A stretch of DNA of 63,953 nucleotides, filler included, from Hausera hauseri (Eukaryota): NCBI GenBank assembly GCA_046269625.1. It is 12 parts of 12 records of this genome, joined end to end, with 100 filler letters (N's around TTAATTAATTAA, not from the genome) between each part and the next. Parts side by side here need not be neighbours in the genome. Positions count along the whole stretch, not along the records: positions 59,956 to 63,953 come from JBJURY010830083.1; 11 more parts are not named here. One strand, written 5' to 3'. A program made the translations under genes and the position numbers. This document shows, one piece after another, positions 1-63,953 of this stretch (positions are counted from its first letter, which is position 1; each line of letters starts with the position of its first letter). The notes beneath the pieces are model-generated. The model ran no database searches, was not told the DNA's origin, and saw only the letters and a program-made list of their open reading frames with translations.

Positions 1-640
1 AAAGAAAAGAGATGTATGCAGGAATTACCAGTCATCTATGAGATTATGCCGAGGCTAGCAATGCCACTTAGCAGGGTACTACTTGCAAACTCGACTGAGC
101 CAATAATACTGAAGGAATGCAAAATGAGTCTGGGTAAACCTATGTTTCGCCGTAGTGGAACAAACTAGATAAGTTTATTTAATGAAGGTGCTACTACAAC
201 CCATAGTAAGCTAACTGGAACAAATCTAATCAAGGGATTATCGGAAGAGAAGTTCGAAGATACGGCCAATAAAGTAATTTATAAACCAAAGGACATAGAA
301 GCCTTTACGCAATTCTTGGCCTTTCCACGACAACGAACTAATGAGCTGAATTGGGCCATGTCAATGGTAATGAACGGCACCCGCTTCCAAGCAAAATGGG
401 AATTATTACTTGGCGCTAATCACTATCAAAGAGTAACTTCAGACATATTATATAAGATTTGGGGAAGATTTCTGATTTTCGGACAAGCTGCATCCGGATT
501 CCTAGCCATCTACTTTTTAGTCCAGTTGGTCAAAGCAGTAATTCAAGCCGTCATTAACGTATATGAAATATTCACATTAACAGGTTTTTCCTGCAAAATT
601 TTGACTGAGTTTATTGCACCTTTTGAAAAAAATGCTTAAG
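1..640 (+). pseudogene. C-terminal part of a chuvirus-like / herpes gB-type envelope glycoprotein in an LTR retrotransposon
   Basis: Frame 1 from base 1 reads KRCMQELPVIY..MPLSRVLLANST..PMFRRSGTN*..IYKPKDIEAFTQFLAFP..KIWGRFLIFGQAASGFLAIYFLVQLVKAVIQAVINVYEIFTLTGFS. This follows the CYxELPV / PxTRIL / GIYTxxD / LWGxFxxFGxxSAG-TM pattern of chuviral glycoprotein C-termini. One TAG at 168-170 and a frameshift near 610. Confidence 0.7.
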
Positions 641-1848
641 GCCTACGAAGAAAATCGATGGAAAAATGACGTAGAGCGTCACGTCGGATACTATAATCGC
701 AAAAGACGAGGAAGGCCCTCGATTCTATACGGACGTAAAACTAAGAAAACAATAACACGAAGGGATGAATCAGATGATGACAAGCCTAAGGAAGGAGAAG
801 AAAGTTCCAGAAATAAGATGCGCAAGATGCACTCAGTGATTATCGCGCCATTACCCATCCTGCCACCAACAGCACCAATATATGAAGATTTCGACAGCAA
901 ATTGGTCGTATCATGTAAGTCCGAAATCTATCAAAAGCCCATTAATTATAAAGACCCTTATGAAAAAACAAAACAATATAGAGTACTACAAAAAATGAAT
1001 GTTATCAACCAAGGACCAACAGAAAACGACCACGAAATATTATACTCAAAAAGTGTAGAATCGAAATCAACGGTCTGGAAGAATCCGAAACTGCGTTCGA
1101 TCTCTGGTTCACTACCTCAGGAACCGCTCACTGACAGTCACACCAATGAGATGGAAAATAATAATTTATACCTCAGCGGAGAATTAAGATAACTAAGAGA
1201 AAATATCATTTCATCACCAGAAATAACGGTAAATGGACACAGGGTTTCTACGATAAAACAATCAAAAATAACGTCGAATTGCTTCGGAACAGTAGTAGAA
1301 GGAAGACCTTTCGTTAAAATATACATCGAAGATTGGAAAATCTACGCCTTAGTCAGAACGAGATCAGAAAAGTCGTTTATAAAATATGAATCAATACCAA
1401 CCACACTACGGGAACAATTGTGCCCACCGATATCATCGGATCCTGGTAGCATAGGAGCATTTTGGCAAATATCGAAGCCAAAATTTGAGTGGAATCCTAC
1501 CGTTTATATGATGGGCCAAGCACTTCAACATGAGTTTGCGATAATGGACCAGTTAACAGACGATGTAGTACTAGGTTGCGATATATTGAAACAGATACCA
1601 GGCATAGCAATCGATGTGCATAACGGAAAACTAATTGAGCTCGAACCAATAAGAGGGACAAAAGTAATAAAGGAAAGAAAATCGGGCGAAGTATGGATTT
1701 TAATAGACGAAGACATTCCACCCAGAACTGAAATGATAATTTTTGCACAGATTCGTCAAGACGAAGATCTACCGGTATATTTTGAACCTCAAAAAAATAT
1801 CGATCCAAACCTCATGCTTACAAGGGAACTTACCCCGCTGGTAGTGGG
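614..1848 (+). mobile_element. Ty3/Gypsy polyprotein fragment: basic/low-complexity linker followed by a degenerate aspartic protease
   Basis: One frame from 614 to 1888 with a single stop at 1190-1192. Protease motifs RPFVKIYIEDWKIYALVRTRSEKSFI (degenerate ALxDTGS) and DVVLGCDIL, followed by IPPRTE. Cut off at ~1849 by host sequence. Confidence 0.7.
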
Positions 1849-2082
1849 GTTTTTAGTTGCCATCTATTCAGTAATATACTATTTTTGATGCTGGTTGTGA
1901 ATATGAAAAATTTTTTTGCAATGGCGCCATGATTGTTTTGAAAAAATTAAATTTCATTTTTAAAAAAAGTAACGGATTCATCAGAAATTAAATATTTTTT
2001 TAATAATGTTAAAAACTAATTTGTTTAAATATTTAATTTGTTTATGATACAATTTGATTTTTTTGTTTACATTTCTCTGTTG

Positions 2083-3475
2083 CAAGGTGACCGATTGAAG
2101 ATATAAGAATCATTCGTGGAGAAAGTTGATGGTATTCAGCACGTCATCAGTAGAAATAAAATGAAATGTGCATTTTTCGGCAGGTTGGTGAAATGTTACG
2201 ATGGAAGTAGTTTATTTTAGTTGCTTAGAACATCGAATGGAAAAGCACTGTCTTTAACGCTTTGCTAGTTGCAAATATTTTACCTTCAGGCTTGTGTCAT
2301 ACGACAAGTTGTTTTCTAGACATTCAAGGAACGAACGAGAATCAGGGATTTGTGATAATATCGACACCACAGAATGGCAATGACAAGAAGGAATTGGTAA
2401 GTTGTTTTGAATTAATGTCGTGACAAAATTCATTCATCAAATAGCCAAAACAAGTCGATTCCGTTAAAGAAGTAGCACGTGACGTTTGTCAGAATAAATT
2501 GCCTGTTGATGCATTGATCAAAATTTACTGGCAAAGCAATATGTGCTCATTATTATCAGAGGATGTTGTTTTTATCGATAGTTCCGGCATTGATGTTGAT
2601 CCAGACATCGACAAATGGATTGATTTGTATTGTTTGGAAGTTGACGTCTTTGTGTTGGTGGCAATAGTGAGACAACACTCAATACTACTGTATAGTCATG
2701 TTTATTCTCATTATTTATTTCGATTTGTTTAGAAGAATGTTCTTTCATAAAGTTTGAGAAAAGTTATCCAAACCGAATGTTTTTATACTCAACAATCGAT
2801 GGGATGCCAGTGCAGAGAAAATAGAGTACGTTAAAGAAGCATGACAGCAACATTTCGAACGATGTATTAATTCTCTGTCAAAAGAGTTGAAAGTCTGTTC
2901 GAAATCAGAATCAGAAAGTCGTGTTTATTTCGTATCGGCAAGCGAGGCATTGAGTAATCGGCAACGATCGTCTGGCGGTGATAATTTGAATTCGAGTTTG
3001 CCGAGTCTGCGTGAAGGCTGGCAAATTAGGTATTTTAAATTTACGGACTTTGAGAAACATCTGGAGAAGGCCTTATCGGAATCAGCAACGAAAACAAAAT
3101 TTGCAGCGCATTCGGTGCAGGGTCAAGACATCATTCTGGAGGTACGCACAACAATTGAAGTGTTGTATGAACGAAGTTAGGAACAAAAGTATTTTCAATA
3201 ATTTGTTACTGTTATTTTTTTGCAGAAATGCCGCCGTGTCATTAACTCATAATTTGCGATCGATCAAAGAATCAATGACAGACATTATGAGATTATCAGA
3301 AAAGGTTGCGGAGAAAGTTGCTCAAGTTCTGAAAGAAGAATTGCATCGAATTGGAGATTTGATTAATCGGTTTGAATCGGCCTTTTTATGATGAGAAAGA
3401 ATTGATTGTGAAATAGAAAAGAGAATTGAGTCAACATGTTGAACGTCAGCTGAGTCGTCCTTTCAAATGTTCAGT
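2083..3475 (+). pseudogene. MFN: Mitofusin (fzo/Marf/MFN) GTPase pseudogene, copy 1, with short introns
   Basis: MKCAFFG/RTSNGK P-loop, [47 protein letters not shown]. Several stops and frameshifts; ~45-nt GT..AG introns. Confidence 0.85.
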
Positions 3476-4621
3476 AAAAATGCATTTCTGTATCAGTATG
3501 AAAAATATGGATTGACGAAAAATGTATTTTCTGGATTTTTTTGCCAATTGTGAACAGATTTGACATAATTCTATGTCTCTGCAATAAAACGGTTTCTTTT
3601 TTACTGTAAATGTCTGTCATTTTTATAAAAAATTTTTATTTGATTAAAAATTAAATAAAATTATTTTATCATATCAGACAAAAATTTTGTCGACTGTTAA
3701 AAGGGAATTATTAAAAATCAGATGTCTCATTTATGGATTTTTTACATTTTGAATTTATTGAAATTTTGTTTATTTTCGAACATTCTAGAACACTTTGTTT
3801 TAATGCACCAAATAATTTTAATACACTTAGGCGTCAAATTTAAAAGGATTTTGCACATGGGGAATCGAATGGCATCATTAGATTCTTCGAATAATGCAAG
3901 TTTCACTGAGTTTTTGAGTTTGAATAGCTAATTATTGTATTCGGATACTTGTATGGTGTACCTTCTGATATCTGACTCACACAGAAGGTACACAAAGTCG
4001 TAGCATCCTACATGTTGCTAAATAATTCAGTATAGATTAGGGTTTGACGTCAGCAGTCCCAAAACTATCTCGAAAGTTCAAAACTTCACAGATATCATAA
4101 ATATATTTATCCAAATTCAATACAGATGTTAGTTGAATTGTAAGGTGGAAAATGATCAGATTCATCCATAAATAGTTCCTTGATTGATTTTTCAGAAATT
4201 CTTCAATGTAGCAAAAACTAATTCACACTCTGCTACATTAAATAAGATAAAATAAATATAATTATTTATTACGAATTCACCCCATGATTGATAAACAGAA
4301 TAAAAATCTGTCTTCATTATTTTTTCTTGAAATAGCAGCATTTTTAAAGTTCAGTTGATTCAAATTGTACTAATTGCATTGATGCTATTTTGATATTTTT
4401 AGTTGCCACCTATTCAGGAATATACTATTTTTGATGCTGATTGTGAATATGAAAAGTTTTTGCAATGGCGCCATGATTGTTTTGAAAAAATTAAATTTCA
4501 TTTTTAAAAAAAAGTAACGGATTCATGAGAAATTAAATATTTTTTTAATAATGTTAGAAACTAATTTGTTTAAATATTTAATTTGTTCATGCTACAATTT
4601 GATTTTTTCCTTACATTTCAG

Positions 4622-5603
4622 TTGCAAGGTGACCAGTTGAAGATATTACAATCATTCGTGGAAAAAGTTGATGGTATTCAGCACGTCATCACTAGAAATC
4701 AAATGAAATGTGCATTTTTCGGCAGGTTGATGAAATGTTACGATGGAAGTAGTTTATTTTAGTTGCTTAGAACATCGAATGGAAAAAGTACTGTCGTTAA
4801 CGCTTTGCTAGGTGCAAAAATTTTACCTTCAGGCTTGTGTCATACGACAAGTTGTTTTCTAGAAATTCAAGGAACGAACGAGAATCAGGAATTTATGATA
4901 ATATCGACACCACAGAATGGCAATGGTAACAAGGAATTGGTAAGTTGTTTTGAATTAATGTCGTGACAAAATTCATTCATCAAATAGCCAAAACCAGTCG
5001 ATTCCGTTAAAGAACTAGCACGGGACGTTTGTCAGAATAAATAGCCTGTTGATGCATTGATCAAAATTTACTGGCCAAACAATATGTGCTCATTATTATC
5101 AGAGGATGCTGTTTTTCTCGTTAGTCCCGGCATTGATGTTGATCCAGACATCGACAAATAAATTGATTTGTATTGTTTTGATGGTGAAGTGTTTGTGTTG
5201 CTGGCCAATAGTGAGTCAACACTCAATACTGCTGTATAGTTATGTTTATTCTCATTATTTATTTCGATTTGTCTAGGAGAAAATGTCTTTCATAAAGTTC
5301 GAGAAAAGTTATCCAAACCGAATGTTTTCATACTCAACAATCGATGGGATGCCAGTGCAGAGGAAGTAGAGTATGTTAAAGAAGCACGACAGCAACATCT
5401 CGAACGATGTGTTAATTTTCTGTCAAAAGAGCTGAAAGTGTGTTCGAAATCAGAATTAGAATGTCGAGTTTATTTCGTATCGGCAAGCGAGGCATTGAGT
5501 AATCGGCAACGATCGTCTGGCGGTGACAATTTGAATTCGAGTTTGCCGAGTCTGCGTGAAGTCTGGCAAAGTAGGTATTGTGAATTTACGGACTTTGAAC
5601 ATA
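4622..5603 (+). pseudogene. MFN: Mitofusin pseudogene, copy 2 (tandem duplicate, 3' truncated)
   Basis: [60 protein letters not shown]. In-frame TAG near 5042 and TAA near 5159. Similarity to copy 1 stops at ~5600. Confidence 0.85.
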
Positions 5604-5943
5604 TTCTAACATCTCTTGTAAACCAAATATGGTGTCCGACTCTGAAATTTAATTTGTATAAAAATTCAGTCATTTTCAATTCAAAAATAGAGGGAAACTG
5701 AATAAATACCAATATTTTAAATTTGAAATATGCGTTTCGACTACACTTATGTGATAATATTATGGCTGTGATTATTAAATATACAGTCAGAAATTATATA
5801 TTGCCTGTATTTTATTGTTATTCTTTGGTAATAAAATTATCGGATTCAGCGTACTAAAGTGAGTAATTTTGTTTTGGAGTAAAATTGTTTTACTGATCCA
5901 CTAGAGCTTTTTCTCGGTGACGTTTTCAAGTGCAATCCAAGAA

Positions 5944-6518
5944 ATGCAATTTCTGTATAATAGTCTATTTTCAGTATTGCAATGCCCATATTTGAAAATT
6001 AAACGACCAATGGTTCAAAAAGCCATCTGCAATGGTCGTTTATGCGTTTGTACTTTTATCATATTTTCTTGTAACAGGCGGTAAATTTTATTTATGATTT
6101 GCAACAATTTCCAATCTCTTTAAAGGTGTAATTTACGACATCATCAACGAACCTCCAAGTATCGGATCACATACCGATGAACGGGGAAATTCGAAACCAG
6201 TGTGTTCTGAAAATTTCATGATTTGATTAATAAATTTAGGTAGCATTTATGACTCAACGTGTCAACGGACAATATATTATGGAAGGATTAGCAGCTAGTT
6301 TTATGTTTACAATTGGTGCTGTTGGGTTTATTATTCTTGACCAAACGAATAAGTTATCCCTTCCAAAATTGAATCGAATATTACTATTGGTTTTTGGATT
6401 TTTCTGTATTTTAGTTTCATACTTTTGCTGTCGGCTTTTCATGCATGTCAAATTACCGTAAGTTTATTTCAGCTTTCAATGGTAATTTTAATGATTTTGC
6501 AGGGGCTACATGAGTTAA
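5944..6518 (+). CDS. OSTC: Oligosaccharyltransferase subunit OSTC/DC2; 4 exons (5944-6080, 6126-6199, 6240-6457, 6503-6518); apparent frameshift at ~6010
   Basis: [94 protein letters not shown] introns of 45, 40 and 45 nt. Confidence 0.9.
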
Positions 6519-7680
6519 ACGAAATTCGGCACGGTCGATGTTTCTTTTAGTGTAATTGTTTCTACAAAATAAATTTTGTTGCTTTGAAATGGTATTAATG
6601 TTGATTGAAAAAATAATGGTGACCAGAACAGTGCCTGTTAATTAACAATGTTATTCAATTAGCACATATTATGTTTGTATTTCTGTTAGATTTGTGATTC
6701 TCTCATGCTGTCAAAATTTCGATCTCAAAGCAAATATATTTACAAATCTAAATCGTTTATTTGTTTGGTAATTGTTAAACGTATTTTAGATTAGTAGTGT
6801 TGTTTAATGCTTTTTGTATTTTTCACAGTACCTTCAACATGCTTTCTTTACCCTTTGTGATATTCTCTTCAATATTTTGTACAATGTTAAATTGTTTGTT
6901 ATTGTATAATATTGAAAACTGCAGTGTCTATAACGTGGTACTTCTGTATATTTGTCATTTATATTCTATTCCAATAATATGTTCCGTACAACCACATCTT
7001 GCGATCGTTGACATGGATGCACAAATTTTCTTATCCACTATCCGCAAACCAATCGTATACTATAACTTGCATGTTTTGTATCTAATCATTGCCTTTAAAG
7101 GTTTGTTGTTTGAATTTGTATGTCTTCGCTCTTCGATTAGTTCTAGTCCTTTTAACAGAAAGAAAGTTTGTACGTGATCGACAAAACACCATAAACGAGA
7201 CATTGGCTTGAACCAATCAGCCAAAATTGATAAATACGTTTATTGATGAGAGATAGTGTAAAAGGGCCGATATAATATCACAGTACAGAAGTTCCAAACA
7301 ACCCAATATGTCGAATTTCAGCGACAAACCGAATAGTAGAAGCAAAATGGGGTGGCGTCTAAAATTGTTCCTAAATTTTCTTTTGCACATTTAATGATGG
7401 GGGATAGTGTAGAAGTACCGATATGGTACATCACATTGCAAGAGTTCCAAACCAACACAATATTACATCGAATTTCACGAACAAAGCGAATAGTAGAAAC
7501 AAAATGAGTAGTATTTGATTGTGAATTGAACTTTTATATGAAGGAAATATTATAAATAGATTATGAACACGAGAATATTATTAATCATCATTATATTTTG
7601 CATATCTCTCTGATTATTTGTTATAAAAATGACCCATATTTACAGTAAAATCCCTCATTTATGGTACTTGTACAATATTC

Positions 7681-7780
7681 NNNNNNNNNNNNNNNNNNNN
7701 NNNNNNNNNNNNNNNNNNNNNNNNTTAATTAATTAANNNNNNNNNNNNNNNNNNNNNNNNNNNNNNNNNNNNNNNNNNNN
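7681..7780. other. Artificial contig spacer N44-TTAATTAATTAA-N44; identical spacers at 11729-11828, 15926-16025, 20642-20741, 29355-29454, 34529-34628, 38651-38750, 43202-43301, 48042-48141, 52599-52698 and 59856-59955
   Basis: Eleven identical 100-bp blocks. The 12-mer gives stop codons in all six frames. Confidence 0.98.
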
Positions 7781-7975
7781 TAATTCAAAAAACGTTGCTG
7801 CAAAATAATTACAAATCAATATTATTTGAAACCACAAACAATTATAAAAAGAATTCATCCTTCGCAACGATTTACAATGTGAAAAATTAACTCTTTCATT
7901 CTATTTATAAACTCTTAAAAATTTGTCTCTCAGATAAATATTCTTTCTGATTAGAAAATACGTCATAAAAATATA

Positions 7976-9860
7976 TAAGGGTGGGTCGAATTTTACAGCA
8001 TATCTGTACATTCCAAAATGGTTGCTCCCTGATAAAAATAAATGAAAAATGGTAAAAGAAATCGTATTTAAAAAGCATTTATCAGTCCCAACCTGCACTG
8101 GTTTGCATGCGTGTTGCACTATTCTTATAGTTGCGCACTACTGGTTGAAAATAATGTTTTTTTTTCATTTCAGACATTTAAAATGATTTTATATCTTCAC
8201 TATGGCAAGTAAGAAACAAATTTCTACGAGAGGAGTGACATGCCATTCAATTTTTGGTCAACCAAGTAAAGTTTTGGACATTCAGCTCCCGACAGCTAAA
8301 GACGTATTGAAGAAATATTTATTTTACCGTGGGAAATCTGATTCAGCTGCATCAGACACAAGTGACACTGTGAAAATAATTTCTGATGATGTTCTTCATG
8401 TGTGGAATAAAGCAAGTCTTCCTACAATTGACTATAATAACATTATAATCAGCTTGAAGAGATAAATAAAGGACAAGAATTACAAAAATATCCAGATGAG
8501 AAACGAACATCGTCAAAATTTCAAACTGAACTGGATTCTTTCAAGTTCTTTGACATATGTCCATGCAAATGTGTGGAGAAAGGAATAACATCGAAAAGTG
8601 GCTGCTCGTGTGAAACGAAACTTCCACTGAACGAATGGAATTTCTGGACAGATCAGAAGTTCAAGGGTGAAATGTATATTAACAAAATTGACCGAAAAGA
8701 AACCATCAAACTATATAAAGAAGGAGTAGAGTTGAAAGGTTTGAATTGTACAAAAATGCACACTTCCATCCAGTTTATCTCATAACCCTGATAGAGGTAG
8801 TGAGACGGGTCAAGAAGAATTGACAGTTCCCAGATTCAATAGACATAAAGATATATCAGATAATTCAAGAGAATCCAGTGACCAATCAGATTCCAGTTAT
8901 AAAAATAAAGAGACACAGAACGGACATTCATATCCATAACATTCCAAAATAATGGACTGGACTGGAATGAGCAACCGTGCAACTTGTCACATTGTCAATG
9001 ATTGTTTAAAAAACTTACATTTAAATTCTCCAGAAAGTATTTTTGATGCTGTTAAGCTTCGTGGACAGAGGATTTACGGGAGACAAAAAGAAGCTACATC
9101 TCACTTTTCAAGAATTCGACAGTTGCAATGTATAATATTTGATGTACGGATTGATAAAACTCGGTTAAATACCAAACTAGATGATGAAACGCAGAAGCAG
9201 AAGATGAAAAAAGAAGTCCATTATTTCCTGGTATCTTATTCTTGTGATATGTATATTGATCATGTTACACCACAGAATGCTAAATCACATAGTGTAGGCA
9301 ATGAAATCCTGTCAGTTCTGAAAGAAAGAGATTCTGAGAAATCTCTAATCTCTGTAGTGTCTGATAGCACTAATGTAAACACATGATTGCTAAATGGAAT
9401 CGTAAGACTGATAGAAGTGTCACTAAATAGACCAGTACAGTGGTTCACATGTTTGCTACATTTCAATGCGATTCCTTTTTCTGAATGTGTTCAAACATTT
9501 AGATTGTGAAACTACAGGTCCTGAATGTTTCAAGGGTAAATTGGCAAAGAATTAAGTTTTGATCTCAAATAGCTGTTCATGATCAATTTCAAGACAATAA
9601 ACTAAAATATAGTTGCACCATCAACAGACGTTGTCAGCCATTAAGCAAGAATGAAATGTACTTACTAAAGGCAAGATTATCATTTCAGCAAGGATCAGAA
9701 TTATCAAATCAAGATGACATGAAATTCGTGAAACATGCAGAACCTGGCGCTATGCATCATGCAAGATGGTTGACCCGAATTTATCGTAGTGGAAGTTGTA
9801 AATCAAGGTCTGTGACAAGATTAGTATTTACATGCCAACATATATTGGCATGTTGAATAA
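7976..9860 (+). mobile_element. Degenerate hAT-superfamily (hATm-like) DNA transposon, 3' truncated
   Basis: Fragmented transposase: LPTAKDVL, IFDVRIDKT (first D), SDSTNVNT (second D), RPVQWFTCLLHFN (CxxH), PGAMHHARWLT (RW). Possible left end TAAGGGTGGGTCG at ~7976. Confidence 0.7.
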
Positions 9861-9939
9861 TAATGATGTTTTCTCCATAGGGATAGCAATCGTATTTTCT
9901 CTGTGTATTGTGCTGCTATGAAAATTAGGTTTGGCTATC

Positions 9940-10722
9940 AGCTTTTTCGCTCTTTTCCACTCACAGACCAGTTTTATATTGATTATGTTCCTGATGTTTT
10001 CCATAGTTTTACCAAAAATGCTGTTGTTATATAGCTTGAATTAGTCCTTCGCAAAGTCGTTTTTAGCCTCGGCCCTCAATTGAGTGTTAAAATAAATGTA
10101 TGGTTGGCACCACTTGGACTCGCTGAATTGCAGGACCCGGTAGATCTTCGTGACGCAGAGCCCATTCTTCATTGCTTGCTGGAGATTAATGTATTGGGCT
10201 ACATATCTTTCCCTATTCTCCAGGTGGTAGAACGGCTTACTGTATTTTCCACTAGGCTGCTGCTTGCACTCAGGGAGGAAAGGCAGCTGTTCATCCCTCG
10301 TGTGGATGGAATGTGGATATTTAACATCCATCTCCAGTATTTAGCCCGTATTGCCATTGAGATCTACATCTTGTATTGCTAAGTCTTCCGGATGATCCAC
10401 CCATTTAAAGTTGTCATAAAGCAATGGGGTACTCATTGCCCACCAATGTAGGTTGTTGGCATTCAAGTATGTGAAATACGAGGGGGGCTTTGATTGGTCA
10501 TATTTGGCCATGTACTTGCTGTTGGCCTCAGTACATCTGTGAATCAGGATCATGTCATAATCCTTCAAAATCTCAGCCTAATACCGGTATATCGCAGCAT
10601 TGCTGCCCAACTCATCCGTGGAGCTTTGAAGAAATGAGCTGGATCCAGCCTGTGATTTGCAATTGTAACATCCCGGAAGGTTTCAAAGACATCCGTCAGC
10701 AGCAGGACATCGGTTTGTAGAT
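9940..10722 (-). pseudogene. Protein-primed DNA polymerase B fragment (Polinton/adintovirus-like)
   Basis: YLQTDVLLLTDVFETFR, LDPAHFF, YLNANNLHWWAMS (motif A), FAKD*FKLYNNSIFGKTMENIR (motif B). Confidence 0.85.
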
Positions 10723-11063
10723 ATATGATAATTCTTAAACCGAACAGAAAATTGTCTTTCAAATGAGATCTCTAATACGGTCGTTTATTACTTTGTTAGA
10801 TATCTTTGTCTTAAGCACAGCTAATGCAATTGATATGAGTTCCATCAAAGCATGATAATACAAAAGAAACAACTGACGAAAATTGATCACACAAACAAAG
10901 TCCGTTGTACAGTCTTTAATGCATTATTAGACATATTTTGTTATAAGTACAAGCTGAAGGCGACTTTGTGTGCCTACCTTTTCTGTTAAATGATGTTAAA
11001 GGCTGCTATGACCTGAACCATTTCTGTAGAAATACTAATGGAATTTATCAGTGATTGTACTGT

Positions 11064-11325
11064 AGTAGTTGGATGTGAGAACTTCGCACCAACCCCCCCC
11101 CCGGGAAGGAAGGAAGTTAATGGGAGGAGTACACGTCATCGGGGGAAGGAAAACTGGCGAATGAGACCAGGACACGTCATGGCGGGGTGAGGAAAACTGA
11201 CCAATCAGGGAGCACTGGTGGAAGGCAGCTGGTGCCAACTGGGTTTCACTATTCCCACCCCTATTAAACAAAGCATTATCTGTTGGTGCCAACTGTGTTT
11301 CACTATTCCCACCCTTATTTATAAA
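11064..11325 (+). repeat. Putative terminus (TIR) of a pPolB element
   Basis: Starts AGTAGTTGGATGTGAG. GC-rich, with CACGTCAT and CCAATCAG motifs and an internal ~35-bp duplication (11231-11266 / 11285-11320). Homologous to 53151-53400, with unrelated outer flanks. Confidence 0.65.
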
Positions 11326-11364
11326 AAAATGACAAGAAATAAATATTTATTAATATACAGGCAA

Positions 11365-11728
11365 TCAAATAGAATAATGTCCATATGCGATACTTAAGTT
11401 TTTATCAACCCAGTGTCGTTTGTCGTCGAAGGGATCCACTGCTTCCTTTTTTGAGGTGATGGTCATGAGCTGGTGGTTTTTACTGCCAATTCGCTCCTGA
11501 TGTACCGGTTTCATATGCCTGTAAGTAGTTACTGAATTGTAAGTCTGTTTGCTTGAGGTTGATGCTTTTGCACTTGAGCACTGGTTTGGATTGGGTTTTG
11601 AGGGCATATGATTTTGGACGTAAGAAAATGGCTTCTTGATACTGGACACTGCCCTTGCTCTCATCTTTGAATTTGCCAATGACAGAAGCGAAACGAGTAG
11701 AGTACAGCGGATCACTTTTATCATAGTT
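11365..11728 (-). pseudogene. C-terminus of a protein-primed DNA polymerase B
   Basis: IGKFKDESKG..IFLRPKSYAL, then a frameshift into HQLMTITSKKEAVDPFDDKRHW..AYGHYSI*. Confidence 0.85.
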
Positions 11729-12029
11729 NNNNNNNNNNNNNNNNNNNNNNNNNNNNNNNNNNNNNNNNNNNNTTAATTAATTAANNNNNNNNNNNNNNNN
11801 NNNNNNNNNNNNNNNNNNNNNNNNNNNNGCATATAAAAAGTGTTTAGCGTTATGTCAAAGTTATATTGTTACTATATAAATTTGTTATGAAATTAGTTGG
11901 TCTTATCATATATAGTAGTTACTTAGTTTTTACTTGGCCTTACCCTATATCCCACATTACTTGATCAAAAAGACAACACGATATTTCTATACAACATGTA
12001 TTGAACAAAGAATAACAATATGTTCATAA

Positions 12030-15000
12030 TTACAATAATGCCACATGCCCGTGAGGTAGTGTGTGGATTCCATCTTCAAGAATGTGCCTCTCGTCATCGA
12101 ACCAATCGAGACTTTTCTTCCGCAACGTAACTGTGTCAATTTGATGTTCCCGGGACTGGATCCTTTTCATGTCGCTGACTATGTGACTTTGCTCCCTCAA
12201 CACTCTCAAAATCTCCAAAGCCAATGTGTTTAGCTAATGTGGCTTTTTGAACTCCTTGGCCCGCTTCTTTACCTGACCACTTACATCGATGGCATACATT
12301 TTTGATCTCAGCGCCACGAAACGGGTGATAATCTTCCCATTTACCTCATCTTTAAACTTCCCGAGGACCTTCTTGTTGGTAATTGAATAATTTTGATGAT
12401 CCTCCGGATAGTCTGAGGTATCCATATATTGCACCAATTTTGCATACTTTTTAAAGACATCATCTGTGCAGATCTGGTATATGAAACTGTCCGTGTCCAT
12501 GTACATTAGCTGGAGCTCCTTGAGTGCAGGGACCATTATGTTGTAATAAAAATCATATATCAAGGTATTGGATAGATCCAATATGGACATGCCCACATAT
12601 ATAGGCTTATTGAACTCAAGTGATGTCTTGAGCATATGGATGCCCACCAGATTCTCCGTGTAGATTGTGCTGCTGTGGAAGTTGGACTTAGCGATGAGTT
12701 TCTTTGCTATCTTCCAGTCACATACCAGCTCTATGTTTATCCGGTTGCGGATTTTCTCCATAGTTTCGCCCAAGACCAAGTTGTTATACAACTTGAATTA
12801 GTCCTTTTCAAACTCGTTCTTGGCATTGGCCCTCAACTGAGTATTGAGGTCTATGTATAAATTCAACCATTTTGACTGGCTAAACTGCAGGACCCGATGA
12901 ATTCTGATGACTCAGAGTCCATTTTGGATGGCCTGTTAAAGATTGATGTAATGGACTACACACCTCTCCCTGTTTCCGAGATGGCAGAGAAGCTTCTTAT
13001 GCGTACCATTTGGTGGCTTCTTGCTCTCCGGCAGGAATGGCAGCTGCTCATGCCTTGTGTGTATGCTATGTGGATATTTCACATCCACCTCCGATATATA
13101 GCCCGTATCTGCAGTGGGATCTAGGTCCAATATTGGGATGTCGTCAGGATTCTCGACCCATTTGAAGTTATCATAGGGCAACGGGTTGCTCATTGCCCAT
13201 CCATAGAAGTTGTTGGTATCCAGATATGATATATATGTGGATTACTTTGATGGATCATAATTTGCCATGTATTTATTGTTGGCCTCACTTTATCTGTAAA
13301 TGGCCTGGCATATTCCACCCCTGCTGCCTCTCTCAACCATGAGGACCATATTGTAATCCTTCAATATCTGGAGCCTTATGCCGGTATAGCGCAGCATCGC
13401 CACCCAGCTCATTCCTGGAGGTGTAAAGAAATGGGCTGGATCTAATGTGTGGCTCTTAAGGGTCACATCCCGGAAGCTTTTAAAGACATCTGTAAGCAGC
13501 AGCACATCTGTGAGGAGATAGATATAGCAGTATTACCCTATTGTCCTGCACTAAAAGGTTTGTCATACTCTTCGGGCATGCCCATAGTCAGCATCGCTAA
13601 TATGACTAGATGACAACTGATTATAGAAGTCCTTCTTGTCCGGTAATGCTTCTTCATCCAGTGTTTCCAATAACGTTTTATAGTCACAGGGGAACACGTC
13701 TTTCCTCTTGACAAAATCAAATGCAGTGGGTAAGAACCGCTTCGTCTCATTGAGTTCTTCTGCAGGGATGTTCTTCACTAAACTATCCAGTGACGAGCTC
13801 ATGAAGCGGAAGCTGTCTATGAATCGAAGTCTAATGCGGCCCATATCCTTAGTGAAGGTGATACATTTTTCCTCACTATGTGGAATGCCATCAATGTTCC
13901 TCCAAATATTACCCAGTTTCCGAACAATAAAGTGGGAATCATAACCACTGAGATTTTGGAACACTACAGGCACATATGTACATGTTTTGCAACGTCGATT
14001 GCAGTTGTTGCATGCTGCACCTCGATATTTTCCTGTAAAATGGCTATGATCCCTGACTTTATAATTATCCTTGGTGAAGGACTTGTTGCACAAGTAACAT
14101 GTTGCCGTGCGTTATTTATCTTCCTGATGCTTCGACATGCTCATTGTATCCGTATGTTGCTAAAGCATGTTTTCAAGCCTATGAGCCATGTCTTCTAATC
14201 TCTTCATAAAATGTGCTGCTGCGTCTGGCCCTCTGAATAAAAATGGTTCATTGTCCAGTCCTTTGGCATACATACAATATGACGAGAGTTCATGATATTG
14301 GTATGCCGTTGTGCTACTATGTTGGGGATTAGGGCTGCAGCTGTGAACTGGACTGAGGATGGCCTCAAAATCACAATAGACGACAATCGGCACCTTCTGC
14401 ATCTTCTCGTACTCCTTGAATTCCAGGTAATCCTCCTTGGAAAATTCTGCTCAGATGCAATAGTTTGTATTACGGTAGGTCTTGTGCTCCTCCAGCTTTT
14501 CTGCGGATGTGTCTCCATTAAAATGGGTAAAGCATCTCTTACATATTTCCAGCCTTGATTCATGCTTGGATATTTGGGATCCTACGAGGCGCTCAAAATT
14601 CTTGATCCAGATGAAATGCCTCTTTTCTCCATCATCTGGCAGGACTAGATCCCTATAATCCTCCAATTCCTCCTTGCACACATGTAATGGATAAAATTTG
14701 TCCTCCTCCAATCCGAAGATGTTGATGGAGATGTTGTTCATGCTTTCAAATTTCACGACTTCATCTAGGCTCGGAGGAAATGAAATACAGATGAAGTCAT
14801 ATGTGTGCTGCATTTTGTCATGTATGCAAACTATGGAAGCATTATGTTGATCCTGTACTAGTTTTGACAAAATAGAATAAATGAAGCACATGCTGTCCTC
14901 ATTATAAACATTGATGCATGCCTTTTTCTTAACTATCCATTCAGGAAGCGGTATGTAGGGGCTGCCTCTCATGAGAGAATACTTATGCACATGCACAAGT

Positions 15001-15260
15001 AACCCTTTATTGTTGCTAAAGTTCAACCGCGCTTTTTGTCTTGGCTTTCTTCGGTTTCGCGGATAAGCTTTGCATAGTCTTCTGTAATAAAATCCTTAAT
15101 GTTAGAACATTTCAATAGTTACCTGTTCTTTGTCTTGTAGGCTCTATTAGACAGCTTTCCTTTGAGATTGGTGAAGGTGGCTTCCAATTTGAAGTTTACT
15201 TTAAGGGACTTCAGCTCCAACAAGTTGTCTTGGAGAATTCCTGCTGCCTGCTCCTTTGAA
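12030..15260 (-). pseudogene. Near full-length degenerate protein-primed DNA polymerase B with an endonuclease VII-like zinc domain
   Basis: GSPYIPLPEWIVKKKACINVYNED..CF; PIVVYCDFE (Exo I); CNKSF..KVRDHSHFTGKYRGAACNNCN (EndoVII); FQNLSGYDSHF; RFIDSFRFM; YLDTNNFYGWAMS; YMDTDSF (motif C); GKFKDE; LRSKMY. Confidence 0.9.
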
Positions 15261-15512
15261 TAGTCCAGGAATTCATGGAGCCATATTTGCCCCACTGCTG
15301 CTATAAAGTATCGCCGAATTTTGCTCTTCAGTGCAGCTACATCAACTGGCCCCTGTCTTTGGCTGTTGATGGAGCATCTGCTGCTACTTCTGATATGCGT
15401 TTTAGTCCTGCATCGGGCCTTGCTGCTAAATCGGGTTGTACAACTGGCTGTGCTGCCAAAGCAGGATGCAGCTTATTAAATATGACCTTCTTTGACTTTG
15501 ATGTGAAGTCAG

Positions 15513-15925
15513 TTAAACGATGTTTGTAATATCTTCGTAAAACTGCATGTATTCGCCATCACATACAGCTTCACATCCTGTGCAGATATAATAGGTGATC
15601 CTGTTGAATTTGTGTCCATAATAGCTCCTCATGGTATTGTGGCAATTCTGAAGGTTGTGTTTTGCACATGTGCAATATACATATGAACTGCACCCTCGAT
15701 TTTCCTTTGGCACGAAAATCGTTATTGGCATATTTCACTGAATATTTGTTTTTCGACTTGGTGAAGGAAATCAAGTGCTGTTTATGGACATTGTAAAAGT
15801 CTGCATAATTGGATTGGCACACTACCTCACATGTAGGGCATATATAATACTGAACCCTGTTGTATAGATGGGCAAAGTACTTCTTCATAATATTGTGGCA
15901 ATTTTCAGGCTCGTGGATTTGAACC
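15513..15925 (-). other. Two tandem Cys/His-rich modules upstream of pPolB (unknown zinc-binding protein)
   Basis: ENCHNIMKKYFAHLYNRVQYYICPTCEVVCQSNYADFY versus QNCHNTMRSYYGHKFNRITYYICTGCEAVCDGEYMQFY. Confidence 0.6.
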
Positions 15926-16043
15926 NNNNNNNNNNNNNNNNNNNNNNNNNNNNNNNNNNNNNNNNNNNNTTAATTAATTAANNNNNNNNNNNNNNNNNNN
16001 NNNNNNNNNNNNNNNNNNNNNNNNNCAGATAAAATAAATTAAC

Positions 16044-16592
16044 CTGGCGCCTGATTCCCCTGAGATGTCGGTCTGGGTGGTCCAGTTTTGGCCGAACGAA
16101 CTGATTGATCATCTGACGTTAGATCCTGAGAACTGGTTGTTTTGGCGCCCGGTGTGCTGCAGGCGCCAGGATATTGGGAACCTGATAAAACAACGAATGA
16201 GACAGTCGTCATCGACAAAGCACATTACAATTGGGTAGGCGTGTATCGGTCTTCAGAAGATTGTTCAAAGAACCATTCAAATTTGACGAAGTCAGTGGAA
16301 TGTTATCGAGGGATTTGTCTGAAGTGTTCGATTGGAAATTGGGAATTTGATCTTGAACTGACACGGGAAAGTGGTTTGAAGTGTTGAGGGATGCTGTCAA
16401 TTGCGGTATGGACATGTGAGATCCAACACTGTTCGTCATTAGATGAGGTTGTTGGGCATGTGACATAATCGGTGCAGATATGCTTGATCCACTTGTATCG
16501 TATTGAGTATTTTCAAGACGAGTTATTGATCGTTCGTCCTCATCCCCAAATTCACCACCCATCAGTGTCGGTTCACCGACTATCATTACATC
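16044..16592 (-). CDS. LDB1: LIM-domain-binding protein (LDB1/Chip) 3' exons containing the LIM-interaction domain; partial
   Basis: DVMIVGEPTLMGGEFGDEDERSITRLENTQYD follows a splice acceptor at 16593. Probable 47-nt intron at 16182-16228. Upstream exons not seen. Confidence 0.85.
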
Positions 16593-18206
16593 CTGAAAAT
16601 GTCCGAATGGTAACAGTTATATTGTACCAGTTAGTTTAAAAAAACTTCAAAGGTTGTTGTTCGTTTTCAATCATCTAATTAAGCATTGCTCCCGCGGCAG
16701 TCTGCTGCGTCAGTTTTTAAGTATAGTGGTATCTTTGGCTCATTCTATATCCTACGTTATTTTTGACCCGATGTTAATGCGGCTAGTTTGGAACAATTCG
16801 GAAGAGTTACAGTTGTTTATTCATTGCTCAACAAAAGATATTTTACTGTATCAGAGATACTTCAAAAACACCCATTTCATCGAAATCACATCTCTCATTG
16901 CAACAATTGTAAGAGACTTATTCAACGTGTAGACTTCCTGTCGTGGGACAAATTGACATAAATTAAACAGTGATCCAATTTTTTTCGAATTGCTTGTAAA
17001 TAGATTAACGTAGGAACATTTCTAACATGCACACAGGGATTTTTATTAGAAATAGTCAGATAACTACAAAATATAATGCTGATAAATAATATGAAGATGT
17101 TTCATCAACAAAATCAAAATAATGTAATAAGCTTTTGAATGTGACAAGTTTTCGCATTTGTTCAAGTTTCTCCCAATTGCGATTAGGAATTTTGAATCTT
17201 GACAAAATTTTCGTTCCTTTTCTCTATGTAATTAGCACGATAAAATGAACGGACAATTGTTTTAAGTTAAAAATTCCTAAACATAATAGGGTAAATTTGA
17301 ACAATTTCGAAAAGCTGTCATATTTAAAAGTTCCAATTGCGCAAAACGTTTTTCATATTATTAATTAGCAATATTTTTTTCACACGTGTGCAAGTAAAAA
17401 ATGTTCCCTTGTAAGGTATACTGATACATTTTGGAATCACAGTTAGACAAGAGCTAAACCTAATGATTCCAAACAAATTGATTGGAAAATATTGACATGC
17501 CCACCAATGCATATAATGCAAGGTCTAGCATTTTTCAGAATGACTAACAACGCAGTTAGATATGGTTCAAAGAATAAGTACGATTTTCAAAAGTATAAAT
17601 CGTATTCAAATTCATGCAAAAATTTTACGATTCGGTAAAATCAATGGTCAATTCGAACAACTGTTTTAAAAATAATTTAATTTTGTATTTTTTTGAAATT
17701 ATTACAATATTTTCGATACTACTCAATAGAAAACATTAGCATGAAACTGCCTTTATTGAAAATGTTTTTATAACTCCGCAATCAATAGCTTTCATGGTTA
17801 TCCAAGGTCATCAATAAATATCTCTCACAGACCTTGTGTTTTTATTGTATCTCCAATTGTTTTCAAACGTTAGCAGACACAAAATTTATCTAATTGTGCT
17901 AATAAATGAAATAATACAATGATAAAATAAAACACATTTAATTGTTCATTGGTGAGCATCTTTCTGTTTTAATTTCATCAATACCAACGAAAACTGTCCT
18001 TGTGAATAGCAATTTCTAAACAAATTTCAACCGAAACAGAAATGAAAAAAATTTTTTCAACAAAAAATTACATTTTAATTACATTTACAGGTATATCATA
18101 AAATCTCATTAGGGAGACCGGAGAACAATTGGGTTAATGCTAATGTCCTTATTTTATTTTACATTACAATTGGATAAAACACAAGAGTTTATAATGATTT
18201 CGGGTA

Positions 18207-19960
18207 CGGTCAAATCTCGTTACTATTTCACCTGTCGGGACCGAGCAAGAATGGCATAGTAACGAGGGTTTGTAAAAACGGATTTATTTTCTGAAGTTAC
18301 TTATCAGCACAAAGCTCTCAAGAATCGTCAGCCGGCGCTTCTTCTCATTATCTAATTGATCGCACGCTAGCATTACACCGGGTTTCCCGCTTTTCTGTTG
18401 CATGAACTTTCGTACGGTGCTCCAAGCGCGCTGAGCTTCCTCGAATGAAACGACTCTTTCCTCAACAGTTATATCGTCATCTCTGCTTTCCACCGGCTCT
18501 TCACCGCATAGCACATCCCCTGCAATCTCGTCCAGTGTAAAAGACCCGCCAGTCACGAGGCGCTCATCAGCTTTGAGAAAGTCAGACAGCTCGATCTCCT
18601 CGTTCTCGTGCATCTTTTCCTCGGCAGGCAGAGCTTCCCAGATATCGAGCAGCTCTGCATCATGTACCTCAGTTTGGACCTCCACTTTAATAAACTTGGC
18701 ATTCGCGAAACAGTTCCTGATCGTCGACTTGCTGACCTGCAACCAAGCACGCCGGGCGACGTGCAAAGCGTCGAGCAACGTAAACTTCAACTCCTTTCCT
18801 TTATCCATGGCTTCAATTCGGCGGCATAGCAGGAGCTTCTTGTAGTGGCGCTTGACATTCTCTATGATTCCTTGATCCATTGGTTGCGAGCTGGCTGTCG
18901 TGTTTGGTGAGAAGAAGACTAGTTGGATGTTGTTGAGCTGGAGCTTGGGAGGGTGACCAGCAAAGTTATCAAGACAGACCAACACTCTGCGTCCCTGCTG
19001 GCCAAGTCGTCCGTCCCACGCACGCAATATCTCCTCGAAAAGCTTCGCCGTCATCCATGTCTTTTAGTTCGCCTTGTACTCGACCGGGATCTCCTTGTTC
19101 TTGAAGACACGAGGTCTTTTGGAAGCGCCAATCACCAGAGGAGGAAGCTTTTCGCTGTCACTCATGTTTGCCCCAATTAGAAGAGTGATCCTTTGCTTAC
19201 TTTTCTTTTTTCCTGTACACTGCTCTCCCCTGAAAGCCATGGTCTTGTTCGTAAGTAGTTGCCAGAAGAGTCCAGTCTCATCCAGGTTAAAGATGTCGTC
19301 TGGTGAGAACTGTGTGAGTAATGGCCGAAGAACCTGCTGTTGCCACTCAAGAAGAGATTCTGAATCTACCGCTCCAGCTTCGCCCGGCATCGTCTTAAAC
19401 GTGATGCCGTAGCGTTTTTTAAAATAGTCCAACCAACCGTCGCTCGCCATTAAGTCCGGGATATGCATCAGCTCGGCCAGTTTCATCGCATTCTCCTTGA
19501 TGAGATCACCGCTGACAGGCAGATTCTGTTCTCTTGCTTGCTTCGGCCATATGAGCACTCCCTCATCAAGCTTCAGATTGTGTTCTTGAGTCAACTTCAT
19601 GCGCTTCGATGGAACACCAGCTTTGATTGCAGCCTCGATTGCATCCTTTTTGCTGAGAATGTCCTTCACGGTTGTTCTCTTAACTTCGACGCCCCATTTC
19701 TTGCTTATATCCCTAGCCAACTTGGATTGATTCTGCTCTCTCTTCTCGATATCTCCTCTAGCGTAAAGTTAGTTCGCTTACGCTGACATTATGGGTTGAA
19801 TTTGAAAAAAATAATGTCACTATTGTGCAAGTGTTTATGTATGCTCGCACTTTTGTGTGTCTCTTATAAGCTTCGGTTGTAGACTTGTCGCTGTACATAT
19901 TGTGATTGGCTTTCTGTAGTTGTTATTTGCGAGAAGAAACAGGTGTTTGGCCTCGACACA
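18207..19960 (-). mobile_element. Tigger/pogo DNA transposon with disrupted transposase (~18284-19789)
   Basis: CENP-B-type HTH (ASDGWLDYFKKRYGI), IFNLDETGLFW, KQRITL, WMTAKLF, LDNFAGH, QPMDQGII. End TA+CGGTCAAATCTCGTTA at 18205-18222; other end not found. Confidence 0.9.
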
Positions 19961-19961
19961 G

Positions 19962-20641
19962 TTAGATTATGCGTTTCTTTTTCATAATATTAAATGCACT
20001 GTGATGCTTTTCTTCCCAGATATATTTCTTATTATTTCGCAATAATTTGTATAGCACACTATTTATGTCTGAGAAATTTTCGTATAGCACACTATTCTTT
20101 TTATTGGTACGAGACCGAAATTCAATTCCTTCGGCTGAAATTTTAAAACCTAAGTACATTACTGACGTTTGATACCAGTCACATTTCAATAGATTCAGTT
20201 TTAATTTTGCGTCTCTTATTCTTTCGAATACTTCTTGAAGTTTATGTATATGTTCATCCCAGGTTCTAGAAGCTATTAAGATATCATATATATGACAAAC
20301 TTCTTATGCCTTTGACAACTATTCTTATAAATTCTTGGAAAAATGTTGGGGCAGTTTTTAATTGAAATGGCATTCTTGTAAATTGATATATGCAAATATG
20401 AGTTTTAAAAGCTGTTTTCCATCTATCCGCAGCGGTTATAGGTATGTTTAGGAAACCCCATTTTAAGTCTAATCATTTATTAATTCTTTAATTCTAGGAA
20501 TTGAAAAAATGTATTTCTCTAAATACTTATTTAATTGTACAAAATTAACACAGTCTTCTTTTACTAATACTTGTCTTTGGTATTATCACTATTGGTGAAG
20601 ACCATAAGGCCTGACTAAGTTTATTATGCCTTTTTCTAACC
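19962..20641 (-). mobile_element. Highly degenerate Ty3/Gypsy reverse transcriptase remnant
   Basis: SPWSSPIV, DLKWGF..I, KTAF, RMPFQLKTAP, YDILIAS, KLNLLKC..YLGFKISAEGI. Confidence 0.75.
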
Positions 20642-20741
20642 NNNNNNNNNNNNNNNNNNNNNNNNNNNNNNNNNNNNNNNNNNNNTTAATTAATTAANNN
20701 NNNNNNNNNNNNNNNNNNNNNNNNNNNNNNNNNNNNNNNNN

Positions 20742-23320
20742 GGAAAACTAGTCTGAGATGTTCTTCGTGTTGTTTGGGCGATGCCGATGCGACTAGTATG
20801 TCATCAATGTATGGATATGCAAATGGCAAGCCTGAAAGAAATGAATCGATGTGCTGTTGGAAAGTTTGTGCTGCGTTCTTTAAACCGAACGGCATAAATG
20901 CGTATTAGAAAAGACCAAAAGGTGTTATAATGGCCGTTTTTGGGATGTCTTCTGGTGCTACCGGTATTTGGTGGTAGGCTTTCTCGAGATCTATGGTTAA
21001 ATAAATCGTAGTCTTGTGTAAAGAATGCAATATATCTTTAATCAACGGTAGAGGATAAGCATCCATGGTTGTGACATTATTAAGTTGTCGATAGTCACCG
21101 CATGGACGGAATGTGCCATCTTCCTTTTGGACGACGTGGACTGGTGATGCCCAGGGAGATTTCGAGCGTTTTATTATTCTAGCTTGCTCGAGTGAAGAGA
21201 ATTCAGCTTGGAGTACCTGTCGACGGCATGGTGAAAGTGGGCGGAGTTTCTGCCTAATGGACCTAAGGTTTTCTGTGATGATGTGGTGAAATGTCGTGTT
21301 AGCCGGTCGAAATGCTGGGTCTTTTTTAATTGTATGGAAAGAAGACTTGATTAGATATTGCTGCATTTCTTGGCTAAGTGTAGTAAAGATTTAATTGGAA
21401 GTAGTATGAAAAATGGTAGAAATCGGGTTGTTTAAATCGGAGTTCGATAGAAAAGTAGGATGCTTACATTGGTTTTACCAGTGAAGTTTTTATTCAGATT
21501 GATTATTGGTTTCTTCGATATTGATTTTACAGTTGAGATAAGCTGCATTATCGGTTGGTTATTTGTAGGAGTCGGCTTCGTTGAATTACTTTTAATAATT
21601 CGACGTTGTCTACAATCTACAAGGAGGTTGTAGAAATATAGGAAATCAGATACAATTATTGGAGATTGTGTGTCGGCAACGATGAATATCCAATTGAAAA
21701 TATCGGAGAATGGTGGTAGAGTGAATGAGATTTTGGACGTGCCAAGAATGTGTAAAGCTTGGCCGTTGGCTATGTATAGTTTAGTTTTAAATGGTTAGAT
21801 GAGTGGTGTTTTGATGGATGGTGGTAACAAAGAAACAGCAGCCCTTGAGTCAATGAGGAGGTTGATTGGTTGATTGGGTTTCGATGTTAGGGAGGCTTTC
21901 AATGTAAACACGGCATAGATACGGCTATTTGAATGAAAGCGTTTGCCTGTGCCAGTATGTGCCGAAACATCTGGCGGTGTTGTCAGTTTTTTGGGATATT
22001 AAGATTTGTAGAGTCGGGAGGATTAAGATGGAATTGGTTAAATCGACTGGAAAACGTGCAACCGATAATGCAGTTTCGGGCTTTATTGCTAAACCTATTA
22101 TGATAAATGTAAATGATGTCAGATTTTTGGAAAGCTGGTGTAAAGAATTTGCAGCCCAAACAACATTTGTTAGATTGGTTCTTGAATTTAGTGTGGTAGT
22201 AGCATACAATATGTCGAGTAGGGGACGTGGCGGATCTAGAATTGTTCGATGAAGAACGGCTATGATTAGTTGTAAATCGTTCTCGTCGCGGCATGGATAA
22301 ATTGTCCAGTTTAGGCGTTAAAGTAGAAATGGCTTGGTGTATTGCCGTGTTTTCAGCCCTGAGGGCGTTTATTTGGTTATTCATCGCTATGATTCCTGCA
22401 CTGAGTGGTGTCATAGGCGGTTGTATTGTGGCTGCGACAATAGGAGTATGTGTGTGTTTAGTATTTTATAGCTTTTATCAGACAGTTGTGTTAACTTTTC
22501 TAACGTAGCGGTGTCTTCAACGACGGTTAGTAAGGCGCGTATTTCTTTTGGCAACGATTGGAGAAAATATCTGCGCAATAAATCAGCGTTGTTGATTTGG
22601 TTCACTCTCAACTTGTTTAATTGGGTCAAAGATGTTTGTAAAAATTCGAAGGGTTTTAGTGTGCCTATGATGTTTTCATTGAAATATTTCTGGATAATAT
22701 TATCCAGAGAAGGCTCCATGAGTTTAAGGACGGCGTTGAATAGTGTTTAATATGGGTTTACCGTCCGAAAAATTTCGGAAAGATTTGGTAGTAACGATTT
22801 AAGGTTGTTTGGTAGAAGTATTAATAGGCTATTGGCTTTAAAGAAAGAATCAGTGGTATTATTCGGTTTTAACCACTGTGCGTGAAATTCCAGCCATGTA
22901 CGGCTGGAATGTTGTTTGTCTGTGAAATAGTCGACGCAAGGGAAATTAACCAAAGAGGATGCTGCAGGAAGAGCTAAAGGAGATTGCTTTAGAGGAACAT
23001 GTATGGTAGGAACATCGGTGAGTTCCTGACGGTCGTTTAATGCAGGTTTGGTGTAGGAACCACCGAATAGGCGTGGACATAAAGTTATTATTAGGGGTGA
23101 AGGTGGGGATAGAAAGGATGATATTAGGTCGGAATAATGAAGTTGGTATCCGTTTATGCTTAGTGTGTAGCCTTTTAAGTTGATGAGATGAGATAAATCT
23201 ACGAACAAATCTGCTACCGTTACTTTAATGTGTGTTCGGTGTATGTGAATATGTTTGTTTTGGAAGAAAAGGTAAATATAGAAAAAGATGTGCGTCATTT
23301 TAGGGGTATAGTGCGCCACC
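20742..23320 (-). mobile_element. Ty3/Gypsy (CsRN1-like) retrotransposon gag-protease-RT, degenerate, with an N-terminal ubiquitin-like domain on Gag
   Basis: Gag with CYYHxxFxxxxxKC (CHCC-type) knuckles. Protease LLIDSRAAVSLLPP. RT SPWASPVHVV, FRPCGDYRQLN, KTAIITPFGLF, MPFGLKNAAQTFQ, YIDDILVAS. Confidence 0.9.
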
Positions 23321-23849
23321 AGGGACACAATCGCAAACAAAATCCCTGCGCTGTAAAGGTTGATCTGCCCAGATAGGATGGTATCTGGGACATTGGATCT
23401 GGATATTACCCTGAACATTTGATCAGTTAATTTGGAGAACGATAGATCATTTCCTTGTTGTTCGTATATTAGCTGGTTTAGCAAATGGTCTTTTAGGTTT
23501 CAGTACCTTGTTCGTAGGCTCAACGAGTAAAGAACTGAATTTGTAATACTTAATTGAATTAAGTATACTGGGGAATATTGAATGTAGTGATTGGGGTGCT
23601 CTTTTACTACGTATAACAAAATAGAAAAGAAATTATCCGACCTTTTTTACATCCTAAGTCCAGAGTGTTTGTAGAGCCTGGGATCACTGCATTTATTCGT
23701 TCAAAATCAGTATGCGAATGCCGTTGACGTTTTTGCTGTTCATCTTTTGTTTTAGCGAGATTGGTATCCGTAGAATTGTCTTGAACTTTCAAATGCAAGT
23801 CGGGTCTGTAACGCGATTCGCTCCTAGCGTTATTTACTTTATGCTGATT

Positions 23850-24680
23850 GTTTGGGAATTTTGTGTGGCGATATACAGGTGGTCCTTCGGTTCGTTTCTT
23901 TGCCAGTAGTAATTCAATGGGTGTACTTACAAGGTAAGTTATAAAATCTTTCCTATGTTTCCAATATTTGCATATGGAAGACACTGTTTTGCTAGTGGAA
24001 TCATTATTAGCTACAAAATCGTAGAGACCTGTCCACGATTCTAGCAGGTTGTTATCTTGTATGTTTGGTACGTTATCGGAGTTTTTTAACCAATGGAAAA
24101 TATTTTCGATAGATGCAGCTTTCGATCGTGATTTTGAAACCTTCGGCTTAACGTCGACATTCTCGGTCTTTTCTGACTCGTTGGGCAAACCGTCTTTTGT
24201 ATCTTTATTTATTTTATCTCTATCTGGAGTGTAATAGAGCCTTTCTTCCGTTAATTCTATTCTGAATTCATGACAACCGTCACTTTTTGTGTGATCAAGA
24301 CAATTACGCCAAGGTTTCATAGACGAGACATTTTCCAATTTCTCAAATAGTTTTTCATCGTTAGGCAAAAGGCAAGGTCTGCAATAAGTACAATATAAGA
24401 ATCTCAATTTTTTTGTAGTGCCCATGCGTACGATACCAGCTATCCGAGCGAATTCTTTAAAATTAATCATGTTATCCAGATCCAAATCGAGTAAACGGAA
24501 AACTCTCAATGAGATGAAATTGGGATATTCCCTGGGTAAAAGACATTTGAACGACTTGACGAAAGGTTCATAACCTATTTTGTAGATATCATAATATGAA
24601 CGGACAGGATCATAACTGTTCATATTTAGTGTGGGCGTCGGCGGATGTTGTGTAATAACTGGGTGCAATATAAACGCTTT
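23850..24680 (-). pseudogene. Intronless fragment of a TBC1D8/TBC1D9-like RabGAP (EF-hand and C-terminal region only)
   Basis: YDPVRSYYDIYKIGYEPF..LRVFRLLDLDLDNMINFKEF..KKLRFLY resembles the TBC1D9 EF-hand region. No TBC or GRAM domain present. Confidence 0.65.
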
Positions 24681-24689
24681 TGAGAACTA

Positions 24690-24900
24690 TTAACGATGAT
24701 TCCAATTCTTTTCGATCAAGCCATACTGCATCTCCGTAAAATTCATCCAAGTCGAGAGGCCGCATTTTCGTCATGTAGGCTCCAACGGTCTGTGGCGGGT
24801 AGTCCGGTAGCTCCTTCGGTAGTTGCAATAGTTCGGTCTGTTTGATTTCAATTGCCGGACCGTAATCGATCAACTTCACACGAATATGTCCCGCTTTTTT
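24690..24900 (-). pseudogene. Intronless extended-Tudor domain fragment (TDRD12-like)
   Basis: IRVKLIDYG..ELLQLPKELPDYPPQTV..MRPLDLD..VWLD matches the Tudor VxFxDYG..LxxLP..LPPQA pattern. Confidence 0.6.
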
Positions 24901-24949
24901 CGCTGTCTTTTGAGGGACTTTAACAAGTTCAAAACCGCCTTTGGATAAC

Positions 24950-26960
24950 CGTCTGTTTTGTGGTGTGTGATCATTGTAGTAAGAATCATTGATCAATACT
25001 GAAAAGGTGTTTTCTGCTGTACAAATGCGATAGTCGCAAATTTCCACATTTCCGGTGCACGTGTAAAATGGCAAGAGTAGTTTATAAGACTCGTCATCTG
25101 GTCGGGTGATTATAGAACCGCAAACGGCGGAATACGTCAATCTACAGAGGTAGTGTCGCCATGATCCTCTTCCGTCGATATCTTCATAGACATTCAATTT
25201 GCTCGTACATTCTTCCGTGAGATATTGTTTCAGCCATGCATCGTAGTACACGTTGTCTGAAAACAAACTACAATGTGGAACACTGATCGGTAACCGAAAT
25301 GAACATCGGTCTGTGCTCAGATCCTGTGCATTTAAAATGAAAGAGGCAACATTGGTAAAACAAGGATCACGATCAGCTTTCTGGGATTCATTGTATACTT
25401 TATTGACAGAATTACAGAAACTAATTAGTTTCTTCAATGGATTTTTTGACGACTTTTTCTTTAATTTAGCTTTTTCATACTTCTGCGAAACAGTCATACA
25501 AAACACCTCAAACTCCAACCGGAAATGCAATGGCTAACGACGAAATTTCATCGACTCAAATATTTTCAATCGCTCCAAAGAACTGCGGCAAACCGAATGC
25601 ACTTGCCTTCTTTTACGGAACAAGAGTGTAAACACGGGGCTTGGATATATCCGTTTTTCCATGGGGGCGGACGAACGCGACAGCGTGGAACAGATACGAC
25701 GGTTTGTCAATGTGATTACTGCACACGCCTTTGATCAATTCAGAAAAACTGACGAGAGCAAATCCATTGCGAATAGAAAACTGTAAATTTTCAACACGAA
25801 CTGTTCCATCAACTGCGCTTTGTTTCCTTATCGGTATCTTAATACTCTCAGCAACGGCCTTTGACTTGAGACAGTTTTCTACCAATGTCGAACACGCCTG
25901 AATGTGTTCGTCACCGCCTAATTGAAATCGATTGTCCAGCAGCAACGTATTAAGAGCTTTAGCTGCACCTTTGGACTGATCACGAGCAACATGGGCTTCA
26001 TACTTCAGTTGATTGTAATTAACGACCTCCACTGACAATTCGTTTAGGTAGAAAATGTCCCATTCGTCTGTGGGTTTGCTGTCATTGTGTTGCCGATACG
26101 ATACTGTCGATGACCCTTCAGAAGAACTCACGAAAATAACTTCAACATCTTCCTACCAACTCAGTGCACGAGCTGATTTGTCTATTGAACGACGAGGAGA
26201 TTTTATGGTAACGGCTTCAAATTCCGAAACCAATGATTCCAGAAATACACTTTCGTTCGATTTAGAATCCGAAATAATCGACGATCACATATCATAGAAA
26301 CTTCGGTAGAAATCCCCCATTGTGTATGGAGAACTGCTGTCCATGTCGGGTGAGAAATAATTCCTTTCTTCTAGACTCTTTAATTTCATTCATTAATGAA
26401 AATGATCCATCAAAATTTGAAACATTCTCCACGAAATCAGATTGAGAAACTGAAGGGAAAATACAAGGCGATGGCAAATTGTGATCGACGGACAGTTGTT
26501 CATTGATACTTTCATTTTCAACGTCCTTATAACTTAAATTGTTGGAATTAATTGGTGACATAGGAGCAGGTGGCAAAACGAATTCTTTACTCAAATTTTC
26601 TTTCTCATCAACATCTTCATGTTTCGCATGGTTTTCAAATGGAAATAACTGATTAGCCAGATTTACTTTGTGGACTTGTCCACTGTTTGGTGTTGTTTTC
26701 CGAATTTAATTGTTCGAGAAACTTCCGCTTTTTTACAGAACCTTGAATTTCTTTGAGAAAATCTTTCTTGCAAAAATCGGAACGTTTCGGCGGAGTTCTA
26801 AAAATATCTGACGTTCTTACGGCCTGCTTCTTTATGGCTTTAGTTTCAACATTAGGAATATTTAATTTATCGGATTTGGCTATCGTTGGAGGTTTGTTTG
26901 TATTCTGATTCATCAGACTCGTTTCTGACACCAATTATGGGTTTAGATTGAGATAAATAT
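24950..26960 (-). pseudogene. Intronless, degenerate anillin-like retrocopy (low-complexity N-terminus, RBD, C2/AH and PH domains)
   Basis: AAKALNT..GGDEHIQA (RBD), GTVRVENLQFSI and FRLEFEVFCM (C2), LNVYEDIDGRGSWRHYLC..PDDE..ICTAENTF (anillin PH). Interrupted by stops and frameshifts, not introns. Confidence 0.7.
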
Positions 26961-27089
26961 CCGTCTATGCAAAGCGATACTAATTCCAAAAAGAAATGTT
27001 TGATCAAAATGGTTAATAGACGAGAATCAATTTCAAAGTCTATAATTCAAAATGGGTGTTTAATATTTTTTATTCATACGCCAAAAATC

Positions 27090-27974
27090 ATTGTTTCTTT
27101 TTACCTGACTGGTTGTCAAATTCGTTTTTCTTTTGACTGTGAGACTTCATCACTCTACTAAAATCACTCTGACTTTCATCTGTATCGTCATCGTCAGCAT
27201 CATCATTGTACTGATATTTAGACTTCTCTTCTTCGTTGTCATCAGTTATTTTTGAATCCAAAAACGACTCAGCAACTCGCCAAGCAATAAGGTCCTTAAA
27301 ATTAAAATATTTTTCTTCACTAGCCAATTTCCGTTCCCGAACACTAAGAACGAGCGTTTCAACAACTTTCTGTGAATCGCTTTTCGCAACACCCTTTTTA
27401 AAATACATTGCCAGGTCTTCTTCCCAACGACTCTGAACTACGGTTTCAATGCACGTTTTGGCTTCCGCGAATATGACATTCAATTCGTCCGAAATGTAAT
27501 TATCAAATTTTTTGTCGTTAATGTACGTTAATTCCGAACAGAAATATGCTAGACTTTGTTAAGCTTTTGACAAACGTTCTCGTCAATTTCAACGGAATAT
27601 AATTTTGGGAATTGTTCCAAAAGCGGAACAGTCAGAAGTCGATTTCGTCTGAGATTAAGTTTTATCAGATTTGGTAGGAAGAGACATCGGGGCAAGTAGG
27701 AAATGGAATTGTTGTACAGATTAAGTTCGACAAGATTGTAGCAGTAATTGATGTTAATCGGCGTGATGCTTGTAAAGGAACAGTTGCTGAAATCCAGTAT
27801 TCGAACTTTGTTTAATTTATCGGTGCCCGTGTGAATGTAGATTGCGCTTTCGTTGAGTACGTTGCCTTCGACTTCACAATTGACCTTTATATTGCCCAGT
27901 ACTTCCTGATTCTTAAACTCTTGGGGTTTGTATATGTCTTCACCGTCATCATCACTATCCGGCTTCGCGGACAT
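27090..27974 (-). pseudogene. Intronless N-terminal LRR portion of an LRWD1/ORCA-like gene (WD40 region missing)
   Basis: DKLNKVRILDFS, LVELNLYNNSISYLP, LEQFPKL and later IAWRV align with my recollection of the LRWD1 N-terminus. Confidence 0.6.
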
Positions 27975-28139
27975 TTCAATAACAAGAACGTAAGTGCTAC
28001 TGAGCATCGAATAAGCCGGTCCGTCTTCTAGAGAATCACTTAGCACTAGAACTGCTAGAGCTAGATCAAATTCGGGAATATTTTCCTGATTGTACAGCCA
28101 CATTTCCGTTGTGTTATAATCCTTTTTGTCTCCCATCGT

Positions 28140-29215
28140 ACTGTGGCGGAAAGAGTAACCAGATACTCTGACAAGCTTCTTAGCTAGGTCTGTCAATACT
28201 TTTCGGTATGTAAGCAGGCCTATGTTTCCTTTAATAAGATGATAGGCCGCTTCATTGACAGTAACGTCATACGGTAAAAGTGGCTGGTGTCGATCACGTT
28301 GGGAAGGCATGAAACGACTATTAAGTGCCGATGTTTCTTGCATATATTCATGAGCTTGTTCCACGTCACTAGGACTACCTTCGAGCATTGCTTTCAGTTT
28401 TGGTAATTCTTCTCGTATTTGCACTTCAACTGCGTTACACTCGGACTTCGGCTTCATGGGATATTGATAAAGTTCTTCCTGTTGTCGTTCAGCTGCCGTT
28501 CTGATTACGTTTTCTTCGTTGTTATTCAACTGTAAATCACGTTTATCGAAGCTTGAAAATCCCCTTTGACCAAAAAAGCTACCAGCAGATATATCCGTGT
28601 ACATAAAACCTGGTGCATTCATAAGCGGGGGAAACGGAAGAGAAGAAGTAGATCCAATATTTGACGGAGATTTGTCAACATTATTTATAACAACGCTATA
28701 ATTTCTGCTTTCAGGCTCAGCTTCATCTCGATTATCTGTGTGTCTTCCCGATTCCGTAAACAATCCGAAACGTTCTATCACAGTTGTTGCACGTTCAAAT
28801 AACTTTTTCTTATTGAAAGACAATGCTAGAACGTAACGACAGACTTGAGCTGCTGCTTCATTTGTGGCCATTTCAAAATGTGTAAGACGTTGGGCACTTG
28901 GTCTAGTTTGGACATAAATCTTGCTATGCTTACGCAATAGCAAAAGGTCGTTTTTACGCTCCTCGGCACGACTTTTGTGTCGTTCAATAAGACCAATCAG
29001 ATCATGGTAGACACCCAATGGACCAAGTTGCTCAGAATATGGCTGGACTGCAGGCAATTCTGAAGCACTGTGTAAAGCAGCAGCGACTTTTCTTGCTTCC
29101 TCTCTTATCGCAGCATATTCGGTTTTATTCATTTCCGGCGGACCCCAATCGGCTGCTGGATCTTCAACATCAGAATGATCCTCAAACTGATTTCGCATCA
29201 TTCCTTCTGGATCGC
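28140..29215 (-). pseudogene. Intronless fragment of a NAB (NGFI-A-binding / MAB-10-like) corepressor with two NCD2-like domains
   Basis: LRKHSKIY..LTHFEMATNEAAAQVC..KKLFERA and LLPYDVTVNEAAYHL..LLTYRKVLTDLAKKLVRVSGY match the NCD2 pattern LSLHELTxNEAAAQ..LFxLxRQVxRExxY. Confidence 0.7.
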
Positions 29216-30446
29216 CTTTATTAATTTCAAATTTTGTTACAATTGGCTCGCCATTTTTAAGAGGACCTTGTATAAGGTATTCAAAAACATGTTCAGAAAA
29301 TTGCAATTTAACGCTTTCTCCTTTCAATCCATACTTTTTATCAAGGACATTGTGNNNNNNNNNNNNNNNNNNNNNNNNNNNNNNNNNNNNNNNNNNNNTT
29401 AATTAATTAANNNNNNNNNNNNNNNNNNNNNNNNNNNNNNNNNNNNNNNNNNNNCTGCAGATACAGTGCTAAATTTTATGAAATCTCTACACACGGTCAT
29501 TAGAAAATTCATGGTTACTTCATCGCAATGATTTGGACATAATAATTTCTTCCATCTTGCATCTTAAATTCCATCCTCTAATATGAGATGTAATGCCTTA
29601 TTTAAAGCTTGTTCTCTTTGGTCCGGATATCTTAATGCTTGAATCATATCATTTATCCCATCTCTAGTATAGAGAGTAGTTTTGGATATATCTGTAAACA
29701 TTATTTACTACTGCATGTCTTAATGCTGTCAATGTAAGTCTTTTAGGTGTCTTATGAGGCTTCATTCGTTCTGGTAATACTACCTGTTATTTTTTCCATA
29801 TAGTTTTAAAAAAGTAGAAGTAATTCCAAAAATAGAGAATGAAGCAATAAATCCAAATACAGAAAACAAAAAAATTACTAATAACCTTTTATTTAGTAAT
29901 CAACATTTCAAAAAACAATTCAATTCTAAATCGATATTTATATAGAAAATTACTCCCGTAAAAGAACATAATATAGTGAGATCAAAATCAAGTTCATCCA
30001 AGTCCGCAATATAACAATTTAACTGATAAATCAAATTTTTATGTTATTGTTTATATTCTTTGTACAGAAAATTCCAACAATTCTTTCTTCACAGATTTTA
30101 ACAGATGTATCCATTACGCGCAATGCTTGTGTTCCATCACTACCAGGATTCCATTCCAACTATTGGTGCTTGAACAACATGAAGAGAGCCGACATTATAA
30201 ATGGCTTGAGGTCCTGATAAGCCTCCTGATGTTATTGGAGCCCCACAAATGTTATTGGGTCCATGTAGAACATTATGGGGAGAGACTGAGTTGAAATTAG
30301 GTTGAGAAAAAATGGTATCAGGGGAATTGCAATTGGTCGAATTGAAATGCTCGGACGTATTGTATCCATTTTCCATCTGACCTGTGTAATAACAAAATAA
30401 TGATATTTAGCATAATTAATGGAAGAATAAAAGAATATTTCTAATA

Positions 30447-31002
30447 TAACACATCACTCAGTAAGTTCGTAGGGTGACTAATAAAACAACAACGTTTAGG
30501 CAAAATTCACCTTTATTCATCAACATAGTCTCCTTCAAGTGTGATACATTCATTCCAACGCTTCTCTAACATTTCGATGCCTTTTTTGTAGAACGATTGA
30601 TCTTTGACCTCAAAATACGCTTCAGTTTCAGCAATCACTTTTTTGGAGCCACATCTCTTTATTTGAAACATTCTATTTAAGCCTGAAAACAGGTATTAAT
30701 CGCTGAGAGCAATATCCGGAGAATACGGTGAATGGGGAAGCAATTCAAAATGTAATTCGTGAAATTTTGCCTTTGTTGCGATCGACTTGTGACACAGTGC
30801 ATTATCTTGGTTAAAAAGCACTTTTTCTTCATTTGGGATCGTTTTTTCGCTATTTCTTCCTTCAAATGCACCAATAACGCCATATAATATTCATTATTGA
30901 TGGTTCTTCCTGTCTCGAGGTATTTGATGAATAAATTACCATGAGAGTACCAAAATACGGAGACCACAAATTTACCGGCTGACATCTGCGTTTTTGGTAT
31001 CT
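30447..31002 (-). mobile_element. Mariner transposon 3' remnant
   Basis: SAGKFVVSVFW, TINNEYY, HxPYSPDIA motifs. Terminal TA+TAACACATCACTCAGTAAG at 30445-30465. Confidence 0.85.
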
Positions 31003-31010
31003 TTGTACAG

Positions 31011-33890
31011 TAGGGTGGTTTATCGACGCATGATGAAAAAATAATTGTCAGATACACATCGGCACACAGCATGCCTTCATTTGTTTTGACATAATGATTA
31101 TATGTGCAAAATTTCAGCTAAATAGAAGCATATTTACAGGTCCCTCATGATGCTCCATTGCATGCACATGTAATGCACTATATGAAACAATAGTAAATAT
31201 GCCGTGCACTTCCGTTTGTAGACTGACATCATTAAAACTGCTTCAATTTTGATTATTATAATATCGCGTTTACAGTATATTCTCTAATTCACTAATCACT
31301 GTTCAGATTTGATTCTTTGTATATTTTAGAGTACAATTAGTATTTTAATAGTAACACGTAGTTCTGATAAATTATGGCTGATAGGTCATCCGCAAAGTGC
31401 GATCACTGGTTGCTGGCTTCCTTCCAGAAGACATGTGCTACAGAAGTATTATTTTCATCACAAAGCAGAAAAGCTGGTGAAGGCTGAAGCTACAAGGGTG
31501 ACTATACTGGGTGTCTTCAACTTCTGGAATGATGCCCACATACCAACCTCGACGATGGCATACTCAAAAAAGAAGCTTTTGGAATTAGTAGATGAGTATG
31601 ATGGTCTGATAAAGAACAAGAAGAGAACCTCTGAGGCCCTAGCATGCTGAAAATATGAATGTTTCAAACCAATATGAAGGATATATTTGATATTGGCCAC
31701 AAAGACGCCATGTCACTGATGAAAAATCAGGAAGACAGAGATTTTCTCCAGGCTCAAAGAGACGATAGGCAATCATCATAAATGGTTGGAGTTGACATTG
31801 TTTTAGCAAAGAAAACTTCCAAGAAAAGAGCCAGGGATGAAGCCGACAAGAAAAGACGTGAGAAAGCTGAGAAAGATAAATTACGGTTATTTGCCTCAGT
31901 GGACTCCAGAGAGCTTGGAACTTCTGCATCATCTACAGATGTAAAGTTGATGATGCTGACCTGAACTTTATTGCCACAACTGTTCTAAAAATAAGCAAAT
32001 TGGAACGTACTAGTTCCCATACATTCGTGAGTCCAGAAGTTACATCAGCTTTGGATCGCTTCAATATCTTAAACCGCAAAACCATGGTTGCGATCGGAGT
32101 AATGGCAAAAGCAACTGGACAGAGCATTCAGAACAAGACCCTCTCTGCCAGTTCAATTCGTCGGCATCGCATGAAAAACAAAGAATGTGTTGCTCAGCAG
32201 CTACCTACTACTAAAGACATATCGCCAGAATTGCCTCTTATCCTGCACTATGATACAAAACTTTTGCCTGACATCGGCCACACCACCAACACTGACCGGA
32301 TTGCATTGATTGTGACAGGCAGTGGAAAGGAATTCTTGATTGGTGTTCCAAAAATCTCAAGTAGTACTGGAACAAATCAATCATAAGTCTCTTGTACAGC
32401 ACTCAGGGAATGGGACATAGAAGATCAGGTAAAGAGGCTAGCGTTCGATACAACAGCATCCAATACAGGTCTTTCTCGTGTAGCCTGTGTCAAAATTCAG
32501 CAGAGTTTGAGCAGGGATCTCTTGTGTATTGCTTGTAGGAACCATATGCACGAAATCATTCTTTCAGATGTATTCAAATCTGCATATTGTCCCTTGAAAG
32601 GTCCGAACATACCAATCTTCATTAAGTTCAAGGAAAGATGGCATTCGATTGACCATGATGACTGGTGTTCCTCACTTGATGATCCTGTTTTGTCAGAAAG
32701 ATTCTCAGAGACAGGGGACATTGTGCAGCTGAAAGAAAAAGCAGTGGTATACCTCAAGTCAGCAATCGAATAATATCACCATACACGTGACGATTTCAAA
32801 GGGATGCTAGTCCTTTTCTGTTCATTTTTAGGAGAACAGCCAGAAGGAAAATTGCATATCAGATCGCACGGCTCATTCCATCATGCCAGGTGGATGGTAA
32901 AGGCAATCTATGCCCTTAAGATCTTCCTTTTCCGAAACCAGATGCAGCTGTCTCAAAGTGAACTGAAACTTGTAACAGACCTCAGTTGCTTCTTCAGTCT
33001 TGTGTATTGTTTTTACTGGAATGAGGCACCAATTGCTTTTCATGCTCCAAAAAACGATCGAGACTTCATAAAGGAGCTGCAAATGGATCTACCTGATCCA
33101 GCACTAACTTCGGCGGCTCTCAATGGCATTAAAAGACATCACTGGTGTCTATCAGAAGAGCCGGTAGCATTGGCATTCTTTGACAGTCGCATCTGCCAAG
33201 AAGAAAAGCTACAGATGGTCAGGAACCTGGACCTTCCAGGGCATAAAGTTGGCAAGAAATTAAAAAGGCTTGACAAAAATGTTTTCACAGCAACATGCAT
33301 TTCTGACTATGTTACCAAGCGAACAAGAAGTTTCTTTGACAGCATTCTTTTCGATAGACAACAAAGATCATTAACCTTTCTCGCAACACTACCAGCAATA
33401 TGGGAGGATGACGGAACTTATCAGGAGTTTAGGGATGCTGAACAGGACACGAAGATTGGTAATGATACTGTAGAACGGATAATTGCCCTTGTTGCTGAAT
33501 TTAACAGTTCGCTAACTAAGGACGAGTGACAGAAACAGTATCTTCTAAAGGTGATTGCAAAGTTCCGCAAAGATATGCCTTCAATTTCAAAATCAGTTTT
33601 TATTTAAATTTATGGACGCCGGACCATTCGCTAGTTAATATCTACTATATGGTATCTCTTATTCTGACAATAGTGCTGTAAATATTTCTGTACGCGTTCT
33701 TCTATGCAATATGCTTAATTGCGCAGTGGTAAATAATTATATCAAAAGTTCAAAGATAAAGTATTTAAGATGGACCCCTGAGCTTTAATGTAGACTGATG
33801 AAATTTCTTACATAAGTAATTCTTAGTGAATGACACTAAACCACGATGTGCTTCAAACGAAATAAAATAACATTATTTTCAACCGCCCTA
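31011..33890 (+). mobile_element. Full-length hAT (hATm-like) DNA transposon with TIRs and an 8-bp TSD; transposase disrupted
   Basis: Ends TAGGGTGGTT / AACCGCCCTA; flanks TTGTACAG / TTGTACAA. Motifs LHYDTKLL, AFDTTASNTG, ACRNHMHE, HHARWM, NDTVER. Confidence 0.9.
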
Positions 33891-36344
33891 TTGTACAATT
33901 ATAGGACATTCCAAATTTAAACGCAGCATTAATGATTTCATTTTTATTCAAAGACTCGAATTGCATGAAAAGCATTTCAAACATATTTATCATTCTGACA
34001 TTAAAATTTCGAAATTTAAATTACAATTCACTTTAGAAATCGATTGAGTTTTTGTATCTTTAAAATGAATATGACGTCGCCAGTATTTTTGTTAGAAGAT
34101 ACAGTAACAATACAATCAGAATATCTTTCATGTAATGAAGAATAAAAATTCATAAACTGTCAGTTAACATAAACTTATACTACAATTCCATATAAATCAC
34201 TATTATGTTGAGTTGACAGTGGCGACAGCCCGGATATGTGATGGCGACCCAAGAATTTGCTGACGTCCTTTTTAACTTTTGATAAAAATGATTTTGAACA
34301 AAATCTATGATGATTGATAGTGGCACCATGTTTTGAGGTAGAAATATGGCCTATATAAGTCGTTGTAAAAAAAGCAGTTGTACCAGGTATGGGAAGAAGT
34401 AGTAGTCGTATATTGTGTTATTAGAAAATAAATATTGTCCTAAATGAGAAAGAATTGTTATTTTGATTTAATTTGTTGGTCATTTAAATTGTTTAACTTA
34501 TAGTTCGATAGTTGGAGCTAACTCATGCNNNNNNNNNNNNNNNNNNNNNNNNNNNNNNNNNNNNNNNNNNNNTTAATTAATTAANNNNNNNNNNNNNNNN
34601 NNNNNNNNNNNNNNNNNNNNNNNNNNNNATTAACTAAGATAAACATTCTTCATTTCTTAATTACAAATTTTCAATCTTCTGATTGTATATATTCCAATTT
34701 TATTTTTGTATTCAAATTTTCAAATAATTATTGCATAAACTTAAATCTACACACTCTAATTTCCAAATTATTTTAATTAATTAATGCAGTAATTTGCCGA
34801 ACTTTGGTTAACAACTAACATATACGAAACAGAAAATGGAAGGGACACCCATCATAGGGTTTACAATATCAAAACAAGAAGACATTTACACAATCCAGGG
34901 TTTATTATTTATAACAGCAATATTCACATTGTCACAGTTATTAAATTCTGATCATGTTTAAAATTCGAACAATGTTAATTTGAAGCCAATCAAAGGTTGC
35001 AGACGTCTGGGTCAATCAATCAGAAGATTAACAAACCCTAACAATACCTTGTGCGAGAGTTTGGTGAATAGAAACTTAAAAATCAAAGCTTATTCAAAGC
35101 GTTTTTCCAAGCAATCTACGGCTTCTTCTATAGGAATAGTCCGATTGATTATCCTTTAAAATTTATACAATAATCGTTACAGCTGCTTGGAAATATTATT
35201 AAACTAGAGAGAACAGGACATGACTTACGACTGTGACGGAAGGAGCATTAGACAAAATCTGAAGGCATAATACGACAAGGTACACACCATACTTGTGAGG
35301 ACGTTTAGATTGTACGACAAATCAAAGACCTACAAACAATCTGGTATTATATAGTGTCCCTTTTAAAAAACAATTTCATGGAGGCAGTCCGTAAAGTACA
35401 TCGTGTGGCTACAGTTTGTTATGATTGTAATAGTTAAGAGTAGAACCAGTCGATATAACAATATTTTTATTTATCATAACACCAACTTAGTATCTTTATA
35501 CTTAATATCTGGGCAATGAGAGAGCTAAATAATGTGTTAATCTTCTCTTCTTTTCTTAATCCAATGACGTTCGATTTTCCTTCTTTTCTGAATTATCAGA
35601 CTTTCTGTTGTATGCATTAAATTAAACTTGAACTAAAATTAAACCTTAATACCCCCTTTAATTAATCCTCACAATGATGTTTTGTAATTCTTAAAATCCA
35701 TTTCTGAACATGCACGTAACATTCAGACTTGGTTGTTTGACACAAGTCAGATGAACTTTCCTGCGCCTGAACCATTTCCATCTTGGCTAAGTGAAAGATA
35801 AGCATACATCCAAGAGAAGAAAATAGAATCCCGATAAAATGTAGGGCTTTGTCAATAAATAAAGCAACAATAAGCTATAATCAATAAATTGGTACATAAA
35901 GGTTATTACATGGTTTATTGTAACGATAATAATTATAGTTTTTGAATAATAATTGTGTGGCAATAGTGGTGTAAATTTCATCTTTCGAAACAAATTACAG
36001 CATACCAAGCAAGAAAGCGGATGAGCATTTGTTCAAATGCAATGTTTTTATGTGAAACAAACACAAAAATGTGATTTCGATGATTTATTTCTAAAAATTT
36101 AGAATTGTGCGTATTAATTTTATTTTGAATAATATAGTATATTTGTACTGTCTAATTAGATGCGTAAAAAGACAAAATGCAGCAAATTCATTGGTATATT
36201 GCAAACTGTATAAATTGATAAAAAGTGAACGAAGAAGTAGAAAAGCATATTTCTAGAAATATTTCAAAACTGTTTTCCTGAATGTTGGCCGCGGTGTATC
36301 CACGCCGTGCACATCATCACCCAGCTTGGGTAGGGTTGGAAAAT

Positions 36345-38650
36345 CCCCGTCCCCTTTTTTAAGAATCTTCGTAGTTTCTCTACGTTTTTCTCCAAGGTTT
36401 GGCCATCTTCATATCGTAGTACGTATCGTCTGTTATGTACTTTCTTAATGATCGTGTACGGGCCTTCGTATTTATCTTTCTCTTTTGTTCCGAATTCTCT
36501 CCGTACCAGCACCCGATCCCCTACTTCAAACGTCCTTTTTGCCGTCCTTTTTGACATCTGTGTTCCTCGCTTCTGTTGCCTCTTTTTGTCCATTCCGTAT
36601 TTCACTATATATCTTCCCGCCAAATATTAACTTTGCTGGGCTCTTGCCTGTCGTCTTCTGGACTGTCGCATTCAACGTAAATTCTATTTATGGTAGTATG
36701 TCCTCCCAGTCCACTCTCAATTTTCTGCTATCGTGGCAATTATGTATTCTCTAATTGTTTGGAATTGTCGCTCGATGACACCGTTCGTGTTGTCGTGGAA
36801 CTGGCTAGAGTATTATATTCATTGATGACGTCATGTCTTTTAACAATTTCTACTCAAATATTTTCCCGCTGTCTGTATGTATTTCTTTTTGTGCTCCGTG
36901 TTTGAGGATCCATTTCTTTTCTGTCTCTGCTTTGATAGTTGCTTCGTCTTGTCTCTGTATAGCAATTAGTGTTAAGTATCTACCGTACTGATCTATCATT
37001 ACTAAAATGTATCTTTTTTCTCCATATCTCCTTCATTGGTCCACAGATATCTATGTATATTTTCTCGAATGGCTCGTTTGCTGATGGGTTCACTGTTTCT
37101 TCCTTCGTGCTCGTTGTCAAGGTTTTTCTTCGCTGACAAGCTTCGCAATGTCGAACTACTGTCTGGACTGCTTCTCGTAGGTTGTCCATGTCATAGTTAC
37201 TGTCAATGTATTTTATTACCTTTTCTGATCGTGCGTGAGAAAGCATGACATGGTTATGAGTTATCATTTCTACTCATCTGTTCGTTGGTATCCAAATCTT
37301 ACCTGTTCGTGTTTCTATTATTCCATCTTCGAGTATAAATCTTCCTTGTTTTCTTCTGGCAATGCTTTCTTTTATTTCTTCGATTTCCTTGCTGTCCTTC
37401 TGGTTTTGGTGTGTTTTTGCTGTTTGTACGACGTTTATCCTCCGAGTCTTGCTTTTCTACATTTTTGGCATCGTCGAATTGTTGTAGACATTGGCTGCAT
37501 ATTTCGCAACTCATGCAGGTTAGCATATCTGCGTTCGCATTATCTGTGCCTTTTCTGTACTTCAGATTGATGTTTAGACTATATAGGTAGTTGATCCACG
37601 TCTGAAATTGGCCTGTTATTGGTTTTTGTCTTTACCATGTAGTTCGTTCTCAATGTGAACCGTTTCCCGTGTATGTAATGGTTGGAATGTTGACAGAAAT
37701 TATACATGGCCAGTAGTCCCTTCCGCGTTATACAATATTGTTTTTCATGGTTGTTCATTGCGTGTGATCCGTTTGCAATCACTCTATCCAGCCCCAAACT
37801 ATCCTTCTGTGACAGTACCGCTCCAATTGTGTCGAAACTTGCGTCCATATAGAGGATAAATTCTCTGTTGAAATCAGGGAAACCTAGTATTGGCAGTGCA
37901 GTTAAGGCTCTTTTCATTGACTCAAAAGCCTCGTTACATTTCACGGTCCATATTAGTTTCTTGTTATTCGATCCGCACAGTTGCTCCAATGTCTTGGCCT
38001 TTGCTGCGTAACTTTGGGTAAATCTTTTGTAATAGTTGCAGATCCCTAAGAAGCTTCTCAAATTCTTCACAAATTTTGGTTTCTCAATGGACTTAATTGC
38101 CTCCAGTTTTCATGGGTCTGCCTGTATCCCCTTGTCATTTACTATATGACTTAAAGATTTTCCTTTTTTTCTTGATCATGTGAAATTTCTTGGGGTTTAC
38201 TCTGAGACCTGCTTCCCTGATCCGCTGCAGTACCTTTTCTATTATCCTATAATGCTCTTCTAGAGTCTTAGAGAAGATTAGTATATCATCTAGGTATACC
38301 ACTGTTACTTCAATGTCCCCTAGTTCTTTATTCATTAGTTCTTGGAAGGTGCCCGGAGCTGCTGCTATACCGAATGGCTTCCTGTTGAAACAGAACTGCC
38401 CTAATTTGGTTGATAAAGCTGTCTTCATTTTGGAATCTTCCTCTAGCTCGACTTGGTAGTATACATTCCCTAAATCAATTGACGTGAAAAACTTGATCCC
38501 GTATAATCTCTCCCATATCTCTACCACGTTAGGCATGGGGAAGTCCTGCCATTCAGTTATAAGATTCAGCTGTCTGATGTCCAGGCATATTCTGACATCA
38601 TTCTTGTCTTTCTTCCATACGCATATCATTGTAGTATTCCATGCTGAGTT
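36345..38650 (-). mobile_element. Ty3/Gypsy pol (RT-RNase H-integrase), degenerate, ending in a polypurine tract
   Basis: VVYLDDILIFS, LRSFLGICNYY, YMDASFDTIGAVL, HHCC zinc motif, IYIDICGP, YEGPY. PPT AAAAAAGGGGACGGGGA at ~36345-36362. Confidence 0.9.
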
Positions 38651-40079
38651 NNNNNNNNNNNNNNNNNNNNNNNNNNNNNNNNNNNNNNNNNNNNTTAATT
38701 AATTAANNNNNNNNNNNNNNNNNNNNNNNNNNNNNNNNNNNNNNNNNNNNGTTACCAAGTTACGACTGTTGAACCGGTAACTTTGGAATCCGAGTCAGAA
38801 CCAGAAGAAATTAATGAGGGTAATCCGAATCGGGAGATAATAATTGAGGAGAAATTGAGCGATCTATTATCAAACCATAGTTGATATCAAAAAACTTACC
38901 TGCCTATTTCGTGGCACACGAGGGTAATATTTTTTCACTACGCATTTTAAACTTTCTGCTCTGCACGTTAGACAGTCTTTACAAAAATTGTTTTATACTT
39001 GCATAATCTGAATTTTTCGAGTTTGTCATTTATAAGACTTATTACCGATTATCAAACATCAACGTCATTGTTGCCATTCATAAAGGAAACCTTCCGATCA
39101 AACAATGCAAAAATGCTACTAAATATCTAAGCGTACATGTTCTCGTCGATTCTGCGTAGGTTTAACGTAGCCGCAGTGGCCCCATCAAAAACAGATAAAA
39201 CAATCGCTTACCTTGTTCCCATTATACAACAAATCACGAATATACAGAAATATCTAAGTCATAAAGTATCGTACGAGTTGAAGATAATCCTCGAGGCTCA
39301 CAGCGCCATGAATTAGGTGTTGTTGAGAAAGACTGGAATCAATATGAGGTATGTGTTAAAATGCGCGTTCTTTTAATTTCAGATGAAGCTATTAGACAAA
39401 CTTCGACATCGATATATAATTCACATACATTGCTTCACGTCGATGTAACAGAAGAAACATTCGGTCGAGGATTAAATTTCCTGAGAGAGACTTTCTAAAT
39501 TCCCATTCTTACCAGCATCTAAATCCAAAACCAAAAAGACATCTGTTTGTCATTCCTACATCTTTCTGAATCTGAATGAATTCAATCCAAAGAATGCTTA
39601 TTGTTTACGCTTGGTTCTAAGTCGATATGACTGTAAGAGACCAGATTGGTTAAATGACAAAGCAGTCGACTTTCAATTTGCAAAGGAAAAGTCAAAGGGT
39701 GTGGACAAAATATATCTGCGCATAAGAGTGTATGGTGAATGCATTTTACCATCATGTCATTGACGTCATATTTCTCAACTGGAAGTTGATAAACCTGTCT
39801 TTCTGAATAAGGGTACATCAAATTTAGGATGTTATACTTTGACAGTCCGAGTCATTTCTATATCCGTGTTCTCAATCATTCTGCAGAGGGCTCTACTGAG
39901 ACATTTCAATGCAGTTATCTGCAGGTCGAATAAAAGAGAAACAGTTATTTCAGCTATCGTCATAATGTCCATAGTGTTAATGCCAAATTTATTCAACCCG
40001 GAATGATCGCTGCAATCAAATCCAAAGACGGTTTTGAACGTATTAAAGTCCACCAAAAGGCAGCAAAAAAGCGGAGACC

Positions 40080-41860
40080 TCGGTTACCCCGAAATTTTCC
40101 ACGCGCCGCGGCGAGGCTGAAGCCCTAGCCGCCCATCCTATACCATTGGGTCGGACGGCACCCTTCGTTGCCGCCCCACGACATGCCCCCGGCTACACAA
40201 CTTCTCATTTCCTATTTTTCTTAAAAAACAAACGCGTTTGCACAAATGCAGTAGCACATTTAAACACGCGGCAATCTAACTTCATCTCCACTCTGCACAC
40301 CAGAATTTTACCTCACATATTATAGCGCCACGGTATCTCTCGTTGGGAATCTGCAACCCTCTTCCATTTATATTCACCTTCACATTCACTTTTACATCCG
40401 TGGTGGCGTGGATTCACCACCTACTATTGATACCTCGGACAAACCCACCAAACCACCGGTCTCTATCACTTACTTACCCAAACAAAGTGCTTCAAACACC
40501 CCGACACAGCACACAGTCCCCATTCATTCACCCTGCACTGAATACTTCCTCGACAGCCGAAACCCCACCCAAACATGGCTAAAATTATATCAATTCCGGC
40601 TCCAATCACAAAACGTCGTCGACCCTTTATCCAAAGCCAACAGACTGATTTTTCATTTACCTGTTTCCATCAAAACTAAAATTACTAGCATTACCGACAT
40701 CCTTCACAACACCGATCCACATTCTTAACTTTATAATGCCGTGCATAAGCTCACTGAGCCGTCAATCGACTCAATCATTTAAAGATTCTTCAATGACAAC
40801 GCCATGGGCCTTCAGAAGCCCTCTGAATTATTGCGCACATCCTTGTCTTACCTCAATACCCTTGGCGTAACATCTGATCATAGTCCAGAACTTCTTCGTC
40901 TTTACTTCCTAAACGCATTGTCCCTTCAAATAAGAGCTTTGCTAACTGTGGTCAAAGACTCCACGGCACTGGAAAAGTTAGCCGAACTGGCGGACAAAGC
41001 TTATGAAGTGTTGCACTCACACAGCACCAACTGTCTCTGCGGCATTAACAACAACCACCAACAACAAAATGCATTGCTGCAGCAACAAATTGCGCAATTA
41101 CGCACAGAAAACGAAATTTTGCAAAAGACAACTAATAACATAAACTAGAAACTAAATAAGTTAACGCTGCCTCGACGAAGTTTTTCTAGGGCTGCCTCTC
41201 CTAATGTATTTTATCAACAACAAAGACGGTCGCCTTTGCCCTCGCGGTTGTCTATTTGCTACTATCACAACAAATTTGTTAACAGTGCGCAAAAATGCTG
41301 CATTGGTTGTAAATTTTACTTCCCCAATTTTAACACAAGCAACATCGTTTGCATCTATCACGCAAAATTTGGAACAAAAACACAAAAGTGCTTATCTGGC
41401 TGTAAATACAACACGTACAACAAAATCAACACCATTAAACCCACACAAAACAGTAGGCCAAACTCATCAGCTACAAAAACTGATTTCGCCGCTAGGACAC
41501 ACGGCAAGTTTTAGCAAAGGCAACAACCTATAAAAACATAGCCGACATATTTCTCTTGCTGTATTCACATTGGAAGCGGCAGTCGTCACTCAAACAAAGC
41601 AAAACATCTCTTTACTACCACCAACACAACACATCCAAAACAAATTGACTTTAAAAAAGCAACTGTTCACTGCATCTGGTGAACCTTTACAAATTTTGGT
41701 GTTACTAAATTAACTTTTACACTTCCAAATTTTCCAAACACATTCACTTGGAAATTTACAGTGGCCAATATACGCAAACCTTTATCGGATTCGGACTTTC
41801 TTTTCCACTACAATTGACTTGTAGACTGAAAACGATGTTCCTTAAGGAGCCGAAACAATT
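40080..41860 (+). mobile_element. Ty3/Gypsy (CsRN1-like) gag-protease remnant, related to 20742-23320
   Basis: CGGTTACCCCGA resembles a degenerate tRNA-Trp PBS. IRGG precedes Gag; PCTEYFLDSRNPTQTWL; IRALLTVVKDSTALEKLAELADK; two CHCC knuckles; FTWKFTVANIRKP..GSDFL protease tail. Confidence 0.8.
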
Positions 41861-42161
41861 TTAATCAAATTAGCAGCATTTCGGTAACCATCTGGGCCAT
41901 CGCTTCCAGTAAGTCAATGCGAAAGAAAAAGACTTCCGATTTAAATTATTTTTATAATCATTTATTACACAGAAATTTTTATTACGGCAACAAATACGAT
42001 GTTGCCAACTACGTGGCACTTATGACTGATAGTACAGCTGCCGACATCATCTTCAACACGAAAATCCTGCACCTAATACCACCTAATCACAACACCTTCT
42101 CTACAACTCATACCTCGACTGCAACCAGTCACGATGCATCGACACCACAATGGATTGTATA

Positions 42162-42930
42162 CTCAAGGGAAGCATCACCAGGACGTTTGTGACTACCTTG
42201 AATTCGGACAGGCTGATGAAACGACTGTCACACCTGCTGAAACAACTACGAGGAAGACGTTAAAACACCGGAGCGGCAGATGTCCCGAGATCCGAAGCGA
42301 CATGGCAGCCCAACAGCCGGCTGTTCACTTTTTCACGCAATTGTTGTTGATCTGTGGTGATTCCCCGGTTCCTCGACAGTGCGCTTGGATTTCACGTTGC
42401 CTGACCGAGTTGGCATCGATGAGCAGTATCACCGACTGCACATTAGTTTCTGTCATGCCTGACGTCCTGGCGCTGCCTCCCCGAGTAGATAAGATTGGGT
42501 CCCTATCAAGCGAGTTTGGAGATTCGCTCGACTCTGAATTATGTTGGGCTGTCAACTCGCCTAGGATGTCGGGACATCTGCCGCCCCAGGTGTTCCAACG
42601 TCTGCCGCGTATTTGTTTCAGCATGTCTGACAGTTGTTTCATCAGCCTGTCCGAATTTGAGGTAGTCACAAACGTCCTGGTGATGATTCCTTTGAGCAAT
42701 TTTCGTTGGTCCGTTACAAGTGAGTTTTGAATATACTTAGTTTTTTCCGGTAGTTCATAGCTCTTCGTTGCTGCGGCATCCACATTTTCCACTTCCCGCT
42801 TCTGGCCTTTCCTCTACGTTTGAGATCATTTATTCGAGGTCCGCCTACGGTTCCATACCAACCTCTTCAAATTCGAAGTAGTCACAAACGTCCTGGCGAT
42901 GCTTCCTTTGGGCAATTTTCGTTGGTCTTA
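42162..42930. repeat. Diverged inverted repeat (arms ~42162-42315 and ~42542-42697) plus a partial third copy (~42865-42928)
   Basis: CATCACCAGGACGTTTGTGACTACC..TCGGACAGGCTGATGAAAC..GCAGATGTCCCGA occurs on both strands, with scattered mismatches. Confidence 0.85.
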
Positions 42931-43301
42931 TAAAATAAATTTAGTGTTACTTAGTATGTTAGTAAGCAATTAGTCAAAGAACCATCTGGAAATACATGTT
43001 TTGTGAGGAAAATCAATCAAATATTATTTATTTATTTTGTAGACACATTATTCATAGCAAAAGTTGTCTACTTGAACACCCACGTTATCAAAGTGTACTG
43101 GATGTGTGTGCAAATGGGAGAATAAAGTATCATATAACAAAATGGATATTAATTTAGATTCTTTTAGTAATCATGGCGCGAAGGTATCCTTACAATACTC
43201 GNNNNNNNNNNNNNNNNNNNNNNNNNNNNNNNNNNNNNNNNNNNNTTAATTAATTAANNNNNNNNNNNNNNNNNNNNNNNNNNNNNNNNNNNNNNNNNNN
43301 N

Positions 43302-45600
43302 CCGTACGGCAAGGGTTGCGAAAGCGCCCAGCCGTACAGGTTATTAATATCGATGTACAACATTGATGTTGTATCATCGTCTCCACTGGTTACGTGATGC
43401 TTGTTGACAAATGTCATGACGCTACGAATACCAACATCAAATAGTCGGTACATTTCCGGGTCTTGCAACAGCTCAATTTCCCTGTCCAGTGACATTAGTA
43501 CCGGTGCCCAACTCATCCCCGGTATGGAGTAAAAGTTTCCAGGTACTGGAGCATGTACTCAAACATGCTTCTGCAGCCGAGCTCTGTCCACGCTTCTTGT
43601 GCTCTGTGGTACTCGTCCTCTGTGATTCCGATCCATTGTGGTGACAATTCATCTGTTGTCTGAAGCCGCTCGTACGACACAACAGTAATGTGGGAATATG
43701 CCTTTGCTGTGCGCAATATGCGCGGGAAATTGCGTCAGCGTTATCGGCACATCCGGTAAGGCACTTACGAGCTTTCCTAGAGACTCATTGAGGAACTGCA
43801 ATGAATCAAGAAATCGTACCTGGAACCGGTTTATGCGTGCCGATAGGGACAGGTACTTCTCTATTCTTGTTGGAATTATGGGTAATTCCCAGTGTGGAAA
43901 ACCGTTTATGGTCCATTTCAGAATATGGTGACAATTATAACCCCGGAAGTTATGAAGAATCACCGGAAGGAATGGCCGCACACGCCTTGCCAAGTTGCAC
44001 GAATTGCATGCTGCTCCGAGATATCGCCCTGTAAAATGGTCGTGATCCAGTACGAGCCGTTTCTGTGCATCAAACGGTAATATTTTGTAGCACAGGTAAC
44101 ATTCATCTGTGACTGCAAACTTCAGGGGTTCATCTTCATCTGTTCACATCAAAGGTTTATTGCTATTTCTACTGTACCAGGGTTCGATTTCAGTTTCCAC
44201 TATGGTTTGCAACTGCTGCAAGAAATCGCGTACAATATTCCATCCGTGGAAAACATAATATTAAGGTTGACTTGCAGCTTTTATTGGGACAACCAACATA
44301 ACAGCGGCAATTGGAACATGGTTTTGGTCATATGTGTTGTGCCGTGGAAAGGTAGCTTAGATATCGGCATATACTACATATGCAGTACTGTCTGTTTATA
44401 ACCAATAAGTGAACTTAATTTCCTGTTTGACGTATATGACATACATTGTGGTTCCTGACGAATTTTGCCTGCACAGAGTCATATGTTTCTCTCATGTTGT
44501 TTCCAATCTGAATTCATGAAGACATACAGGATACCATTTACACTGTGTCCGTTTTTGGAGGAAATGGTCATATTCCATGTTCAGTAGTCTGTCCAGATTT
44601 GTGACTTCAACGTAGTGGTACTTTTCTTTTTGTTTTAGTAGCAACAAATTTACTCTGCGACCATTTGGGTTCTGACTACGATATATTATATCCAGATGAG
44701 GATTTTTGTAAATTTTTTCATCCGCCGGTATTTCTACGATTGTGTTGTGCCGGAACACGTTGATTGCCAGTGTCAAATTACGCCGTTCAAAAGCCAGAAG
44801 GGATTTCAGTTTCATCGGCATCCAGCTATCATAGAAATGCAATTCGGAAAAATATTTTTGATACTGTTTTGGACGAGATGCACTATGTCTGTCCACTTCG
44901 TCATATTTGCATACCTCCAGAATACTGTAAAGAAAACAGTATTCATCATTAGTATTTTTTAAATTCACTACCTCAAGAAACTGCTTCAGAGCTGCATGTG
45001 TCGATATGAATGATCGCCTGGACAAATATATTATGTCACTCGACTTTGTTATGAGAAAGCCGAGGGATACAATTCATATAATTCGCCATCTACTACCCTT
45101 TTCCGTGTAGTTGGCGATTTTCTCCTCGACCTTTTCGCCTATGTGGACAATAAAATCATTGGCATATGGTACAGCTCGATGCGACAGGTACTATTGTTTC
45201 CTGTCACCTTCAACGTTTTCAAATTCTGCAAGTGCATAATATTGCACTTTGCCGTGTTGGTGTTGGAATTTCTCCACTTCTGATTACAACCGGTTGTGCA
45301 CATTTTGCGAAACATATCTCAGTTGCGTTGTTCTTGTTTTCGCCGACATGTTCGCTTTTAAGTCCACGTACGATCTGTTCAGATCGTACTTGACATTAAT
45401 GCGGGTTCCTGGTGTATCTATTCCTCTTGCTGTTGCTGCTCCTGCTGATCCTGCTGTTGCTTTTCTTCTTCTTGCAGCTCGGTACTGGTTCTAATGAATT
45501 TGTCCAGACTTGTTGATGCCTTACGTTTCCTACTGGTTGTTGTTGTTGTAGAATAGATGCTGCTGCTGCTGCTGCTGATTTTTGTTCATTATATTAATAT
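43302..45600 (-). pseudogene. pPolB N-terminal half with EndoVII-like domain, degenerate
   Basis: VVNLKNTNDEYCFLYSIL, DHDHFTG..CNSCN, LPVILHNFRGYNCH, RFLDSLQFL, KGIFP, LYIDINNLYGWALSQPLPY. Confidence 0.85.
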
Positions 45601-45639
45601 ATGTTTTCTTGACCACCGCTAAAATTGGTTTAAGTGCGC

Positions 45640-47314
45640 CGATAGCACTGACGCAGTTCCCCGCACATATTGCACGGAGCAAAGGTATATTTCCATATGA
45701 CTTTGCAATATCGTATGAGCGACTCCGGACAGCAGAGGAATTACCGCCGAAATAGACAGGTGTCGCAAGGAATGATTACCGAAAAACACAGAGATGTTGA
45801 ACAGAACTCGGCTGTAGAAACATGTTGGATTACATGCTCCAGTATCTTAAACTGGACGTGTAAGTCTTAACCGATGTGGTCCAAGCGTTTCGAGCGAAAG
45901 CCTTGGCTGAAGATAGTCTAGAGCCACTCAAATTTTATTCCATACCGGGAATGAGTTTGGCGTCAGCTCTAATGTCACTGGATCGAGACATTGAGCTGCT
46001 GAAAGACCCAAAAATGTACTGGCTCTTTGATGTTGGTATTAGCGGCGGCATGACATTTGTCAACAAGAATCAGGTCAGTGCTACCGATATCACATCACTG
46101 CTGTATATTGACATTAATAACCTGTATGGTTGGAGCTTTCGCAACCCCTGCCATACGGTTCATTCGACTGGATTGTCGACAGACAAGATCTGGACAACAT
46201 AATGGTCATTTTACCATGAGCAGACATGGCAGGCTCAGTCGGATACCTAATTGAGGTCGATCTCGTGGTATCAGATGAGCTGCATAACGATTCGGACGAT
46301 TTACCGGTCGCACTATTTAACCAATGTCCACCAGGCTCAAAAGTGAATAAACTGCTCATGACGCATGAACCGAAGCTAAATTACCTGGTCTATTGGCGTC
46401 TGCTACAGTTCTACATGCAGCTCGGTGTACGCGTCACACGGCTACACTGCGCAATCCGATTTTCTCAGGCTCCCATATTCAAGGCGTACATAGATGAAAA
46501 TTCGGAGAAACGAGTCTCAGCTTGTACAAAGTTCGAAAAGGGCTACTACGAGCTGACAAACAATTTTCTGTGCGGTAAAATAGTGGAGAATCTGAAAAAG
46601 CGGTTCAATGTACGCCTATACAATAGCGAAAAGCGGTTAGGCACGTACAAGAGCAAGGCACAATTCAAGCGATTAATGCACATTACCGATGGATTGGTTG
46701 CGATGCTGTTAAACCGGGAAGAAGTCGTTCTGGACCGACAAAGTAACATCGGACAAGTGGTATTGGACCTGAGCAAGTTGCGAATGTACGAGCTTCAGTA
46801 TCGCGATTTGGCACGTTATTGTCAAATGTTTGACGGTTGTGGCATTAGTATAATTGCCTGTGACACAGACAGTTTTCCCTGCGGCTACTGCAGCAAATGC
46901 AGTCAGATGGATTACTGGACATGTCCAATTATCCACCGAATCATCCGTTGTACAGCAGCGCGATCACCAATAAAATTGGCTGCTTCAAGGATGAAAGTGA
47001 AGGTCGTGTCCGGTACCCGGAACTGATATTTCTTCGCCCAAAGTGCTACACTCTTCTGACGGACTGTGGACCGAAAATTCGCGCCAAAGAAGTCCAGCTG
47101 AGACAGACGGAAATCTATCACGGTGATTATCGCCGTATCTTTGAAGAAGAAGAAGGATAATCAAAGGCTTTTGTGTCACAAACGATCATCCGATCGATTG
47201 AGCACCAGCTGTATACGGTGACCAATACAATTCTCTTTACCATGCAATGATGATAGGCGTAAGTGGGTGGGGCGAAATAAGAGTTGGGATTACGGACATT
47301 GGTGTTTGGAATAA
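45640..47314 (+). pseudogene. pPolB C-terminal half, degenerate, oriented away from the copy on its left
   Basis: YLKLDV, YSIPGMS, LYIDINNLYGWS, YYELTNNFLCGKIVENL, CDTDSF, IGCFKDE, FLRPKCY, DDRRKW..YGHW. Confidence 0.85.
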
Positions 47315-48141
47315 AACACGTATGAATAATGAATTCGTGCAGACAGATCAAATTACTGTGACAATTCATTATGACCTGTTTGTTTTATATAAATAATGTA
47401 TATTATTCGTTGTTTTGCCTTTTGTTTTATTATGATTTAATTTATCTATATACATTTATATATTTAACCTAATGTGACGAGAAAGAATATAAAAAAAGCA
47501 ATATCAGTAAAATTTATTAATCATAAAATAAAATCAAAACCAAAGTAAGTCAAATCAAAGTAAACTTTCCCAGCTTCCATATTGGTGATTTAACTCCGTG
47601 CAGATCCTTGTATCCCTTCAACTTCAATGTTATATGGCTTTTAGCTCCTTTTGGTGGCAAAAGTGATGCTGCTGTTTCTCCGCCATGTGAACTGACAATT
47701 TTCGACATATATCATTTGAGAAAAATCGACGATGTATCTCGAATATCGTTACTCAACAAAACATCTCTGTCAAGTTTTTTAATTGTGTCTTCCATCGTAT
47801 CCAAATAATCGTCGCTGACCTTTTTCACCAATAGACCATATTTCACCGGTTTGATTTTGATCGTTTGCGTCAATGGCAATTGAATAGCTTTGTGCAGGTA
47901 ATGTAAGTTGTATTCGTTATACAATGGGGAATTTCTGAGCGAATAATCTCAGTACCGTGGATTTTACCTGCTGAATTGTTTTCCAAAGACATTTTTTAAA
48001 TAAGACAATCAAAGGTTTGTTTTCATTGTAAACAATAGACANNNNNNNNNNNNNNNNNNNNNNNNNNNNNNNNNNNNNNNNNNNNTTAATTAATTAANNN
48101 NNNNNNNNNNNNNNNNNNNNNNNNNNNNNNNNNNNNNNNNN

Positions 48142-50110
48142 CCATAAGGTCTCGATCTAAATCCGGAATTTTCCCTTCTATTCGATATTTTTGATATTGC
48201 TTCTTAAGTAATATCCGGGTCTGCTTGTCTACTGGAACTATTATTTTTCCGGTTCTTTTGGAACGGAAGACTGAGGTGAGGTAATTTCCTAACTTCGGGT
48301 TTTCCCAGACATATGTATTTTCGAAAAATTCTCTGACTGGGGCCATTTTGATGAAAAACATGGCTTCTTTAATCATTTTTTGCTACAATATTCAGTAGTT
48401 ATCAGCATTCTTGGGTAATCTTGAGTTGTTTTGTGGTGGACATTTTCTTCGGTCTTCTTTCCTAATAGAACATTGATTTCGGTTATCATAGATTTACTAA
48501 ATATCTTTACGGATTTACCCTTTAGAGAGGTGCTTGCTTCCATTTGTTGGTTTTTCCCTTTTTGGTTTTTTTCTTTTCCTTTTTTGAATAAATAGTTATA
48601 AATAGATGGCGCTTTTTTGGCTGAGGTTCTTCTTCCAATTTTTGTCTCTTTGTTATTGTCTCTGGCTTCAATTCATTTTTTCGCTCTTCTAGGAATTTCG
48701 GCCTTCTACTGAGTATTTTGTTTTGCTTTTCGATTGCTGGTAATTTTGTCTTATTTTCTTCATGTTGCTGCACAGTGAATGTAAGTCTATGGTCGTCTGT
48801 TGATTGAACAACTTTGATTGGGGAATAGGGTTTGATATTCTTTCTATATTTTACGTCTGTTTGTTCGGGTTATTTGTTCATTTTAACGGTAGTCGTGGTT
48901 CCGTCCTCCGTTTCCTTATTAATTAGTGATTTCATTAAGACGTTCTCGTTTAGGGTCCGTGCCGTAAACGTTCTACTTTGTTTGTTTTCCGCACTTATTT
49001 GTATTATGTAGTCTCTTTTGGATTTCACGTAGGTACACTTGATCTGATAATTACCTTTACCCAGCATTACCTTCTGGTTATCGTATAACGTTCGGCAGAT
49101 TATCTCTGTCATAATCGAGAGCTTCTTCTTCAACGAATGTTATTTCGCGTTGTTGTGTCCAATATTTTATAGGGATCACTTTTAGATCCTTCCGTGGTAA
49201 TCTGCTTGTTTGGAGGATTTTGGTAAAAGTTGAAGTAGTCACATTTATTATTGTAATCGGAATTCTAATTGTCGTTATTTGAGGTGGAATTCCCCAAATT
49301 TGGTTTTCTAATTGATAGCTTCCCAGGAAGATACTCGGCTGGTTCGGCCGGACTTCATATAAGTCTAATCGAATTCTATATTGATGTCTCGGGGGTAACT
49401 TACAACACATATTCGACCTCTGGGCGTCAATTTGAAAGTACTGTTGATTAGGACTGGCTTTATCCTTTCTTGTAAATTGGACTGTAATTACCCGTCTTTT
49501 AATTAACCGCCCTTTTGTGTTTATTTGGATACATTTGTCCTTTAGGTTTTCCGTTATACTAGCTATATTTTCTTCTAGCATCTGTTTTAATGGGTCAATT
49601 GACTGGAGCATGTCTTTTAACTCTATGTTGAGATAATCTCCATAAGCTTGAGGTATAACTAAATGTGAATTCAGATTTATTTCAGAGTGTACTTTATTAC
49701 AGTTCGGTAGATATGAACGATAGCTGAGGGCGTAAGAATGTCCGTACTCTACGTTGCAACAAATTGTGTCATCTTCTGGTTCGAATTGACAATTAGACTT
49801 GGCTTGGCTTAATAGGTCATGGAGTAATATCTGGATTCGCTCCTCATATGGTTTCGGTAACCTAAACCCGACACATGGGGCTTCTGGTGAAAAATAACCT
49901 AATTTTATTGCCCGTAAAAATTTTACGTCTTTTTGTTCCGATTGGTGTCCTGGAGCTTCCTTCTTTGGCGGTGAAGGTTTAAATGCAATTTTCCTGATTC
50001 CATATATATTGTTCAACGAAGTTTCATCGACCCACCATTAGGCGTTAGACTTAGGCGTTAGGACAGCGATCAACGATAAGGCTACTATTATCTGTGCATA
50101 AGATACCGGT
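48142..50110 (-). other. Degenerate orphan reading frame downstream of, and in frame with, a Gypsy integrase; starts with a signal-peptide-like segment
   Basis: ..HYNLR*REV..SYAQIIVALSLIAVLTPKSNA*WWVDE.. continues into the 312-aa ORF and further broken ORFs up to the contig end. Confidence 0.5.
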
Positions 50111-50139
50111 CTTGTAACAACTGACGAAGTCTTGACTTC

Positions 50140-52598
50140 TCGCTATCTTAGGTTGTAGTGTGTAGCTGGTCTTATATCTGCTTTAACTACTCTTTGAACT
50201 GACACGACTTCCTCTTTACCATTTTTGTTAACATAGACCGTGGTTGGCGTTGTGCGGACGATTTCATATGGTCCTCTTCAAGTACGGGGTAATTTCAAAG
50301 ATGTACCTTTCTTCGCGACTGGGTAATGTATATAAACCCAACTTCCGTTTTCTAGGTCATAGGGTTTAGTCTTTTTATCATATTGTTACTTAAATTGTTC
50401 CTTGTATTTGAGTGATAATGTTTTTGCAACTTCCCAACACTTTTACAATCTCGTCTGTAAGACTTCGGCGAAGTTTTGTTCTAGATCCTCGAAGTTTTTC
50501 TCGCACGGTGTCATACCTAGATCTGTACGTAAGATTGCTTCTCGTCCATACATCATAAAGAACGGTGTATATCCCGTTGCTGGATGTGGTGTCGTATTGA
50601 TTGAGAACTGTGTTTCTTCTAGGAATTTGTCCCAATCCTTTTGGTCTTTGGCCACTACTGTCGATAATATTCGGATGACTGTTGCGTTCATTCGCTCGAC
50701 CATTACATTATATTGGGGGTGGTACGCGGTAATGGTTAAACGTTCAATTTCGAATATCTTGGTAATTTTTTCGAATAATTTGCTTGTAAAGTTCCTTCCT
50801 CTATCTGTTAAAATTTGTTCTGGCGTTTCGTATCTGCAGATGATTTTTCTTACCACTACGCCGGCTAAAGTTTCCGCCTTTTGATCTACTAGTGCCACCA
50901 GTTCAACGAAGTGCGTTAGTCGATCCATGCATGTCAGAATGTATCTGTTATTTTTGTGAGTTTTCGGCAAGGGTCCTACTATATCCATAGACATGGCTTG
51001 AATGCGCCTATCTGGTACGTTTGTAGGTTTTAATTCTGCTACGTAGCCTTTCGTTTTCTTTTATTTTGTCGCGCAAACTTCGCACTCTCCTACCCCATTC
51101 TTTACATCAATATAGATACTTGGCCAGTAATATTTATTTAATATCCTTTCGAAGGTTCTCTTCCAAGACATGTGCCCGGCTAAATATGAATCATGTTCGG
51201 CCATGAGTACTTCGATGCGCAATCCTTTAGGAATAACTATTAGCCGTCTTCATTTCCGCTCGTAATATAGGATATTATCTTGGTTTGACGCATGATATTT
51301 ATATCCGTGTTTCTGTAGATGCTTTTTCAGTTGTCGTCCTTTGGGCATTTTGCTGTTTTGCGCAAATTCAACAATTTGTTGAATAACCTTATCTTTAGCT
51401 TGTTCTGCTGTAATTTTAAATGTCCTATGCAGTATTAGAGTTCTTTGTCGTTCAATCAGTTGATCGAGTTGCCGCCTATTTACTGTAGTGATTGCACTAG
51501 TTTTTGTCTTTAATCTTGACAGTGCGTCGGCGTCGACATGTTTGGTACCTGGTTTGTATTGAAATTCAATATTATTTCGTGAGATTTCCTCGATCCAACG
51601 GTTTAATCTACATGCTGGATTATTAGATCGGTCTTTCAATGTCCTAACTGCTTTGTGGTCGGACACTATTATAATCTTTTGTCCGTAGACATAGACATTA
51701 AAGTGTCGTAGTGCTTTCTTCACGGCTAACGTTTCTAATTCGGTAACCGAATAATTCTTTTCTGTTTTCTTTAACATGCGTCCTCCATAGGCTGTTGGTT
51801 GTTCTAGTTCTTCATTTTCTTGTTTCTGAGCTAATTCGTATCTTATGCCTTCTTTACTTGCATGTGTTTTAATGATGAATGGTAGGTTCAAATCCGGGTA
51901 TCTTTAAATTGGTTCGCTTGTCAAAATCTTCTTCATTTCGTTGAATGCTTTTTGTTCTAATTCCGTCCATCTTTAATTAGTTCCCTTTTTGAATAGGCGA
52001 TATAGTGGTGCGTTAATTTTAGAATTATTTGGTACGTAAGTGGCATAATATCCACATAGACCTAGCCAATGTCTTAACTCTTTTTGATTCTGCGGTTTCA
52101 TACAATCAGATATTTTATTTATCCAGGCTTTATCCGGTTTTGATCCTCCTTCTCCAACTCTATGTCCGAGGTATGATACTGCGTTCTGTGCCCATTTATA
52201 TTTCTTTCGATTTAGTTTCAACCCTCTTGTTCCAGTCGCATGAATGTATCTTCAATGTCCTTTAAGTGTTCCTCCTCGGTTTTTGATGCTATCATCACGT
52301 CGTGGAAGTACGCGAATTTATGATCGAGTCCCATAAGCATTTTATTCATCATTCGAGTAAAAATAGCTGGTCCTGTGGTGATGCCGAAAGGCATAACATT
52401 AAATTCATATACGCCGTCGTATGTTTTAAACGCTGTCTTATATCGATCTTCTTCGATTTCCACTTGCTAGTATCCCGATTGTAGATCGAGAGTGGTAAAC
52501 CATTTCGCTACTGATAGTCTGTCTAAAGCTTCCTTTACTGACGGTAGGGGAAACGAATTATATTGGTCGAATTACATCGGCCTTTAACATTCGCTCTA
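50140..52598 (-). mobile_element. Ty3/Gypsy pol (RT-RNase H-integrase), degenerate
   Basis: [86 protein letters not shown]. Confidence 0.92.
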
Positions 52599-53150
52599 NN
52601 NNNNNNNNNNNNNNNNNNNNNNNNNNNNNNNNNNNNNNNNNNTTAATTAATTAANNNNNNNNNNNNNNNNNNNNNNNNNNNNNNNNNNNNNNNNNNNNAA
52701 ATTTAAATAAAAGTTAAATATTGATCACACAAATAGTCGTAAATTGATCATAGTTGAATTGTTAATCACTGGTTTCAGATCCGAATTGTTATTCAGTCTT
52801 GAATTGTTATTCAGTCTTGTTGAATTATTTATTTTCGGCGTTAACAGTATTGTACACGAGTTGTTTGATAATGTTATCGATATTAGTGTACAAGACTCGT
52901 TTCCGGAAGTGCACACGAATACATACATAATTTTAAACTATTTTAAAACAACAAATAGTGTTTGTATTTACTTTTATCACGTGTTTTTTTTGAACATATT
53001 TACATTATTATTATATAAAATTATTTCAAAGCTAAATTAATATAGCAATTTTAATTCGAAAGAAATAATACACATTTGTGAGACAAAGTAAGGAACATAA
53101 ATTAATAAAAGTTTTGTTACATTTGATTATTTTGATTTGTTATTATTTAT

Positions 53151-53500
53151 AGTAGATAGATGTGAGGACACTGGATCAGAGCCCCCTAGAGGAGGAAAGT
53201 AACCAATCAGAGGAGGACACGTCATCGGAGGGGGTAGGAAAACTGGCCAATGGTAGGAGGACAAGTCATCGGAGATAAGGAAAACTGACCAATCAGAGAG
53301 CACTATTCGGTAGATCCCCAAGAACAAAGACTTTTGTGATTTATGTTGGGTCTTACTATTCCCACCCCCGGAACAAAGACATTTGAACAAAGACCCACAA
53401 ATTAATCCCTCTGAAAAATTGATCTCCCCCCGAAAAATTGACCCCTCGGGAAAAAAGCGACCCCCCTGGATAAAAATTTACCCCCTCAAGGGTACCCTAT
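53151..53500 (+). repeat. Putative terminus (TIR) of a pPolB element, homologous to 11064-11325
   Basis: Starts AGTAGATAGATGTGAG; three CCAAT boxes, CACGTCAT and CTATTCCCACCC, then ~20-bp CCC..GAAAAATTGA direct repeats at 53408-53490. Confidence 0.65.
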
Positions 53501-53547
53501 TTCCCAATTTCTGGTATATATATACATGTTAAAATATCTTATAAAAA

Positions 53548-54005
53548 ATGGATATACAAGACCAATAAATACAATTGCGACATTTTGATGAATTATCATT
53601 TGCTCAATTGGTAACATGATGGAAAGCAATTAAGAACGACTTGGTTAAAGAAGCAAGAGATATTGGATTTCCAAAAGATTTGGCAAAAATAGCTCTGATA
53701 ACAAACGAGTGTACACTATTACAAAATCTCACTAATCTAATAAATCAAATGTATCTTCATCGACTGTATGACACAAATTACTGTAATACTATCGAAAAGG
53801 TACGTGGTGAATTAAATACTTTAAAAAAATAAAGGACAAAGTAATAAAGTTTCAATTAATGTGTTTAGTATGTAATGAAAATAAATGGGACACAGTATTC
53901 CTAATGTACAGTCATCTGGTAGTATGTTTTAAATGTTTAAACGTAAAGCTATGTCCACAATGTAAAACTACAATTACTGAAACTGTACAAATTTACTACG
54001 AATAA
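53548..54005 (+). pseudogene. IAP-like UBA + C-terminal RING E3 ligase remnant (no BIR)
   Basis: LVKEARDIGFPKDLAKIAL (UBA-like), a coiled segment, a frameshift at ~53830, then CLVCNENKWDTVFLMYSHLVVCFKCLNVKLCPQCKTTITETVQIYYE*. Confidence 0.65.
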
Positions 54006-54039
54006 AAAAATAAGACTAAAATATTTATTGTACAAAAAT

Positions 54040-54380
54040 AAATACAGTAATGGCCATAAGTCACACTCTGATTTTTCTGAAGCCACTGTCTCTTATCGTC
54101 GAACGGGTCCAATGCCTTCTTTTTGCTGTTTATTGTCATGAGCTGATGATTTTTTGTTCCGATACGTTCCTGGTCGACTGTTATTCCATGACCATTTTCA
54201 TAGGCTTGGAGAAAGTTTTCAAACTGTAAATCTGGTTACTTCATATTTACACATTTGCATTTCAATACGGACTTGGATTGCGTTTTCAACGCATAACATT
54301 TCGGTCTTAAGAAAATTCCCTCTTTGTACTCAACACTGCCTTTGCTTTCATATTTAAACTTGCCTATAACAGCCGAGAAA
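54040..54380 (-). pseudogene. C-terminus of pPolB, homologous to 11365-11728
   Basis: IGKFKYESKG..IFLRPKCYAL..HQLMTINSKKKALDPFDDKRQW..YGHY. Confidence 0.85.
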
Positions 54381-55261
54381 CGAATGAAATAAAGACTGTT
54401 GTAAAACTGTTGTATACGTAAAATTTATACACGTTAAATATTACTTGTTAAAATGATGTGTGGTATATTGATAACGCATTTTAAATGTTTGGAATATAAT
54501 GAGATCTAGCAGTGACATGCCAAGAATTTTTCCAAGTGGGGATTTACGTAATACTCACTGAAATAGACTTGACGACTTTGTTCAATGTTAACATTGTAAC
54601 TGATGAAAAGTCCTGTAATAAATTCGGCATTATGTATTATTCTTTCATTTGGTATAATAACGCAATATTATGATGACTTTCAAAATATTCAGATGTACGT
54701 TTATTAAAAACCTGAACATAGGTAACACTGCGCTTTTTCTTTAACAGCTTTGACAAAATTCTCATTAATTAAAACATGATAACTCTTCATTTTCTTTGAT
54801 GTTTAATTTGTTTATTTTCATTAATATTGCTAACCATTATGTCATCGTCGACAGTACTGGATTTTATAGATGTCGGTTCAACAATTTCTTGCGGTTCAAC
54901 TGTCGTTTCTCGCGATGTTTTAATTTTGACATCGAATGAATTGATTTCGTGAAGTTTCCGATCTTTTTCTAATTCTTTTTTAGGTCAACTTTATCAATTG
55001 AACTATGATTAGAAGGCGCTTTTTCTGATTGTGAATTTGGTCAAATCGTTTTCACTCGCAATAAAGTCGGTTCCATATGATTCAAAAGAGTTCTTTCTGT
55101 CTTCCAATTCTTCTTCCAAACAGCAAAATGTCAATTGTTGAACCAACCGGCAAATGACAGAAGACCAACGGACGCAGGACCAAACGGAAAACACCCATGT
55201 GTTAGAATCTGACAGGAATGAATTTAGATCGGTGATTTCTACAATAGGTGGAGTTGGAGGT

Positions 55262-55400
55262 TTTTCATTGCTTAAGGACGGGCAAGAAGCTTCGTGAACA
55301 ATTGACGTAGCACCTTGGCCAATGACTTCGGCCAAAGTATATTCACTTTTACTGTTTGGCCAGTGAACAGCTAGTTGAGTATTTTCTCGAACATTGTCAT
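55262..55400 (-). pseudogene. N-terminal fragment of an OSR1/SPAK/Fray-type STE20 kinase
   Basis: WPNSKSEYTLAEVIGQGATSIVHEASC..NEK. Homology stops before the VAIK lysine. Confidence 0.7.
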
Positions 55401-55899
55401 GCTTTTGTTCAAAGAAATAAAACTATATTCATTAACGAATGAACGAAATTTGAAGACAATTTAAACAGTTGCTATTTATATTTTTTTATATTTAAACTAA
55501 AGTATATCGCACAATTATTTTTTTCCGTGGGCCAATGTGGGCACCACACCCTGTCTAACGGAACCGAATGGCAAATTGATCTCCGGGAGTGTGGTGGTGT
55601 CTGCATGCAAGGCTCCACATTACTCCGTGACAAAATGACATTACGAAGAGCAAAACGATGAAAAGGGAAAATCGCAAAACGGAACAATGTCTATGATTTA
55701 TTCAGTTTTTGTGTGTATTACTGTTTGTTTAAGTGTCTGCTGAAATGGTTGGGGCGAATTTATGTTTTGATTTGATATGTCAGCAGGTTGAAAACTGGTC
55801 GGTGAGTTGTTTGATTCATCTGTTTTAGCTAATGCGGATTTTGAAGCAACGGTTTGTGGTATCGGTATACTTCAAGAAGAATTAAAAGTGTTATGAAAG

Positions 55900-56720
55900 G
55901 TTGATACAGGCTTAGTTGAGGATTCAGGTGTGTCATCAACAAAAACGCCGGTTTCACGTTGATGATATGGCCGTTTTGCTTATTTCCGTTTTTAGGTGTT
56001 GTGACTATATGTGATGTAGTGTTTAAAACTTTAAACGGTCCTAAGTAGAGTTGTTGAAATCCAGATGGGGAAGAAATTTTCAACCACACTAGCTTTGCGT
56101 CAAACAATAACTCAGATGAATATGTTTTATCACCGTGTATTATTTTACAGAAAGAGTCCTGACCTAACCGAACGAAATGTTTTTGTGAAGATCTAATTAT
56201 TTCGTCAGTAGGTGTATTGTCTAAGTCAGTCAACTCGAAAAGCGCACGTATGGTAATGCGGAAAAGTGCTTCTGCGGTGCACAACCGGTGGTAGTGGACG
56301 GCGTGATGCGCCATCCGAGTAATACGAATAGATGGATTATTGTCCAGTTCGTGTGAGTTTCGGCGAGAATTTTTAATAAAATTTTAAGTGTGCGGCGGAA
56401 ACGTTCCAACAAGCCGTTCGACTGGAGAGGTACGGTGTGGTATGTATGCGGTTTATGCCCAGTCGATTAACTAGAGATTTGAATAGGTTCGATTCGAATA
56501 AGGGGATTTGGTCTGTTATGATATAGTTTGGCGAACCGAACCGGCTGATCGAAACTCTTATAAAAGCGTCTGCAATGGAGTCCGTGTTAACAGAACGGAG
56601 TGTAATGGCCTCAGACCAACGAAATGCACGGTCCATCATAGTCAAAATGAATTGATGACCATTGTCGGATGGTAAAGGACCGACTGTGTCTAGATGGACT
56701 GATTCGAAAGGAGACGTACA
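55900..56720 (-). mobile_element. Ty3/Gypsy (CsRN1-like) integrase remnant
   Basis: FESVHLDTVGPLP, LTMMDRAFRWSEAI, SRFGSP..ITDQ..FES, LERFRRTLK, YLGPFKVL, VKPAF. Confidence 0.85.
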
Positions 56721-56999
56721 GAGTAGTAGAAAAATGTCGGTCCTGGCTCAGCCCTCCTTCCGAGCAGCCAATCCGAAGCGTGCTTGATGCGCAAACAAGC
56801 ACGGCCGAATAGAATCGATGACGTAGATTCCAAAAAACACTGTGGAAAGTACATGGTGCACCCCGGAAGCAGGAGAAATGCACGAAAAAAAGCGGATGTA
56901 AGAAGGAAGAGGTGCACTGTGGTGTGTGGCATATGGAAATGAAGGGCGGCAATGGCGCATGGAAAGCCGAAGGATCCAAGTCGATTGGATGGAGTGGAA

Positions 57000-58350
57000 A
57001 AATTATATAACGTGGATCATAACGTGAACGTGACCTTGTTATCAATACATCAAAATTTTCTATATATAGTTCCTTTTTATTATTTTCGTAACATAAAATT
57101 GCTTCAACTTGACTTACGATCCCTTCCATAACCAACCCTTTCCCTCTTGTTCTTTCCCTCAGCATAATCCTCAACGCTTCGAATTCATGATTTCTCCCAC
57201 CCTTTACCATTCCCTTATCAAATATATACATATAAGAAAATACGTTTAATTTAATTTCACAATCAAACTGAGCCATTGTTAACGCGGTGCTCCTCCGCGG
57301 GGTAATTTTTCCACCTTTAAACGATGGTGTCGTATCATGCAGACTGATTTTAATATCCACTCCGGTGTCATAATCACCGCCGGCAATCATTGAAACGGAA
57401 GAACAAAAACCGACAATAATATATTTATAACCTTTAACAATTTTTTGGATCACGTTCTCCAATCCTATAAACGTCATTTGACCTGCTCTACATTCCATAA
57501 TTCTCGACTCCTTGTCACCGTTAACGTCAATCTCATACATTTTGCCACTTTATTCGTTAATACATCGCCTGAATGCAGATGTCTACTCATTTTCACTCGT
57601 GAATAAAAATCATTTGATGTTAAATCGATTTTCCCATCGCGTGCTTCATCAAAATATTTCGTTTTCTCAATATCTTTAACACTATTCAGATCTGAGTATT
57701 GAGTATCAGTTGAAGAAACAGAAACTTTCCGAACTCGTCGATGAACAAACCCTGACGTTCGTTTAATGAAAATCTCTCGATATTGAAACAATTGTGAGTC
57801 TTTATCTTCTGCTATTGATGTCATACAAAATTAATTGCCAAATTCAAGATACTCATGTAATTCCCCGATGGTTGTTCAAATAAATGTTTTAATAGAAACA
57901 ATAAATACTTCATGATTGAATAAGTAGCTTGATCAAAATTTGACAAAATACTACAAATTTTATATATATTGAATACCGTGAATCGCGAAGTATGTATACA
58001 ATCGGCAACACAATTCGTTCCAATATAACCCCACAAATTCACTAGTCATCATCTTTCATCTTTTTTACTCTATCAGAATAACACAATTCTTGTTCAACCA
58101 AATAGTTTTTCTGTTTTAGTAATTGTTGATGCGAACTGTCAAACAATAGGTACCTAACCAAACGTAATAACACATGACTCACTTCAATGTATTCGACGTA
58201 AATTGCACCTTTATGATTCACCTCGGTTGATTGGATATTTCTCATATAATCCAACAATTTTTCATAGCCACAGCACATAATTATTCCTGGTTGTTCGATT
58301 AACTGATCATTCCAACATATCGCTAATTTGTACCATTCATCGTTCATCAT
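57000..58350 (-). other. Broken intronless orphan reading frame (~450 codons), origin unknown
   Basis: Four abutting or overlapping ORFs on one strand with protein-like composition; no motif recognised. Confidence 0.35.
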
Positions 58351-59339
58351 AATTTTCTTTTTAAAAACCTTTTAAATTCAAAAAAAATTAATAATCCATA
58401 TTGATCATTTATCACAAATATCCATGGATTTAGACTTTATGACTGGGCTAGAAATATAGAAAACATGTAGAATGCTTCTCTTTAGTGGCATATTTTGCTT
58501 ACCTGTTATATGGCTGATAAATGTTATGTCGTTTTCTTTTTAAATTTATGTTTCAAAATGATGATCTTGATGAACGAAAATTAATAAAACGGTGTAATTT
58601 CTCTCGATTATTACTCAATGAAGATATATCATTTTAGATGTGGTGTTGAATATTGTGGGTACGTTTCTGTGGTTTGTGATTAATGTGTCTTGGTTATCAG
58701 TGGAACATGCTTGTTCTGTTAGATGATTTGTGAAATAAACCAAAAGTTTTGCGTTTTGATTGATTTGTGTTCATCAGGAATATTCAGTTCTATAGTTAAT
58801 ACAAATTTCTCTTTCTTTCCAATTATGGTTCTAAAGAAGTGGTAGACCATTATGGTCTCTTGATAATGTTAAAAGACCAAAGATAATCAAATTAAAAGTT
58901 TCTGTTGCTCTACGAAAGTCTCATGAGGTCACGGGCAAAGTATTACATTAAGTAATATTTCATTAAATTATACAGAACAATATTTTTTTAAATTACTTTT
59001 ACGACATACTGTTTGACCTTTCAAAGGAATCAAAAATAGAGTGATGAAAACTGAAATATGATTCATAAATAAAAGTATCTATAATAAAGTATTTTGTATA
59101 TTTGATCATGAGTGGTATTCTTTTTCTAGTGATATTAATTGTAAGCCGGATTCTTTGTTCAAAAGAATCTGTTCATTCAGATTAAAGGAAAAAAGAAATT
59201 TTACTGTAAATCAAGTGTTTCTATTGAATATTGTCAGAAAAGTATAAAAATTCATGTTGATCAATTATATAATAAATATTTTTGCCAAAGAAACTCAAAG
59301 ATACAAAATCCTTAACTACAACAGATTACAGTCGTTTTA

Positions 59340-59830
59340 AAACTAACTGTTCTTGAAATCAGTTGGGAAGAAAGACACGTTTTTGGACTTTTTCCGTTGA
59401 ATGACATCATCCGGTAATTCTTGCTTTACTCACTAGTAGTAGTCTGCCATCAACTTGTAACATCTTTAGGTGAACTAAGTGAGTAACCGGAAAGTATTCA
59501 AACTTGTTCCCATTGTATAATAGGACACCATTCAGGCTGGTCTTAGATGAGTCAATAAACAGGGACCAGTCACAAAACTGATAAAAACGGGTGATACTCC
59601 CAAACAACTCACTACATCTGGTATGTAGTGAGGAATACACAAGATGACCATCTTATGAGAAGTCTGGCAGAAACTTCTCACGAACTCTGTATCAGAAGAA
59701 CAATGTACATACGAGCAGTAGATTCCTGGAACTTAGACATGATTATAGAAGATCTGTTGACTACTTTGTGAACCAAAATTCTCTAACGAGGTCATTAAGT
59801 TCATATTTAATGAACGGAGGATTGACCATC
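59340..59830 (-). mobile_element. Chapaev3-like DNA transposase remnant
   Basis: ELNDLVR and DWSLFIDSSKTSLNGVLLYNGNKF..HLVHLK. Confidence 0.6.
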
Positions 59831-59955
59831 GAGCAGAAGGAGGATAGGCATATATNNNNNNNNNNNNNNNNNNNNNNNNNNNNNNNNNNNNNNNNNNNNT
59901 TAATTAATTAANNNNNNNNNNNNNNNNNNNNNNNNNNNNNNNNNNNNNNNNNNNN

Positions 59956-60904
59956 ATGATACTTTCGAAAATGATTCGAAAAAAGAGCAAATATTATTGG
60001 AAGCGCTTTCTCAATCAAGTTTCGATAATTGTATCAGTCATATTGAAAAACAAATGCCTCTCGAATACTGTTACCATAAGAAACAGTTCGGGTCATATGC
60101 AAGTGCAAAATTCGTTAAAGATACATTATTTTTTCGCAGCAATTGGCGTTATCCATTAATTAATATTAAGAATCGTATAAAGAATATTGCTCTAATCGGT
60201 CCGCCAGGTATAGGCAAAACCGAATTTGCCCGTGCACATTTCGATCATCCTCTTATGGTGAACAGTCGTCAAGACTGGGGAAGATTCAAAGCAGGCTATC
60301 ACGATGGTATAGTGCTTGACGATGTGCCTCTGGCGAATTTCGACCCGCTTACTGTCAGAGGTATACTTGATTACATGCATGACTATACCATAGACATTAA
60401 ATATGGTCATAGTTTCATTCCGCATGATGTTAAAAAGATTATATGCAACACGGACATGAAAACGCTATTTCCGTAAAAAGTACGGAAAATGAAATCGAGG
60501 CAATCATGCGTTGATTGGATATTTATCAATTTACCGAAACAATATTCGTAACAAAAAAATATCCAACCATACAGCTTGCTTTGCCAAAACCGACAGTTGA
60601 ATATTTAGGTGTATTAGTTCGTAGCAATGAATGGTTAACGTCAAACAAAAAAAATGAAAAGACGAACATTAATGTTACCGATTTACCAACACCAATACCA
60701 GGTACGTCGTCTAATAATAATAGTGCTGAACTTTGTGAACTAAAACAAACATTGAATAAACTAATGGTTGAAATGAAGTCTCTAAAACGGAAATCAATAA
60801 CAGCTGTTGATATTGACAGAGAATCAACAATATCTAAAGTGTCTAAATGTGACAATGATTGTATATCTTTAATTTCTAGTGACGAAAATAATAATGATCA
60901 ATAA
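59956..60904 (+). pseudogene. rep: CRESS-DNA-virus-type Rep, SF3 helicase half (5' part beyond the contig break); stop/frameshift at ~60476 and TGA at ~60512
   Basis: Walker A GPPGIGKTEFAR, Walker B GIVLDD, IDIKYG..IP, motif C KIICN, Arg-finger-like EAIMR*L, then an acidic/coiled tail. The stop codon overlaps AATAAA. Confidence 0.8.
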
Positions 60905-60931
60905 AGTCTTTATATTTGATTTATTTATTTA

Positions 60932-61681
60932 TTACATTATCATATCGTTTATCATTTTACGTGCAAGTACAAATACATTGTCATCACGATGAACAAAATA
61001 ATCCAAGTAACCATATGGCAGAATACTTTTTATTTGCGCATTACTAAATTGTACTAAAACTCCACGATTAAGAAAAGCTGTAGAGTAGCTACTGCAATGG
61101 TACCATGGTACGTCCTTGCTAGTCCATATGTTTGGAGTTCGTTTAATAGCATAATTGGATTTTTTATATTTGACCATGGTTTTCAGATAACAATTACTCT
61201 CGGCAATCTGTAAGTATCTCGATGCTTGGTTTGGTGTGAAGGTACACTCTTCACAAACGATTATATCTTTATTTACGCAATCATAAAGCATAAATGGTGA
61301 GCTTTCATCGAAGCAATTCACGACACCAACATCCATACCTGCTGTAAGAACATTACTTAATAATGTTTTACCTGAATTAGATTCTCCTACAAGGTATATA
61401 GCATTAATTTTAGCATATTGTTTATTCAAAATTGCAAAAAATAGTTGCCAAAGTGCACAATAATCACTGTTGTGAAATTTACATTTTGCCATATGATTAG
61501 TCTCATTATGCATATTTCGATATCGCTGAACTTCGGAATTAGCATGTAACCATTCAGGAAACGTGACTGTCGGCTGACCCACATTAAATATGTCAATAAC
61601 AAAGTTAAACAATAACAATACACTTTCGTTCGTTTCATTGATATTACAATATTCCGATAATTCCATATGTAAAGTAGTCAT
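60932..61681 (-). CDS. Parvovirus NS1-type SF3 helicase lacking the HUH nuclease domain (249 aa from ATG 61681; frame open to 61741)
   Basis: KINAIYLVGESNSGKT (A), FMLYDCVNKDIIVCEE (B), MVKYKK (B'), RTPNIWTS (C), AFLNR. Intact ORF. Confidence 0.85.
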   Translation of the reverse strand: MTTLHMELSEYCNINETNESVLLLFNFVIDIFNVGQPTVTFPEWLHANSEVQRYRNMHNETNHMAKCKFHNSDYCALWQLFFAILNKQYAKINAIYLVGESNSGKTLLSNVLTAGMDVGVVNCFDESSPFMLYDCVNKDIIVCEECTFTPNQASRYLQIAESNCYLKTMVKYKKSNYAIKRTPNIWTSKDVPWYHCSSYSTAFLNRGVLVQFSNAQIKSILPYGYLDYFVHRDDNVFVLARKMINDMIM

Positions 61682-61734
61682 GATTAAATAAAATGAAATA
61701 AACAACGAAACTTTATTAATATAAATAAATTTTG

Positions 61735-63953
61735 TCACCATTCAATGTCGTTTAGATTCATATTATCCTCTTCTATTGGATAAGGCCTAAATTTTGTAGC
61801 ATCTGTTTTACCGACAGCTAGAGGAATAACCGGCACACTAACACCGAGCTCATGAAGCACATTGTCATGTGCTGAAGTGTCAATTGAGCTTTGTACTGCA
61901 CCTTTTGAATAATTGACGGGGTGCCGTATTAATTTTGGAAATCGAAAAGAGATATATGCAGTAAAATCACAAATAGCCGTAAAAGTACTGTTTAAATTAT
62001 TATCAATTCCAAGAATAGGCGTATCTCGTATGTATAAACCAGGTACTGGACTGGGTTCTAAAATTGGTGTACTGTAAATTATATCATTAACACGACAACT
62101 TAAAATAAAATAATCTTCCATTTGAAATTTTCTGCTTTCCACATTATTTAAACTCCAAAACGGCGTATTTTGAGCATCTGGTACAACAGTTATAACCTGT
62201 TTTATAATATTATTTGCAAATGAAGCATCTTGAGTAAGAATATATGGTTTTGTTTTTGCATATTTAGCATTTTCCGTTAAATTTACATTTGTTTTTGTAA
62301 CTATATGTGCAGCATCAGGTTTCTGTGGTGTATATGATGTTGGCTGCCATCTGCTGTTTAAATAGTTAACATGTCTACAACCCCAATTATCAACTCTTGG
62401 CCACAGTTTAACGTTAAAATTTGAAATTCCATCTATTTTGCTATCAACTTTCCGTGGCCATGCTCTACATTGCATAGACCAATATAACCATTCTCCATTA
62501 TCACGCCAATTTCTATATGTCATTTTCCATTTGAAATTGTAACTGCATGGCTTATTACACCCTAACGGTATTGCGTATGGATGTGTACAACGGATTTCTG
62601 TACCGCTAAAGTCTACAGGTCTCATTCGATCCATTTTAACTGTACCGTCATCTTGTAAACCAGCGGAAAAAAACGGTTTATTACCACATTTATTACCTGA
62701 AGTATTTGGATCTAGAAATTTCTCAAAATAATTAACACCGTTCATGTCACAATTACCCATAACAGGACTTACCAAATATGCTGAATCCTGATAAACGGAA
62801 ACCTGCTGATTAACGTGTGCTCCAATATAATCATTAGTACCGATAGCTGATGAATTTAATACCTGTCTAATATTAAATTCAATTCCTTCTGCTCTCCATT
62901 GTTTAGTCATAGCCAATTTTTGATATAATGATGGATTATTATATGCCAATAAGTGCATAAATTCAACTGGTATTTTATACCACATATTTTGTTTCTGTTC
63001 AGTTTTCCAAATTAATATCACTGGAAATGTTAATGCTATTGTTGTAGCATCTTTAGGATTCGCATATTTCGGACATTTATAAAATGGTATAGCAACATTT
63101 GTTTTTTCACCACCTTCCAATACGTGTGTTTGAATGTTATCGTCAGCTGCACGTTTTCTTCTTCCTCCTCCTCCAATACCCGCCGGTTCACCGCTAGCAT
63201 TAGGACTGATTTCTGTCATGTCTGGAATAATTTTGATCTGTTGTAATTTATTGATTATATTTATTTCGTCCTCCATGTCGTCGTTTGATTGGTTAGGTTC
63301 TTGTTTGATTGTATGTGCACGACGAGATGTGTTTGGTATGAATTGTGTAAAATTATCGATTTTTTTCCAAATTTCTTCCAGATCCTCTATATCTTCATCT
63401 GACATGGTACCTCTGTAATGTCTCCGTAATCGTAATTCCTCATGTCGGTCTTTAAACAATTCCACATATGATTGTAACGATTGTACAACTAATTCTTTAA
63501 AAGCTATCAATAACTTTATGTCACTTTCAACCCACTCATGATTAACTACTCTACTCAATACTAAAGATGCAATTGCTGTACGTAAACTGTCCATACCAGT
63601 TCCTTCATACATTTGATCCATAAACGGTTCCACAAGCCAGCTTAAACTATCTGGTAACATACTCTGCATTAATCCCGTAAATGTATACCTTGAATATTTA
63701 AGCATAGACGATTGTAAATATTCTTTGTAACTACTGGCAAATATTTGTTCCTGTTGTTTTTGATACTCTGTTTCATTAACACCATTAAACATTTTCTGTA
63801 GAATTTCTTTAACTTCATCGTGAATAATTTCAAATTGTTCTTCTAATTCATCAACATCGAAAACTTCATTTCCGAATTTAAATAATGAACGTGATTCACC
63901 AATATTAAATACTTTTTTCAAAATTGTTTTAATTGAATAATCACTTACACCTT
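61735..63953 (-). CDS. Parvovirus/densovirus-like capsid protein with a long N-terminal extension; frame open to the window edge
   Basis: Intact frame of more than 728 aa. Internal M at 63219 starts a 494-aa region with GIGGGG, an RRKR NLS and WYKIPVEFMHL, resembling parvoviral VP. AATAAA follows the stop. Confidence 0.6.
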   Translation of the reverse strand, partial: GVSDYSIKTILKKVFNIGESRSLFKFGNEVFDVDELEEQFEIIHDEVKEILQKMFNGVNETEYQKQQEQIFASSYKEYLQSSMLKYSRYTFTGLMQSMLPDSLSWLVEPFMDQMYEGTGMDSLRTAIASLVLSRVVNHEWVESDIKLLIAFKELVVQSLQSYVELFKDRHEELRLRRHYRGTMSDEDIEDLEEIWKKIDNFTQFIPNTSRRAHTIKQEPNQSNDDMEDEINIINKLQQIKIIPDMTEISPNASGEPAGIGGGGRRKRAADDNIQTHVLEGGEKTNVAIPFYKCPKYANPKDATTIALTFPVILIWKTEQKQNMWYKIPVEFMHLLAYNNPSLYQKLAMTKQWRAEGIEFNIRQVLNSSAIGTNDYIGAHVNQQVSVYQDSAYLVSPVMGNCDMNGVNYFEKFLDPNTSGNKCGNKPFFSAGLQDDGTVKMDRMRPVDFSGTEIRCTHPYAIPLGCNKPCSYNFKWKMTYRNWRDNGEWLYWSMQCRAWPRKVDSKIDGISNFNVKLWPRVDNWGCRHVNYLNSRWQPTSYTPQKPDAAHIVTKTNVNLTENAKYAKTKPYILTQDASFANNIIKQVITVVPDAQNTPFWSLNNVESRKFQMEDYFILSCRVNDIIYSTPILEPSPVPGLYIRDTPILGIDNNLNSTFTAICDFTAYISFRFPKLIRHPVNYSKGAVQSSIDTSAHDNVLHELGVSVPVIPLAVGKTDATKFRPYPIEEDNMNLNDIEW

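Follow-up and report, generated by a model that had tools for sequence, protein, structure and literature searches.

Probable capture of spliced host mRNA pieces from at least four genes upstream of gag in a decayed CsRn1-like Gypsy element

We propose, with a probability of roughly two in three, that a CsRn1-like Gypsy element, likely multicopy and present here as a decayed copy, carries, 5' of its gag, intron-lacking pieces of at least four host genes, which would have been captured from spliced mRNAs by reverse transcriptase (RT) template switching over several rounds and likely copied with the element. The stretch of DNA analysed (63,953 nucleotides, hereafter the window) is a concatenation of short contigs with N-linkers between them, and the host is likely a flatworm. 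The window is rich in transposon debris. On one contig, here contig A, positions 29354-23610 of the minus strand hold host-like coding pieces (the cargo), all on the same strand, mostly truncated and with little spacer, which run into gag in the order LRWD1 5' part, anillin, Tudor half-domain, EF-hand piece, 131-codon piece and gag-PR-RT (Table 1). Pfam matches within the block are to NCD2 twice (E 1.4e-8 and 8.4e-11), LRR_LRWD1 (2e-4), Anillin (0.003), TUDOR (2e-4) and EF-hand (0.004). A first-pass annotation had described an intronless, same-strand mosaic of host mRNAs before a Gypsy gag, of which the order, strand, truncation and scarcity of spacer stand and several piece identities do not. 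All pieces are sense and 3'-truncated, the longest A-run in the mosaic is seven with no poly(A), and neither terminal repeats nor tRNA genes were found. The mosaic begins at the contig edge, and its 5' end and any 5' LTR lie outside contig A.

Table 1. Features of the two cargo-bearing contigs, in window coordinates
Feature	Position	Strand	Basis
Contig A: 5' part of flatworm-type LRWD1/ORCA coding sequence	27091..29354	-	Pfam, colinear tblastn
Parts of the LRWD1 piece: N-terminal domain; NCD2; NCD2; LRR; post-LRR helices	NCD2 ~28946-28767; NCD2 ~28517-28137; LRR ~27827-27576	-	
AT-rich spacer, ~175 nt, with AATAAA, ending at ATG	26914..27090	-	sequence
Coding-derived stretch, several frame breaks	25534..26913	-	open frames of 93, 137 and 179 codons
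Anillin AHD/C2 end and first part of PH domain, contiguous, truncated	24947..25533	-	PDB and Pfam matches
C-terminal half of extended Tudor domain, in frame with anillin	24658..24946	-	Pfam TUDOR profile 75-117, E 2e-4
EF-hand-containing host piece	24003..24657	-	Pfam EF-hand_1, E 0.004
Coding-derived piece, 131 open codons, in frame with EF-hand piece	23610..24002	-	P 0.0008 in shuffles
Leader between cargo and gag	23290..23609	-	PBS scan, depth profile
Decayed gag with doubled CHCC motif	21986..23289	-	motif scan; tblastx, 44% aa to contig B gag
Decayed remains of protease region and reverse transcriptase start (YIDD), ending at contig edge	20743..21985	-	Pfam RVT_1, E 2e-10
Contig B cargo: DEAD-box motif-I-like remnant, further coding pieces, N-terminal half of extended Tudor domain	39131..40080	+	Pfam
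tRNA-Trp PBS-like 12-mer, 2 mismatches, directly after Tudor piece	40081..40092	+	PBS scan
Distantly related second gag with two CHCC motifs, both intact, plus protease region	40264..41931	+	tblastx, motif scan

Judged by colinearity, the NCD2-NCD2-LRR stretch is the 5' part of one flatworm-type LRWD1 gene, with the native order NCD2-NCD2-LRR-WD40, and not a chimera. The 592/600-codon ORF had been taken for a fusion of NAB with LRWD1, but individual LRWD1 proteins native to flatworms align along it in the same order, the piece following residues 240-1039 of 2092 of P0004 (tblastn, E 1.6e-86) and also matching P0006, P0008 and P0007. The NAB co-repressor was rejected as a separate parent, since Pfam gave no NCD1 match and native LRWD1 of flatworms has counterparts of both NCD2 repeats in colinear order, and the five to six parent genes first counted become at least four, since the two NCD2 repeats and LRWD1 are one gene. 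Flatworm LRWD1 natively carries two NCD2 repeats, and no report linking any two of LRWD1, NCD2 and flatworm was found in the literature searched. The piece has a single frame break near 27555, lacks a WD40 domain, is cut at its 5' end by the contig edge and stops about halfway along the gene; a PDB search with 27558-27091 gave no identification. In a tree the window copy sits on a long branch and groups with the trematode and cestode sequences P0004, P0006 and P0011 (support 98/96). Two metagenome loci found with the LRR profile (L001 and L002, among 237 stretches) had no match to five full-length LRWD1 proteins and were dropped as chance.

For LRWD1 only, exon-like ORFs of relatives suggest that introns were lost from the cargo. 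These ORFs cover residues 1-276 (P0001), 282-410 (P0005), 406-484 (P0015) and 519 onward (P0009) and begin or end abruptly at splice-compatible residues, and the same sites are marked by other flatworm ORFs (P0027 near 274 and 410, P0016 by a read-through intron between VRIL and S, and P0021). The window copy reads through 5/5 of the putative intron sites. The public run X1 is the only sequencing run found to contain this sequence (no RNA run listed), and one of its contigs, at ~88% identity, also passes the residue-482 site with no large insert there (n=1). The putative parent would have one exon of at least 820 nt (P0001). No short-intron motif was found in 6 kb. A presumed mitofusin-like host gene in the window has intron-like stretches of ~43-58 nt, ~170-320 nt apart, which is somewhat sparser than the introns every 100-200 bp first reported for host genes. 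Capture at the DNA level (Helitron, Pack-TIR), or a compact host gene cluster with a Gypsy insertion, is extremely unlikely given the absence of the putative introns, the loss of the WD40 half of LRWD1, the mid-domain fusions at the other joints and the lack of detectable terminal repeats, even if the stop, AATAAA and spacer between LRWD1 and anillin resemble those of adjacent genes. That spacer is possibly the anillin 5' UTR.

The stretch that follows the spacer has open frames with P values of 0.007, 0.0006 and 0.0004 in shuffles, and by position alone it is likely the anillin N-terminus and Rho-binding region; it has no Pfam match, and 26152-25616 has no PDB match of note. The adjoining anillin piece, with AHD and PH domain contiguous, matches residues 167-351 of human anillin 4xh3 (E 5.6e-6) and 2y7b (E 3e-4). 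The chimeric ORF of 306 aa reported earlier is a true fusion of anillin and Tudor, in a 307-codon frame at 25533-24613, and the Tudor piece scores 0.94 in the ESM atlas. The next piece had been named the TBC1D8/9 C-terminus; only the EF-hand was found in it, with no long homologue, and a TBC1D8/9-like origin is no more than presumed. The 131-codon piece is possibly a continuation of the Tudor gene, and neither Pfam nor a homologue search returned a homologue. Searches for relatives of the anillin-Tudor ORF at near lengths, and of the ORF of the EF-hand and 131-codon pieces at longer lengths, also found none. From anillin to the 131-codon piece, 4/5 joints are in frame (chance about 0.05-0.11 by hand arithmetic).

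The element downstream looks like a decayed copy of a Gypsy with a CsRn1-type CHCC gag motif, with CX2HX9CX3C intact at 22204 and imperfect at 22111. The first-pass observation that no LTR precedes gag is borne out: none is evident from the depth profile, in which summed X1 depth (which is not a copy number) is in the thousands over gag and drops upstream to 652, then 281, then 116, or from the open 131-codon frame at 24002-23610. On these grounds we rejected an LTR lying between the cargo and gag, although fast LTR divergence could hide one. A PBS scan found no tRNA-Trp primer-binding site near the gag or leader of contig A, and a gag query in viral contigs gave no match. In a second contig of the window, contig B, overlapping Tudor cargo lies directly before a related gag on the same strand. 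The first 56 nt of the contig A Tudor piece match contig B cargo (blastn 87.5%, E 6e-12), whereas the gag cores are 56% identical in nucleotides and their best 56-nt window reaches 70%; similarity to contig B begins near 23290. Both contig B gag motifs are intact (CX2HX9CX3C at 41257 and 41350). The two contigs carry complementary Tudor halves, and upstream in contig B there is a weak DEAD match (Pfam E 0.026; PDB E 0.17-1.5), the TUDOR match there being weak as well (profile 7-75, E 0.11) and PDB searches with both Tudor halves giving no identification. These matches hint weakly at a TDRD12/Yb-like layout, TDRD12/Yb being described in PMC12147562 as a DEAD-type helicase with a single extended Tudor domain. 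PBS-like 12-mers match three times in 125,462 window positions, with ~2 expected by chance, and only the position of the one at 40081 is notable.

LRWD1 also occurs as cargo in database ORFs, which in ENA and Logan may stem from other species. P0002/P0137, in which the cargo replaces part of the element's ORF, join a gag N-terminus (matching both gags at E 1e-6 to 1e-8), the LRWD1 LRR and a tail; P0012/P0148 join a gag-like start, a deleted LRWD1, an IQ piece and the same tail; and P0003 has the LRWD1 deletion of P0012 with another partner. In P0002 and P0148 gag sequence lies 5' of the LRWD1 cargo. The tail is common to P0002, P0003 and P0012 and has no match in the window, and a similar 9-10-nt stretch flanks both ends of the deletion common to P0003 and P0012. 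In P0002, P0003 and P0148 those joints that can be identified keep the reading frame, with a bias from ORF-based detection. The intronless LRWD1 copies share 67-91% aa with each other (one pair 75%) versus 48-60% with most exon-like ORFs and 77-83% with P0009. The existence of such gag-cargo-tail ORFs could mean that the contig A cargo is a separate non-autonomous LTR retrocopy like P0002/P0148, its LTR lost and the gag-pol only a tandem or nested neighbour, as could the transposon debris, the roughly tenfold depth step from cargo to gag and the missing 5' end. We hold this to be rather unlikely, as two contigs whose gags are only distantly related both have Tudor cargo directly before the gag leader, on the same strand, the interval between cargo and gag shows no LTR remnant, no PPT and no copy of the shared ORF tail, the contig B cargo abuts the PBS-like site, and depth rises gradually towards gag with a depth-158 X1 contig crossing the cargo end.

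Run X1 holds 46% of sampled words and covers 30/30 bins. Variants at four LRWD1 sites are common to 16, 11, 11 and 8 X1 contigs, and those at anillin, Tudor and EF sites to 1-5. The cargo is likely multicopy, with many diverged versions in X1, some of whose contigs may be parent exons, and dispersal and segmental duplication are alike compatible with this. One contig apparently skips the EF-hand piece (655 nt, joint 24002->24658, 1-nt microsimilarity, the sequence between the joint sides not being given), and a 180-nt internal deletion, not a capture joint, has 6-nt microhomology. The anillin-Tudor joint is bridged by one X1 contig with a short side of 31 nt, and the joint of the 131-codon piece with the leader and the adjacency of that piece to Tudor by one contig each; for the LRWD1-anillin joint no bridging contig appears among the listed X1 pieces of at most about 500 nt. 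Collapsed repeat copies chimerically joined in the assembly, or contaminating cDNA, would fit a short unplaced contig of multicopy sequence whose block no single X1 contig or long read spans. Either is nevertheless very unlikely, for fresh cDNA would not show the decay and divergence of these pieces, no bin lacks X1 coverage, three adjacencies have X1 support, and similar chimeras occur in unrelated database records.

The first-pass annotation attributed the block to a retrocopy made by serial RT template switching. RNA-based capture is supported by the putative intron sites read through, the sense orientation, the 3'-truncation, the lack of poly(A) and the 6-nt microhomology of the X1 deletion, the cases of microsimilarity being internal X1 sites and the P0003/P0012 deletion, and not capture joints; the unrelated in-frame NCD2 and LRWD1 mRNAs fall away, and a single switching burst is less likely because the cargo occurs as many diverged variants and its genes recur in other layouts. 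One serial-jump event over all the mRNAs, later amplified and trimmed by deletions, has a precedent in 'Super', a retrocopy of four genes in mouse (Tan et al. 2016, PMC5131818), the EF-less variant could be a deletion, and the intronless LRWD1 copies look monophyletic. We consider it improbable all the same: LRWD1 cargo has other partners (the IQ piece, an unassigned piece) in another gag context, and an upstream part of the Tudor gene lies before a different gag lineage, so further captures or recombination would be needed. Repeated capture is preferred because the X1 variants are diverged, one apparently lacks the EF-hand piece, Tudor cargo occurs in two gag lineages and LRWD1 in three other chimeric layouts. 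Under repeated capture, host mRNA and related element RNAs would be co-packaged, RT would switch templates over several replication rounds and capture pieces of spliced mRNAs, and a switch near the primer-binding site or leader would place cargo upstream of gag with no gag replacement; the cargo may later be inserted, deleted and exchanged between element lineages, most likely as a passenger.

LTR-mediated retroposition is known in metazoans, and in Drosophila retrocopies the cargo replaces part of internal ORFs in all cases (PMC5131818, which also cites maize Bs1). The present case resembles those retrocopies in its partial, 3'-truncated, sense, poly(A)-less mRNA pieces from several parent genes and in its further copying rounds, and the tail common to P0002, P0003 and P0012 is reminiscent of BLASTOPIA retrocopies, whose switch-back site is fixed. 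It differs in that ~5.7 kb of cargo precede gag, PR and the RT start (gag, PR and 5' RT following in contig A, gag and PR in contig B) and in that the same host genes recur across element lineages. We regard it as a variant of a known capture process that is unusual in three ways: the cargo is large, it lies upstream of a gag that it has not replaced, and the same genes recur. With the CsRn1 clade (PwRn1, AgCR; PMC2582038) it shares the CX2HX9CX3C gag motif, gag-PR-RT order, YXDD and a flatworm host, and the tRNA-Trp PBS-like site of contig B may be a further resemblance; unlike that clade it has a doubled motif and a large host-derived block before gag. The Burro giant Gypsy of planarians (PMC6431247) is likewise a flatworm Gypsy with host-like domains and, in one species, an upstream accessory ORF, but its gag is of the CCHC type, it has an env-like region, and its ORF1 of 4,900-5,100 aa includes old domains (MATH, BIR, BCL2, ankyrin), whereas here the gag is CHCC and the cargo is alignable to specific host genes, before gag, in broken separate frames.

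Repeated capture of the same host genes is also seen where Drosophila telomeric retrotransposons took up silencing-gene fragments (TART-nxf2, PMC7785250; aub/piwi, PMC13534243) and in Pxyfem retrocopies (PMC9674220), although those captures are of 140-235 nt, in non-LTR elements or W-linked arrays and with small-RNA evidence, and half of the genes in the present cargo are not known to act in silencing. In mouse cells LRWD1 contributes to the silencing of repeats (PMC9233303), and neodermatans lack Piwi (PMC8191739), which is relevant if the host is one. The cargo might be selected, with flatworm Gypsy lineages repeatedly capturing and swapping pieces of silencing genes (LRWD1 without its WD40 histone-mark reader, a TDRD12-like Tudor gene) and retaining them, either translated within in-frame chimeric ORFs or serving as templates for small RNAs. 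The in-frame joints of the block and of P0002, P0003 and P0148 and the two recurring genes hint at this, and we still think it unlikely. Protein-level selection on the contig A copy is not supported: in a list of the best supported 40 of 1,196 differences from X1, 12/33 cargo differences are synonymous where ~28-31% are expected (P about 0.3), with 0/8 in the long LRWD1 frame and 8/11 (6/9 by codon) in an anillin-to-Tudor-start block chosen after the fact, and chance alone keeps a frame of 600 codons open in 15-30% of simulations when divergence is 2-3%, and in 4% when it is 5%. No clear sign of constraint on the protein is seen in this copy.

No report of such capture in flatworms was found in the literature searched, subscription papers and supplements not covered. 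If confirmed, this would be an animal LTR element that has built up several kilobases of cargo from multiple genes ahead of a gag left in place, and distant element lineages would share some of the host genes. Annotators should be warned that cargo copies mimic paralogues and fusion genes. Were the cargo selected, it would act as a counter-defence and would show giant multi-domain Gypsy ORFs of the Burro kind in the course of being put together from host mRNAs. A confirmed case would also make a tractable system for studying how host-like domains entered the giant Gypsy elements of flatworms and whether capture is biased to silencing or germline genes.

The cargo, a row of host-gene-like coding pieces 5' of a Gypsy gag, is a real feature, and we propose that it arose through multi-round mRNA capture by a CsRn1-like element that carries the captured sequence 5' of gag, a reading to which we give roughly two chances in three. 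The finding is located in contig A, at about 20742-29354 on the minus strand of the N-linked short-contig window, and neither end of the element is visible, since one contig edge coincides with the start of the mosaic and the opposite edge truncates the reverse transcriptase. Every cargo piece is sense-oriented, and a sequence scan of the cargo found neither poly(A) nor a short-intron motif. The broken coding stretch ahead of the anillin piece gave no match in a Pfam domain search or a PDB search, and the EF-hand piece may be of TBC1D8/9 type. Within the block from anillin to the 131-codon frame, four of the five joints are in frame, for which hand arithmetic gives a chance of ~0.05, or of 0.11 if the Tudor and 131-codon pieces belong to one gene. 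CsRn1-like elements are defined by a CX2HX9CX3C gag motif together with a tRNA-Trp primer site (PMC2582038).

Features of the cargo and element in contig A, database ORFs that tile its LRWD1 piece, and database chimeras that carry LRWD1
Feature	Position or extent	Strand	Remarks
LRWD1 piece	29354-27091	minus	first in 5'-3' order
AT-rich spacer, 175 nt	after LRWD1 piece	minus	
Broken coding stretch	26913-25534	minus	anillin front part, by position alone
Anillin AHD and part of PH	25533-24947	minus	E 5.6e-6 to 4xh3
Extended Tudor domain, second half	24946-24658	minus	in frame with anillin; Pfam, ESM atlas
EF-hand piece	24657-24003	minus	Pfam EF-hand
Unnamed open frame, 131 codons	to 23610	minus	P 0.0008 in shuffles
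Leader	between 131-codon frame and gag	minus	
Gag with doubled CX2HX9CX3C motif, then protease, then RT	3' of leader	minus	motif scan; Pfam RVT_1
P0001	LRWD1 piece up to residue 276		
P0005	LRWD1 residues 282-410		recorded on 1,786-nt contig
P0015	LRWD1 residues 406-484		recorded on 1,786-nt contig
P0009	LRWD1 residue 519 onward, into second piece		
P0002/P0137	gag N-terminus, LRWD1 LRR, tail		
P0012/P0148	gag-like start, internally deleted LRWD1, IQ-motif piece, similar tail		
P0003	LRWD1 with same deletion as P0012/P0148, different partner, similar tail		

The identity of the first ORF comes from a HMMER search of 1.84 billion representatives, which returned 136 matches at E <= 0.001, including 10 with an E no higher than 1e-30. 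P0004 (Dicrocoelium, 2092 aa), P0006 (Mesocestoides, with the UniRef name LRWD1) and P0008 (Macrostomum) are among the best, and each has NCD2 twice followed by the LRR and WD40 domains of LRWD1; in the partial P0011 (Paragonimus) a single NCD2 accompanies the same LRR and WD40. The 600-codon frame of the window and the next, frame-shifted piece are colinear with P0004 residues 240-1039 (E 1.6e-86). Hence the 592-aa ORF that the first-pass annotation took for a chimera is the 5' half of one gene, lacking the WD40 domain, and the number of parents falls to at least four. A flatworm is the likely host, as the named proteins that share both NCD2 and LRR with the first ORF are all from trematodes, cestodes, monogeneans or Macrostomum, and a 12-row tree places the window copy, on a long branch, beside a trematode-plus-cestode group (98/96 support). 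From the same tree, neodermatans appear to have two LRWD1 paralogues. Flatworm LRWD1/ORCA natively has two NAB NCD2 repeats before the LRR (P0004, P0006, P0008, P0145, P0007), and some of its records are labeled DEAD-box helicase or NAB protein. A literature search found no paper linking any two of LRWD1, NCD2 and flatworm.

Intron loss in LRWD1 was judged from the exon-like ORFs of relatives and not from parent DNA. The piece is tiled consecutively, with abrupt ends, by four close unnamed ORFs whose identity within the aligned stretches is 54-74%. The same sites are marked by flatworm ORFs that are more distant: P0027 extends from near residue 274 to near 410, P0021 begins at VRIL|S, and P0016 reads through an intron there. 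The window copy is uninterrupted at all five putative LRWD1 intron sites, at about residues 274, 410, 482 and 519 and in the post-LRR piece. A host gene in the window, which we take to be mitofusin-like, has intron-like stretches of about 43-58 nt, spaced about every 170-320 nt. Set beside these uninterrupted sites, capture at the DNA level is extremely improbable. Tandem broken copies of the mitofusin-like gene, about 95% identical and with short introns, lie at 1850-5700 (plus) with a spacing of ~2,545 nt.

Host-like cargo of this kind also recurs. Contig B, a second window part (38751-43201, plus), has a related gag of CHCC type (44% protein and 56% DNA identity to that of contig A) and likewise holds host-like cargo 5' of it, consisting of a weak DEAD-box motif-I remnant (Pfam E 0.026), further coding pieces and the first half of an extended Tudor domain (Pfam E 0.11), complementary to the half in contig A. 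Over the 56 nt that the two Tudor halves share, identity is 87.5% (blastn E 6e-12), against a maximum of 70% for any 56-nt window of the gag cores of the two contigs, which indicates that the same Tudor gene was probably either captured twice or swapped between distant element lineages. Immediately after the cargo of contig B comes a PBS-like 12-mer (2 mismatches); by chance alone the window should contain ~2 matches of this kind. Three clusters of short-contig ORFs in the databases, possibly from other species, contain LRWD1 pieces that share 60-81% identity with the window copy; their identifiable joints are in frame, a biased observation as detection was ORF-based. The chimeric ORFs P0002, P0003 and P0012 end in frame with a similar 21-residue tail, and this similarity suggests that the tail may mark a fixed switch-back site. 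Alongside this recurrence, a single burst of template switching is an improbable source of the cargo.

Elsewhere in the window, at 56950-54780 (minus), there is a Gypsy integrase piece with a possible PPT/LTR start near 55620, and a stretch at about 55370-55260 (minus), which we take to resemble the OSR1/SPAK kinase N-terminus and which had no Pfam match, is fused to unrelated coding-like sequence; this region is possibly another mosaic. Three intronless ORF pieces, with no Pfam matches, lie directly upstream of the integrase piece (58371-56950, minus). By their motifs, ORFs at 59904-61741 resemble a CRESS-virus Rep helicase (plus) and a parvovirus NS1-like helicase (minus), and at 10041-15472 and 43250-47026 there are several decayed pieces that resemble family-B DNA polymerases of the Polinton/adintovirus type.

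Variants of the cargo are present in X1, a public sequencing run in which 46% of sampled words were found and in which 30 of 30 bins are covered by 4,377 contigs at 80% likeness. Listed variants are shared by as many as 16 contigs at an LRWD1 site, the figure for the other pieces being 1-5. Summed depth, which is not copy number, lies at 31-201 for most of the cargo, rises to 281 and then 652 as the leader is approached, and reaches thousands in gag-pol. In one contig (depth 92.6) position 24002 is joined to 24658 and the EF-hand piece is apparently skipped, with the sequence between not known; a second contig lacks 180 nt, with 6-nt microhomology at the deletion. Two frame breaks of the anillin-to-131-codon-frame block coincide with X1 length variants and hence may be private to the window copy. 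One contig, whose shorter arm is 31 nt, bridges the anillin-Tudor joint, and one of depth 158 bridges the cargo end; with these bridges in hand, an assembly artefact is very unlikely. No bridging of the LRWD1-anillin joint was seen in the X1 contigs listed. That the cargo belongs to a separate upstream retrocopy is an explanation we consider rather unlikely. The window copy has since decayed. Among the differences from X1 that are listed, 12 of 33 are synonymous, with no overall synonymous excess; the long LRWD1 frame has 0 of 8, and one sub-block, chosen after the fact, 8 of 11. Simulations show that a 600-codon frame could have stayed open under 2-5% neutral divergence.

Multi-round capture would have proceeded as follows. 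A CsRn1-like lineage would first have captured LRWD1 mRNA, and later rounds would have reshuffled this cargo with other mRNAs and element RNAs. If the switch took place in or close to the leader or primer site, as contig B suggests, the cargo would come to lie 5' of gag without an intervening LTR, and the block would then have varied by insertions and microhomology deletions. The process resembles LTR-mediated retroposition (Tan et al., 2016; PMC5131818), where Bs1 and a mouse four-gene retrocopy are cited and where the reverse transcriptase jumps to a co-packaged mRNA and then returns, yielding partial, sense, poly(A)-less chimeras, sometimes of several genes, that can be copied again. Unlike the retroposition described in the main text of that paper, the cargo here replaces neither gag, PR nor the visible RT. 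Plant elements are known to have additional ORFs 5' of gag, which are rarer there than 3' ones (PMC7264820), and planarian Burro also has host-like domains, but inside a giant ORF1 with a CCHC gag (PMC6431247).

We know of no silencing role for anillin or for the EF-hand gene. A piRNA-based story is disfavoured on that ground and by the absence of Piwi from neodermatans (PMC8191739), if the host is one. In mouse cells, LRWD1 contributes to the silencing of repeats (PMC9233303), and the combination of DEAD with a single Tudor is consistent with TDRD12 or TDRD9 (PMC12147562). Among other elements, the literature describes ORF3s captured by bdelloid LTR elements (PMC5408684), repeated capture of silencing genes by Drosophila telomeric non-LTR elements (PMC7785250; PMC13534243) and silencing RNAs from LTR-derived retrocopies in Plutella (PMC9674220). 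The in-frame joints, both in the contig A block and in the database chimeras, favour the tentative and, in our view, doubtful reading that the cargo is selected, in which case it would be translated or small-RNA-producing and biased toward silencing genes.

What the first reader, a model, noticed from the sequence alone, without database searches (positions are those of the whole stretch)
59956..63953. Hybrid ssDNA virus-like unit: CRESS Rep converging on a parvovirus-like capsid plus a second, nuclease-less NS1-type helicase
Seen: a plus-strand Rep with CRESS-style SF3 motifs, and minus-strand VP-like and NS1-like ORFs that are both intact. Rep and NS end 27 bp apart, with AATAAA signals on both strands at the stops, as in a native ambisense genome rather than a random joint. 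Known: parvoviruses have one HUH+SF3 NS1 upstream of VP; CRESS viruses have one Rep; bidnaviruses keep a parvo-derived capsid and HUH-less SF3 helicase but replicate with pPolB. Inference: a bidnavirus-like VP+helicase packaging module driven by a rolling-circle Rep, giving two different SF3 helicases in one small genome. This may be an undescribed virus lineage, endogenised recently (only Rep shows lesions).
Basis: partly seen in the sequence, partly recalled or inferred. Interest (0 to 1): 0.88.

Follow-up and report, generated by a model that had tools for sequence, protein, structure and literature searches.

The report
Two-helicase parvovirus–CRESS hybrid virus
A 4-kb piece of a small DNA virus, found among contigs of what is likely an animal genome, carries a circovirus-type replication gene facing a predicted parvovirus-like capsid gene and a second, nuclease-less helicase that likely packages the DNA; this gene set was already noted in a preprint, so it is a new, very divergent member of a barely studied virus group.

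Summary
The three-gene unit is real. The window is a string of short contigs joined by artificial spacers; the last contig (59956 to the window end) is wholly viral, with no host flank. It holds a CRESS Rep (+; 5' part with the HUH nuclease cut off by the contig start; one frameshift, one stop), an HUH-less NS1-type SF3 helicase (-) ending 27 nt from Rep, and an open 738-aa ORF: a predicted helical extension plus a predicted parvovirus-like capsid (fold not confirmed). A contig of run X1 spans the Rep end and the gap without differences; X1 holds many diverged copies with a synonymous excess. The architecture is not undescribed: Buck et al. 2024 (PMC11071296) list 14 'Parvo-CressRep' genomes, and two of them (Parvo5097, ant gut; Parvo6041, planarian) share helicase and capsid motifs with this one by eye. 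No database relative of the capsid or helicase was found, so it is a distant new member. Likely mechanism: the CRESS Rep starts rolling-circle replication, the second helicase packages the genome like AAV Rep40/52 (inferred). Endogenous versus free virus is unresolved.

The parts
59856..59955 (.). Artificial contig spacer (44 N + TTAATTAATTAA + 44 N); not biology. The viral contig starts at 59956
   Evidence: 11 identical spacers in the window
59958..60476 (+). CRESS Rep, 5'-truncated by the contig start: oligomerisation linker and SF3 helicase (Walker A at 60198-60221, Walker B, motif C). HUH motifs I-III would lie upstream, off the contig
   Evidence: tblastn 26-43% to CRESS Reps; alignment A1; profile positions 125-282 of 315 matched, HUH motifs at positions 24, 59, 98-101 absent from the whole window
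60474..60514 (+). Two breaks in Rep: a frameshift near 60474-60478 (at a run of A) and an in-frame stop at 60512-60514 within the arginine-finger motif
   Evidence: Three-frame translation; with X at both breaks the profile match extends from position 282 to 314 and from 103.5 to 111.0 bits
60479..60904 (+). Rep 3' part and low-complexity C-terminal tail up to its stop
   Evidence: X1 record 2 matches 60608-60956 with no difference
60900..60933 (.). 27-nt convergence zone with polyadenylation-like AATAAA on both strands (60900-60905 +; three overlapping at 60920-60933 -)
60932..61741 (-). Stand-alone NS1-type SF3 helicase, 269 codons from the first ATG (likely true start 61681 or 61666); Walker A GESNSGKT at residue 119, Walker B 164, VPW motif 211, arginine finger 226; no HUH domain
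   Evidence: Pfam Parvo_NS1 E 8.9e-10; best PDB match AAV Rep40 E 5.6e-5, residues 58-209 to 54-198; Atlas first hit 0.98, a 247-aa NS1 cluster; motifs
61712..61717 (-). AATAAA 18 nt after the capsid stop; candidate poly(A) signal of the capsid transcript
   Evidence: function untested
61735..63219 (-). Predicted parvovirus-like major capsid protein, 494 aa from the ATG at 63219, with a G-rich/basic N-terminal motif; its stop overlaps the first ATG of the helicase ORF
   Evidence: Atlas features 0.96 to parvovirus capsid clusters, recognition score low; motifs shared by eye with Parvo5097 and Parvo6041 VP; 21 of 37 listed differences in the long ORF synonymous against 8.4 expected; fold not confirmed
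63220..63951 (-). In-frame acidic, predicted all-helical N-terminal extension (at least 244 aa, open at the window edge); candidate 'Cah'-like minor-capsid region
   Evidence: Same open frame; AlphaFold model all helical but pLDDT 41; no Pfam match at E<0.03

Best explanation
The contig is part of the genome of a small, likely single-stranded DNA virus of the unclassified 'parvovirus with CRESS Rep' group, in which the CRESS Rep would nick the origin and start rolling-circle-type replication while the separate nuclease-less NS1-type helicase likely acts as the motor that feeds the genome into a predicted parvovirus-like capsid. Shown: the three genes, their families (Rep, helicase), their linkage at the Rep end, and coding constraint on the capsid ORF. 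Inferred: that the full Rep has an HUH domain (all nine database Reps aligned to it do); that the long ORF gives a long and a short capsid protein from two starts; the division of labour, by analogy with AAV Rep40/52 and with bidnaviruses, which keep the same nuclease-less helicase beside a foreign replicase. The copy here has a broken Rep and sits in a multi-copy, diverged family in run X1, most simply repeated integrations in an animal genome, but no host junction is shown.
For: Rep: profile of nine database CRESS Reps E 2e-30; the A1 profile finds circovirus-type Rep structures in the PDB, E 3e-24 (that profile is mostly database Reps). Helicase: Parvo_NS1 E 9e-10, Rep40-sized match, no HUH motif. 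Linkage: X1 record 2 covers 60608-60956 with no difference and no joint is listed at the junction. Constraint: 21 of 37 listed differences synonymous, null mean 8.4, 0 of 20000 draws reach 21; all indels listed inside the long ORF sum to multiples of three (tables 4 and 5; the -2 and -1 rows have the same contig depth). Prior art: 14 Parvo-CressRep genomes; all 10 NS1 proteins I saw are 184-330 aa, SF3-sized; 2 of these 10 (Parvo5097, Parvo6041) share the VPW motif with the window helicase; hand count 25 of 66 identical without gaps between helicase residues 102-167 and Parvo6041 NS1. AAV small Reps lack the origin-binding domain and are needed for efficient packaging (PMC12713660 passages); bidnavirus S3H is stand-alone (PMC4061559 passages).
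Against: The capsid fold was not confirmed: single-sequence AlphaFold pLDDT 29, Foldseek meaningless, no Pfam, no PDB sequence match, 0 hits in 1.84 billion representatives, Atlas recognition 1836 below the 2300 mark. The HUH domain is not in the window. The comparison with the published genomes is by eye only. The Rep is no closer to them than to ordinary CRESS viruses: over the 31-residue Walker A block 20, 18 and 18 identities to Parvo3580, Parvo6041 and the environmental L001 (hand count); 0 of 51 Rep-bearing loci fetched (44 distinct contigs) carry this helicase or capsid. AAV Rep40 matches the helicase core about as well as Parvo6041 does. Record 2 reaches only 25 nt into the helicase ORF, under the tool's 31-nt rule for the helicase stop itself, and X1 may be the source sample. 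No experiment bears on packaging.
Confidence: 0.66

Rival explanations
1. Same virus, different division of labour: the NS1-type helicase is the replicative (fork) helicase or a regulator, and packaging is done by the CRESS Rep or needs no motor.
For: PMC11071296 calls NS1 the replicase and the CressRep 'auxiliary'; PMC12713660 says the roles of small Reps remain poorly understood.
Against: The Rep already carries a complete SF3 domain, so a second fork helicase is redundant; the helicase stays beside the capsid gene whether the replicase is a pPolB (PMC4061559) or a CressRep, which points to a capsid-linked job (inference).
Confidence: 0.17
2. A free (exogenous or episomal) mixed virus population co-sequenced with the animal, not an endogenous family; the Rep breaks are then assembly errors or a defective genome. 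This concerns status only and is compatible with the best explanation's mechanism.
For: No host DNA on the 3998-nt contig; copies diverged under purifying selection; the X1 contigs covering both Rep breaks read differently there at full listed depth; the frameshift lies at a run of A.
Against: 129 contigs of one run spread over four identity bands (48, 30, 30, 21) and 15 lie only partly on the stretch, as expected for many integrated copies; lesions in Rep.
Confidence: 0.35
3. Chance neighbourhood: a bidnavirus-like capsid-helicase block (replicated by a pPolB elsewhere) next to an unrelated CRESS insertion, or a misjoin of a multi-copy family.
For: pPolB fragments lie on other contigs of the window (13566-14111, 43652-44143; DNA_pol_B_2 E 1e-5, under the cut-off); the same Rep clade usually goes with ordinary CRESS capsids.
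Against: 27-nt junction with poly(A)-like signals at both stops; X1 record 2 spans it without difference; the same gene set is on 14 published genomes; no similarity between this contig and the rest of the window.
Confidence: 0.1

Closest known systems
'Parvovirus with auxiliary CressRep' group of Buck et al. 2024 (PMC11071296), Cah-bearing members Parvo5097 (BK066460, ant gaster, 4972 nt, circular) and Parvo6041 (BK066653, Dugesia japonica RNA-seq, 5710 nt, listed as linear)
   Same: Gene set CressRep + short HUH-less NS1 + VP + helical Cah; helicase VPW motif and capsid W-x-x-x-P-x-E block shared by eye; in Parvo5097 the file order Cah, VP, NS1 equals the order here.
   Different: Here the helical region is in frame with VP (separate proteins in both published genomes); Rep converges on the helicase, whereas file order suggests one strand in Parvo5097 and the NS1 strand in Parvo6041 could not be seen (maps too large to read); Rep is broken; multi-copy diverged family in one run; sequences too distant for the searches to link.
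Bidnaviridae (Bombyx mori bidensovirus)
   Same: Parvovirus-derived capsid and a stand-alone SF3 helicase without the nuclease domain (PMC4061559).
   Different: Replicase is a CRESS Rep, not a pPolB; capsid gene lies upstream of the helicase; no second segment seen.
Parvoviridae (incl. AAV Rep40/52)
   Same: Helicase family (Parvo_NS1; best PDB match Rep40) and predicted capsid type.
   Different: No HUH domain on the NS1-type protein; a second, foreign Rep; no PLA2 motif in the part seen; ends not visible.
Cressdnaviricota, environmental CRESS viruses with a GKTxFAxxHF Rep (e.g. L005, L001)
   Same: Rep clade, 26-43% identity.
   Different: They carry one helicase and an arginine-rich CRESS-type capsid; none of 44 distinct contigs has the NS1-type helicase.
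Oomyviridae / parvo-like hybrid virus (NIH-CQV), a silica-column contaminant
   Same: CRESS-type Rep once paired with a 'parvovirus-like' capsid label (PMC13426907 passages; PMC13141889).
   Different: As described in those passages: one Rep and a PLA2-bearing capsid, no second helicase mentioned; not compared by sequence here.

Membership tests
Parvo-CressRep group (Buck et al. 2024) | Parvovirus-class NS1 helicase | tested here: met
   Pfam Parvo_NS1 E 9e-10; PDB Rep40
Parvo-CressRep group (Buck et al. 2024) | CressRep on the same genome | tested here: met
   junction spanned in X1
Parvo-CressRep group (Buck et al. 2024) | Parvovirus-like VP | tested here: inconclusive
   Atlas 0.96 and motifs by eye for; fold, Pfam and sequence searches blank
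Parvo-CressRep group, Cah-bearing subgroup | Predicted helical Cah protein before VP | tested here: inconclusive
   All-helical model at pLDDT 41; homology to published Cah not computed
Parvo-CressRep group (Buck et al. 2024) | Phylogenetic placement of helicase and Rep with the published members | not testable with these tools
   The published proteins were seen only as text in a supplement and were not returned by any search
Parvoviridae | NS1 with HUH endonuclease plus SF3 helicase (PMC13426907) | tested here: not met
   At most 118 residues before Walker A, no HUH motif
Parvoviridae | Linear genome with terminal hairpins | not testable with these tools
   Both ends cut; no long inverted repeat inside
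Bidnaviridae | Stand-alone SF3 helicase and parvo-like capsid | tested here: inconclusive
   Helicase met; capsid fold unconfirmed
Bidnaviridae | Protein-primed PolB beside the capsid-helicase block | tested here: not met
   A CRESS Rep occupies the 3' side; no PolB on the contig; DNA beyond the window not seen
Cressdnaviricota | Rep with CRESS-type SF3 domain | tested here: met
Cressdnaviricota | HUH motifs I-III in Rep | not testable with these tools
   Would lie upstream of the contig start; absent from the whole window
Cressdnaviricota | Circular genome with nonanucleotide stem-loop | tested here: inconclusive
   No NANTATTAC-type nonamer on the contig, but the intergenic region between the 5' ends is off the contig
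Endogenous viral element | Host DNA flanking the viral sequence | tested here: inconclusive
   None on the contig; 15 of 129 X1 contigs lie only partly on it, loose ends unidentified

The most novel reading that the evidence does not exclude
This is the first host-anchored, multi-copy germline family of a distinct ssDNA virus lineage in which a parvoviral capsid-plus-packaging-helicase module, with a helical domain fused to the capsid, has been re-powered by a CRESS Rep in an ambisense layout: a natural parallel to bidnaviruses that splits initiation and packaging into two unrelated helicases, and deserves its own family.
Probability: 0.3. Interest if true: 0.72.

Novelty: new member of a known kind. 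Interest (0 to 1): 0.5.

Why it matters
The Parvo-CressRep group is known, in what I found, from one sentence of a preprint and metagenome-assembled records, mostly from faeces or mixed samples, with no family, host proof or mechanism. A diverged multi-copy family in an animal assembly could tie the group to a host. The layout also bears on an open question stated in PMC12713660: why AAV needs nuclease-less small Reps for packaging. Here, and in bidnaviruses, such a helicase is a separate gene that stays with the capsid while the replicase is swapped, which makes 'packaging motor' directly testable without isoform overlap.

Tried and rejected
No relatives by word-index search for capsid, helicase or Rep, by phmmer of the 738-aa ORF over 1.84 billion proteins, or by peptide-pattern scans of viral contigs. 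Motif scans and the A1 scan gave 56 loci; 5 were dropped (L013-L015 chance bacterial matches, L055-L056 P-loop only), and 0 of the other 51 (44 distinct contigs) hold the helicase or capsid. Single-sequence folds failed and the Foldseek search on the capsid model is meaningless. No whole genome is held. No RNA holder listed. Summed X1 depth is lower over Rep than over the capsid, but contig depth cannot rank genes, so it is not used. No long repeats or nonamer on the contig. Paper searches with no result; searches gave no paper devoted to this architecture beyond PMC11071296 (listings only for the rest). PMC13595969 part 1 of 4 and File 9 part 1 of 13 held nothing relevant. Earlier scan findings: none for this place or sequence; six loose word matches did not bear on it. 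Reagent contaminant (PHV) considered: unlikely given diverged multi-copy presence and a single holder run, not tested by sequence. No complex prediction was sent: without an alignment the capsid does not fold.
Full report
Setting. The window is not one stretch of DNA: it is a string of contigs joined by 11 identical spacers of 44 N, TTAATTAATTAA and 44 N. The finding occupies the last contig, from 59956 to the window edge. Other contigs carry a LIM-interaction domain (E 5e-12), a NAB conserved region (E 2e-19), Tc5/pogo and mariner transposases and retroelement integrases (11 of 20 ORFs scanned had a Pfam match at E<0.01), which points to an animal assembly (NAB as an animal family is my own knowledge). 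No whole genome is held. The viral contig has no similarity to the rest of the window beyond chance 15-19-mers and no host flank.

Anatomy. On the plus strand a frame open from the contig start (59958-60476) encodes the linker and SF3 helicase of a CRESS Rep. It aligns at 21-29% overall with nine database Reps and starts just after their motif III; a profile built from those nine alone matches positions 125-282 of 315 at E 2e-30, and no piece of the HUH half (motifs at positions 24, 59, 98-101) is found anywhere in the window. The gene is broken by a frameshift near 60474-60478 and an in-frame stop at 60512-60514; read with X at both, the match runs on to position 314 across the arginine-finger motif, and the frame ends at 60904. 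On the minus strand a 738-codon frame enters from the window edge and stops at 61735; its stop overlaps the first ATG of a 269-codon frame that ends at 60932, 27 nt from the Rep end. Shuffled contigs give a longest frame of 87 aa at the median and 184 at most in 500 trials. AATAAA lies over the Rep stop, three times behind the helicase stop and once behind the capsid stop; 4% and 6% of 35-nt windows hold one by strand.

The second helicase. It matches Pfam Parvo_NS1 at E 9e-10; its best PDB match is AAV Rep40 in near-equal register (58-209 to 54-198, E 6e-5); the Atlas puts it at 0.98 with a cluster of 247-aa NS1 proteins. Walker A is at residue 119 and there is no H-hydrophobic-H motif. It aligns with the Rep only over the P-loop (16 residues, E 0.12), so the two helicases have different origins.

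The capsid. Residues 245-738 resemble parvovirus capsid clusters by language-model features (0.96, 222 of 256 features), but the recognition score is below the reliable range. Pfam, PDB and all sequence searches were blank, the single-sequence model failed (pLDDT 29) and its Foldseek result is meaningless. The fold is therefore predicted, not shown. The first 244 residues model as helices only, at pLDDT 41.

Linkage and copies. One run, X1, holds the stretch (75% of sampled words); it may be the source sample. 129 of its contigs lie on it: 48 at 99% or more, 30 at 95-99, 30 at 90-95, 21 below 90. Record 2 covers 60608-60956 without difference: it bridges the Rep stop and most of the gap by the tool's 31-letter rule and reaches 25 nt into the helicase ORF; the only joint listed is an in-frame 66-nt skip inside the capsid; 123 of 131 pieces were not shown. 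Of the 40 best-supported differences shown (347 more hidden), 37 fall in the long ORF: 21 synonymous, 16 not, no stop, against 8.4 synonymous expected for the same kinds of change at random sites (0 of 20000 draws; the two rows in Rep and one in the helicase were left out). Listed indels in that ORF keep the frame. The X1 contigs covering the two Rep breaks read differently from the window there, so the lesions are particular to this copy or to its assembly. The copies thus diverged as working genes; whether they are integrated or free is open.

Relatives in contig collections. The Rep clade is common: 56 loci were fetched, 5 dropped as chance or P-loop-only matches, and none of the remaining 51 (44 distinct contigs) has the NS1-type helicase or this capsid. 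The Rep alone does not mark the hybrid group.

What is known. [quoted passage not shown] Its File 1 lists 14 such genomes of 3.5-5.7 kb from rodent, bat, bird, sea star, wastewater, ant and planarian samples, 13 listed as linear and one as circular. In the protein file, the 10 NS1 proteins I saw are all short, 184-330 aa. Two, Parvo5097 and Parvo6041, also have a Cah protein and alone among the 10 share the VPW motif after motif C with the window's helicase; a hand count gives 25 of 66 identities without gaps between residues 102-167 and Parvo6041 NS1, and the capsid block at 324-362 has counterparts in both VPs. These comparisons are by eye. The first 400 nt of Parvo6041 show its VP on the minus strand at the left end and those of Parvo5097 show Rep on the plus strand; the map files were too large to read, so whether a convergent Rep-NS1 layout is already among them is unknown. 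PMC4061559 (passages) describes the stand-alone S3H of bidnaviruses; PMC12713660 (passages) describes packaging at the five-fold pore and the drop in encapsidation without Rep40/52; PMC13426907 (passages) and PMC13141889 (part 1 of 2) cover Oomyviridae and the PHV contaminants. Searches found no paper devoted to this architecture; subscription journals are largely outside the library.

Mechanism. Most likely (about 0.66 for identity plus mechanism; about 0.85 for identity alone) the Rep is the initiator and fork helicase, and the NS1-type protein is a packaging motor inherited with the capsid. The argument is comparative: the nuclease-less helicase cannot nick, the Rep has its own helicase, and the capsid-helicase pair persists beside either a pPolB or a CressRep. 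All functional steps are inferred. Rivals are a replicative role for the second helicase (0.17) and a chance neighbourhood or misjoin (0.1); separately, free virus rather than integrated copies has about 0.35.

Verdict. It keeps moderate interest because the group is unclassified and untested, no database relative of the capsid or helicase was found, the helical region is fused to the capsid, and a multi-copy family in an animal assembly may supply the missing host link. Interest 0.5.

Noticed in passing
window 12237-15095 and 43652-47023: Fragmented protein-primed PolB genes with an endonuclease VII domain (Endonuclease_7 E 3e-7, DNA_pol_B_2 E 1e-5) on two other contigs; Polinton/adintovirus-like remains, not linked to the finding.
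   Followed up: partly
L018 (Ga0136644_10011876) 1488-2693 (-) and 2769-4343 (+): A Rep of the same P-loop clade with a degenerate-looking N-terminal half lies head to head with a PIF1 helicase (E 1e-39) on a 6-kb contig without a recognised capsid; possibly a larger mobile element.
   Followed up: partly
L002 (IMGVR_UViG_3300005807_000021): Two near-identical Rep-capsid units in tandem on a 4180-nt contig; two related circles or a concatemer.
   Followed up: no
window 56611-58371 (-): Three ORF pieces of 109-312 aa in the contig before the finding, next to a retroelement integrase fragment, with no Pfam match; may be remains of another virus-like element.
   Followed up: partly
window 16212-16616, 27552-29402: Host-type genes: LIM-domain-binding (LID) exon and a 600-aa NAB/NCD2 plus leucine-rich-repeat ORF.
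   Followed up: no
window 62410-62477: One X1 contig skips 66 nt in frame inside the capsid ORF, which may mark a variable surface loop.
   Followed up: no
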